Source: Psilocybe cubensis (taxonomy: Eukaryota). From it: a stretch of 64,000 nucleotides of DNA. The notes beneath the pieces are model-generated. The model saw only the letters and a list, made by a program, of their open reading frames with translations. It ran no database searches and had not been told where the DNA came from. Below are positions 1 to 64,000 of this stretch, in pieces. Position 1 is the first letter of the stretch. Every line of letters begins with the position of its first letter. The stretch is taken from assembly GCA_017499595.2 (NCBI GenBank), contig CM039003.1:2852001-2916000 (forward strand), written 5' to 3'. The position numbers were made by a program, and so were the translations under genes.

Positions 1-2822
1 CGTACTATTATACTTGTGGTTGGTATAAATTCTTTCTCTTGAGTCCTTCGCTAATTGTTGTAAACGAACAGACACACCATGTCACTCTCACAACTCCAAT
101 CTCCGACTACATTGTTTCAGTCGGTCTCGACGGGGTTGCTCGTGGTGCTGGCAGTGACATATCAGGCGCGATTTCACAAGGAATCGATCTGGAAGCGGAT
201 GAAAATGATCAACTCGAAAACAAGGCCGAGACTACAGTCGGTGAAGAAGTCGGGAAGAACGGAAAGCTCATTCTAGCCGAGGAAATTGAACAAGGTCGAG
301 TGCGATGGAGGTCCATAATGCTATACGTTAAAGGACTCAGTGGGAACAGACCGGCGTATTTTTTAATTATATGGATCCTAGGTATTATCTGCACCGAGAT
401 TGCCCGTTTGCTCAGCTCCTGGTTTCTAGGATTTTGGGGGTCCCAGTATGAAAATCAAAACCCGACCGATGTCCAGTTTTCATAGTAAGTCTATGCTTGA
501 TCCAGAGATTTAATCACTCACAATCTTTCCATAGTTATCTAACAAGTTATACATTCATTGTCATAGCGGCTCTGATACTCTCCGCACTAGTTTCAACCCT
601 TTACAACTCTGCAACTATCAGAGCATCGAGATCAGTCAACGATCAGCTAGTCGAATCTATTCTTACCTCCACATTCAGGTACGTGATTATTGTCATTTAC
701 GACATCTTAAAGCCAATTTAATCCCATCTCAGATGGTTAGATGAGACGCCTTTGTCCAGAATTGTTGCACGATGTACTGGGGACATAGCAACAGTCGACG
801 GGTCGATCCAAAATTCCTTCTACTTTGTCGTAGAAATCATGACTTGTATGATGGTTCAGTTGGCAATCCCAGCCGTCGTGGCGCCTATGATACTTGGGCC
901 AGGTCTTTTGGTTGCCATTGCCGGTGTGTATGTTGCCAACACATATCTCAAAGCACAGTTATCTGTGCAGCGAGAGATGAGGTGAGCTTCAGAAATATGT
1001 CAGCTTAAGGATAGTTTGATACATGCCTCTATTAGCAACGCACGGGCACCTGTGCTAGCTCATTTTGGGGCAGCTATGACTGGCTTAAGTGCGTTTACTC
1101 TATTACCCTAGTGTGGATTTTCTCACAACTCTGTCTAGCTTCTATACGGGCGTACGGTGCTCAAGAACTTCTGAAAGCAGAATCGTTGAGAAGGATCGAC
1201 CACTATTCAAAAATCGCCCGGGTTTCCTACAACCTAAATCGATGGCTGTCCATCCGTATTGACTTTATTGGTGCCTTTTTTACGGGAGGGGTGGCGTCCT
1301 ATCTGGTCTCGCAGACAAATTTGAGCTCGGGAAACATCGGTTTTGCTTTGAAAATGGTAATCTTTTTCAACAGACTTGTTCTGTATCTAGTCATGGAGCA
1401 CAACGATCTCGAGGTGCAGGCTAACAGGTGCGATAGTCAACAATTATCTTCTCTCTGTATACTAATTAAAGTCAGCTTGGAGAGAATACAATCATATATT
1501 GATATTGAACACGAACCAAAGCCAACCCAGGCTGGTAAACCACCAGCGGCATGGCCAACCAGCGGTGAGCTTCGAGTGGAAAACCTCTCATCAAGGTACT
1601 CTCAGGTATGCTAATTCGCTTACCTTACGCTATCCCATCATTGATATATCCGGAAAAAAGGATGGCCCAATAGTGTTAAAGCACATATCCTTTCACGTCA
1701 AGCCAGGGCAGCGAATTGGAATAGGTACTAGATTTTTGCTCTTACTGATATACTTCTAAGTACATTTTCAACGCAGTGGGAAGGACGGGCAGCGGAAAGG
1801 TTAGCAACATCATTCCACATTCTGACAAGCCTGTTCAAATAAATACCAGAGCTCACTGACATTATCCCTCCTGCGATGCATTCTAACGGAGGGAAAAGTC
1901 TACTTTGACGGACTTCCTATTGATGAAGTTAACTTGAACGAATTGAGGTCTCATATAACTATTATTCCCCAGATGGTGTGTCAGCTTATGTATTCAGTTT
2001 GAACCGCGTTCTTACCCCTACCTCAGCCTGAACTGCTCAGTGGTAATTGTTCTTTTACTTTCATTCAAAACATGATTCACACTCGATGCTGCAAAACCAG
2101 GAACCCTGCGTCGCAATTTGGATCCTTTCGGTGAAAACGATGATGCTACCTTGAATAATGCCCTCCGTGCCGCTGGTCTGTTTTCCTTGGAAGCAGAGGA
2201 GGAAGGAGGACGTATCACTTTAGATAGCAACATTTCAAGCGCAGGCGGGAATCTGTCGGTTGGACAACGTCAGATCATTGCACTAGCCAGAGCTATTGTC
2301 CGCAATAGCAAACTGCTCATTCTGGATGAAGGTTCGTTCATCGCACTTCACTCCCACTTTCTTGAAATCTAATTTTTTGTCCAAAGCGACCTCGGCCATT
2401 GGTTTGTTGTACACTTTATATTTTTATGGCTCTAACCCAGTGTTTAGATCACAAAACCGACTTGATTATACAGTCATCTCTACGGAACCAACTTGGTGCA
2501 GATGTTACTGTATTGACCGTGGCTCATCGACTCAGGACCATTATGGATGCCGACAAAATAGTAAGAATTCGAACGCAATGTCTTCATCTTTGTAATTTAG
2601 AGGGGTACTGACTCATACCAGCTGGTCCTGGACAGTGGAAAAATGGTAAGTCTGTTTATACTGTAAATTGAGCCACCTTTTCTCATCGAAGTGTAGGTCG
2701 AATTTGATTCTCCGAGAACGCTTCTCGGTTTGGAAGGGGGTTATTTCAAATCCCTCGTGGACGAAAGTGACGACAGGGAGTCGCTATATAAGATAGCTGA
2801 GGCATCTTTGGACCGGAAGTAG
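1..2822 (+). CDS. ABCC/MRP-type (Ybt1/Bpt1-like) ABC transporter, 3' half (TMD2+NBD2); 5' part outside window; multi-exon
   Basis: Spliced ORFs give the linker KLILAEEIEQGRV, WLDETP..RIVARCTGDI, SLERIQSY, Walker [10 protein letters not shown] (exon near 1777), signature NLSVGQRQ, Walker B LLILDE and VAHRL. Stop TAG at 2820-2822. Confidence 0.93.
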
Positions 2823-3045
2823 TTGGGTTGGCTTGTTATTACAACGCCTACCTGGAGTAATGTCGAAAGGCGGGTAAAACCTAATCTTCCTGGTTTGAAG
2901 ATTTCGGGGTTAGAACGTCTAGACAACATCGTGTAAAATCTGGATTTAATGTCAGACCCCGTGCAGCGTTGCAACGTTGACTCGTCAGTTCAAACAGAAG
3001 GGTATATTGACAAAGGCAACTGCAAATTATCTTATAATTAATGCA

Positions 3046-6000
3046 TTAGTAACCCGACGATGATCTCCCCTCAGCCATATCATAAAGGGCAGTCTTATCA
3101 CCACTCTCGTCCACCATACCCTTGAACTTACTACCCTCTTTGTGGAGAAGAGCTTTGGGTGAGTCAAATTCAATCTAGCATTGTTCATCTTATCGTGATC
3201 TGCGAGGATAAAAAAGGTATGCTTACGATGTGGCCTTCGTCAAGCACCATCTAATATTACGTTAAAATCGAATGATGGTAAAAGAAGCTGACATGAACGT
3301 ACAATTACATCTGCATCCATGATTGTCTGTAAACGATGTGCCACGGTAATTACCGTTACGCCAGGATCCAACTTGCGCCGAAGTGTAGTCTGTATGACTG
3401 CGTCCGTTTTATAGTCTGTTATACAAGAACATGATTAAATGCAGTCCACGGCTTTCCGTGGAAAACATACCGATGGCCGAGGTCGCTAGAAAGAGAGTAC
3501 TGACATCGGTTTGTGTGTATGTGGCACCAATAAACTATGGCTCACCTTCATCGAGGATAAGAAGTTTACTACCGCGAATTATAGCACGTGCAAGTGCAAT
3601 AATTTGCCGTTCACCAACTGAAAGATTACTACCTCCTGCTGAGATATTTGTATCGAGTGTGATGCGGTGCTCTTCCATCCCTTCTTGAATTGAGAACAAT
3701 CCAGCTGAGCGAAGTGAGTCGTTCAAGGTTGCATCATCATGCAGATCAAGTGGGTCCAAATTCCTTCGAAGGGTTCCTAGCATACATGCATTAATCACAC
3801 TGTAATGTAAAGTCCTAAGAGCCATACCGCTGATTAGTTCAGGCTAGAGCTAAATGTTAGTAATAGCATTGAGAGATGGCATGTCCTGCTCACCGTCTGA
3901 GGAATGATGGTTATATTCGACCTCAATGCATCCAGATTAATTTTGTTTGTATCAATGCCATCGTAATAGACTGTCCCCTCAGTCACAATGCATCGCAGAA
4001 GGGCAAGCGTTAGAGAGCTCTGTATACAATTTGACCTCGTTGACACAACCTGATAAAAGAAGGCTTACCTTTCCGCTCCCTGTCCTACCAACTTGAGTGA
4101 CAGTAAAGTCAGTCCACTCTTCACGAATTTCATTGTATCACTTACCAACGCCAACACGCTGGCCAGATCCGATGCGAAAAGACAGATTGTGCAAAACAGT
4201 TGGTCCAGCCTTCACAGGTTTAGAATAAATGACGAGGTTATATCACAACTTCTTCGGTACTTCGTACCTGGGAATATCGTGCGGAGAGATTTTCGACCAC
4301 AATTTCACCGCTGGTAGGCCAGGCGGCAGGAGGCTTGCCTTGGGGAGTCGGAGATGGCTCATGATCGATATCTATATAATCTTGTATGCGCTCGAGGCTG
4401 TGGCCCATTACGTCAGTAAGTGTTCTCTGAATAAATTGGAAATAAAGGACACCTGTTGGACTGAACCTCGAATTCGTTGAATACTCTGACCCAGTAAAGA
4501 ATCATTGAACAAAATTCTGCAGCCATACTCAATGTAAAACCGGTATTGGACGAGCCGAGGAAGATCCCGTACACAAGGTAGGAGGCTATAGCGACACTGA
4601 AAAGGTTTCCCAGAAAATTGATCCGAATACCAACCCATCGGTTAAGGTTGTACGATACCCTTGCAATCCGTGTATAGTGGTCGATGCGCTTCAATGATTC
4701 AGCTATAAAGGCCTCTTGAACACCATATGCACGGACGGACACTAAAAACATGCATTACAAAGTTGATCATGATGCAGTATGCTAGAAGCCTATTCTCTTA
4801 CCTAAACCAGCAACTGCAGCGCCAAAATGAGCCAGAACAGGTGATCGGGCATTGCTGGCATGAAAGGTTGACGATTAGCTGTCAACAAAAGACATAACTA
4901 TGACACACCTTTTCTCTCTTTTAACAGATAACTGGGCCCTGAGATACATATTTCCGAGGTACAAGGCAAGGGCCGCCACAGCTATGCCTGGGGACAGAAA
5001 CACGGGGGTGAAAATAATGATAACACCAAAGTTCGTGATCATGCTAATTGCCACATTGATCATTTCAAGAAGTTGAGTGGTCAGAGGCCCATCCAGTGCA
5101 CGTATGTCCTGGGTACATCGGGCGATAATTCTTGACGTCGGGGTCTCGTCAAGCCAACTTAAATCACAACGTCAGCCATGTTTAATAAAAGTAGACTAAT
5201 AATCAATTCATACCGTAATGTACTAGACAGTGCTGATTCTACGAGCAGCGCGTTGATGGTTCTGGACGCACGCATGGTCCCATATGTATAATATATGTAT
5301 GCTGCAAAGGAAAGGGACATCGATCCGAAAATGATGAGTGAGTAAAATCCAAGGAACCTAATGAACAATATTCAGTAACATGTCACTTGGAAAGTAAACC
5401 AAAGTTAGCAAAGCACTTGGAGCACTTACAGGAATGTTTTTACTTCTTCTGGTGAGTGCCTCTCGTATTGGGATCCCCAGTACCCTAAGAACCATGTCTG
5501 AAATGCCCTTGTCCAGTTGGAAACAAGATACAGGCTCATTAGCAAACAATAAAAGACGAAGGGATAGTCTCCGCCCAAGGCAGATATAAACAATTTGATA
5601 GATTTCCACGTTACGTGGCCTTTCGCAACTTCTTCAGACAGTACAAGCTTCCCGCTTACCCCCTCTTTCTTAGCCATAGAGGGAACCTCTTTCATCGACA
5701 TCGAGATTTCTTCTTCATTTTCCTGCATTTCGTGGGCGAATGTTTGATCAATGTCAAGAATAGCTTTGGTGTCAGACCCTTGGGCCTGTATTGTCCCATC
5801 ATTTCCCAGCGAAACGATAAAGCCTGCAATGGGTGCCACCACCGCCACATTGTGGGTCTGTCTTAAAGTGTTAGCGTAAGCGAAGCAACGACAGTTGATT
5901 GGAAATTGACCACTAATAAAATGGTTCGTCCCCTGACTAACTCTCCTCGGAAGCACTTGTTGACAATCCAGACAGCTCTGTGCACCTCATCATGTTCAGC

Positions 6001-9000
6001 AGCACTTTACAAGTCATCACACCCAACACTCACGTGTGGACGTCAAGCGCTGCAAGAACGTCATCCAATAGAATGATCTTCGCCTTCGAATAAATGGCTC
6101 TAGCGAGCGTGATCCGTGCCTGCAGTGTCGTAATCAGCAAAAATTGACCCGATGCCTTCAAAGTCGCATACCTTCTGTCCGCCACTGGCATTGTCTCTCA
6201 TTTAGTTATGGTTATGATGGGTTAATGACAACGTTAATACATACCTTAGTGTGATACCCTTTTCTCCAACCTCAGTGGCATCCCCCGCTTCGAACAATTC
6301 TATATCCCGATCTAAAGCGCACTGGTAGATGACTTTTGACACAAAATTAGATTGATTGTGAATGCAATGCAATTGTAATTTTCTCACCTTTACGATAACG
6401 ATCTTCATCATATGGCGATCCGAATAAGATATTATCACGAATCGTTTCATTCTGGACCCACGACTCCTGAGCGGCATAAGCGACACCATCTTCTCTCGGA
6501 AGGTTGAACCAAGAGTCGGTGGATTGGATAAAATGCATTTCCCCTGGGTAAGCCAAGATAAGTATGCCTTTCATAATGAAAATATAAATCAACACAGACC
6601 AAGGAGAGCCATCAGTATCGAAGTTTTACCGGACCCTCTGTTGTACATTGAGTAAGTTCTACACATTCAAAGATGTGCTACGTACGTCGGGCCAACAATC
6701 AGGTTGATGCAGTCGCGTTTAAACAGTAGTTCGCCCTCAATTTTTAGTCGATATGAGCGACGAGATGGCCTTTGAATATCGTCATCCGATTCAACTCGCC
6801 ATGAGAAACTTGCATTTCTGAAGCCAATGTCGTGTTCATTTCTGGTATCCACTAAGGGCAACGGGCCATCAGACAGGTTGGCTTGAAATGAGTCCAGAAG
6901 CTCTGTTTTCTGCAAGAAATCTGTCACGCGATCCAAAGAAACCTTGCCTGGATGAAATATTGATTGTTCATATTGTCGTGTTCGAAGGACAGGAAGATGG
7001 AAATTACCTTGTATATTTTCAGCTATCTGCCATTGTATTCGCTGTAGCTGTATTCTAAGCATGGAAAATACAGTCACGCTCGAAAAGATGATCGATGCTA
7101 AATATTGTCAGTTACATGATGTAGTTCTAAAGCTACATAATATCACTTACGCGTCAGACTCTGCTTCATAATCAGAGTGTAGGTAGCGTATGTTGCAATC
7201 ATTGTAATGTTTGGGATCAAAACGCTGCAATAGAGGTATGACGTCACAGATCAACCGCGGCGATTTCGAATAAACGTACTTTGAAAGACCTGTAATCATT
7301 GAAAGAATCTACGGCGTGACTCGATCAGCATGACATCTATATTGAACAGTATGACAGGTAAATTATACCTTATATTTCCATATAGCAGATAGCTCCTGGT
7401 CCCTTTTCTCTTTAATCCTCTTGGACATATCGCCTTCCCAGCCGAAGAGTTTAACCATCCTCAGAACACTCACGACTGGAATTTTCTTAGAACATTTCTG
7501 GGCCTTTATTCAGTACAACTGACCTTCAGTTACATCTTGAACTCTTGCATCTGTCTAATAATTGATGCGTAAACAGGAGAGATATTTCGATAACATCTAA
7601 AATTTAGGTCTTACCATTTTCATTCGGTGTCGTTGAACGTCTTGTAGAAGTTTCGCGGCATATCCGGGAATAGGGAGGCACATAATCATGGCTGCAAGCC
7701 CAACAAAAGAGCTTGAAATTACATTAGTATAAAAAGATGTGAACGAAACAAAAACAGAAAACAAACCTCCATCCTAACAAGTTGTATAAAAAGAATGTGC
7801 ATGCCAGTATCTGAAGCGGCGCCGCAAGCACTGAATGCCAAAATAATTAGTGACATATCCAAATAAAATGCCAACTAGAAACTGACCAAGAAGAAGAAAG
7901 TCACGAGCGTCCGTAATGTTCCCAAGATCCGTCGTGACCAAGTTGTTGATTTTTCCAATCAGGTTAGAGACATCCTTGCGCGGAGGTTGTTGTTGTGGCT
8001 TGACTGGAGCTGGTGCCTGCGCTTCTGGTGCCTTACCCTTTCCCTTCAAGGATGCAGATGGCGTTTCTGTTGACGGGGCCTTTGCATCTGGAAGTAAACT
8101 TGATGCATCCTTCAATGTAGACACACTTGCAGAAGCATTGGTAGAGCTAACAGAAGCTGTGTCTGGTGTGCCGGCGCCGCTGAAGTTGTCATTATCCTGT
8201 TTGGCATCCCTATCAGAACCAGACTCTGAAGCCAGACGGATCCGTAAACTGTGCTCGAAGACTAGTTGTGTAATCAAAGCTTCCGCGTGAGCGAGAGCTT
8301 TGGTGGCCATAAAAATATACCATTGAAAAAGCACGGAGTTGAACATGGGGCCAATGAAAAGGCATAAAATCCAGAACCAAGGTCGCACAATTGCCCCTTC
8401 GCCGCCATTTTCGAGATAACTGTAGTTTAAATCATCAATATAATAGCCAAAAGGGAACTAGGTTCATGAGACACTCACGTCAAAATTCTGTTGATGCCGA
8501 TTGGTGAGAAAAATCCAAGAACAACTTGTCCGACAACGCAGAATGCCATAACAGAATATTCTTTGCCTAGTGAGAAATCAATATCAGTTAAGCAGAGAGA
8601 ATCAGATTCAGTACGCACGGAAAGCACGAAGGAGGCCAAAAACAATGTGTCTCTTCTTCGCTCCTCTGAAGATATCCATATGCTATGCAATGTTATTGGT
8701 ATGCTCGTAACTATTTAAGAGACGATACTCACTGGAAAGGCGTCTTTTACCAGAACCGCAGAACGATCGGTGTCGCATAGAGGTGGAAGCTGTCGAGCTT
8801 CCATATGTTCGACTTTGTATCCCAAGAGAATGACAGGGTCGAGATAAAAGAAAAATATCAGCGAAAAAATTGAACATGTTTGCTCGTCGTTTGGCACTGG
8901 CATAGGGTCCTGAGAGCTATGAGGGACTTGTTTTACGTACTAATGCATATACAGAAAGACTTTACCTTGGGATCTACGGGTACATAGCGGCGCGGTATAA

Positions 9001-9771
9001 ACAAAGGAACAAACCACGCTGTAAAGGCCAGAATTGAGAGTTTAATCCACAAAAGCCTATCATCAGCGTCTTGTGGGGAATCAGTATAGGTTGCCATTGG
9101 CCAAATGTCTCTGTAAAGATAAACCGCCGACATGCTAAGCAATACGATGATGTTTAAGCGTGTGGCGGCGACTGTCCATTGGCTGACGACCATCGATGAA
9201 AGTGCCAATATAAAAGCGTAAAACTGCAAGTATTTAGTGCATCTTCCAATATATCGACATAAGGCCACTAACATATGTAACAGTCACGAAGGCTTCAGGA
9301 CACTTTGATACGAAGGAAGTCAAGTCCTCTGTGCCTGGACATCCGGAAAGGGTTCTCAATGAAAGCGAAAGTAGTAAGAAGCATCCGATCAGTCGCGCTG
9401 TTGCATATATGAATATTGAAAAACCATTGATAACTTTTCCCTGGTTGAAAAGATAGGATACCGTTGCGGGATTCGGTGGAACCTCATATGATGAAGCTTC
9501 GCCCGTGAGCGTAGTATCGACGAGACGGCCTCGAAATCGATGCCAGAGGTGCACTGTAGCCGAGCTTATTAAGCAAATCGTTTGGACTGACGCGAAGAAG
9601 ATAACTAGAGCTAAAGGAATGGCAAATGTGTTGGCTATTGCCCTAAGTTAAACAGTGAGGCACAATGTAAAACTACGATGGGCCAAACACGCACGATTTC
9701 AACCCGCTATCATACACGCGCCCACTGTCCATCGGCAGCTGAATGTCCCAGCCAGAAAGGAACGTGGCCAT
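3046..9771 (-). CDS. ABCC/MRP-type ABC transporter, full length, many introns
   Basis: NBD1: GPTGSGKT (intron-split), [37 protein letters not shown]2: GRTGSGKS, NLSVGERQ, LLILDE, VAHRL. Probable ATG at 9771 (MATFLSGWD); stop TAA at 3046-3048. Tail-to-tail with the first ABC gene. Confidence 0.92.
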
Positions 9772-10557
9772 GTCCTTTTATTGGCCGAAGGAGACCAGTA
9801 TTGACTGCCGCTTGATGGAAAGAATGTCTGTGGAAAAGGAGAAGTGGAATGAGGTTGACCTGTTTATACCCATAATTTATATATATCATAGTAAGCGGCA
9901 CCCATGTGCAGCTATGGTCAGTTACCACCTTCGTGTATGATTTCGGTGAAAGCTCTCACGTACCGTCTTCACGTTAAAGTCATCCGAAGTAGATCGTGGT
10001 GCTGGTTGTAATCCCTATAGAATTGAGGCCTGCTCCTCAAGGCAGTCTGGTATAGAGTATGCCAGTGGTAGGCTGGATTATTGTCCTGAAACCAACAGGG
10101 AACCTTCCGACATGCTCGAGTTCCCTGATTCTGAAAATAGTTCGTGGCCATCCTCATCTTGACTGTGCGCCCGTGCCAGGTGGAGATAACTCGGCGGAGA
10201 GATTTGCTGTACACATGGTGATATGGTGCATCGAATATGGAAGAATGACATTGACGCGCATTGGGCGCATATCATTGAATTGCAAACAATGCAACGAGCA
10301 GATAAAAATTGAAACGTCATACAACGTCGCACACGTGATCTGGCGCGATACGCGCGCGCGTCGCGTCAGCCTCCGTGGGAAATGAACTGTAGCCGTTGCT
10401 TCGCCGCTCTGAATCGTTCGGAATAATTTACAGACTTTCTCTTGGTATATAATTTTCCATGAGATCCTTGTTTTGGCACGAAAAATCACTGTACATTATT
10501 TTCTAATACTGAAATCTACAATCGAAAAACGATGGAAAAGAGGAGAGCTAAAGAGAG

Positions 10558-12318
10558 CTAAACCGTGATATACCCATCTCCATCATCATGTTCTCTAAAT
10601 ATCCATGTACGATCCACCGTATCTCGTGCTCCATAGGCAGTGTTAGAGATATGCATTGGTGAGAGGAAACCAACATAGCCTGGTACCTGTTCCGCAGGAC
10701 GCAGATACTCCAGCTGCAAGTCGATATGGATACCCAGCTCGTGTGATCGTTTCTTTACCGCCAACTGAATATCGGGGTTGTTCGGAGCCCTTCTGCGGTC
10801 CAAAACTATCTTCACCATTCTCAGTTTTGCAACATTGGGTATTGTACCCATACGGCTGGTGGCAAACTCTAAAATATCATCATCCGATACTCGTGTCCTG
10901 TATAACTCTAAAATTTCCAATCGAGGCAAAAGGACCGTCCTCGAGTCAGTGTCGATCCGAGCAATCAGGCAACGAAGGTCAAATGGGTCTAGAATCTTCA
11001 TTGTGTAGTGGACGTTCAGTGCGTTGAAAACCAACCTGACCAAAGATGTTGAGATGGCGTGAAGAAAGTTGTAGAGAACAGTAGGGGAGAAGATGAACCT
11101 TCCAATGGAGAGTTGGAGTAACTTTGGTGTCCTTTCAATGAACATTCGAACTGAAGGGAAATCGTGATCATCTTCGCCGTATGGAACAACACTCCCTTGG
11201 GTTTTATAGTCGAAATATTGTAGCTTTGGTGCGTTTATCAAATCATAAATACCGTGGCTAGCTGAAGAATTCGGATTAATTTCTGTGATCCACAACGAAG
11301 CAAGGTACTGCATATTTATCGTTTCTCCAGGACGCCTTTCGAGGTCCGAATAGATTAGAGAGAATTCCCCATGATGGAGGTAAGGGCACATCTTCAGCAA
11401 TGACAATACCTCCTGAGCAGTGCAATAGGTGTGATTGGAGAGATGCGTGATCTTGTTTTCATATGCGAAAATGTTTCTGAACAATTGACCGTTGGGCAGT
11501 GCATGGGGAGCAATCGAAACGTGGCGCAAGTTGGGAGATGTAAGGAGTCCGGTGAATAATTGCTGGCCTTCCGTCAGTAGGTCAGACACGGATACCTTTA
11601 CTTGCGTAAGCCCAAGGAGAGGGAGATTGTGTATCATTTTTTCCAGTTCGAGATATACAAGCTCGGGAACGTGCAGCTCCAGACATTTCAAACGAGAAGC
11701 AAACGTCAAGATTCTCTCAAAGAGTGTTATAGTGGTTTTGTCTACTTTGTCTTGCTCTTGTCGGACAAATCCAGAGACAAAACAAATAGAAATCGATAAG
11801 GAACAATCTCCAGAACGGAGAAGCCATTCTGAGACAGCATCGCATCTGAGTCGGAGGACATTACACACCTCACTTGATGAAAATGTGAGGAAATCAGGAG
11901 TGTTATCTCCCAAAGCACCCTCTGTCAGAAAAGGAATGTGGATTCGAGCCCACAGCCGAGGTGAAGAAAGAGCCAGACTTCTCCAGTTACTGCAGATGCG
12001 CGTGAGAAGCATGGGGCATTCGGAAGCAACCATTGTTGGATTTCGGTGAGTCGGCAGACTATGTTCGAAGATTGCATAAAGAATCTCTGGGGGGAGACGA
12101 CGCACTGGAGCTAGAATGCACTCATAATGCGTGATCGACTGTTCAATTTCCGTTGCCTTTAGCCTTAGTTCTTCGGCGCGACTTTCTAGACGTCGTATTT
12201 CCGCCTTCGCATCGTCTATCTGCTTCCATGGTCCAGAGAGCAGTTCTTTGACCTTTGATACAGCCTCGTCTGGTGGGCGATTGTTGTTTTGGGCAAGAAC
12301 GTCCAATCGATTTGACAT
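10558..12318 (-). CDS. Intronless agaricomycete F-box-like protein with LRR-like C-terminal region (586 aa)
   Basis: Coiled coil, then LAPVRRLPPEILYAIFEHSL...PMLLTRICSNWRSLALSSPRLWARIHI, W-L-x-R-S-G, and C-terminal LLPRLEILEL. Confidence 0.88.
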   Translation of the reverse strand: MSNRLDVLAQNNNRPPDEAVSKVKELLSGPWKQIDDAKAEIRRLESRAEELRLKATEIEQSITHYECILAPVRRLPPEILYAIFEHSLPTHRNPTMVASECPMLLTRICSNWRSLALSSPRLWARIHIPFLTEGALGDNTPDFLTFSSSEVCNVLRLRCDAVSEWLLRSGDCSLSISICFVSGFVRQEQDKVDKTTITLFERILTFASRLKCLELHVPELVYLELEKMIHNLPLLGLTQVKVSVSDLLTEGQQLFTGLLTSPNLRHVSIAPHALPNGQLFRNIFAYENKITHLSNHTYCTAQEVLSLLKMCPYLHHGEFSLIYSDLERRPGETINMQYLASLWITEINPNSSASHGIYDLINAPKLQYFDYKTQGSVVPYGEDDHDFPSVRMFIERTPKLLQLSIGRFIFSPTVLYNFLHAISTSLVRLVFNALNVHYTMKILDPFDLRCLIARIDTDSRTVLLPRLEILELYRTRVSDDDILEFATSRMGTIPNVAKLRMVKIVLDRRRAPNNPDIQLAVKKRSHELGIHIDLQLEYLRPAEQVPGYVGFLSPMHISNTAYGARDTVDRTWIFREHDDGDGYITV

Positions 12319-12668
12319 TGCACGGCGTCAATTATCAGCGAGAGATCCAGAGCTTGACGGTGTAAAACGAAGTATTATATCTGAAATTTCGAAGTGTATC
12401 TCATCAATTTGCAGAAAATGGTCGTGCTTGCTAATGCTGTAGAGATACTTACGGGTGAGGAAAGTGGTGTGATGGCTGAAGTGCTGAATGTTCAATGTTG
12501 CCGTGGCTGGTGTTTTAATTGATTGGCGACGCACAGCTTTTGATGCCATCTGTCCCGCCATTAACGGCGAATTATTGAATGCAGATTGAATCTATGTTGC
12601 TTTCTCTCTCTCCCTCTTCAGAACACCATGATATGATCCCATGATGCTCATTGTTCGGTATCCCTCAT

Positions 12669-15600
12669 ATGTCAGCCCATCACATAGGTATACAGCACCC
12701 AAGGGTGCCCTCGGAACTTCTTTGCCAAGAAAGCTTCAAGACACTTTCGCGTCTGCACCTCATCTCTGAATTCAAGCCCTGGTTAGAGTACACGCGGGAA
12801 TACGTTCGACGTCGCGTAAACTCACCCTTTCTTCTCCTGTGGGATTGCATTTGCTTTGGTGCACCACTCAACACACTCCTCCAACTTCTAGGATCGCCAA
12901 CCCCTCGGTATCTAAGCGTTTCGGCGGACGAGTTCGACTTCAATGTGTCCATTGCGCAACGAGAACAGCTGTTTTCCAACTTCATTCAGCGGGTGCAGAC
13001 ATTAGAATCGCAAGGAAGACTGTCATATGGAGAGGTGTTAAGAGTGGATGACTTTACGAGTGGGATTAATGCCGGGTACTTGAGGGTGTGCAAACTCTCC
13101 TTGCTCAACGAATATCACCACTGAGACAATCCACGTTTGTTTAGATTCTGAAAACAATCAATCGTATTCTGTTCGCCCTGCAAACAGAACATCCTGGTAT
13201 ATTCTCCTTGCCCCATGGCTCTGCAGCAAGGCGTTCTTCGCTTATCGAACAGCTTGTCATCGCAGAGCGTTCCCACAACTCCAAATTGATCCAGACGGCG
13301 GTAAGATTGTATTGAAACTATGTAACTTGTCAAATATTAGAATAAACACGACCCACAGGATTCGGCTGCTAAGCTATATGAAGACCCGGAGGCTGCTCAT
13401 CCTTCGCTGGAGGGATTTATTGTCAATTGTTCCCGACTTGTGCCCTATCACGAACACGTTTTGAAAGCCCTTTCGCAAGTGGATGTCATCGAGAACTGGC
13501 AGCATATATTTGCGTTTCATGTGTGTCATAGCGTCACGCTTTGATGCAGCTATTAGACTAACGGAATTTCAGAACAAAGTCTTTTTTACCCGAATGAACA
13601 GTGCCTACCGCTCCATTTGTGCCAACTATCTCACCTTTGAAAACTTCCTTAATCGTCAAAACAGTCGAGCAAGAGAGGACGCCAAAATCATTCTGAGAAA
13701 CCTCTCAGAAATAATCTCACGTTTTTCCGATTATTCTTCGCACCTTCAGGCTATTCTTGATGTTTCTTCTCCTACGGAACATGAATCATACGATGGTCTT
13801 TGTATCATGAGCCTTGAATCTGCCACAATCTCAGATTCTCTCGTTGAAGTGGGTCGGGAATTACGCACAATGTGGTGTTTTAATAATTTACGCCCTCGAC
13901 TTGGCTCTCAGACACTACTCGACGAAGATGCCCTGGGAAATATCCTACATGACGACTGCATGCTTGTCGACCCTGCTTCCGGCCAACATTATTCTGTATT
14001 TCTTTTTGAAAAAATGTTGATATGCTGTACCGACCACCGGAGGAGCGACAGCATCGACCTTGGGCACGTTCGGTATCCTGTCAAACCATGGGAAATAGGA
14101 CCAGCTTTGGCGGAACAGTATCCACTCGTCATCATGCTCTCAATACCGACAGACAGCCTAAAATTACTTCACTGCATAGACACTGGTACGTGGTGTATTT
14201 CTGCACAAACATAACACTTACACATTTCACTAGCCATCTTCGAGATTTCCTGGGGCAGTAAATCAGAATGCAGTATCATCTTTTATCCCATAATTCATCG
14301 GCAATACACCCAATGGACGACATTACTGGAGCCTTTTGTATCACGAGTCAGCCATTCAACGTCCGTTCCACGGTATCTCGAAGACAGCGACGGCGTTAGT
14401 GTCTATTCCGGCGTCTCTCTTCTTCCCACAGAAGACGAAATATTTGGCATCAAGTCCGTTATAGCGCGTCCGTGGAGCCTCATAGGGAGAAAGGGCAATC
14501 GCTCTGAGAGTTCGTCTATGATAGGTGTTGAGACCAGCGATAAAGCCTCTATCCTGAGCCCTAACCTATTGCCTACGTTATTTGTCAACGATCTGCCTCG
14601 AAGCCCACTTCATTTGAGCTTTGTCCCGGAAGACGGGATTCCTTCATTGCATCATCTCACCGAGTCTCCTACTGAATATGAACCTGCAGAGGGAGGACAC
14701 TTACTTAATAATGGATATGCAGATTCGATATCATTTCCTGACCTGACACAGCACATTGTAAAGGAAGGTTATTATCCCATTGCGCATGGAGGTTTTTCGG
14801 ACGTGTGGAAGGCCACCTGGACGAAGAAGGATGGAACTATGCAGGTATTTCTCGTTGCATCATAGCCTTACATACTCTGTTCTGATGTTATTGTTTAGGT
14901 TGCTGTCAAAGTCATACGCAACACGATAAATGAAGGTGCTGCGAAAGAGAAACTTGTCCAGGTTTGCAGATCCATAATGAGTATAAATTTACTGCTCTTA
15001 CTTCCAAAATATTATAGCGACTACACCAGGAGCTCAGCATCTGGAAAGGACTCTTGCATCCACATATTTTGGAATTGTGTGGAACTGTTACTGGATATGG
15101 TCCTTACGTCTCCATGGTGTGCCCTTGGCTTAAAAATGGTAGTCTGACAAAGTATCTCGAGCGTTGTGGTGACATACTCACAGTGGGCGACCGCTTGAGG
15201 CTTATATCGGAGATAGCGTCTGGATTAAACTATCGTACGCATTGCATCTTATTTTTCTACTACTATTGATATAATTGACACTACTCAATAGTGCATTCTC
15301 GTCCTGTTGTGCATGGTGATTTGACTGGGGTAGGTTCTGTACTATATCTTGCACACCCTATCACTTCATGACGCTCGCTCCGGCATTCTCTTTAACAGTC
15401 GAATGTTCTCATTGACGATGACTTGCATGCACGTCTGTGTGATTTTGGACTTTCCACTCTTATCATGGAGGAATGCCAAGATGACAACGTTTCTGTTCAG
15501 TCGGTATATACGTCACATCTCGGTGGCTCAGTTCGCTGGGCAGACGCCTATTTGTTCCGCGCCTTCGACGAAAACGCTGTTCCTGTTATTGGGACCTCAA

Positions 15601-15917
15601 GCGACATATACTCATTTGGAAGTGTCATGCTCGAAGTCTGTATTTCACTATCTTCCTACTCTTCATAGCTAAAAAATCTTTAGGTCCTTTCCGGACGCAT
15701 GCCGTATCATTACTTGCGCACCGATGCCCAGGTTGTCATTCAATTGCATCAAGGTATTAAGCCTCGTCGTCCGTCAGCATCGTTCGTAGACGATGCACAA
15801 TGGGATTTGATTCAAATGTGCTGGAAGGAACTCCCTGAGGAGAGACCTACTTCCAGCCAGGTTTTGAAGATTTCAAAAGATCTGTTTGAGCGTTGGATAC
15901 AGTCTGAAGCTCGATAG
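12669..15917 (+). CDS. Cdc24-like CH + degenerate DH(RhoGEF)/PH region fused to a TKL-like protein kinase; multi-exon
   Basis: SPFLLLWDCICFGAPLNTL (CH-like), LIEQLVIAERSH (DH CR1-like), YSVFLFEKMLICC (PH-like). Kinase motifs: HGGFSDVWKA, VAVK, HGDLTGSN, DFG, SDIYSFG, CW..P..RP. Start codon uncertain. Confidence 0.8.
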
Positions 15918-16328
15918 AACGCCGTGATAACTCGGTTTAAACTTCGCTTTGCTATTCACATGTACTTGCGCGTTTTGTATCATTATGTACTAAGTTGTAT
16001 TAAATTATGCTAACAGAGCTCTTTCTATAACAATACTTAGATGGATTAGTGCTTAAAAGGCACTGTCCTTTAATTAACATCTCAAGGGCTGGTTAGTAAC
16101 CAGTGTTCGCACGACATGCGCGTCTGAGCCTGCCCTAATCCGCCCACGTGATGAATTGAGTGGCGCGCGACAACACTCATTTTGATTCGAAGTTTGTTCG
16201 AAGTTTGATTTAACTTTGATCTAACCTACTACCGCACACTGAACTTGCCTTACCTTATCTTCAAGTAAACCTCCTTTCTCAGGGCTCTATACACTTAAAG
16301 ATCTGGACACACTTCACGAAAAACCCTC

Positions 16329-18538
16329 ATGGCAGATTTCAACTCCAGTTCAAGCCATGGCTCTCGGGGATTACCTCAACCTAGTCCAAGTACACTTAAA
16401 AACTCGGCAATTTTTATACAGCATGCTTGCTTGCAGCATAAATACATACGTTCGAGGGACCTTTCGGCGATTGTAGAAAGACCGGAACGTCTGCGTGCCA
16501 TCAACGTCGGGCTTTCTGCAGCCATTGCGCGTCTCGAGGAGTTAATCCCTCTGCAAGAGAATCCCAAGTCAGATACTGGTTCGCAGGATGCAGAGGCTAC
16601 GAGAGAAGCAAATGACCTGGTAGATGTTATGAACAAATTGACCATTGACCCGAACCTTTCTTCAACTCAGAAATCGCCCGTCAGGATTATCCACAGCCAA
16701 GCGACATCTAATATCTTATCGGACCCAGCCATTAAGTTCATCCATGGCGATATTGAAAGAGACGAATACCTAGAGAATCTCTCTCAATGGATCAAAGAAA
16801 GCCAAGACAAGATCTCCAATGGCGGGTCTGAGATTCCAGAGGGTTATGCCCAAGGCGATCTATACCGTGCGTTCAGTGCCATTCATTGTCTTGCTGCCCG
16901 ATAACACTAAGGACTGTAAGGTTAGTATGTCCTGGGTCCCTCAATGCTCTCCAGGGAGCAGTAGGCACAGTATGCGAAGCCGTAGATGATATCATGTCGT
17001 CTTGCAGATCCAACGCTACCCATCCGCCTTTACACCGTGCCTTTGTCGCCATTCGCCCCCCTGGGCATCACTGTGGCGAGGATACGCCTTCGGGCTTCTG
17101 CTTCCTCAACAACGTTGCTGTAGGCGCTGCACATGGTGTGTTTCTTTTGTTCTTTCACTCCAGCAAAATTTTTTAGCTGACCAATTTCCCCCTAAAAGCG
17201 CATCTTCAGCATGGCGTTAAACGGGTAGTGATCTTTGACATCGACTTACACCATGGTAACGGATTTTTACTCTATTTGCAAGAATGGTTAACAGTTTACG
17301 GCTATTCTTGCCTTATCTCTAGGAAATGGCACTCAATCGGTTGTGTGGCAAATAAACGAAGAAACCTATCGTCAAACCCTCGAAAGCGAGGGAGGAAGTC
17401 CAAACGAGAAAACTGGACCACAGGTGTACTATGGTTCCATCCATGACATCTTATCATACCCCTGTGAAGTGAGTATTGAAGGCCATGGCCTTTGATCATT
17501 TACTGACGGACGCACTGTAGGATGGCAAGGTTCCTCTTGTCCAAGCTGCCTCTGTCTCTCTCCATAAATCACATGGACAATATATCGAGAACATTCACTT
17601 GGAGACATATACTTCTGAAGAGCACTTCTGGGACGTACTCTACAAGGATAAATATAGCAAACTTCTCAGTAAAGCTCGAGACTTCCTCGATGACACTGGC
17701 GGACCTGGGGACGACGTACTGGTGTTCATCAGGTGGGTTGTGTTCCAACTTTTTCTCAATGTAATTTATCTTAACTCGAGCTTGGTCTTATAGCTGTGGC
17801 ATGGACGCATGCGAACATGAATATGAATCAATGTCAAGGCATAATCGCAAAGTACCAGCGTCCTTTTACCACCGATTTGCGAGGGACGCATGTGCCTTCA
17901 GTGACAGATACGCTGGAGGTCGATTAATAAGTGTCCTCGAAGGAGGATACAGTGACAGGGCCCTCATAAGTGGGGCGATGGCACATCTTTCGGGATTAGT
18001 TGATACCCCAGACGGAATACAAGTCGACGAGCAGTGGTGGAGCATCCCGAATCTTGTTAAGGTAACCACGATAAACTCAAACTCCTGCTTGAATCTAACT
18101 AACGAAACTCTGTAGCTGGAGGCAGCGACAAAGAAAAGAAGAGGCGGTCGTCCTTCCTTGCCTGCAAAGGGATCAGTAGAGCCATGGATTGAGCGCACAC
18201 TGTCGATCTTTTCCTCGATAGACGGTTCGGCGTCGACGACGTCATCACGTTCCACTTTCATTCCCCCGAGTTCCCGAACGCTGCGTGATCGGACGAAGGG
18301 AAGAGAAGCGATGCCTAAGTCACCGCCGGCATCATCGGCCTCCACGAAGCCTGTGTCCAGCAGCAAGGTCAAACCGGGTGCCAATATCAAATCTGGCGAC
18401 GAAAGTTTTGCTTCCACTGGCAGCAGCCCATTGACAAGTCCGAGTCCGAGTTCAAGTGAAGACGAGGCCCCGCCCATCAAGAGGCTTCCAAAGGTTATTT
18501 TGAAGCTTGGAAAGGCACCTGAATCTCCCTCAAGTTGA
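16329..18538 (+). CDS. HOS3: Hos3-like class II histone deacetylase
   Basis: ERPERLRA, RPPGHHCGEDTPSGFCFLNN, DIDLHHGNGT, GMDACEHE, SVLEGGYSDRAL; low-complexity S/P-rich tail. Confidence 0.9.
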
Positions 18539-18685
18539 CGTTTCGGGTCGTTGGGAGAGCGAAGCGGTCTCTGGATGATGGAAATGGAGTGCAACGCGCC
18601 CCCTTCTAGCGCCAGATAGCTGGACACGGTCCACGCAGTTGCTTTCTATTAGTTTGTCGTCTAAATGTAATGATAAATGTAAGAG

Positions 18686-19812
18686 TCACAGGCCCATAAG
18701 GCCGTGCACGGCCCATTCGTAGACCCCTAAGAATACGGCACCACCAGCGGATATCCAAAGCGTCCGTGGTACTACACCTGCAAACAGCGCTTTTGGTCCC
18801 TCTGTGACATAGATTTTCCTAAACCTGGTTAGTAAAGAGGGAAGTTTTGACTTGGTGGCGTCCTGAGAATGGTTGAGCAATGTAGTTAGTTAAAAGGAAA
18901 AAAAACTGACCCGTGTGTCAAGCATGACTCGGGTTTTGAGAACATCTAAAGGTGTCGTCAGTGCTGCTGCCACTCCACCAGCGATACTTCCGCAAATGGC
19001 TGCTTCATGAGCGTACAGCGGTTTGCGATTGAGCTTTCGCGACAGCTGAAGTTTCAAGAATTCATACAACGGGAATTGCAGCGATGTGAATGGGATCTTT
19101 CGGAAGAATGAGCAGGAAAAAAGACATTGAAAGACAGCATATACGCACTTCTCGCATGACTGTTATGCCAAATCCCCTGTAAAACCCTCTCAATCCATTG
19201 TTCGACAAGACGAGTTTGGCCGCCGAGAAGGATGAAGCGCCCTGCGCACCGTACGTCGACGTCTGCATCCGTGTCTTGATGACTTCTGTTGGTACGCGAA
19301 TTAAGCAGGCAGCCTGAAATCAACGAGCGAATAAACCAAGGAAATCGCGTAAATGGGACGCTTGTAAATGTCTGCTAGAGAAGACCCGTACAACTTCCGC
19401 CACGGACGCTGCTACCATGTGCTTCACGGGTGCGAGTCCCTCAGAAAGAGGAAGCGCATTCTTCATTGCTTCATAAGTCGAAAAAAATGCAGCAGCTGAG
19501 ATTAAAAGAAGGATTGCGCGTCACAAATTGTAATACAGAAATTGCGAAAGAAACTCACCTCCCGGAGCACTGCCCACCCCAACACTTCCAACACCCTTAT
19601 ACACCCCAGAGAACCCACCAGCTGCCCTGAACCCTTGCGACGATTGAAGCCTCGTCTTGATGGTATCTATTGGAAAAAAGAGAAGGTCTACAGAGGTCCC
19701 TGCAATACCACCCGCCTAGAATGTGATTAGTGGTATGTTGTCGTTGCAACAAAAAATGCAAAGTGTATACCAGAAGTGACTGAAGAAACGTCGGGCTAGT
19801 TTCTAAAGTCAT
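18686..19812 (-). CDS. PET8: Mitochondrial carrier, S-adenosylmethionine carrier type (Pet8/Sam5/SLC25A26-like)
   Basis: Three carrier signatures after splicing ([30 protein letters not shown]), plus [14 protein letters not shown] and [23 protein letters not shown]. Confidence 0.88.
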
Positions 19813-19968
19813 TTCGACGAAGTAGTTGACAATGATGCAACAAAAGGACCTACCGTCGCTGTTGAATTGCGGAGCAGAACGGCGGAGTCCGCCGGCATCG
19901 AGCACCGAGAGGCACCGAGTAGCACACTTCGACTTTTAAACTCGCACCCCATTCTATTTCTATCAGAC

Positions 19969-21750
19969 ATGCAGCACAACTTGGACGATCTTGCCAAATG
20001 CAACGACTATCCATCTGATGAGGCCATTTCTGAAGTCAAAGGACTTCTCTCTAAGCCATGGAAGCGTTTGGAAGAGACCAATGCCGAAATCAATCGCCTT
20101 GAAGTTTTGCTAAAAAAATTAAAACAAACGCGAACGGGGATCGAGGGGTCAATGAATCGTTACAGCAGTATACTGGCCCCAATTCGTCGTGTCCCCGAAG
20201 ATATTCTTCAAATGATCTTTATACATTGTCTCCCTACCCATCGCAACCCTACCATGGGAGCTTCGAACCCCCCGATGCTACTCACACGAATCTGTCGCCG
20301 ATGGAGGTCCATTGCATTTTCTTTACCCATATTATGGGCTAGAATTCACATTCCTTTTCGAATAGTAGGTGATATACACCCTCAACATCCAGGATATCTG
20401 ATTGTGCCAGCGCATACAGTTTCAACTGTGCTACAACATAGATGTCAGGCCGTCGCGGATTGGTTGACGCGATCTGGGGATTGTCCATTGTCGATTTCTA
20501 TCACTTGCCTGAAGGATTATCATCATGACTGTGATTTCCAACCCGAAACTTCAATATTACTCCTCAAAATCGTGGCGAAATATGCACCACGTTGGGCGTT
20601 TATGCAGTTGAAGATTCCCCTTGAAACTTATCGCGAGCTCGAAACCATTCTGTCCTCATGTCAGCTTCCTATGCTTGTCCGTCTTAGGGCAGATATATCC
20701 GATGAAGCGAGTGATGTGTACTGGCGACCTTCACTAGGACTACTCGAATCCCGCAACTTGCAATTCGTATCGTTACGCCTTCCGTACTCTTGGGGTGCCA
20801 GACTGCAGGTGCTCGCTCAAAGACTCCAGCTTCATCAAAACATTACCTATCTTTCTATTCCCATGCCCTGTCCAGTTGACGATGTGATCAGACTTCTAAG
20901 GTCTTGCCCTCGCATTAATTATCTCCGTCTTTCACTCGAAAGGTATGAGCTTCAACATAAGAACCTCCAAGTTGTATTGCTGCCATGCCTAAGATACCTG
21001 ATGATTGAAGATGATTTCGCGGTGTCTCAAAACAGAGAAAATATATATAGCTTTCTAATTTGCCCACAGCTTCAGTGGATAGATTGGCGAAATCCCTCCA
21101 TCATTGGGCAATTCTCCTTCGACGACCCTCCTGGCTCATCCATTCTGTCCCTAGTTGAACGTGTTGTAACACTGAATAGGCTTGCTTTCACTAGGCAACA
21201 TCTCTCTCCCTCCCAGGTCCATAGACTATTGGATATGGTGCCTGTCAGTTTCATCACGAAGTTGATTCTGAGGTCGGTGCTCGGTAACTGGGAAGATGTG
21301 GATACATTCGACCTCGGAATCCTAATTGGACACCACAAGTCAGAAACAACAGCCACGGTTACTGATAAGATCCTCCTTCCACGACTAGAACATTTCGAAC
21401 TCTATCAAACACGAGTACCAGACGACACAGTGCTCCAATTTGTTCTCAGTCGCACGGGAACTATCCCCAGTATTTCCATCCTCAAATACGTGAAAATCGT
21501 GTTTTCTCGAATGAAGATTCCTGGACATGTTGATGTGGAGGACCACGTTCGAATGCACTTGGCACAAACCAGCATAAAGAAGATCCATCTCGAACTAAAC
21601 TATTTGCTGCCTCTGTATGGAACTGATTCGGAAATAGTTGACCCACTATCTCCGAACTTTATTGGTGATCAGACGCACAATTTGAACTTCAACACTGGAG
21701 ACAAGACATGGACATTGGAGGAGATGGATGATGAAATTGATATTCCTTGA
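19969..21750 (+). CDS. Intronless agaricomycete F-box-like protein, paralog of 10558-12318
   Basis: LAPIRRVPEDILQMIFIHCLPTHRNPTM...PMLLTRICRRWRSIA, WLTRSG, LLPRLEHFELY. First ATG at 19969 (the ORF track starts at an upstream TTG). Confidence 0.88.
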   Translation: MQHNLDDLAKCNDYPSDEAISEVKGLLSKPWKRLEETNAEINRLEVLLKKLKQTRTGIEGSMNRYSSILAPIRRVPEDILQMIFIHCLPTHRNPTMGASNPPMLLTRICRRWRSIAFSLPILWARIHIPFRIVGDIHPQHPGYLIVPAHTVSTVLQHRCQAVADWLTRSGDCPLSISITCLKDYHHDCDFQPETSILLLKIVAKYAPRWAFMQLKIPLETYRELETILSSCQLPMLVRLRADISDEASDVYWRPSLGLLESRNLQFVSLRLPYSWGARLQVLAQRLQLHQNITYLSIPMPCPVDDVIRLLRSCPRINYLRLSLERYELQHKNLQVVLLPCLRYLMIEDDFAVSQNRENIYSFLICPQLQWIDWRNPSIIGQFSFDDPPGSSILSLVERVVTLNRLAFTRQHLSPSQVHRLLDMVPVSFITKLILRSVLGNWEDVDTFDLGILIGHHKSETTATVTDKILLPRLEHFELYQTRVPDDTVLQFVLSRTGTIPSISILKYVKIVFSRMKIPGHVDVEDHVRMHLAQTSIKKIHLELNYLLPLYGTDSEIVDPLSPNFIGDQTHNLNFNTGDKTWTLEEMDDEIDIP

Positions 21751-22489
21751 TAGGTATACTATACGTAATATCGAGCAAAAGGCCTTTTGCCCCTCACAAG
21801 TTGACTCAGCCATATATATAGCTTGATTTCGAAAGAAATGGGAAGCTTCCTGAAGCCGCTTCCAGTTTAGTCTCTCGTAGACAGACCACGATACGTACGT
21901 ATGTGCTTCCAGTTCCCTGGCCTTCAACATTGTCGTTAAATTGATCACGTGATCGATACGCGTCGCGCCTAGCCCCTATTCAAAGTCCACAAGCCATCTG
22001 TTGAAAGCTTTACATTTCAAGTGTATGATATCTGGATAACTTGATTTTCAGCTACCATTAAACCAAACTCGATGTATTTTTATCTTTTAATTGTTATAGG
22101 ATGAACTTGACACACATTATATTTGAAATTGGTGGTTGACCCATCCTATTGGCGATATACCGGAATATAGCTAGTCAGCTACGAGGGTTTTCTATAGCTT
22201 AAAGTCTTCTATTTGAGGGAGTAGGATATTCATAGGTCTCTGATGGTCTATTAGATACGACAGGTTTAAAGGCTCGGGGTTATCCTTCTAATTTCTGAGG
22301 CCAGGTTTCTGTGATCGAAGAACCAACTTAATCAAGGAATCTAATGAAATCCTTTCATAAAGTTGGCTAATAATACTTTGTGGTAATTAGATTAGACCTG
22401 TTTATCGAGACTTGGCGTAATAGGATCATTCCTTGAATAGTTGAAGCAGAGGTGAATGTTGATCATCTGTCGGTGTATCGGAAATATTC

Positions 22490-22768
22490 ACAATATATCT
22501 CCACACTCAAATGCGTGAAAGTCATTTCTCGAACAAAGGTGTCCGGAGGCGTCAATATTGAAGAACACGTTCAAATTTACTTAGTAAAAACCAGTATGCA
22601 GAGGATTTCTATCGACGTACAACACATGAGACTACCGTATGAATCTCGACCGAAAAGCTACGTTGACCCACTATCTCCTGAATTTATTAGCAATCACACG
22701 TACTGTCACGACCCTGGAGAGAGACGTGGACATTGGGGGAGATAGATGATGGAATTGATAGCTCTTGA
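22490..22768 (+). pseudogene. Relic 3' fragment of an F-box paralog
   Basis: ISTLKCVKVISRTKVSGGVNIEEHVQIYL...VDPLSPEFI aligns with ISILKYVKIVFSRMKIPGHVDVEDHVRMHL...VDPLSPNFI of 19969-21750. After a frameshift it reads TWTLGEIDDGIDSS* versus TWTLEEMDDEIDIP*. No upstream part visible. Confidence 0.8.
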
Positions 22769-24321
22769 GCTTGATAGGTTTACCAAACTGTCACATCTCA
22801 TAAGACATCTCTAAAATTGTTACATCTCTAAGACACTCAGGCCATCTATTGAACAATTTGCCTCGTAAACTTCGGAGAAATATAATTATTTGGAACTAAT
22901 AGCAGATTACGGTGTGGATCGCTACTACCAACGATACTCTGTCATAAACCCGACTCCCCGGATAGGTCTGGACAGCCCTGTTGCCCCCCATTTCAAGGCA
23001 TGTTTGTAGCTTACTTCTTTCAGTCTCTCTCAATTCCCGTTCATCGACCCATCCCCAATGACACTGTGGACAGAGAGCGCGATTGGCTGACTGCGGTCGT
23101 CAGGTGTGGCGGTGATTCACCGCCGCGCTGATAGAGGTAAATTGATCGTACTCACTCTAACAGCGCGGCTGATCCCTAAATTGGTGGATGCAGTGGACGC
23201 TCTGTGAGAAAGCTGCAAAGTTGCTTGTGCCATGGGCGGCTAGTTTCCCGAATTCGTATCCTTAGGGGTGATCCAAACACCCCACCGGTTAACAATGTCG
23301 CCGTCGGACTCGAAATCATAATAGAGGACTCTGCCGAGCACAGGTACATGTCTACTTGAATACGCAGAGCTTCACGTTGTTTGGCAGTTATGATAGGTGG
23401 TCAAATGGTGTTTTCGGATGGGGAAATGAAGGGGAAGAGATATACAAATTTGATAAATGAACAGAATGCGGGGTGAGGAGGTGGTGCGGGGGAGATCAGA
23501 CTCGCCAGGTATGATGCATGGATGATCAACGTACATAAGCGATATACATACTTAGATTTGATCGCATGACGGGGGCCGGGGGTAAGCAAGGCGCCCGCGA
23601 CTGAGAATGCAATCTAATGGAATGTATGTATTTAGGTCTTCCTTGTCCCCAATTGATAATATCTCTGTGATTCTAGGCTGGTTGGAGGGCGGAGTTCAAG
23701 TCAGATTCAGGGGGTAGGTATCCACATAGTTCCTTGGAGAGAAACATCGAAACGGAGGAGTTGAGTAAGATTTTTGGGAATTTTTGGAACAAGCTGCGGA
23801 TTCTAGGCAATATTCCTTGGTTTTATATTCGAAATAGCACAGTTCTGAGTTTCTTCAAGCTGACCCCCTACTGCTCACGCTCCAAATAGCTCCTCGGGTG
23901 CAATAATCAGGTGATCATGCACATTGAGGGAGCCGACTGTTGCGTGTTGAACAAACAGCGATTTTTTAGCGAATGTTATACACGTCTCTTAGGTAAATTT
24001 AGTTGTATGTTTGTCATACAGCAAACTACACACTCGAATAATTTTTATAAAAGGGGACTTCTATTTATCTAACTTGATCTAGCTAACATAAAGTATATGT
24101 TGACCGCTGAAAACATACATCATGATCAGTCGGTGCCTGTAAATGATGGCAGTTTGTTCGGAAATAATGGTGGCCGAAGCCGGTATCGGTTTTCTGGCTA
24201 CTACACCTTTCAGAACTTCATCATCATCCATGCCGGCGATAATATATAGCTTGAACTCCATTGCTTCCTCGTATACCCTTCCTTTTCAATTCCCTGTCTC
24301 CTCCGTCAACCCAGGTTGACA

Positions 24322-26660
24322 ATGTACATCAAGTCGCCGTTTCCAGATCCCCCACAACTCCCAGCAGTCAATGCCCACTACATGTTTTTCAAGAGGCCAG
24401 ACCAAGCAGAATGGCCAAACTATACAGTGCACATCGACCCAATTGATTCGCTCACCGCAGTCGGAGTAACCACAGCGGGTATATCTTTATGTTTCTACTG
24501 CTATCGAATATTCTGATTGGAAGTTCTAGCCACGGCGGTCAATCCAACGGGTCGGCTCATGTATCGCGATTACCTGCGTAACATCGAGGATTTGAGTACA
24601 GGACTGGGAGTGAGCGAGGCAGAGGGCGGGTTAGGCTTGCAGGGATGGAAAGAGACTGATAGAGCTGAGAGCGTCAACGCGAAGGCAGGCAGAGAAATCA
24701 TCGGCATTATCAGTGAAAATTCGTCGGTGAGTGTTCTGTCACCCAAATTGTAATTCTTTTCTCATCTCACTGGAGTAGGACTATATTACTCTCATACATG
24801 CATGCATCCGCATTGCAGTTCCATTTGCGCTCATCTCATCTTACAGCACGCCCTTTGAACTCAAACACGCGCTGAAACTCTCGAAAGCTACACGTTTATT
24901 CGTTGACGAGGCATTCCTCAGCAATGTCCTACCCGTGGTCAAGGAGGTCGGGCTATCTACGGACCGCGTATATCTTTTGAAGGAGGCCTCTGGTGTTCCT
25001 GCGAAGGAAAAGAGGGGCAAGACAAGGAAGACGTTTAGAAGCATCATTGAAGGCGTCAGGCGGCGCGGCACGAAGACGATTGATGTGCGCACGGCGGGGA
25101 AGAATACGCTCGCTTATCTCGTATTTTCGAGTGGGACGAGTGGGCTGCCAAAAGGTGGGTTTTCCCCTTCCTTCCTCGCCTGAAGGGAGCAGCGGCTTGA
25201 ACGCGGTGTTATTTATGCGATCCTGATGCCTTTTGCCTGACAATATCACAGCCGTAATGATTTCACACGGGAATCTCATCTACTCATTGGGACAGGCTAT
25301 CGTCACTGGGCAGGCTGTCGCAGAGGTACACACTGTACGTTGGGCCATTTTTTGCGTACGCAAATGCTGAGTTTCTCCAGCCCCCACCCCCATTAAACCC
25401 CGAAGGTATCCCGGTCACGCTAGCATTCTTACCACTGCACCATACATATGGGCTTCATTCGTACTGCTTCCGCGCAACGCTGATGCCGAGCACGCTGGTT
25501 ATTCTGCCCAAGTGGAATGTCAAGGTTGCTTTGGATGCCATCCCCAGGTGAGTATTACCATTTCATAACTTCACCACCTCTCATCTTTATCTCCAACTCA
25601 GATACAAAGTTTCTTCGCTCCCGCTCATCCCCTCTGTTGTGCATCAACTCGCGAATTATCCAGGGATCGAGAACGCGGATTTCAGCAGCGTGGTGGCTAT
25701 GAACAGCGGCGCGGCGTATCTCCCGCCTGAGCTAGGCCAGAAGCTGACGAAGCTGGTCAAGGTGGACTTGGATTTAATGGAGGGGTACGGAATGAGCGAA
25801 GCAGTATGTCCTTTTGGTTTTCTTCGCCAGACAGCAACACTGACTCCCCCGCTAGACGATAGCCGCAATTGTGCAGCCGTATACAGGGATGCTCAATGGC
25901 AAACTGAAACGTATATCGGGGTGCACAGGCGTGCTTCTCCCCGGGATGGAAGCGCGCGTGCTTAGATCAGAGGATGCCGTCCCTCCACCGTCACCGGACA
26001 CGGTCATCCCAGATGACTGTGAGGTGGACGAGCCCGGGGAGCTGTGGCTGCGCTCTCCGAACGTGGCAGTGGGCTACTGGAATAATCCCAAGGCGAACCG
26101 GGAGACGTTTGTCGGCGGGTGGTTGCGCACGGGAGACCGATTCAGAGTGGATAAGGATGGCAATTTCTGGTTTGCTGATCGTGCAAAGGTTCGTTGGTTT
26201 CGCTGTGTATTTAGTCTTTACTGATTTCTATTTGTAGGATACGCTAAAGGTGTCAGGCGCGCAGGTGTCCCCGGTCGAAATTGAAGGCTGCCTCCTCGCA
26301 CACCCGGGAAAGCTTATCACAGACGCAACAGTCGCAGGCGTATCGGGTGGGCGAACCTCCGACGAGAAGGTACCTAGGGCATGGGTCGTGCTCTCCCCAG
26401 ATGCCTCCGCCTCCCTCGGTCTTGCACCCGACACAGGCAAAGCTGTTGTAGCGGAAAAGGCGATTGCAGAGCTGGACAGGTGGCATAAAGAGAACCTGAG
26501 CAAGTATAAGTGGTTAAGGGGCGGGATTGAGATTGTGGATGAGATTCCAAAGAGTCCAACAGGAAAGGTGTTGCGTAGGGTGTTGCAAGATCGGTATGAG
26601 CAAGAGTTGAAGAAGCCGAAGAAGGGGAAAGGAAAAACGAAGGCAAAAGCAAAGTTGTAG
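24322..26660 (+). CDS. 4-coumarate-CoA-ligase-like AMP-binding enzyme (acyl/aryl-CoA synthetase), probably peroxisomal
   Basis: FSSGTSGLPKAV, LPLHHTYGL, EGYGMSE, GELWLR, GWLRTGD, IPKSPTGKVLRR; C-terminal PTS1-type AKL. Confidence 0.9.
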
Positions 26661-27317
26661 GGGGAGAAATATGGTTAAGGAAATATTATACCCAAGGGTG
26701 TCTCGTAAGGTGTGGTTGGGTAATGACATTCATGATTTATGGTATTAAGGAATGTCAGAGTTTGAGGCGATTCTGACAGTGTCAGGATTCATGACCGATT
26801 CTGGGACAGAAATTTGCCTTCGCAGCACGATTCACTCAACCCTAGTTGCTTTGCCCACAATCCACATATCTGCTTCACTGGAATGTCGAGACTTGCTTCT
26901 ACAATTATTAATTGACATGTCACGGTGCAAAGACTGATTTAGCTAAATCGGGTAGGTTATTACGCTACATTATCTGACTAATAGTAATAACCTTGCAGCG
27001 TGTCTTCCAGTTTAACTGGAAAAACTTCTCGTATTTTTTCTTCCAGTTAACATACGAGCATTTCTTACAGTTTGATTTCCACACAAACTGGAGTTCAGTC
27101 TGACACCTTGATCTGGTACTTAATGTATAAGACAACTTTAAGGTTCATCTTTTATTCAAAATGTAAGAGAAATTTCTACTGGGAGTTCTACTTGGACTAT
27201 CTGTGCAAGATACGAGACTTCCGTAGAAGTTAGTTTTACATTCGGAAAATCCCGACGTGAGAATGACATACACACTATCCTTCGTGATAATCATTCAGTT
27301 GGGTTGGAATCAACGAA

Positions 27318-27377
27318 ACGCGTACATACATGTAAATAATGCGCTTGTTGATTGACGCGTCACTAATTTAAGCGCGT
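27318..27377. promoter_or_regulatory. MCB-like (ACGCGT) boxes upstream of RNR1
   Basis: ACGCGT at 27318-27323 and 27355-27360, plus GCGCGT near 27372, about 400 bp before the RNR1 ATG. RNR1 is a classic MBF target in yeasts, but CGCG motifs also occur elsewhere in this window. Confidence 0.45.
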
Positions 27378-27754
27378 CTAACCCTAACCTTATAAAATGA
27401 ATTTGCAAGCCTTTATGGCAAACTGCTCCTTGTGAATTTTATAATGACTGTACCGGGGCGTGTTTTTCATTTTTTTTTGAATATTATCCAGAAGAAACTC
27501 GGATTTTTTCTTGACATGAAGGTTTAAACGGATTATAATGCATTTGTAGTGTCCAAGTTGATGACAAGCACAGACAAACAAAGAGTGCTTAGTCAGTGTT
27601 TTCAATAAAATTGACCGCGTTGCTGTTCGGTCTCTTCAACTTGTTCCACCATCTCCCCCCTCACATACCAGGGCTCCCAGTCCGCAAGCCTTTTGTTCCT
27701 TTATCAATCCCCTTATTCCAACTCTGACTAGCACATCGCTGTTACTTGTACTCA

Positions 27755-30700
27755 ATGGCTTATGTCTATAAACGAGGTCAGTGCATGCCACCTTTGTTTC
27801 ATGACCACAACGCTCATCACATAGTCGTTCTGTGCAGATGGGTAAGCTTTCTACCTTAAACACGAGCGAAGATGCGAATTGAACATCGGCGGACTTATCT
27901 TTTTTCCTTTAGTCGCAAGGAACGCGTCCAGTTTGACAAGGTATGTATGAAGTCGCGTCGACGTTGACGTGTCACTCAACATAATTCCGCGTAGATCACT
28001 GCTAGAATATGGAAATTATCATACGGCCTCGATCAGAACTTCATTGACCCTGTCGAGTACGCGTCTGTTGCCCTTTCTTGTCTGTCGACGTACTCATCTA
28101 TTCATCATAGGGTAACCCAGAAAGTTGTTGCAGGAGTTTACCAGGGAGTAACCACAGTGGAGCTTGATGTGCGTATTTTACCAAATTAATGTGTACATCA
28201 TCGCTCATTGTTCAACCTTCACAGAACCTGGCTGCCGAGACCGCTGCATATCTCACAACAAAACATCCCGATTACGCCGTTCTTGCCGCTCGCATCGCAA
28301 TCTCTAATCTACACAAGGAAACGAAGAAAAACTTTTCGCAGGTTATCAGCGATCTGTACCATTATGGTACGAGCTCGCGATAACCCTTTCGTTGGCATGT
28401 CTTACTGACACAACCATCCCTAGTTAACCCGAAGAACGGTAGACCAGCTGGTATGATATCGCAGGAGACGTATGAGGTTGTTCGCGACAACGCAGAGTTG
28501 CTGGACTCTGCGATCATCTACAACCGTGATTTCAGCTACAACTAGTGTGTCTTGACCCTCCTGTTCGACACCGTTCATTACTTACCCCTGATATAGTTTC
28601 GGATTCAAGACACTCGAACGCTCATACCTCCTTCGCATCAACGGTCGTGTCGCCGAACGCCCTCAGCACATGATCATGCGTGTTGCTGTTGGCATTCACG
28701 GTCGGGATCTTGAGAAAGTCATTGAAACATACAATCTGATGTCCGAACGCTATTTCACTCATGCTTCGCCGACGTTATTCAACGCCGGAACACCTAATCC
28801 TCAGCTGAGCTCTTGCTTCCTAGTGTGCATGAAAGACGATTCCATTGAAGGTATTTATGACACCCTCAAGAATTGCGCTATGATCAGTAAGACGGCCGGC
28901 GGTATCGGCATCAACATTCATAACATCCGTGCCACCGGGTGAGTTACATTTGTATTCTGAGCAACGCTATCATGTCTGACGCCATTCTATCTTGGTTAGA
29001 TCATACATTGCTGGCACAAATGGTTACTCTAATGGTATTGTGCCCATGCTCAGGGCTTACGATGCTACCGCCCGCTATGTTGATCAAGGGGGAAACAAAC
29101 GCCCGGGTGCATTTGCCATTTACCTCGAGCCATGGCATCCTGACGTCTTCGAGTTCCTCGATCTCCGCAAAAACCACGGCAAGGAGGAGGCTCGTGCTCG
29201 TGATCTTTTCTACGCTCTTTGGATCCCTGATCTTTTGTAAGTGAAGTCTTGTGTACATTTATGCATACATTCTCATTCATTGTTTCGCAGCATGAAGCGA
29301 GTTGAGGCGAACGCAGATTGGACCCTTTTCTGCCCCAGCGAAGCCCCTAATCTCCATGAAGTGTATGGAACAGAATTCGAGGAACTCTACGCCAAGTATG
29401 AAAAAGAAGGCCGCGGACGCAAGACTGTTTCTGCTCAAAAATTATGGTACGCTATTCTCGAAGCTCAAATCGAGACAGGCGGCCCCTTCATGGTCTACAA
29501 AGATCACGCGAATAGTGAGTGACGCAATTTTTATTTCTTGCCCGGCGGACTTACACATACTACCAGACAAATCAAACCAGAAGAACTTGGGCACGATCAA
29601 GTCTTCCAATCTCTGCACAGAGATTCTCGAATACTCCTCCCCTGACGAGACTGCTGTCTGCAATCTTGCTTCTCTCGCCTTGCCAACTTTCATAGTCAAC
29701 GGTGAATACGACTTCAAGAAGTTGCATGAAGTCACCAAGGTTGTTACCTACAACTTGAACAAGATTATCGATGTCAACTACTACCCCATCCCCGAAGCTC
29801 GCCGTTCGAATATGCGCCATCGCCCTATCGGTGTTGGTGTACAAGGTCTTGCTGATGCCTTCATGGCTCTTCGTATGCCATTCGATTCACCCGCCGCCAA
29901 GGAGCTCAACATCAAAATTTTCGAGACCATATACCACGGAGCTCTTGAGGCCAGTTCGGAACTCGCTGAGCGCGATGGGCCATATGAGACTTGGATGGGT
30001 AGCCCTGCTCAACAGGGCCAACTCCAGTACGACATGTGGGGTGTTACTCCCACTGATCTTTGGGACTGGGCATCCTTGAAGGAGCGCATCGCCAGGACCG
30101 GGTTGAGGAATTCTCTTCTGCTCGCTCCCATGCCTACTGCTTCCACCAGTCAGATCTTGGGCAACAATGAATGCTTCGAGCCTTATACCAGGTACTTACT
30201 CATGTTGCGCATTTTCTTTCTTGTGATCGGTACTCATATGTCAATTTAGCAACATCTATACTCGCCGCGTTCTGGCTGGCGAGTTCCAGGTTGTTTGCCC
30301 ATGGCTTCTTCGTGAGCTTGTCGACCTCGGCCTCTGGGATGACAACATGAAGAACATGATCATTGCCCACAACGGATCCATTCAGAACATTCCCAACATT
30401 CCCGACGACGTCAAGGCGATCTACAAGACCGTTTGGGAGATCAGTCAGAAGAAGGTTTTAGATCTCGCTGCTGATCGTGGTGCCTTCATTTGCCAGAGTC
30501 AGAGCTTGAACGTCCATCTCCAATCCCCGACTCTTGGTCAACTGACCAGCATGCACTTCTATGGGTGGAAGAAGGGTTTGAAGACCGGCATGTACTACCT
30601 TCGTACGAGACCCGCAGCTCAAGCTATCCAGTTCACGGTCGACCAGAGCTTGCTTAAGGTCGCGAAGACCCAGACATCGGACGCTTCCGCTCAGCGCGCC

Positions 30701-31111
30701 GCTGCCTCCACCACAGGCAGGCCCGCCATCCGCTCGACAGGAATTCCTACACCGACCTCGTCGCCATCCCCCTCACGCTCTCTCGCAACTCCTCCACCTG
30801 TCATCAAGCAGGAGCCTGTTACACCGTCTCCGCTCAAGTTCGATCCTACTCCTGCACCCTTGCCATCGGTCTCAGCGCCTGCCATTACTCCCTCATCATC
30901 CACCGAGTCTACTGACACCGTTGTCGCCGAGGATGACAATATCGCCATCTCTCTCTCCGCCCTCTCTCTTGACGAAACACAGCGCAAGGCAGCTGAAGCT
31001 GACCCTGAATACGCCGCTGCTCTGATCCGCAAATATCAGCGTGACCTCGAGGATGCTAAGCTACAGTGCTCGCTGGAAAACAAGGAAGCCTGCTTGATGT
31101 GCTCTGGCTAA
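27755..31111 (+). CDS. RNR1: Ribonucleoside-diphosphate reductase large subunit (class Ia)
   Basis: Spliced N-terminus [18 protein letters not shown] (ATP cone), [54 protein letters not shown]-terminal CLMCSG. Confidence 0.97.
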
Positions 31112-31549
31112 AGGAGTTTTTTATCGCTTCTAGCTGCATCTGTCTTTTTTGCTTGCTTTCCTGCTTGTCCATTCTGCTGCGTCCTTGCATTCTTTTCTTC
31201 CTCGTTCTGTTTCTGGAGTTTCTAGATTGGACTCTGTTGTATTAGTTGCCTTGTTTGTCCCCATATGCCACATGTCCTGATTGTTTATAATTTCGTGTCC
31301 GATATCCTTCTTGATTCCTTTCATCCTATATTATGATGCGTGTATGAATACCAATGATTAACAATAAAAACACATTTCGATCTCTATTTTTTCATTCGTC
31401 AGGTCATTCAAGGAAATGATAGTTTTGTTCAAATTCACATCTAAATCACAGAGTTGCTCTGCCTATGGATGCTGGATAGTCCGTAACGATTGATTCAAGG
31501 CATCCCCTGGTTTCTCCCTGGCGTCGTGCTATATTATCTAGCACACGCG

Positions 31550-34500
31550 TCAATTGTCAGTAGCTACATAGGATTTCTTTTCCGCCAGCTCATACAGCAT
31601 CTCTTTATCAGCGCTTCTCTCGACCAAGGCATGAAACATCCCTGTGTTATTGGATAACAAAGTCTTAGGAGTGTCAAACTCAGCCTAGCATTGCAAGACA
31701 ATAATTAGTCAATGTCAGAGAGAATTAGAGATATCACACACGATTTTGCCGTTATCCAGAACCATCTTGGGGTTTTCACTGTTCAGCAAGACATCAATAT
31801 CATGGAGTCGATATGCACTTACTATTTTGTCTGCGTCCATGATGGTCTGCAAGCGATGTGCAACAATTATGACAGTGACATCAGGTCCGAGCTTGCTTCG
31901 CAATGTATTTTGAATGAGAGAGTCGGTGTTGTAGTCTTTAACCAAATATTCAGCCTTCTTGGTTATTACAGACATCAGTATCCACTGACCGATTGCAGAC
32001 GTCGCTAAAATGTAACGATTTCTTAGGAAAACTGATGATATATTAAAATCAACCTCATAAAGACTAACCTTCATCCAAGATCAGGAGCTTACTCCTACGC
32101 ACCATGGCACGGGCAAGGGCTATGATTTGCCTTTGACCGACGGAGAGGTTGCTTCCACCTCCGGCAATTTGGGTCTCCAAATTCAGCCGAACATTCTCGG
32201 ACGACCTTTCTTGAATTGAAAACAGGCCAGATGATTGCAAAGCGTCATTCAACACATCGTCATCGTGCTGATCGAACGGGTCCAAATTTTGACGCAGTGT
32301 GCCTAAAAAGAAAAGAAAATAACTTCAGATGCATACCGCTCAGTAGTTCCGGCTGCATAGTGATTAACTCATAAGCCAGTAACGTAAAATGTAACCGTGT
32401 CAAGCTCACCACTTGCGGGATAATGGTTATACTAGATCTCAATGCGTCTAAATTGATTGTACTCGTATCAAGGCCGTCATAGAGCACGGTTCCTTCTGTG
32501 AGAATGCATCTCAATAGCGCGAGGGTCAAAGAGCTCTGTCCGAATCTCGTGAGTGATCAAACTACCCATACACGAATTACGATACCTTTCCACTACCAGT
32601 ACGGCCCACTATTGCTTCAGGTTCAGTTAATAGTCTGTAGAATTGATTTTAACACGCACCAATTCCCACTCGCTGGCCAGACAATATATGGAAAGATAGG
32701 TCGTGCAGAATATTTGGACCAGACTAAGGAAGAATATTCAAAGTGGGAAATAATAAAAATGAGGCTGAGAACATACCTTTGAGTATTTAGCACTTAAACC
32801 CTCCACGCGAATCTCGCCACTTGTTGGCCAGGCGGCTGGAGGCTCACCAGATTTGGTTGGTTTTGATTCGTGTTCAATGTCCAGATAGCCTTGTATACGT
32901 TCCAAGCTGTTGAAATCAGAACAATAAAACATATGTATTGAAAAAGGCTTGCCTGTTCGAATCGATTTCTAATGCGTTGATGAAACGTATAAGATAAAAG
33001 ACATAGATGCAGAACATAGAAGATACATTGAGGGAGAATCCTGTGTTAGATGCACCCAAGTCACCAATGTAAACAAGGTAGAATGCAAGCGATGACGTGA
33101 AGGCTGCTCCTAGCATATCTACCCGCACATTAATCCATTTGTTCATCGTCGTAGATGCCCTTACTGCACGCGAGTGATAGTCGATACGTCGTAGTAGTTC
33201 TTCAGAGAAGGCCTTTTGGGCACCATATGCTCTAATTGACACTGTCAACATGGTTAGCAATGGCTGCGTTGGAGGATACCCTACTTACCAAGGCCTTGCA
33301 TGGAAGCACTGAAATGGGCAAGTAAGGGAGAACGGGCGTTACTTTAAAGCAAATTAGGATACAATGCATCGATGAAGTCATGAGACAAACCTCTTCTCCC
33401 TGTTCATAGATAGTTGTGTCTTCAGATACACATTGCCTAAGAGTACCCCAAAGAGCGCAGCAATTATCCCAGGGATTACGAACACAGGTGTAAAGAGAAC
33501 AATAGTTGCCAAGGTGGCAAGCATTCCGGCGGACATATCCACAACGTATTGCACAGATTGTATCATCCAAAGATCCACGGTTTCGATGTCACCAGTACAC
33601 CGGGATATTATACGCCCGGTCGGTGTCTCATCCAACCATCTATTTGAAAGCAAAATTTCAGAGAAGGCAACTTAACGAGCTCTTGTATAAGATTATGCGT
33701 ACCGTAAAGTGCTTCCAAGGACGGAGTCAATGAGTTTATAGTGGATGACTCGAGATGCTCTAATAGCGCGAATGCCAAGAATGCACGCTGTTAAACAATT
33801 GAGAATAACTCTCAAAATAATGATAGCTGAAAACCCAAGCAGATAGCTATTCAATTATAGCACACGTTAGAAACAAGAGGTCAACACTTTAAAAGAATGC
33901 GTAGACTGCGGTAAATCACGTACTACGAAAGGTGGATTTCCGACGGTGCGTGAGTCTCATATTGAGATCCCCAGACACCTAGATACCATGGTTGAAGGAG
34001 ATAAAATCCTTGAGATGCCGCAAGTGACGCTATCCAGAGTAGTGCAAAGAAAATCGGGTGGTCACCGCCCAGTCCAGAGAGGAACAGTGATATCGACCTC
34101 CACGTGACACGGCCTTCTACAATTTCTTCGGCCATCACAAGTTTTCCATCGCCGACGGATTGAGATGTCGAAGCGTCATTGTCTTTGGACACAGACAGAG
34201 GACCCGTCTCGCTATGAGAAACATCTTCCGGTTTCACTTCATTAGTGTTCTTGTGTACTATATTAATACTACCATCAAGTCCAAGCTTCACAATTAAGCT
34301 TGCAATGGGTTCAGCCAATGCTGTATTGTGAGTCTGGATAAAGGTTAGGCGCCAAAAGAAATCTGGATCATCAACAACTCACAACTAGCAAAACGGTCCG
34401 GCCCTTTACAAGGTCCCCCAGGAAGCACTTTGCTATGATCCAAACCGACCTATATGATAGATATATAACATGACATGTTGAAAAAAAGATGTAGCTCTTA

Positions 34501-37500
34501 CGTATGCACATCAAGAGCAGCAAGCACATCGTCCAAAAGAATGATTTCAGCCAAAGAGTAAATCGCTCTGGCAAGAGTCAACCGTGCCTAACACTATCAA
34601 CTTAGTAAAAAAGAGGTGGAGATTCATAAATAAATCCCAACCTTCTGACCACCGCTGTAAAGCCACTTAGTAAGGCCCATTTTGATCTTGAAAAGACAAT
34701 GCCCACCTCAGGGTCAAACCCCGCTCCCCAACCTCGGTGTTATCACCGGCTTCAAAGAGTTCCAGGTCTTTTTCCAGCGCACATTGATGTATCACTGTAC
34801 TAGCTAAGTAAACGCCGCATAGGTAAAGAAATCAGGATAGCTCACCTTTCTTATATCTGTCTTCGTCAAAGGCAGATCCAAAGAGTATATTCTCTTTAAT
34901 CGTTGCATTTTGAACCCAAGACTCCTGGGCAGCATATGCTACTCCACCCTGACGGGGTAGTTTAACCCACGATGTTTGGGTGTCGGCAATAAAATGCATT
35001 TCTCCTGTACCATTTGTAAATTAGTATTGAAGGACTGAAATAATATTCATGCCTCACCAAGTAGTGCCATCAGCATGGAGGTCTTCCCAGATCCCCTGAT
35101 AAAAATGCTAAATAAACGCAGTTTTAAAGGAGTTTGTTTGTCTCACGTAGGTCCAGTAATGAGATTAACACAACCACGCTTAAAACTGAGGTTGCCCACG
35201 ATTCTAAGCCTAAAATTCCTTGAAGGTGATGGTCGTGTGATATCTTGAATGTCTTTTGCACTCCATGTAAAGGAGGCGTTTCTGAACCCGATGTCGACCT
35301 CTACCGCGTTTCCAATGACACCTGTGTTTTCAGCTGCTGACGAGTTTGTTCCTTCCGTAAATCGGTCAAGAAGCTCAGTTTCACGAAGGAAAGAGTTGAT
35401 ACGATCCAGAGAAACTTTTGCTGTGCAAATATGAATAGAACTTCAATGTAGATTCAAGATGCAACGTATTCACCTTGAATAATATAAACAAGCTGCTGAG
35501 ACAACCTAGAAATTTGTTCTCTGAATATACCAAAGACAACGGTGCTCGAGAAGATTTTAGAGGCTGCGTTGCAAAGTGTAGGCAATTAGTATGTGAGACC
35601 GTTGTTTGTCCTAAAGTATAATAACTTATTCGAACCTGTAAGCCTTTCTTTCATAACTCCAGTGTATACCGCGAATGTGACAAACATTGATATCATCGGT
35701 ATAAACGTTCTAATAATGATGACTTGGCATTAGCATAAGGAAAGCACACCAATGCACTTACGCAACGATTCTATTGATGATTTGAAGCACCTGACGGCAC
35801 AGGTACAAAGTATGATGTTGTAAGTTTGAAGAACATGAACAAACCACAGTGTTCTGACCTTGGCTTTCCATAACCAACTTAGCTCTATGTCTCGTGCACG
35901 AGCAAGACGTTTCGCCATCTTATCTTCCCAACCGAACATCTTGATCATCCGTATGATGCCCATAGCTGTAGTAAAGGATATGAATTGGCCTTGAAGTTAC
36001 ACCATAGTGACATGCAAAATACCCACCTTCTGATATGGCTTGAACCCTGGCGTCTGTCTATAACAGTCGTGTAATTAATCATAGTGTATAAATATACTCA
36101 TGAATATACTGACAAATTTCATTCTTATCTTCTGGACCTTTTGAACCTTCTTGCCAATAAGTGCAAAGCCAGGTCCTAGTACACCGCTCACAACAAGACC
36201 TACAAAGGAACTAAGATACCTGAGCTTCTGTTTGTTCTCAGAAAAGCTACTTAGCTCACCTCCAACCAAATATTTGATACAGAAATATGATGGAAAAGGT
36301 TATTTGCATCGGAACATATAAACCTGCACAAGGTTCTCAGTAAAGCACGGTGTGATCGTTGGAAACTGGCTCACCAACTGTCAGAAAGTCGCCGCCGTCC
36401 ACAATATTGACAAGATCAGTCGTCACCAAGTTGTTCAATTTTCCAATAAGATTTTTAGCCTGAACGGGAGGTTTATTTGACGGTGGAAGGACAGAATGTT
36501 TTGAAGGTGTTTCCTTTTGTGACCGTGTAGGCTCATCATGAGAGTCAACTTCCGTAGATTCTAAGGAGGAATCAGCTTTGACAGAACCGTCCGTAGTTTG
36601 AGCACCGTCGTCAGTAATTCCAGCCGAATTGTCCCCTTCAGATACAATGGTATCAGCATCGCTTGGAGCATGTGCAACATCATCTTTGACCGATTCCAGT
36701 TCTTCGGTGTCGGCATTCATTCTGATTCGCAGGCTATGATCGAATACCAGTTGTCTTATTAACGCTTGGATACGGACGTTGACCTTTGTCTGCAACACAT
36801 AAGAGCCCCAGTTCTCGACTAGAGATTTCGACATTGGACCAAGCAGCATGAGAGAGATCCAGACCCAAGGTTTGATAGACGGTTCAATGCCATGGTGGCG
36901 TCCTTCAAGATAGCTAACAAGCCGAATAAAAAATCTATGCTCAGTCATGACGTAAACAAAGATTCTGAGATACTTACTTGAGCGTTTTATTTATGCCAAT
37001 TGGCGTGGCGAAGCTGGAGGCGGCCATGAGTGATAAACAGAGGGCAATAACAAGGTATTCTTTATCTGTCCAAAAATTTGGTTACCCTTGTGCACGACGG
37101 ATGCGGTTGTCGGCGACACGGATGCTAAACTTACACAGATACTCTATCAAGCCAAAAAAGATATGTCTATCTTTAGCAGTAGCTCCACTGAAAGTGTCGA
37201 TATACTGATCAAATATCAGCTTTCCACAGAAACAGATTCAAAAACATCATACCTTTGCAGCTGTCGTCGTGAGATACTGCGCATGGTCATAGTCTGCAAG
37301 CTAAGGGAGTTGATCATGCCTTAAATGCGGAACCTTGCTGGCAAGTCGAACAGTAGGATCCATGAATGTATACGTAAAAAGAGAAGACCAAGAAGCAGTT
37401 TGCTCTGGGTGAAGCTTTGATGACGGCGCCTTTGGGTCCACAGGAATGTATGGGTGAGGTTGGAGCAATGGAATAATTACCCCAACTGTAGTAAGAATGG

Positions 37501-38226
37501 CAATTTTGAACCAAATCATGTTTCCTTCGAGTTCCGCATTGATAGGTTGTAAATTGTATGTGGCTAAAGGCCAAAGATCACGATAGCAATATACCCCTAA
37601 TGCGGCGAGTACAATTGCATTGTACAAGTTTACAGGGGAAATCATCAATCTTGTGTTCGGGCTCAAAGACGCAGCTGCCAGGAGCACACAATATACCTGT
37701 GAATAATTTGCTCAGATGTTGACTGAAGAAGCAACAAAAAACGCACAAATGTGATTGTAAGCGAATCCTCCGGACAGAATGTGAAAGGTGCCCGGTTGAC
37801 CCAATCAATGCACTCCCCAGTTCGTTCAGACGCCATGAAAAGATACACTAGAGCAAAGGTGCCAATCAGACGTGCCATTGAATAAGCAAATAGCGCGTAA
37901 GATCCATGTTGTAGCACTTGGATTTCCATGATCCCTTTAACCAGGCGACGAAAACGTGTCCAGATAGACATGGGCGCTCCGGTCGGGCCATTATCTGACG
38001 AGGGTTTACATTACAGACAATTCCATCGACAATCTGCCAAGTCAAAGTAGCGGACGCCACAAGAAACGGAATAAAGCGAGGTTCGATTCTGAACGGTCTC
38101 TATCAGATCAGAAGAGCAGGTTATCTATCTCAAGATGCTGAGCACTCACGCATATCCCCCTTCTTCTTGGTATTCCAAAGGATCGAATGAAGTATGATTG
38201 GAGAACTGTACCATAGAATTCCCCAT
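31550..38226 (-). CDS. ABCC/MRP-type ABC transporter, third paralog, full length, many introns
   Basis: [37 protein letters not shown]2 [21 protein letters not shown]. Shares [11 protein letters not shown] and several intron positions with 3046-9771. Stop at 31550; start approximate. Confidence 0.9.
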
Positions 38227-38767
38227 CACCGACTTTGGGGAGCAAATGGAGGGTAGGTTATGCCCTAAGTTGGTTTTATAAATGAGTCATAATTGGCGGA
38301 AGAACCTATCAAGAATTTTTCTCTTGATGGCTGTTTTTGGATTGATGCTTTCCGAGTATACCCTGGGAGGCACCTCTCTTGTCATAAAAGCAAATTGCAA
38401 TGTTATTGATTCGCACATGGTGAGGCTATCTTTAGGGAAATTTCTCATGGTATGTTGCTTGGTATATTACTGTCGCTGAGTCTTGTTCCTAATGGGGTCT
38501 TCATCGGGCGAGTGTGAAATTCTGTAGCAGACTTAATTTGCCGGATACCAGTGCCAGTCGTTAGAGGTTGGAGTTGTGCGCAAACTGCATGGTGGGGCGT
38601 TGGGTTGACGTTGGGTTGTTCGTGGGACATTAAAAGACGCGTGGGACAAATGATAAAACACGGCTAGACGCGTCACCGGCACGAATCTACTTGTCGAAAA
38701 ACAGTCGAAAAACCAACATGAACTCTGTTTATTTATTCTCATCTTCGTCATTTTTACTGCACATTAA

Positions 38768-39736
38768 ATGAGGATAATTACTCTACCTCTTACAACAGGA
38801 CCCGCTCGAATATCTGCAGCTGCTGCTGCTAACCAAACCCGGTTCACATACTTTGACTTTCAAAGTCCTATCAATGCTTTGCAGTCAGCGTCAGTCATGC
38901 CAGCAACTTCCAGATGGCTTCCAAATAGTGCCCAAATATCCAGCCTGGCTGCAATAAAAGCTGCTAGTGTGTGGTCTGAATTCGGCAAAGCTGAAGGAGG
39001 GTGGAAAGTCAGTTATGTTGTGGTATTCGCGCATTGCACTTTGCTTACTCTTTATTAATATAGTTAAAAGCTTATGAAACTGGACAAGCGCTTATAGACA
39101 AGACAGATTTTGAAGAGTTGGCTTTAAGAAGTTTCAATCCGTCCGATATTAATTGCCAAGATACTGTGAAAATTCCCCTGATATATCCCCCCTCTGTATT
39201 TCCACCCTCAGCATCTGCAGTTCTCGCTGAACTTCAAGCCCATATTGCGTCACGTATCGAACTTCATAAAAAGGGTTTGTATCTATGGTCGGCAGCCATC
39301 CCTCCTACTCTCCCGCTCAAACTTATTCGTAAGTTTTCACTTGCTTTGGAGCAATTTATTGCTGACTTTACATAGCTATCATTCCCAATTTTCCATTTTT
39401 CTACTCTGCATGGCGTGCATGGTCGCACTATCAAGGTTAGAGTTTATGAATGTATCTTTTCTATCTCTGAAATACGCTTTTTTAGCCAAAACGTCTGCTG
39501 AATACTTGCAATCTCTACTCAAACACAATGCAATTGTTCCGGAAGCCAGCTCAGAGCTGGACGAGATATACCTAGTACGGCGGCAGCGTCTTACCATTGC
39601 GACGGCTGAATCTGATATACAGCGTGTGATTTTGACTCACGATGATATCCCCTCCCTCGTTTTGTTTTGCTCTGTAGATTCGGCAAGCCTGAAACGGGCG
39701 ATTGAACAGGTTGCAGACCGACTTGGTAGAAATTAG
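38768..39736 (+). CDS. Putative mitochondrial K+/H+ exchange-related family protein (Mrx19/YDL183C-like), copy 1
   Basis: MRIITLPLT..FTYFDFQ, WSEFGKAEGGWK, DFEELALRS, IPLIYPPS, IPNFPFFYSAWRAWSHY. Family assignment is from memory of this motif pattern. Confidence 0.6.
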
Positions 39737-40050
39737 TACTACTATCATCTTTACCTTCAATGTATCTGGTCTTACCGGTGACGGGCCGTTGTGCCGCTTC
39801 AGTCTCCGCCGTAAACCTTTGATCATTTACTACCAACGAACGAGTCATTGTCCCGAATGCCTAAAGGTCCCCTAAAGCTCCACATTGATTCAGCTTCATG
39901 CCAGTTTATTCAATCTGAGCATTCTTCTGGGCAGTGTGTCTGCCACCTCGCAATGGCTATGTGCCGGTGGAATACGTCAGTGCGTGACAGAGCCGGCAGG
40001 AGACGCGATCAACGGGTATGTTCATGTTGACAATTACAACGGAATACACA

Positions 40051-41221
40051 ATGGCCTCCTCATCTCGTCTGGGGGCTAGAATCAGTGCCATACCTCTTAC
40101 AACCCCGTCGCGCATGCCGTCCTCTGCTGTGCCCACGTTCACGACAAATCGGCTGACATACTACCATTTTCAACTGCCGGATCGCACCAGAAATACAGCA
40201 GGGTGGTGGCCTGACAGAGCCAGGTCAGCCTTTGGAACAACGGAGAGTGGATGGAAGGTGAGTCACCACGTCCAGATCTCATTGAGTTGCTTGAGTTCAG
40301 ATTTTTGTTTAGTTAAAGTTTCGCCATGCTTTACGACGGATGATGGACAAGATTGAATTCGAAGAGCATGCGTTGAAGGGGCTTAATCCTGCAACGGGTC
40401 CATCCATTCCCAACCGCAGTAGGATGCTCTGGAAATTCTGGGAGAAGCGAATAGACACGAACAAGCCAGTAAGTGGGTATACTATGTTTTCTGCCTGCTA
40501 CCGACTCATGCAAAAAACAAGGTACAGATCCCTTTGCTATACCCCCCATCTCTCTTCCCTTCCCCTTTCTCCGCGCTTTCGGAGCTAAAGGCGCACTGTT
40601 CCTCCCGTTTATTAAGCCATCAAAGTGGATTCTGTCTGTGGTCTGTTGCTATCCCGTTCACTGCACTTGTCCACTTTATCCGTAAGTTGTCGTCAGCGAG
40701 CTGAGCTGCTGACATATTCACATTTGTGTATTGCAGCTGTGTTCCCCAACTTCCTATTCCTTCTCTCTGCGTGGCGTGTGTGGTCACATTACAAAGGTCT
40801 GTCTTGTTTTTCCTTTGCTAACGACCTGGTTTCTGAATGTAATCTAGCATACAAATCTGCAGTGTATCTACAAAAACTGCTTGACCATGACATGATCGTA
40901 CCCGAAGCAAGCACCGAACTGGATACCGTTTACTTACGGCCTCCGGATCAATTTCAATCCTCCCAGAATCCAGGCGAGACGAAGTACACCGAATCCACTA
41001 TTCCATCTTTACCGCGCCTCTTGCTGACACATGAAGACCTCCCTTTACTTCTGTCCATATTTGAGTCTTATGAGTCCAGACGGGAATCCGGTGCTGCCAC
41101 ATCCGCGGCTGCGGAGGTGAATTTGAGACGGGCAATTGCCCAAGTTCAAGAGAGGATTCAGTATACAGTTAAGCTACGCCTGGCGTGGCTACGCTGCAGT
41201 CATCGAGAGGCTCAAGTTTAA
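40051..41221 (+). CDS. Putative mitochondrial K+/H+ exchange-related family protein, tandem copy 2
   Basis: RISAIPLT..LTYYHFQ, GWK, IEFEEHALKG, IPLLYPPS, FPNFLFLLSAWRVWSHY, IVPEASTELD. Splices in frame and is clearly paralogous to copy 1. Confidence 0.6.
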
Positions 41222-41292
41222 ACGGATGTCCCATCCTGCTATGCATTACATGGTGCGTCTCTAATGTATATGCCAGCAGTGTATACTTGAGA

Positions 41293-44056
41293 TCACTTAC
41301 GAATGAATACATAGTAAAATATCAAAAGAACCGCCAGACAGGAAATCGGTAACATGAGCATATTGCAGTTTTCACGCACTGCATATTCCCATTGGCACAT
41401 ACTCCACAGGTCTCCAGTATCTATAACTGCGGATGTTGCTTCTTTCGCATCAATGGTTCGGAGGAGATGATGGGCGCGCTTGGACGCTTTGCTAGCCTCT
41501 TTTGAACGACACAATCTGGCTTGCGTCTCAGCCTGTCCCTTCAAAGAGAGCCCAACCATGAACTTGTTTTCCATGTGCTCAAACATCATTTCAGAGCGTT
41601 GGAAGAGGGCTAGTGCCTGATTCAATGTTCCGCGTACGCGATTCATTTCTGCGAGGTGGAATACGCAAAACCCCATCTGTGCATCGTTTCTCAGCGGCTT
41701 GAATTCCTCGAATGCCTCTTTGAGACCGGTCTCTGCTGCGTCGTAGTCTCCTTGTAGGTACAGGGCAATAGATTTCTGGTATAATGCAATTGCAGCCTCT
41801 CTCCTGGGGCCATGGACCAAATAATAGGCTCTTGCATTTGAAGAGTACCTGATGGACTCTGATTGGTTTCTGTTCCGGTATAATCTTCCAAGCTCTCGGT
41901 CACAATCGGCTCGGCAGGAGTGGTCTTCAGCTGGACAGGAATCCCTAACCGTTTCCAACGCCCGTAAAGCCTCTGAGAAGCTGTTGTCCTGGAAGTGGAC
42001 GATTGCCATTCCACGTTGAGCGGAAGCTCTCTCCCGAAAATTTTCCTCAGATCGGTTATAAGCGCTGGAGTAAAGCCCCAAAGCACGCGTGTGGTCCCCA
42101 CGAAGTCGATAAATCTCTGCTAGGTATATCTCAGCCTGAGATGTCCACCTTGTCTGTTCCAGGCTTCTTCCCATGTTTGCCGCTTCCTCCAAAGCATTTA
42201 TTGCTTCAGGGTAATTGTCCAGTCTGAAATACAGTACCCCGAGCCGCAGCAAGGCAAGAGGATATATATGATTCACCATTTCCACTGAAAAAGGTGATTC
42301 ATTGTCATGGTCAAGCTGTTGGGTAAATTTGTTAATCCCAAGCAACTTATTCCTCAAAATTTGGACACTTTTCTCGGCTATATCTGTGCTCGGCGTGTTC
42401 CATATAAGATAGTTGCAGTAGTCCATAGCAATCCATATGGCGGGTTCAAAATCGTGTTCCAAAGCATCTGAGAGGATAGCTTCTGCATTGATTTGCTCGT
42501 CAGATAGGCGCCGAGCATGAGACAGGAAGTCTTTGGCTCCTGGCTCGGCCCCTGCAGCATGAATCAACTGAAAGTAGAACTCCTTAATTTGTGCTCTATA
42601 TTTGCCACTAAGAGCATGGTTTCGAAGCATATACGACCGTATAGTAGAGTGCATCTGTAATATGAATGGAGAGTTGGTAATCAGAGAGGTCCTGACAAGG
42701 ACTGCTGCTACACGGTCGACATCTTGGATTCGTGAAATATCCCAAAGACTCTCATGCCTTATTCCGGATGGTAACGCTGCAATCATGCGTAGCAGTGTAA
42801 TGGCGTTGGGCCGGGACTTTATCAAAGGACCTTCAAGTGACATTTCAATCCAGCGATCGAGGACGTCCATTGGATCACCATCGTGGACACCAAGTGAAGA
42901 AGTAAAATTATACTGGGCCATCAGCCCCCTGTTCCATATTTCTAATATCCTAGAGGTTGTATAGCTCTCCTGGGCAGATGATGCCATGAGAACAATAGGG
43001 AGTGGTATACAGTCAACGGCACGCAGCAAGTCTTCTAGTCGATCATCGATTGATCTTGAGGGAGCTAGGCTGGTAAATAATTGTTTTGACGCTTCTAGTG
43101 TCAGTGGTTCGATTGCGTCAAATTGGTGCCAAGACACACCGAGATGAGTAACAGGGTCGTAAGCATTGCGAGTGGTAAGGACAATTGTTAACTGCGTAAA
43201 TTGCGACAGAAATTTGAGGATGTCTTCAACAGCTTGCTGCACTCCATGAGGCTCCCACATGGTTTCAAAGTTGTCCAAAACCAAAATTCGAGGGATATGA
43301 TTGCTGGCCTCCAGAAAATATTTGATATCCTTTCGTCTATCATTCGACGCTGTAAGCTCCAGTCCTAGGCTGTCGGAAATGTATTCGAGGAGTTTTGATG
43401 CCTTCATGGTATCCTCTACTTTTGATGCTTCCCGACAACTAACCCAGTGCCGTGCATCTTGGAAATACTTGATGACGAGGGAGTCGTGAATAATCCCAAT
43501 GGCTATTGTAGTCTTTCCCATTCCAGGACCACCTTTAATTGAAATATGCCTTTTGACCTTCAACTTATCCTTAAATTGAGAAAGGATCTTGTCTACGGCA
43601 TCCTTGACGAGTTGATCGCGACCGTATATTTCTACAGCAGGAGGAAGTGATAGGATGTGAGCAGATGACGATGATACGTTATACTCTTTAAGAGTCAAGT
43701 TGAATGATGCGGCTGCACATAGTACCACTGCAGCAATGACACCTGTACAGGAGAAAAAGCAACCTTTGGATCTTCTTTGGTCGTTTGGGGAAGAAGCAGA
43801 AGAGATGGAAGCCTGTGTATCCTCTTTGTCTTCTTCATCCTGAAACCTCGCTCTCTCTAGGGACTCTCCGGTCTCAGTACGAGGAAATACATTTATGTTT
43901 AATGTCCCGCTTAGGACCGGGGCATGTTGGATCTAATTGGGTGGAAAGATCTGTTAGCGAGAATGTTGGTGTAAGATTTGGAAAAAATACCGTTTTGGCA
44001 ACAAAGGTGCCGCCTTGTACAAGTACGTTTTTTGCACCGTTCCACATGCCAGCCAT
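41293..44056 (-). CDS. NLR-like STAND protein: short N-terminal motif, NB-ARC-like NTPase, TPR repeats, C-terminal transmembrane tail
   Basis: Walker A GGPGMGKT, Walker B ILVLDNFE, LTTR, C(I)PL(P)I, and TPR-like helices (LGVLYFRLDNYPEAINALEEA etc.). Two short 5' introns join MAGMWNGAKNVLVQGGTF to the 811-aa ORF. Ends MLMLPISCLAVLLIFYYVFIRK. Confidence 0.85.
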
Positions 44057-44408
44057 GAGAAGGTCAATCAATGTCTTGTGAAGAAAGCAGACTATGCACT
44101 GCCGAGAAATATGTGCTCGGTCAATGTTCTATTAATAGATTTGCCACGCATCTCGCACGGGACAGGGACAGCAGGGTTACATTGCCTGCTTGATTTCTGA
44201 TCACTGGGAAATAAAACAACGTATACTTGCGACAATTGATTGAATATTCACATTCATATCTCCAGCGATAAGACCGTTTTTATCATTTAAAGGGAAAAGG
44301 CGTTGTCTTCCACGTAGGTTTAAATTGGATACAAAATCAGATTCATACATGAAAATTGAAATACATATGCATATGCTTACACTACAGAGTATTTATCCCT
44401 TGAAATGT

Positions 44409-47400
44409 TCAGGTGTTTGTTGAATAAGAGCTATACCATTCCTGCCCGTGCAAAAATTTAGAGAAATCTAGGCGGATTGGATTATTTGCAAAGATCGCAA
44501 CCGTGCTTTCCGGACGCTGTAATGCAGGCAAATACGTTTGGGGAATGCAGATGATCAATTCACCATGGACTCCGCGTATCCACCCGTCACCGTCCACTTT
44601 CGAAATATCGACAGAAGGCAATTCCTCGTGGCCGACTGTCTCCGCCTCTACCTTCCACACCCGAATTGTACAATCATCCGATCCAGACACAATCTGGTCT
44701 CCATTTTGCGAAAAGGCAAGAGAGTTTACAAAACCAACATGCCCTTTAAATGGAGGCAGAGACTTTACCAATGGGTAGGTGGCCCAATCCCATACAATGA
44801 TAGTGTGGTCTCTGAGGGCGACAGCGATACGGGAAGGACTATGTAGCGATAGTGAAACTGAGGTGACCTGTGTGCCTTGGTCATCAGTAATATTCAATGA
44901 ATCTTCCAGTATATCTCCTGTGTTAGAGTTCCAAATGGTGGCCGTGCCATCAATAAAGCAAGCGATTATCAGTTCTCCATCAGAGATGAAGCCAACATTG
45001 ATAACGACTTTATCCCCACGAGCAACGAAGCGACGTTTCATACTTGCTTTTGTCTCTAGAACATCCCAAACCTGGATTACACCGCGTTGATGACCGATTA
45101 CAAACTGTCGCCCATCCTGAGAAAAGTTCATAGAAACCACAGCGTCAGGATGATCAATGGGTAGGCGTTCAGTTACTGTCCCGGTTTCAGTATCCCACAG
45201 GAAGACGTCCCCATCTTGAGAGCCAGAGACAATTGTCTTTCCATCAGGGAAGAAACATACACAGCAAACGGAATCAGTGTGACCCACACAAGGCGATCCT
45301 TGCATCCGTCCGCTGTCCACCACATTCCAGATACAGAGTGTGCAATCATTCGAGGCCGATACAAGTCGTTCTCCATCCGGGGAAAACGAAAACCAATTTA
45401 TTTGGCCAGTATGTCCATGTAGCGGTCCTGCTACGATGCAATCTGTCTCTGTATTCCACAAGCAGACTGTACCATCTTCTGAACCAGAAGCCGCCAAAGG
45501 GCTATTTTGGGAAGGAGACATTGCAACGGATCTAACTGGTCCAGTGAGTTTATAGGAGGGAACACTGCCTGTCTGTGGTGCGTGTTTGGCAGAATTGGCG
45601 TTCCATACTAGAATTATTTGATCTGCGATTGAAGCAATGCGCTGGCCGTCAGAGGAAAATGCCACTGAGCGAACACTTCCCGGAGGACCTATCAGTGGAA
45701 CGCCGTCTAGAGCCTTTGTACTAGTGTTCCACAAGAAAAGCTTCCCGTCTGTAGAGCCGGAGACAAGGTGCTGCCCGTCAGGTGAGAATTTAACCGAGTT
45801 GACAGAAAATGCGTGGCCAGTTAGTGCTACAGGATTCGCCAGTTCTGATAAATCGTCCCATATATATGCATTCCTATCAAAGCATCCAACGGCAATTTGT
45901 TCGCTGTTCGGCGAGAAAGCTACCGAAGATACTATACTGGGGACACTCCAGGAAACAGTTGGGCCCAGAATTGTACCCTGTGCCGAGTTGAACGTCCATA
46001 GGCAAACATTGAGATCACCTGATCCAGACACAATACGCTTTCCGTTTGGCGAAAAGGCAATAGCACGTATGCCCTTTGTATGTGCAGTGACTGGGTTTCC
46101 AATCGTTGAACCTGTAGCAGCATCCCATACTCGAATGGTACAATCATAAGATGCAGAGACGACATAGCGTCCGTCTGGAGAAAACGCGACACAAGTTACA
46201 GAACCAGTGTGTCCAGTCCAAGGGCCTCCAACCGGGGTGCCTGTTGCCACATTCCATAAGCGAATTGTACGGTCACTAGAGCCAGAAAGTATATGCTGTG
46301 CGTTTGGAGAAAAGGCCACACTGTATACCTGGCCAGTATGTCCCACAAACCGGGTATTTTTGATAGCCCCCGTAGTAGAGTTCCATAGACATATAGGGCC
46401 ATCAAGAAGGCCACAAGCTATCCATTTCCCATCCGGTGAGAACTCGACGCACACAATCAGAGTGTCCACCGATATGGAGAGTTCCATTGTTGGCCAATGG
46501 GATAAGCGCCCTTTTATGAGCGTAACTGATGAAGGAAATTTGATGGAATAGGTGCTGTAAATTCTAGAAGAAGAAGGAGCAAATGGGAGAGCCGATACGT
46601 ATATGTGGGGTGTACTCATTGCAATTATCTTTCCAAAGTACCGAACGAATGTAAGGCCATCTGAAACCATGTCAATCAGCTCTCGAATTCTGTCTGTCAT
46701 TTCACGCTATGCATAGAGATCAGCCACGATTGATTAACAAGAGAACAGGAGCATTACCGAGTCAGAAATGATCAAACCAATTTGAAGCCATTTTGTAGCA
46801 ACGGTGATGGCTTCAACAGCAATTTGCACGTTTTGAGTGACACTAAGGATCTCCAACCAGAAAAGGAACTTGTTGAAAAAGAAAGTTTCAAGTTTCTCAA
46901 GCAGTTCGATGCTGAACGCAGAGCGAGTCAAATGGTCACCCCAGAATCGGCAGGCATAGAGTAGAGCAGGAGAAATAAACCTATTAATGCGTGAATGGAG
47001 GTCGTCCACATCGGTGTTTAGGAGATGCGAGGATTCGAGTCGACAAATATTGAATGTGAGTTCATGTATCATCAATCCAAGACAAGCGTTCGCCAGTTCC
47101 TCATGCGCTGTAGAAATGTCAACAGAGAATGTAAGATTGGGCTCATCAGGAACCAGCACCCCCTTAGGTAAGCAAAAGTTGGCTTACCTCCGAACCTTTT
47201 CAACCCTTCTGCACTCACACTATTCTACATTTTTGAACCACAGATATGTAGGTTATGCTTCTTTGAACACATCTGTGGTTTTTTTTTTCAAAAAAATTTT
47301 GATCTCAAGAAGTTATAAAGATTTTAATTTTTTTCCTTTTTTTTTAGTCTAACACGTCAGAAATGGTGTTTTCTCGAGTTTGGGAGATTTTCGAAAATTT

Positions 47401-50277
47401 GACAATGTTCTTTTGGCCGCTTATATAATGGTACACGTGACCACACGTGACAATAAGTCACGCCTAAGTAATACCTCTCAGACTCATTATGGACTTCCAG
47501 AGACTACAATTTGACCTCTGAGGTGTAATTCTATTATTGTGGGCATAAAGGCTAGTAGTAAGGATTGTATATGCACATTTATGAATTTTTTTTTTTTAAA
47601 CTTTTTGTCTGAAACCATTTTCCGTCAACATAACTTTTGATTTTTTTTTCGAGCTGGATTTTGGCCGCTCTTGGCGCCAAGCCCATTGATTACGTAAGGG
47701 TGCTGGTTTCTGATGAGCCCAATCTTATGTGGATTCGATTCACTTATGAGGAAGTCGCGAAATGATGTATGAAGAGGCACAACAGGTAAGTGATGATTTC
47801 CAGAAGTGACGTTACTCATAAGTGAGCCCATGCATTCGACCACCGCGGGAACCGACTCGTCATCGTAGTCATCGTCGTGAACATTGAACCGTCGCAACTC
47901 AGTCAGGGTATCCACAGAAAGGGATTCAAACGCAGCCAAAAGCTGTCCCATGACTAAGCAAAACCTTGGACGCACGATGGTCCATTTGTCGGGTGTGAAA
48001 TGTGCGGATAGCACTTCGGTGTACAGGCTGTAGAGGTTGGAGGCGAGCCCTTCACCAAATTTTTTGTCGTCTTCGCGACCGCCGAGAAGGCCACGTAGGC
48101 AGTCTTTCTCGGTATAACCTGCTGGACGCTTCTTGAGGTGTCCACAGGCAACTGAAGCCCATTGGAATAGCCCATTAGCTTTATTCACCAAATCGTCGCC
48201 ATGTTTCTCGTATAGGTGGGGTTTCAAGTGGGTTTGAAAGTACAGGCGAATGTCGTCCTCCACTTTGGACGCTAGGTTGGGATCGTCCATCTGGATGATT
48301 TTGAATGGAGGATCAAGAATGGCGCGGAAATAAGACTCGATATTACCCTCTGACCTTGAGGTGATAAGCACACGAAAATTAAGAGGGAGCCTTTTAAGGG
48401 ATCGCGAAAGGAAATGTGCCATCGTCTCCGGATCTCCGCTTTCGTCAAGGCCATCAATAACAATGAGGTCAGGAGTTTTCATGGCCTTCACTGCCAGAAG
48501 GGGCCTCAAAAGTAGAATTTCAAATAGCTGATCGAAGTCATCAGAAGTTCTGAGAAGCGTATTGTTAGCGATTATTTTGCCTAGCTCGAGTTTGAACAAT
48601 GGATAGCGGTCAGCCATGTCGCGAATGATGGTTGTGAAAAGATAATGGTCCGTCTGCTTAGATCTCTGGGCCCGAACGAAAGAGAAGTAAGATCCGGGAT
48701 GCTCATCGAAACAGAAGCGTGACGCGATTTCAAACGCTATGGACGATTTCCCAGTGCCCAGTTTGCCGAATAAGACGAGACAACGTACAGATTGCTGGTT
48801 GCTGATCCAGTCAAGAATGTATTCCAAGAAATCAGCGCGGGTGCCCTCGAGGCACCCTGATCTGTTACCAGCCATACTCCAACCAGATCTGTAGGGAAGA
48901 TCGTTGATCTTCGCGTTAAAATCTGTGGCCCAAATACAATAAATGTCTTGAAAAACAGTGCAATATTTGGACGCACCTAAAGTTGTGGTGTCATTGGACA
49001 AGATACTGAGGCTCTGCTGAATCAGGTGCACAGCGATTTGCATATTGATGATGCCGTTGTCCACAAAGTCCCGCCTCAGGTTCGTAAGAGTGTCGCAGAG
49101 AGTTTGAATTTCATCACTCGCCTCTCCAGTGATGTTCTTAAACAAACGTTTAACTGAAAGGACCTAAGTAAAAGAAGTTGTTATGAAAACATATGGAGAC
49201 ATACCAAATTGTTTATCGCTCGCGTAGCGCTGGATAACGTCATTGCAAATGGAAACATGCTTTAACATGGTCTTGAGAATTAGCGCTTGATTCGAGCCTG
49301 GCTTAATAGCTACGAGAATGTCTTTCGCCTGTGTCAAATCGAATGTATCGCGCATAGCTTTGACCAGCATCACGACGTTTTGGTCTCGCTCGAATTGAGA
49401 AAGAATCATCTAGAATTTATATGAGCACAGCTTCAAGAAAAAGATGCTTAGTGGGCACCTCGGGGAATGCAGAAAGAATACCCCAGGCCAATTCAGTATA
49501 CGGGTGAATCTGTAGATCGTTAAAAAAGGTAACGGGAGGTCATATCAACGCACTTCTGCCACATCTTTCACTGTCTGCATAACCCATTGAACGTTCTCAA
49601 CCACACCCCTCCACTCATCGTGGATATTGATTGCCTTGACGGTTCTATCAGCGTTATCCAGTGCTGATTCGGTCTCTTTTATCATCGAGTCAAGCGGTAA
49701 AACACTTGGTCCATTTAGAGTTACAGGATCGACAGGTTTAGATCGGCTTTCATGAACTTTGATGGTGAGGATAATTTTTAGCTCGTGCCCGTTGATAGTC
49801 ATGACAGTGAATGTGGCCTCTAAATGCCACTGAGATTCGGATGCATCAGAAAAATCATCTATAACTCACCCCTTGCAGTGGATATAGCCTCAACTACCAG
49901 TTTTCCGATCATGATATCGCGAACCCGATGTTTTGCGTGCATAATTAGCGTCAAAGGCGAATGAGAACGTAGTGTGCTGATTGTAGTAGCGCGTTAGTGG
50001 GTATTTTTCTCGAAAAGAGGGGTCATACACATCACTCAGTTTCTCCTCCCACTCCACACAATGTTCAGTACTACGCACTGCCTTGGTCCTCTTCTTGTTC
50101 TTCGCTTTCGTGCTGCCATCGATTGTGACGTAAAACGCCCTGTTTTCGCCGCCCCAGGTTTTGAGAGCTGGAAGCCCGCTTGCTCGGTGAACTTTCCTAT
50201 CGTCATTAAGACCGAATTAGACGTAACAGCTGACCATAAGTACCTGTAATATCGACAACAAGATTGGAGTCTTGCAT
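44409..50277 (-). CDS. NLR-like C2 - helical (Goodbye-like) - NACHT - WD40 protein (HET-E/NWD-like), interrupted by a MITE; possibly pseudogenised
   Basis: Spliced N-terminus VDITVHRASGL..FYVTIDG..KRTK..VEWEE (C2-like). IHPYTELAWGILSA..SQFERD; CLEGTR, GKLGTGKS, IVIDGLDE, ITSR, LHTSFRDFL, YACRFWGDHL, KFLFWLE, PHIYVSALPFAP; about 13 WD40 repeats (GH...VAFSPDG...SGS.D..IRVW). Confidence 0.88.
47134..47725. mobile_element. Non-autonomous TIR element (MITE), 592 bp, TA target duplication (Tc1/mariner-like)
   Basis: Left AGATTGGGCTCATCAGGAACCAGCACCCCCTTAGGTAA and right TTACGTAAGGGTGCTGGTTTCTGATGAGCCCAATCT form a ~36-38-bp imperfect TIR. TA at 47132-33 and 47726-27. Removing the element plus one TA restores the NLR frame (SNPH-TFSVD). 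AT-rich non-coding interior. Confidence 0.93.
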
Positions 50278-50674
50278 GTTGCCTTTCATTGATTCATTGA
50301 CAACCGTAGCCAATTGGGTATGATCGCGAGAGGACAGTTAGACTGTGAACCGGCAATTCTCGGCTGGCAGACAGGAGGTGGTGATGCGTGACGGATGCAT
50401 CCTAATTGGGAATGCCGAGTAAGTTCGGCATGGAGCCGGAGACAAGCCGGAACTACATAGTTTTTTATCGTTTTCTACATGTCTCATACCTGCATATTTA
50501 CGCAGGTAATACGGTAAGGTATATTCTGAGTAGGCAACTCAAGTAGAGCGAGACGTCTTGAATAGTCACCTTTATTCAATCATTTTGAAGATTCTCGTTT
50601 TCTGGGGTTCTCACGCCCCGTCTTACTCGCATTGCGCGGCTGCCGTCACATCGAAACACATCGATAACTTTGCT

Positions 50675-51937
50675 ATGGACCAGATCCTACACGATCTTCT
50701 CAAGACGAATGATCCTCCATCCAATGATATTATTCAGCTGATCCGAGGCATCCTTTCTGAACCGAGGAGGCAGCTGGAGGTGGTAAAGGCTGACATCCAA
50801 CGCCTTGAAGAAATACAGGCTAATTTAGAAGCCACGATTCACCGCTACGACCCCATTCTGAGCCCAGTTCGTCGCATTCCCCCTGATATCCTCTCCACAA
50901 TCTTTATGTACTGCCTACCGATGGATCGAAATCCAGATATGCGTGCGTCAGAGTGTCCTATGCTCCTGACTCGTGTCTGTAGCGCATGGAGGTCTCTCGC
51001 ACTGTCTTTCCCTCGTCTCTGGACCCAGATACACATACCATATCTTCATTTATCAACTATTCCGCCGCGGTTTCTCTGGGAGGATGCACCAATTCAAGAT
51101 GATGTAGACTTTGGTCAAAGTTCCGCCCCAGCATCCCAGCTGATTGAAACTCTTCGGCGTCGATGCGAGGGAGTCCAAGAATGGCTGACTCGATCAGGAG
51201 AGTGTGCATTGAAAATCTCTATATACTATCACACGCAGTTCTCCTGCAACCGTGATACCTATGGATGGTCCAAGGACTCAACCACCAGCATATTTCTATT
51301 AGCAGCTATCATGCCCTTTGCATCACGTTTTAGAGAACTGGAGCTAGACTCCCCGGATAATATCTACTCAATCTTTGAGACCGCGCTATCATCATGCATC
51401 CTCACCAATCTTGAAAAATTGAAGGTGTCCCTCAAAGATCCATATATTAAATATAATAATCTATCACTACCCCAAAATCTCTTCGGAGATGCGCCTAGCT
51501 TACGCTGTGTATCGATGAATAGACTTCCTGACAAAAACATCAATTCCCTAAGGACCAACACTTCATGGAGGAACTTGACCTCGCTTTCCATCTTTTTCGG
51601 CTGTACACAGCATCAAGTTATGATTCTGTTGGAGCGTTGTCCAAACCTACACCGTGCCCACTTTAGAATTGTAGATGACAATGCTTCGTCGTTCGCGGAA
51701 TTTGCCAACGATGTTATACTGCCGAACCTCAAATATCTGTGGATCATTGAAGAACGAATCAGCAATCGACCCGGTGATGATATGGTCTACAATGGGTTGT
51801 ACAAATATATACATGCTCCCCGACTACAGTATCTCCAATGTCGTGGATCTCGCGAATTGGAGCCGTCGGCCGCATCACTCGAGTTGTTCCTGAAAAGATC
51901 AACCCAATTAGCGCAAATCGGCTGGGTACAAATGTAG
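50675..51937 (+). pseudogene. F-box-like gene truncated at its 3' end by an insertion
   Basis: LSPVRRIPPDILSTIFMYCL...ECPMLLTRVCSAW, WLTRSG. Stops just after LELFLKRSTQL, whereas both paralogs continue well over 150 aa further (LLPRLE...LSP...TW). Confidence 0.75.
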
Positions 51938-52129
51938 TATAACCCACCCCACATACCACCCAATGCCGCACCTTACATACAACCCAAATGTACACCTTAC
52001 ATTCGCTGTTCTATATGTGGTATTGTGTATAGATTTTTGGGAATTAAGGCGTCAAAGGTGCCATAATCTTGATTTTAGTCATATGCCCTAAATCTCAGTG
52101 CCAATCTGAAGATTTTGCCTCGTGCCAGA

Positions 52130-53340
52130 ACGTGTTATTCAGGCTGTCGGCGCAAACCTTGATCCGGGGAAAGGTACATACTCACATGAAGAGTAAATTT
52201 GACGCACCTGTCAAAATTAGGCTACAGGCGCAAATATGATTCAACTGCAAATTTCAGGCTGCGGGCTCGAGTGAAGGCATATGCATCAGAATTTAGCTGC
52301 ACACCGAAATAATGACAGAGAGTGAAAGTCTGGCTGTATGCCTGATTGGGGTCTGGTCTTAAAATTCTGGAGGTAGGCATGATATTATCCGTATGAAAAT
52401 CAGGCAGTACGTGTAAATATCACGCGCATGTCAAATTCAGGCTGTGGGCTGATATTTCACAGAGAGCACCAAAGTAAGGCCACATACCAAAATAATTTAA
52501 CACGGCCGAAATCAGGCTATAGGCATGAATTCAGCATCAGGCAGTACACGTAAATATCACGCACCTGTTAAATTCAGGCTGTGGGCCAATATTTCACAAA
52601 GAGCATCAAAATCAGGCTGTGTACCAAAATTATTCAATACAGCCAAAATCAGGCCGTAGGCGTGAACCCGGCACACTTATAAGCTTCAGGCTGCTGGCAC
52701 AAGTATGATTTAGCTACAAATTTCAGTCTGCAGGCCCAAGTTAATACATGAGCATCAAAATCCGGCTTCACACCTAAATAACGTTACAAAATAAAATCTT
52801 TTCGTATGCACAAATGGGATCTTGTTGTCAAATTGCGGATGTAGGGATGAATCAAGTACATGTCCCAATGACGCAATCACAAAGTCACCGCCCAAATAAG
52901 GTCCCGGAATGATGTCATAAAGTGTTGTACAATAACCGGTCATGTGATGCAATGGCAGGCGCTTATTACTCAGGACAAACAAATATTACTTAGCGGTGGA
53001 AATTCAGGCGTTGTGATGAAATTATGGAACACAAACTTGGCCAGCAGTACAAATATTCATGTAGAAAGCAAAATTTAGGCTAACCACCAAGATTGTAGCT
53101 GCAACCAAAATCTGGGCCAATGCTTAATTATTCCATAGCCGTGAATAATCAGGCGTTAGGCTAGAATTGTTGCATGACACAAAATCCGGGCAACGGCACA
53201 AATATTCATAACAGAAGAAAAATAAGGCTACAAACTCAAATTATTAGCTGGACAGTAAATCTGGGCGCATGCTTAAATAGCGTGCAGTAACAGAACTCAG
53301 GCATCATTCTCAAATTGTGCAACACAAAATCAGGTTTTCG
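52130..53340 (+). repeat. Degenerate ~37-bp-period subterminal repeat array with core AAAT(T)CAGGCTG
   Basis: Cores near 52401, 52438, 52513, 52576, 52613, 52650 and 52687, with more degenerate copies out to about 53330. A higher-order ~130-bp duplication starts at 52400 and at 52537. Confidence 0.8.
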
Positions 53341-53419
53341 GATCTCGAAGTAAGCAACAACAAAAAGGTTTGGTTGAGATGCAGTTTGTGCAACAATTAG
53401 CCTAGAAGCAAAGCCAAAT

Positions 53420-55068
53420 CTAAAAGTACCACGGTCTACCTACGAGAGATAACATTTCCAAGTCAATTTCAGTCATAGAATGAATATTGTTAGAAAATCC
53501 GTCCCCCAGTTCCTGTTCCTTGTCACGAGATGGGTAGGTAATAACCATGGGAACACCTGTGCGTTTAACCCATAGTGTAGCCAACCTGTGTATTGATAGG
53601 TTGAGAAGCCAGTTCTCGCGGACGGTTTTGGGAACACCAATGGGCCGGCGGCTATTGTATATATCGTCCACGGTGAGTCCAGTACAATTCTTCCAGAGTT
53701 GAATCATAAATGATCGATGACGAGGAAGAATAGCGTCGCTTTTGAGGGGCTCCTTGATACCAGCAAGTTCTGCCACAGGCGAAGTGATATACAGAGTTTT
53801 CCAGAAATAAAACTCCATACACACGTCGTCGACAAGGCATCCGCAATCCATAAATCCTTCCTCCCTTGGCGTTTCTCTATTTTGGTACATCGGAGCTCTT
53901 GGCACTCCTTCAATCCGATTTGGTCCGGGTCCGTTATCGCAATAAACTGCCTTTCGGAAGCGTTTATGGTACCGACAGACAAGAAACTTGTGGCTTGAGC
54001 AGTGTGCTGCCTCAATAACTTTCTTTGAGTCAAAGAGGTCATCCGGTAGAAGGCTTTGAATATGACGAATAGAGCGACGATAAGCATAGCTAAAATCCGC
54101 GAGATTTCCAGTTCGTATAAATTTGTGCATCTCGTTTCGAATGTCCCCTACAGGCAAGAAACAGGAGAAAATGAGCATGGCAATACGTCTCAAATAAAAG
54201 AAATATACGTACTTGCGTACTCTAATCGCTGAACCGGTGTCATATTTGACCACATAGCTTCCTCCTTCATATCTTCATAATCATAACCCCACTCTGTTGC
54301 TTCGAATGGAGGTGCCAAAGCATCGTCGTCGTCAGACTCGGGCATGGCAAGACGGCGCCCCGACTTTTTGGTCTTTTTGCGAGGCTGTCGCTCGGTCTCT
54401 AATACCTTTGCCTGGCGCTTACCAGCAGCTGGATTCTTAGAATCAGTCTGAGCAGTTCCATTAGACTTCGCCTCAGCGTTGACCATTGACTTGGAGGTTC
54501 TGGGAGCGTCCGTCAATTTAGAGGTTTTGGAAGTGTCTGTTGATTTGGAGGGCTTGGAAGCGACTGGTGCCAACGTCTTGAGCTGCTCTTCAACGTCCTG
54601 CAGCTCCTTTTTGACCGCCACCAAATTTTTCTGCTGCATGGCAAGTTCGTCCAGACTCCGGATAGACTCAAAGCTGGATTGAATTTTCTCTTTGTCTTTG
54701 ATCAATGCGCGTTGCCTTGTAGCAAGTTTGTTTCGTGCTTCGGAGATAGCAAATAGCTGCTCAGCTTCGTGTATAATTTCCTGAAGCTTGTGGATACGGA
54801 TGTCTTGAATGCGGCAGAATTCGTAGCGGTTATCAATTTTTGCAAGTTCGGTGCGAATAAGAGCCATTGTACGCTGTGCGGGAAGACACAAAAAATACTC
54901 CAAGTCTCGAATTTCCTTCATCGCATTGTTACGCAGACTGATACATTGATTGAGCTCATCCAGATGCGTTTTTGAAACGGGAGCCAAAACTTTCAAGAGT
55001 GGTGCATCAGCAATACCGGGGCCAAGTAGGTAATGATCCGTAGTGATACGTAATTCTGTAGTGCCCAT
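53420..55068 (-). CDS. Hypothetical element-borne protein: coiled coil, basic NLS-like patch, Cys/His-containing C-terminal domain; one intron near 54150-54212
   Basis: ORFs 54190-55122 and 53420-54253 join through a GT-AG intron. PRKKTKKSGRR; HCSSHKFLVCRYH...DCGC. Confidence 0.65.
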
Positions 55069-55230
55069 AGTAACGGTCCCATTTGGGTAACACACACTGA
55101 TGTACCTGTAGCTTGGTACCAACGTGACATGGTACTCTGTAGTGATCTGTATTGTAACGCGAGTGCTGTGTAGCGGCGTGTAGCATGCTTACCATGGTCC
55201 ATACCCCTCTGTATACAACTGACATACAAA

Positions 55231-55343
55231 TTGTAGCATACTACCACAGATTTGTAGCATGCTACCACAGATTTGTAGCATGCTACCACAGATTTGTAGC
55301 ATGCTACCACAGATTTGTAGCATGCTACCACAGATTTGTAGCA
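55231..55343. repeat. 21-bp tandem repeat, about 5.4 copies, unit TTGTAGCATGCTACCACAGAT
   Basis: Units start at 55231, 55252, 55273, 55294, 55315 and (partial) 55336. Units 2-5 contain the perfect 12-bp palindrome GTAGCATGCTAC; unit 1 has one mismatch. Confidence 0.95.
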
Positions 55344-55611
55344 CATCATAACACACTGCAAATAGGTACAAAGGCATATATAGTATCCACTTTCATTTGT
55401 ATAGTGTTGTGTGGCTATTCCTGCAAGTGCCAATATCACACTGAAAACCGAACCATTTTTGACTAAAATGGGCAATTTTAAAAATAGATAATCTATGTTT
55501 GGATCGGACCAAACATGTTTCTATTAGTAGATGCATAACTATTAATACGTGACGATCTAAATATGGTATCTTCTAATCCACACCCGGCAGCTGCCCCGCT
55601 CATTCACCCAA

Positions 55612-58353
55612 CTACCCTTCTGGACCGTAATCTAGTTCCTCCTGTGGGATAGAATGGAGAGTCATCCTATAAGGGTTGGGGGGGTTCTTCGTAGGCCTCA
55701 TAATAGCACTGATTATGGAGATCTAAATGATGCAAAGAAAGAAATGAATAAAAAAAGATACACACCATCCTTCCTCAGCCACTTCCCTACATAAGCGAGC
55801 CAAGCGAGGACCTTGGTTCAAGGTATCCTTCTCTGCCTCTGCTGCAACCAACATGCAGGCATCATACCTCAGGGAGTACTCCTCTCCCTTGAATTCAATA
55901 CCCGAACACGGACCACCTCTTGCAGGGTCAATCCCATCCCTCCACTCCTCAAGACAGTTGTGGATCTACAGCAAAATGCTTGTTAGCAAGGCAGTGCCAA
56001 TAGCAGGAGAGAAATCAGAACTACACAACTGGCCACAAGCGCAAATGCTTTGTGGGGAAGCGATGTCTTGAAGAAATCCGTCTTTGTCTCCAGACCTTTG
56101 ATGGGGACTGCAACCCCTTTTGTAGGATGGTAGAAGAAGTCCAGACAGATCTTCTTCACAAAAGGATGTCCAAATGGGACATCGTGATACTGGAAACAAA
56201 TCAATGAGTGGTAAGCCAGGTAAAATGGACGGCGAACTCACTCGGGTTTTGGCAACACCCCGGTGGTATTTACCATTGAGTAGCCAATATGCTACCCTGT
56301 CCTTGATGTATTCGATCTCCCCCATCTGATTTTCAAACATATTGGGGTTCGCGGCGATGACCTCCGACGGGACTTCGAGGCCATACGCATTTTTGACCAG
56401 GGGTCTGATCATCGTCTTCAGTCTTCCCCGGAAGGTTGACGCGTAGACAAATGCCTAATGAGAACAGACACGTTAGTACGATATCCTTAAAAGAACACGC
56501 TAAAAATATACCGTTACGGCGGTATTCCTGTCTAGGAGCATTTTTTTCTCTGCAAAGTTATGTAAACCAATTAACTAAAATCACAGAAGACAGAACTTAC
56601 TATCAGGCAACACTTTATCCGTGTTCATTCTTTCAAACACGGTTACTGCCATCTTCACACATCCATCGGCGACTAATAAGTGATTTTCCCGAGTGGGAAA
56701 GGGGACCTCCTCTACTACATACAGGCACATCAGTTTGCGTGCAATTTTGAGCACATCTTTCCAGTAACCAGTAAAGGATGCAACTGAATGCTTGGATACT
56801 TCCCTAGCAGAAGAAGTACTGGACTTCTTATGAGCGATGTGTGCCTCACCAAGCACCTCATCATCGTCAGATGCTTCGTTGTTCTCCCTTGTCAAACCTT
56901 GGGATACGGCTCCTTGCGAAACAGCCGCCTTGCGCAATGCCTCAGGGCGAGGTGGCTTGTTCGCCCGATTACGACGACGGTGTTCTTGAAGAACATCCTC
57001 TACTTCCACAACCTATATCAATAATACATTAGCTAGACATTAAATACAGCAGAGAAATGATTACATGGGGGGAAGGCTGGCGGAGCAATGCCCTTGCTCT
57101 CCTCTCCTCTTCATCATCGGAAACTTCATCAACCACTGTCAAACATAGGTGGTAAGCAAACACGACATAAAGGTGGAGTTAAACCAACGCTGGGCAGCAG
57201 GCTCTTCATCATCTTGACCCGCGTCGTCGTAACCTTCATCACCGTCGACATATTGGAGAGCTTCTTCATCCCCAATATTCTCTTCATCAATTCCTTGCAT
57301 GCATTCGTCCCCTGATGCTTCCTCAGATCGCCTTTCACCGTCACTATCCCCCTCTTCCTCCTCCTCATCTTCCTCCTGCTCTATGCCTTCGTAATCTTGT
57401 TGCTCCTCCTCGTCTTGATGGCTGATGCTAGCCTCTTGGTGGGCGTTATAGGCTGCTGGATGCACTGGCTGTTGTACGGGGGCATGTTGTGTTACAGGAT
57501 GCACTGGTTGTTGTACGGGGGCATCGTAGTATTGGACAGAATTCTCTGCCGCAGGGGCAGCGTAACGCTGAACAGGATTTGCTGCGTGTTGTACAGGGCG
57601 CGGGACAGGATGTGCTGCATGTTGTACGGGGCGCGGGACAGGATGTGCTGGCTGTTGTACCGGAGCAGCGGGGCGCTGGATGGGGGCAGTGGGTCTTTGG
57701 ACAGCATGATCAAGCTCTGAGTGCTCCTGATTTCTCTGAGCTGCACGTTGGATCTGGACAGGAGGGGGGGCACCCTGAGATTGTCGTGGGCTTGGTTGGA
57801 CTTGTTGGACATCCCAAGGAGCAACTGAAGGCGTTGGCCTTGGTTGCATTTGAATAGGGGGACCTACATGCGACACAACGGTAACCTAGACGTGCTTGGA
57901 AGATAGCAAATTTAAGATTAGAACAGTAGACTCACCCCATTGCGAGGTTTCTTCAAGGGAGGCGCCATCTCATTTTCAGGCATGGCGCTAGTATCCACAT
58001 TGGCGGCCCTTGACTTCCTCTTCCTAGCCTTCTCGAAGTCAATAAAAATGATGTTAGATGTTTTCTCCTGCCGAGCATTTACTCCACCAAGACCACGGGT
58101 GCTTCGGATAGGACGGCCATTGGGGTCTTTTTAATAAGGAGTTCAGTGAATCTCAACAAAGAAAATGCTAGTACAGACCTGCTTCAGGAGCCTGAGGTGG
58201 CTCGTTTTCTGCCACGGAGCTCGGACCCTGTTCAACCTCTTGTCCTAGATGGATAAAACATTAAGTATGCGGATGTAATGAGGATATATAGATGATACCT
58301 TCAACCGTGGCATTGACAACCGCCTTTTTCTTTTTGGATCCTTTAGGTGGCAT
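55612..58353 (-). CDS. Element-borne protein with basic N-terminus, P/Q-rich and acidic tracts and a DUF6532-like C-terminal domain; multi-exon
   Basis: MPPKGSKKKK start; 33-bp QHAAHPVPRPV repeats; E/D tract; C-terminal PFGHPFVKKICLDFFY...LPHKAFALVASCIHNCLEEWRDG..IEFKGEEY..RY. DUF6532 call is from motif recall. Confidence 0.65.
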
Positions 58354-58624
58354 ATTGGGCTGGTTTGACGGTTGTAATGCAGAAATAGAGACAAGGGGTG
58401 GTGAATTATGTCAAGCTACGATCCGGAGGTATGCGAAATTAGCCTCTTTTCAAAATTTAAGGCGACGGACATCAGTCAAAAATATATCGTGCCATATAGA
58501 AATTACAGGTACTGAAACAGTACCCCTATCTACTACAATATATCACATATACATTATAGTCAGATTCCATGTCCTACTTAGAGTTAAGTAAAGTTACATC
58601 TCAGAGGGGAAAAGACTGCACCTA

Positions 58625-58980
58625 TCATGATCGCGGATTATCCTGAGGGTGCATTAGAATAGGTATTCCCCGACTAATGAGGGATACCCGTAGACGGGCG
58701 ATTTCGAGCTGGGTTTCAAACAGAAGATCTTCATTGGATTTATATGCTCGCATAATGTCGTCCATATAACAACGTAGCTCTGCCTGAACTTCTAGACACC
58801 TCTGTTCAGTGAGTTGAAATTGGTCAAGAGCCTTTTTAACGGCCTCTATGCCTTGATTCTAGAGGAAGGTGGATTAAAACATGAAAATAGACCTAAAACG
58901 AAGAACTCTGCCTCTTCGGGTATGCTAGGGAGGCGGCGACTTTGAGGTTGCGAAGCGTTGTTGCTATTGGAATGGTTCAT
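58625..58980 (-). CDS. Small (~105 aa) helical hypothetical protein, one intron
   Basis: MNHSNSNN...EEAEFF joined through a ~41-nt GT-AG intron to an open frame GIEAVKKALDQFQLTEQRCLEVQAELRCYMDDIMRAY...PQDNPRS*. Confidence 0.45.
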
Positions 58981-59147
58981 GATAAAGATAGGCAACAATT
59001 TGGTGTGGTGGTGGTGGCTTAAGTTCAAGACGATCAACACATTACGAACCATTAGCACTGTTGATTGCCGAAATACACTTAAATAGAATGACATAAAACC
59101 CGTATATGTCTACAAGTCCGTGTTCGAGATACAAGTAATGCTGCACC

Positions 59148-61507
59148 CTACATATTTACAACTTTGACACCACGGGACGGGGGGAAGATTTGAATCAAAG
59201 ATGTTGTCGGAAAAGTTGGGAATGTATCACCGCGTTTCATACGAGTAACGGGATATTTATGTACAACGCAAATATCCTTGTCTATTGATCGTATCCTGAA
59301 TATAATCCCCATTGAATCGCCCTCAAGCGGTGTAACGAAGTCGTCCTTTTTTACAGGATGAATTGGAAACAACACTGATTTCGGTAATGTCAGTGTACGT
59401 CCCAGTAATGCTAGGTGGGCAGTATCGTCGGTAAGGCTGAGAAGTTCCATCGCCACTTGATGGTCGCCCTTGGATTTGTCTACGACTTTTAATCGTAATC
59501 CTTTCAGCTTATCGTATTTCGTATCTAGCCAGTGAGCGACGGTTGAGGGTAGTTCTGCGATTTCCACCGCCGAGTGTACAGGTATTGCTGAATACGGATT
59601 CCATGCAGGAGACAGAAAACTTGCTACTGTGGACGGCATTGGAGTTGCTCCACCAGAAGGCCCGGGGTCTTGAGCGGAATTTATATGTTCTCGGTTGCTT
59701 GAAACAATGTCAGTAAGCACCTGACAGTCAACGAATCAAGTGAAACCACATACTGTATAATTAAATGTGATATTTTAATACGTTCCACCCTCTGGTTACG
59801 AGCTTCCAGCTCAACGTCTGCAAAGCCGTCGGGGGTAGTGCTTTTAACGATGCCATAGTACCCCTTGAATGTATTATTCCCGACAACGATGACACTCAAA
59901 CCTATATAGACGTCGTTGTGGTCTCTTTCTCCAAGCTTTGACGAATGACGCTTTCGCGGGCGAAGAGTAGCATGGGCAGGGGGGACGTAGAATATGACTG
60001 TGTGGATGGGCACAATGACCTGAAAAATGTGTTGAACACTACTGAGACAAAGAGAATGACAGTTCACCTACTTCGCGTTCGTGCTCTGGGGCGATAATAC
60101 AAACAGATCTTCCATCAAAGTCTGACACCCATCCATGGAGATCTTTGTGATCCCCTTCAACGACTTCAACACTATCGCCTATCTGGAAAGCTGCACGTAG
60201 ATCGTGTAGTGCAACTGCTTGTGTTATACCTTGGGAGGGGATGTGCACTTCCACCTCAGCGTCAGAAACACTCTTGACCGTTCCAAAAAGACCTAAGTAT
60301 TCTCCACCAATAATTTTGACTCGATCATATCGTTTCAGTCGAGTCATGGAGATGGCTTTCGAGGCTTGCGCTAAGGTCTCCGTCGTTACAAATGGACACT
60401 CGCGAAATTGCTCCAACTCGGACGATGTTGGGAGGACATTGGAAAGATATTTGAGATCGATGGCGTCGAAATCCGTGATAATAAATCCATCCTGGAATAT
60501 CCTGTCGAGGTGCGATTTCTTGATGTTGTCCGGAGGTCTGGGGATAAGAACAACACTTTTCCGACCCTGGAATGTGAACACAAGGCCGGTAGCATTTGCG
60601 TAGGTCGTCCAAGCCTTACGCTTTCCAGCAACCTTGACCCACGATTGGTCTTCAGGGCGTGAGGGTGGGGGATGAGATAGGATCTCCATACATCTCTCCG
60701 AGGATAGCCTAACTAAATGTGTCGGATTAAGCTCTCTAACGAGGCAGGCTAACGTATGCGCATGTTGCATTGATGGCGCCTCGACGTAGATTCTCCCAGG
60801 AATTGAGGATTGAGCGAAGACAGACCGGGCAAGGATGATGGGAAATGTAGGGTTCGTTGACATCTGCATAATTTTGAAAGCGACGGCCTCTTCGCGTCCA
60901 ACCTATCACTCGTAAGGTGATCAATAAATGCTGACTGAAGACTTATATTATTTTTGCGTACCTTGCAACCTATTTCATACATGATATCAGTCGCGGAAGG
61001 CATATAATTATTATCACCAAGTCCTCCTGGTTGGGGATTGCCATATTTCTGTATAAGTTCTCGTGAACTAGATGGCTCTATATCATTGTCAGGACGAATT
61101 TTCATGCGTGAAGGCAGAAGCATGGGCAACAAATCGCTCCATTCATCAGCGTTATCTGTATTTTGCATGGCATGATATAGCCGAGAGTGTGCAACACGTT
61201 CCTCATCCTCAGAGTATTCATCGTTATCATTCACTGTATGTCAGAACCCATTAGCATCAGTACATATTGAGCAGAATATATGTAAATTATTGGAACATAC
61301 GTAGTTGGCCCCCTTCATAATCAAGCTCTTCCGAACTTTCATCATCATCGGAAACCGCTGCTTCAATGTCTATGAAGGGATTAATGTCCTGATTTTTTGA
61401 GATCATAATTAAATTTCCCTGAAGTTAGTGATTAGATGGAGGGTTGGATTAGTACACACTGTGCGGTTGCCTAGGCTGTCAAGTCGTCTGCGTTTATAAC
61501 TAGACAT
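59148..61507 (-). CDS. Divergent Spt5-like transcription elongation factor paralog (acidic N-terminus, NGN, several KOW domains), about 700 aa, about 6 exons
   Basis: INPFIDIEAAVSDDDE (Spt5 N-terminal motif). PSATDIMYEIGCKVGREEAVAFKIM...SVFAQSSIPGRIYVEA (NGN). KOWs: LKRYDRVKIIGGEYLGLFGTV, FQIGDSVEVVEGDHKDLHGWV, YIGLSVIVVGNNTFKGYYGIVK..ADVELEA. GGATP..SPAWNP, and C-terminal PIHPVKKDDFVTPLEGDSMG. Confidence 0.85.
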
Positions 61508-61611
61508 TGTGGGTCTTAAAGACTGTTAATCGATGTTCATCTCACTTAATTTATCATCTTAACTTGTGATAATTTATTTTTAGATACTACACAACCTATT
61601 ACTATGATAAG

Positions 61612-61878
61612 ACGCTATGATGAACGGAAAGAGAAAACATATGGTGAGAAACACGCTATTTCCGGAGCGATTCTTTAGGGTAGGTTTCCCGTCCTGAAGT
61701 CACGAGTTGGTTAAAAAAACGCCCCCTTACATCAGCCGCATCACGGTGATGCGGCTGATGTAAGGGGGCGTTTTTTTAACCAACTCGTGACTTCAGGACG
61801 GGAAACCTACCCTAAAGAATCGCTCCGGAAATAGCGTGTTTCCAACTTGATTGTTTTTCTTTCCGTTCGTCATAGCGT
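61612..61878. repeat. Long palindrome: perfect 97-bp arms (61648-61744 / 61746-61842) around a 1-nt centre, with imperfect ~35-bp outer arms
   Basis: GAAACACGCTATTTCC...GCCGCATCAC-G-GTGATGCGGC...GGAAATAGCGTGTTTC; outer ACGCTATGAYGAACGGAAAG inverted pair. Confidence 0.97.
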
Positions 61879-62167
61879 AGTACCCCTCCCCATAGATTTA
61901 ACATACATTCTAATAAAATAGACATAGACAATACTCTAGACACTCTATAATAGTTTTCGTTCAGTTAAAATTCATCTAGTTGAAAATTTGAGACACCAGA
62001 AAAAAACACACAAAAAAAAGTAAGTACCCAAAGAAATAGAATGCAGGGTGAGACGTTGAAGTTTTGTAGTGCAAGCCCAGAAGATTTCCCCCGTTGCCCG
62101 ACTCCAAGCTGAAGAAATTCTGGCGTTTCCCTTCGAAACGCAGGTCGTTCGTCAGACTCTGGAAAAC

Positions 62168-64000
62168 ATGTTGCCAGAGTCGCACCCACTCCGCGTAGGT
62201 CTTAATTGGATTGCCATTTATGGTACTAATATCAAGTTTCTGTAGAGGATGGTGGATTTCCTCCGACGATATGAGGACTTCACCTTTTTGAATTACGATG
62301 TTTCATCATCGAGCATGCGAGCGGCCATCAAGTATAGGCAAAGCTTGGCTGCCCTTCAGAACAGCATCGTAGAGACACCCTGCGTAACCTCGGCTACATG
62401 GGAGCAGGCGGGTAGCTTATTTGCAGCATACCGTCTACTCAATCTCGTAGCGTTGTGGCCAGCAGCCTTTGGACCATCGTTGCCGGTGACCGTGCCCCTG
62501 AATGAAATACAGGCCAGCACAGGAACTAAGGAAATATTTTCACGGTTCAAGGTATGCGATCATGAAGTCACTCAATGTTAATTCTTAATTTTCAAACAAT
62601 TATTGTAGCTTGTAGATGACTTGAAGGACTGGCCGGCAATGCTCTGCTCTGCCAGGAAGCGCATCCTCAGAGCCGACTCTAAGTCGCACAGAAACATCAA
62701 CACCCCTTCTATCAGTGACACGCCGTCATCCGCTTTCACCCAGGGCGGGCCCTCGGAATCAACGCTATTACTCTGTCTGGCGCGTAACCACTTCAAGGGT
62801 GTTGTGGGGAAAATAATCGGGAATGTGTACTGCGCCTCGCTACACTACCAAATCTTGTCAGGAATGCGCGGTATGAAGGACGATGAACACGTTCTACCAG
62901 ACATTCCAACGGACACGGCTACTCTTGCAAATCTCTAGTAAGTTTTCTTTCCTCTATTCATTGATACAATCTGCTCAACATACCCTAGTGCAAGCGGCCA
63001 TCCTGATGCTGCGTTGTTCCTCTCAGAGGTCACGCCATCTCATTTAAAAATTCCTCTGCATGTCGCCCTTTTCATATCCCCCATCCTTCTTTTTGTGAAT
63101 AAATCTTGGTATTCTAAGAAATGTGACCGGGAGCAGCTGCTTAAAGTAGGTGTATCCACATCCTCCCAGTTTAACTTGGATTAACGCACTCCTTTAGGCC
63201 TCAAAAGCGCTCGGTAATTGTCGCCCCCGTGTTCTGCGTGAAGTGGAGATGGAAATTTGGAAAATCATTGCAGCGCAAAATTGCGACATCCAGTCAGCCT
63301 TATATAAACTTGTTATCTCAGACTGCTGGATGGAATGCGAGCGGGTAATTGCACAAGATCCCGCGTTTCACTTTTTCATATGTGTGTTCTACGTACTGTA
63401 ACAAAATAACAATTTAAACTAATAATTGGCCAGCGTCAACGAGCAGCGCCGAGGTTACAGCAAATTCTAACCTAGCAAGGCGCAGCACTGAACCACACGG
63501 TAAGTTATAAGCAAAGTCTGCGTCAATTACATGATTTAAATCCGTTTAAAACAGCTCAACTTCAGACCGTTTCCCATCATGGTGAAAAAACCACCTGTGA
63601 AGGGTCCGACGCAGACGCGGAGGGTGACGATGATCACGAAGTGGACACGACGGAAATGGTCAGCATGGGTCAACGGGAGAACGGGGACAATACGGTCCCT
63701 ACCTCAAATATACAGCCTCCGGAAGACACGTCTTCAGTGGCTGGCAAGGATGTCAGCATGGGTCAACAGGAGAACGGGGACAATATGGTCCCTACCTCAG
63801 ATATACAGCCTCCGGAAGACACATCTTCGGTGGCTGGCAAGGATGTGCCCACGGACGAGCAACCTGGTTTGCCGCGGAGTGATGATATTGGATCTGGTCT
63901 ACTTCAGACTGAGAATACTGGGCCCTCATCTGCAGGGGATTGTGAGATGAACGTCGATCCGGAGCAAGCTGATGTCGACCATCAAATGGAGGATGGTCCA
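62168..64000 (+). CDS. Large multi-exon hypothetical protein, element-borne, 3' end outside the window
   Basis: Open exons separated by ~50-60-nt GT-AG introns (MVDFLRRYEDF..., LVDDLKDWPAMLC..., LKIPLHVALFISPILL..., acidic D/E region). Start uncertain. Confidence 0.6.
63659..63846 (+). repeat. 93-bp tandem duplication within an acidic coding region
   Basis: GTCAGCATGGGTCAAC...GCTGGCAAGGAT at 63659 and 63752; 31-aa unit VSMGQ(R/Q)ENGDN(T/M)VPTS(N/D)IQPPEDTSSVAGKD. Confidence 0.92.

Follow-up and report, generated by a model that had tools for sequence, protein, structure and literature searches.

The minus-strand gene at 61507..59148 of the window (the whole 64,000-nucleotide stretch of Psilocybe cubensis DNA analyzed here) encodes a divergent paralog of Spt5. 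Judged by its domain alignments and by a tree, the gene is a specialized Spt5 paralog and not the housekeeping Spt5. The reading that we lean towards is that it is an intact copy of a multi-copy Agaricales paralog, a putative alternative Spt4-binding Pol II factor, carried in a recently amplified and dispersed repeat. To our knowledge, Spt5/NusG is the sole transcription factor common to all domains of life, and extra Spt5 copies are rare in eukaryotes.

Gene Structure and Domain Architecture

The initial annotation located the gene exactly, with an ATG at 61507 and a stop codon ending at 59148, and its proposal of a spliced gene held: the model has six exons (all on the minus strand), five canonical introns of 52–71 nt each (all GT..AG), and an open frame encoding a 684-residue product with zero internal stops. 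Since the five introns are kept, a retrocopy origin was rejected. Exon 1 (61460..61507) supplies the start codon and a basic KRRR stretch (MSSYKRRRLDSLGNRT), and the same N-terminus is present in the copies P0152 and P0001 (see below). Exon 2 (61301..61388) carries the acidic Spt5 N-terminal motif (DINPFIDIEAAVSDDDESSEE...), exon 3 (60962..61233) an acidic disordered linker and the first NGN strand, and exon 4 (60072..60902) the remainder of the NGN domain including Glu177, KOW1 with an insertion, KOW2, and KOW3. Exon 5 (59754..60019), which encodes a KOW5-like unit, is skipped in the database gene model P0152; blastp with this exon gives matches in 32 fetched relatives, e.g., P0083 (52% identity) and P0007. 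Exon 6 (59148..59697) encodes a disordered linker, a helix, KOW6-KOW7-like tandem barrels, and the stop codon, and is conserved in the paralogs P0007, P0011, P0020, P0021, P0006, and P0060.

The order of parts is thus an acidic N-terminus, NGN, KOW1–3, a KOW5-like unit, one CTR-like SPAWNP, and a KOW6-7-like tandem; every component named in the initial annotation is present. The acidic motif FIDIEAAVSDDDESSEE matches Pfam Spt5_N at E=0.006, which is below the cut-off, and is aligned by the family profile (built from 26 paralogs) to the S. pombe Spt5 N-terminus (FLDIEAEVD region). For the NGN domain, PF03439 reaches 23.8 bits with just the exon 4 part (cut-off 22.4) and 31.5 bits in the copy P0001, where the whole domain is present (residues 130–198). 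KOW2_Spt5 and KOW match at E=1.2e-13 and E=9.4e-8, respectively, and PF23290 (KOW5_SPT5) scores 27.7 bits on exon 5 (cut-off 27). In the AlphaFold model, pLDDT is <50 up to approximately residue 124, the first NGN strand spans residues 129–135, and the exon 4 region has pLDDT values of 80–95. The C-terminal KOW6-7-like part has no Pfam match, and is modeled as two small β-barrels with pLDDT ~90 (residues 472–597 of P0152).

Structural and sequence comparisons converge on Spt5, which was matched by Foldseek at 1.6e-21 and, with exon 4 as phmmer query against the PDB, at E=2e-10. Foldseek superimposed the model on the yeast Spt4-Spt5NGN crystal structure (2exu; rmsd 2.2 Å over 87 columns), on KOW2-KOW3 (4ytl; TM 0.78, rmsd 2.3 Å), and, for the C-terminal tandem, on the human KOW6-KOW7 crystal structure (5ohq; TM 0.53, rmsd 4.5 Å, 98 columns). 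The family profile matches S. pombe Spt5 (8qsz_Y) at E=8e-76; profile positions 15–442 are colinear with residues 262–699, from the acidic N-terminus to KOW3 with the KOW1 insertion included, and a second aligned stretch covers KOW5 and the CTR. A chance resemblance to Spt5 is excluded, and the protein, with its NGN followed by KOW domains, is a member of the NusG/Spt5 superfamily. The colinear alignment, which takes in both the acidic N-terminus and the insertion in KOW1, further indicates that it is a eukaryotic Spt5 in the broad sense.

Two parts of housekeeping Spt5 are missing. Neither KOWx nor KOW1_SPT5 has a Pfam match in the window protein, KOW4_SPT5 reaches only 20.7 bits (cut-off 27) as opposed to 57–95 bits in canonical-like proteins, and the gap between KOW3 and KOW5 amounts to only ~35 profile positions; by these profile comparisons the KOWx-KOW4 module is absent. 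The near-absence of a CTR repeat tract, as originally described, was also confirmed: the remnant in the exon 6 linker consists of GGATP plus one SPAWNP (residue 531), there is no PF12815 match in the window protein, and the canonical-like P0112 has five matches to the same pattern.

The residue that holds Spt4 is, by alignment, retained. Guo et al. are said to have reported in 2008 that the E338 position of S. cerevisiae Spt5 contacts Spt4. Glu177 of the window protein aligns with this residue (chain 7nky_Z; counted by eye on the printed alignment), and the column is glutamate in 21 of 24 aligned paralogs, so far as the alignment goes identifying Glu177 as the conserved Spt4-interface glutamate. 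The yeast allele spt5-194 is reported to encode E338K (PMC4978902), and the P. cubensis copy P0152 carries E177K, the same change as in this loss-of-function allele.

A Divergent Paralog Family in Agaricales

An exhaustive HMMER search of cluster representatives returned 382 clusters at E≤1e-3, of which 91 reach E≤1e-10. Of 20 proteins that were looked up, 16 were named, and came from nine Agaricales species, five of which have two to four distinct 50%-identity clusters each. Database labels of the members are “SPT5”, “KOW domain-containing”, and “hypothetical”. In a quick tree of 40 rows, eight canonical-like Spt5 proteins are separated by a branch with SH-aLRT 100 from 32 others (the window protein and 31 paralogs); the rows are proteins of ≥550 residues other than P0100, with P0006 and P0021 represented by residues 1–720 and 1–730, respectively. 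The phylogeny suggested as a check therefore groups the window protein with the paralogs, and this position, together with the lack of a CTR array and of KOWx-KOW4, upholds the original description of a specialized divergent paralog.

The highest identity to the window protein among the tree rows is 33%. Word-indexed protein searches, with exon 4 against longer proteins and with P0152 against proteins of similar length (a band that just excluded the 329-residue cluster representative), gave no matches because its members have diverged too far to share 5-mers. The family is very divergent and fast evolving, and apparently confined, by the species named so far, to the Agaricales (gilled mushrooms). 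Some relatives carry extra domains: Tet_JBP-like in P0006, RTC4-like in P0021 and P0034, and WD40 in P0100. P0006 is one 2041-residue gene model in which the Tet_JBP-like domain scores 29.3 bits, below the 34.9 cut-off. Full-text literature searches found no description of this Spt5 family, in line with the initial annotation, which knew of no functional description in fungi.

Dispersed Copies in the P. cubensis Genome

The suggestion that the genome might hold several copies was borne out at the protein level by near-identical versions. One, located on a 4.19 Mb contig, is represented by a pair of gene models (P0001 and P0151); P0001 has four differences from the window protein in 329 residues, and the last 182 residues of P0151 are identical to it. 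The other, P0152, is on the 3.62 Mb contig that also holds the window neighbor P0159, lies ~170 accession numbers from it, and shows one true difference in 603 aligned residues. There is at least one further near-identical copy at another locus, and probably there are two. The placement of P0152 at a separate locus follows from accession arithmetic and one residue, and it could be a strain variant, which would give two loci and not three.

Each of the five amino-acid differences corresponds to a C>T or G>A change at CpG, a class that makes up 3.1% of possible missense changes; the copies were compared as proteins only, and silent changes are invisible in such a comparison. CpG transitions are a mark of methylated repeats, and the CpG-only differences are consistent with a recently spread, methylated repeat. 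The annotation of P0001 and P0151 as two models may reflect a disruption, and some copies may be decaying.

The window copy itself looks like the intact one. That all copies, this one included, are non-functional relics decaying neutrally would fit the E177K change at the Spt4-binding glutamate of P0152, the split of the copy on the 4.19 Mb contig, and the fact that every visible difference is an amino-acid change (in a protein comparison blind to silent changes). Set against this, the window copy has an open frame of 684 codons across six exons and five canonical introns, keeps the conserved glutamate and the family's invariant residues, and shows no CpG depletion (CpG observed/expected 0.99), such that we consider neutral decay of the whole set very improbable. 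Composition also gave no reason to propose a foreign origin: the CpG observed/expected ratio and GC3 (0.435) do not distinguish the gene from its neighbors, the GC3 being like that of the nearby NLR-like and F-box genes.

Neighborhood of the Gene and the Question of Mobility

The initial annotation presented the gene as cargo of a mobile element, at the head of a same-strand run of four genes inside an insertion. The same-strand run downstream of the Spt5-like gene exists, whereas the insertion is not supported. Such a four-gene DNA transposon (e.g., of KDZ, Plavaka, or EnSpm type) would bring its own elongation factor for transcription through silenced chromatin, and several observations are in keeping with it, first among them the dispersed near-identical copies that differ by CpG transitions only. 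TET/JBP genes are reported to be carried by Kyakuja, Zisupton, and Plavaka transposons in Agaricomycetes (Kojima 2025, PMC12730594), and the gene model of P0006 combines the Spt5-like part with its Tet_JBP-like domain. A neighboring gene carries DUF6532, a domain that a Ganoderma paper names next to KDZ, Plavaka, and CxC2 among the additional domains of one set of genomes (PMC8955403). Beyond the last gene of the run there is a one-sided GCCTGAWTTT cluster (14 of the 22 matches in the window, at 52213–53335, all on one strand) that looks like a subterminal repeat array, and eight of the 16 named relatives are on contigs of <25 kb.

The hallmarks of mobilization are, for their part, missing from the window sequences that were scanned. 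There is no transposase, integrase, or reverse-transcriptase Pfam domain in 42 selected ORF translations from 47.6–64 kb (drawn from 79 ORFs of ≥65 residues), or in 26 of the 30 ORFs of ≥130 residues that overlap 1–44 kb, although an element could run beyond position 64000. No terminal inverted repeats were found around the gene or the run, with only chance-level short pairs in 58–63 kb, and the GCCTGAWTTT array has no inverted copy elsewhere in the window. Kyakuja is described as a family without terminal inverted repeats (PMC12730594); recognition of such families takes an alignment of the copies. The accessible text of the same paper has no mention of Spt5, KOW, or NusG, nor of DUF6532 or RTC4. 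No Rfam family and no tRNA matched anywhere in the window.

The neighbors do not travel with the gene, as far as they could be followed. P0159, the last gene of the run, was the only protein retrieved at E≤0.001 among 1614 candidates of 182–581 residues, is the sole member of its 90% cluster, and had no usable relative in an atlas look-up. The expectation that copies would share the same neighbors thus failed for this gene; P0159 has no second copy, and the four genes are therefore not one repeated unit. Twelve neighbor ORFs have no blastp match to any of 158 fetched proteins, fused gene models included, and the relatives with extra domains (P0006, P0021, P0034, and P0100) have nothing in common with the window neighbors. 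Of the proposed four-gene cargo, the dispersed copies and the Tet_JBP-like domain of P0006 stand in its favor; with no transposase domain in the scanned ORFs, no terminal repeats, and a single P0159, we regard it as unlikely.

Somewhat less doubtful, but still improbable, is a non-mobile host family that was enlarged by ordinary duplication and retained as a means of genome surveillance, in the manner of plant SPT5L/KTF1 in RNA-directed DNA methylation. The gene lies among fast-evolving NACHT-WD40, NB-ARC-TPR, and F-box-like genes of the same GC3, the scanned window ORFs contain no mobilization machinery, and the Spt4-binding glutamate and the KOW glycines are conserved family-wide, which points to purifying selection. 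Near-identical copies on different megabase contigs are, however, unusual for ordinary host paralogs, and the extreme divergence between species (at most 33% identity) means that simple vertical orthology is not evident. Moreover, the family profile matches Spt5 (8e-76) much better than it does KTF1 (chain 8hyj_W, E=1.1e-35), and Argonaute-hook repeats are lacking: with one GW, zero WG, and six tryptophans in total in 684 residues, a KTF1-like Argonaute hook was rejected.

Proposed Role and Significance

The favored reading is a putative Spt4-binding paralog in an amplified repeat. The protein keeps the parts that in Spt5 hold Spt4 and are seated on the polymerase (the NGN with the E338-equivalent glutamate, KOW1–3, and KOW5), along with one CTR nonapeptide and the KOW6-7-like tail, whereas KOWx-KOW4 and the repeated CTR are lost. 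In DSIF-Pol II structures, KOWx-KOW4 makes up one half of the clamp that holds RNA at the exit channel, and the repeated CTR is the phospho-regulated landing pad of housekeeping Spt5. The paralog would then pair with host Spt4 and replace Spt5 on a subset of Pol II complexes, yielding elongation complexes with altered pausing, 3′-end, or processing behavior. We infer that it probably serves Pol II as an alternative elongation factor that binds Spt4 but has no CTR platform for recruitment. The P. cubensis gene would sit within a recently amplified, dispersed repeat whose copies differ, at the protein level, by CpG transitions only, and the repeated unit would be smaller than, or different from, the four-gene run.

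A bolder extension, which we hold only tentatively and well short of the favored reading, is that mobile units in Agaricales carry a private, reduced Spt5 that partners with host Spt4 and captures the polymerases on the element, sometimes together with a TET/JBP demethylase, such that the element is transcribed despite CpG methylation.

The extra Spt5 proteins of plants and ciliates both serve small-RNA-guided genome defense. The large and rapidly evolving mushroom family, with several Spt5 copies per genome, would add an independent third case, and the first in which the extra Spt5 itself resembles a repeat. It may also offer a natural experiment on a minimal Spt5 on Pol II, with the Spt4-binding residue kept and the CTR and half of the RNA clamp missing.

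Comparison with Known Systems

The window protein shares with housekeeping Spt5 (8qsz, 7nky, and 5oik) the same order of parts, from the acidic N-terminus to KOW6-7, and the E338-equivalent glutamate. It differs in being without KOWx-KOW4, in having one CTR unit in place of an array, and in its length (684 versus ~1000–1100 residues), and its family differs from housekeeping Spt5 in being multi-copy and highly divergent, across the SH-aLRT 100 branch.

Plant SPT5L/KTF1 (RDM3), which works with Pol V in RNA-directed DNA methylation, is likewise a lineage-specific paralog beside a housekeeping gene. We know of no Pol V in fungi. The window protein has no GW/WG tract, and its family is closer to Spt5 than to KTF1. 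The meiosis-specific Spt5m of Paramecium is reported as another second, specialized eukaryotic SPT5 gene, but it has the full KOW set and is a single developmental gene, in contrast to the multi-copy, dispersed mushroom family (PMC5416832). According to the available text of that paper, more than one SPT5 gene had, as of 2017, been reported only for plants and ciliates.

The transposon-borne TET/JBP genes of Kyakuja, Zisupton, and Plavaka embody a similar idea, in which an element evades silencing by means of a host-type chromatin or transcription factor that it carries (PMC12730594); the window differs in having neither TET/JBP nor a transposase among the scanned ORFs.

Among bacterial NusG paralogs, RfaH-type factors are two-domain proteins whose recruitment depends on the ops DNA element. 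The transcription units served by specialized NusG paralogs are often horizontally acquired. As reported for RfaH and LoaP, an NGN-KOW factor takes over from its housekeeping counterpart at certain transcription units (PMC7593976), as proposed here for the mushroom paralog. The family provides a route to asking whether eukaryotic selfish DNA can supply an elongation factor of its own, in the way that RfaH comes with bacterial xenogenes; a mobile, private Spt5, if real, would be the first eukaryotic counterpart of the RfaH-type, xenogene-specific NusG paralogs.

Gene Structure and Spt5 Identity of the Encoded Protein

The Spt5-like gene, translated from the window DNA with splice sites placed using database copies and relatives as guides, lies on the minus strand, with its ATG at 61507 and its stop codon at 59150–59148, exactly the coordinates proposed in the initial annotation. 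Its six exons (61507–61460, 61388–61301, 61233–60962, 60902–60072, 60019–59754, and 59697–59148) are separated by five introns of 52–71 nt, all GT..AG, and give an open frame of 684 codons. Exon 5 is skipped in the public gene model of the sister copy P0152 (603 aa); we count it as coding because it is homologous to the corresponding region of 32 fetched database proteins and carries a KOW5_SPT5 match.

Pfam searches with single exons matched NGN and KOW profiles (NGN, 23.8 bits, cut-off 22.4; KOW5_SPT5, 27.7 bits, cut-off 27; KOW2_Spt5, 1.2e-13; KOW, 9e-8), with a sub-threshold match to Spt5_N. The top phmmer matches of exon 4 in the PDB were Spt5 chains only (2e-10). A profile was built from alignment A1, which comprises 26 family members. 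It matched S. pombe Spt5 at 8e-76, with values between 1e-75 and 5e-73 for the S. cerevisiae and human proteins. Colinearity runs from an acidic FLDxEA motif across NGN, KOW1 (including its insertion), KOW2, and KOW3, and a second aligned stretch comprises KOW5 and TPAWN repeats. An AlphaFold model of P0152 with A1 as input (mean pLDDT 71.7) is confident at residues 125–418 and 472–597, the remainder being disordered. Foldseek matched this model to Spt5 chains of Pol II elongation complexes in the PDB (1.6e-21) and, among single-domain structures, to KOW2-KOW3 (4ytl, TM 0.78), to human DSIF KOW6-KOW7 (5ohq, TM 0.53), and to the yeast Spt4-Spt5NGN crystal structure (2exu, rmsd 2.2 Å over 87 columns). 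On the Pfam, phmmer, profile, AlphaFold, and Foldseek results, every item of the originally proposed architecture is therefore right: acidic motif, NGN, at least four KOW units, one GGATP/PAWNP remnant, and a C-terminal KOW-like unit.

A Divergent Paralog Family in Agaricales

Two other identities were considered and rejected. A housekeeping Spt5 is at odds with the lack of any Pfam KOWx match in the protein, the KOW4_SPT5 score below its cut-off, the single CTR match, and the tree position. KOW3 and KOW5 are only ~35 profile positions apart, and the CTR pattern occurs once (SPAWNP, residue 531) versus five times in P0112, a canonical-like Spt5. A quick maximum-likelihood tree was built from 40 rows, comprising the window protein, eight canonical-like proteins, and 31 database paralogs no shorter than 550 aa. 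It omitted P0100 and any protein below that length, and the fused gene models P0006 and P0021 were trimmed to the region resembling Spt5. A branch with SH-aLRT 100 separates the canonical-like rows from the rest. The initial annotation's reading of a divergent paralog distinct from housekeeping Spt5 is thus borne out by the missing KOWx-KOW4, the one CTR match, and this branch. A KTF1-like identity is countered by the presence of one GW and no WG, and by profile values of 8e-76 for Spt5 versus 1.1e-35 for KTF1.

An exhaustive search with exon 4 returned 382 clusters at E<=1e-3, of which 91 reach E<=1e-10 and 10 reach E<=1e-30. The nearest are ~700-aa proteins or ~300-aa ORFs matching the large exon, and canonical Spt5 enters only from ~1e-10. 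Among 20 proteins looked up, two were metagenome proteins, two canonical-like, and 16 named Agaricales members, from Psilocybe cubensis, Agrocybe chaxingu (4), Cyclocybe aegerita (3), Panaeolus cyanescens (2), P. papilionaceus, Arthromyces matolae (2), Gymnopilus dilepis, and Tricholomella constricta (2). The paralogs are far apart (in the 40-row set, top identity to the window protein 33%, median end branch 0.73 changes per site). Despite this divergence one architecture is kept, the C-terminal tandem included. A SPAWD/N pattern is present in 15 of the 32 long paralogs (once in 14, twice in one). The residue aligned with S. cerevisiae Spt5 E338, which reportedly holds Spt4, is glutamate in 21 of 24 aligned paralog rows and is E177 in the window protein. 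A search of the main text of accessible articles found no account of a fungal Spt5 paralog family; a paper on Spt5m describes more than one SPT5 gene as reported only for plants and ciliates (PMC5416832).

Copies in the P. cubensis Genome

Three other sequences fall in the same 90% cluster as the Spt5-like protein. P0001 (JR316_0004106) and P0151 (JR316_0004105) are from a contig of 4.19 Mb, and P0152 (KAH9480968) is from one of 3.62 Mb. P0001 differs from the window model at 4 of 329 residues, the final 182 residues of P0151 are identical to it, and P0152, gene-model differences aside, differs at one residue (E177K). The 3.62 Mb contig also carries P0159 (JR316_0007398, KAH9480798), identical (100%) to the product of a window neighbour. 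The window gene lies 4 kb from P0159, and P0152 is 170 accession numbers away from it; P0152 therefore most likely represents a third locus, and the copy on the 4.19 Mb contig is certainly a different locus from the window gene. By these protein comparisons the paralog is multi-copy, and we regard its gene as belonging to a dispersed repeat.

All five amino-acid differences among the copies are C>T or G>A changes that fall on a CpG in the window codon, a class comprising 137 of the 4481 missense changes that could occur (3.1%). Repeats acquire changes of this type through deamination of methylated CpG. The window copy looks like the least altered one, because it retains CpG at all five sites together with the family-consensus glutamate. 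The Lys177 of P0152, which arose by CpG transition, is the same change as in the yeast loss-of-function allele spt5-194, which encodes E338K (PMC4978902). This substitution and the annotation of the 4.19 Mb copy as two gene models may be signs of decay in the other copies.

Genomic Neighborhood and the Question of Mobility

The Spt5-like gene is followed on the minus strand by a possible small ORF (58625–58858), a DUF6532 gene (about 55700–58353; 7.2e-5, 23.2 bits versus a cut-off of 24), and the P0159 gene (53420–55068, 527 aa), the last of the run. Upstream, a plus-strand gene (about 62250–62940) shares the promoter region, and the run therefore stops there. The DUF6532 gene encodes a Lys-rich basic N terminus, a Pro/Gln/His-rich tract from 33- and 39-bp coding repeats, and an acidic tract; in one Ganoderma paper DUF6532 is listed alongside KDZ, Plavaka, and CxC2 domains (PMC8955403). 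P0159 appears to be an orphan: its N-terminal half is coiled-coil, neither a Pfam family nor a usable atlas relative was found for it, it is the sole member of its 90% cluster, and among 1614 candidates of 182–581 aa it was itself the only protein at E<=0.001, a length range that would pass over copies annotated as longer or shorter. A 21-bp tandem repeat (55231–55343; 5.4 copies, 98% matches) occupies the spacer between these two genes.

The same-strand run of four genes described in the initial annotation is real; the insertion and the four-gene cargo unit remain putative. No transposase, integrase, or reverse transcriptase was found in 42 translations selected from the 79 ORFs that reach 65 aa at 47.6–64 kb, or in 26 of the 30 that reach 130 aa and overlap 1–44 kb, no inverted repeats flank the gene or the run within the window, and 12 neighbour ORFs matched none of the fetched relatives. 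Elsewhere in the family, the Agrocybe relative P0006 is a single gene model fused with a Tet_JBP-like domain (29.3 bits, below cut-off), and P0021 and P0034 fuse the paralog with an RTC4-like domain (~22 bits, just below cut-off). The fused domains of these Agrocybe chaxingu/Cyclocybe aegerita gene models may record recurrent neighbours in other species. Half of the named relatives lie on contigs shorter than 25 kb, which together with the P0006 fusion is circumstantial evidence that other family members may be mobile.

Beyond the P0159 gene, between its 3′ end and that of an F-box-like gene, 14 minus-strand copies of GCCTGAWTTT occupy 1.1 kb (52213–53335), with a 137-bp tandem inside (52399–52666). 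The motif has 22 matches in the whole window versus 11.3 expected, and the array, which has no inverted counterpart elsewhere in the window, could be a subterminal transposon repeat array or a local satellite.

In the region shared with the opposite-strand gene, 105 bp upstream of the Spt5-like ATG, lies a near-perfect 267-bp palindrome (61612–61878; 133-nt arms, 93% complementary, 1 nt spacer) that folds as single-stranded DNA at −157 kcal/mol (z = −33) and has a core resembling a GC-rich hairpin between A7/T7. It has no second copy in the window and may be a foldback or MITE-type insertion.

The wider window contains two adjoining minus-strand NLR-like genes (41293–43932, NB-ARC and TPR; 44409–49163, NACHT/NPHP3_N and a long WD40 array whose units repeat at the DNA level). 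Three paralogous genes of ~470–650 codons (10558–12327, minus; 19807–21750, plus; 50534–51937, plus), alike by eye in translation, share an N-terminal coiled-coil and an F-box-like region, with a Pfam F-box-like match only in the third (1.2e-4). An open frame reaching the window end (63476–64000, plus) encodes an acidic protein with no Pfam family, and its coding sequence includes a tandem repeat of 93 bp (2 copies, 94%).

Proposed Function

What we observed for the Spt5-like protein is its fold, domain order, retained glutamate, losses, and copy pattern; as to function, we infer that it would bind host Spt4 via its NGN and sit on Pol II as Spt5 does. In DSIF-Pol II structures KOWx-KOW4 forms part of the RNA clamp, and the CTR of Spt5 is a multi-repeat phospho-platform. 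With one CTR unit the paralog would have no such platform, and with KOWx-KOW4 missing it would lack part of the clamp; from these two losses we would expect a distinct class of elongation complex, which may serve either the repeat that carries the gene or host control of repeats. Specialised NusG/Spt5 paralogs have precedents in RfaH, LoaP, KTF1, and Spt5m.
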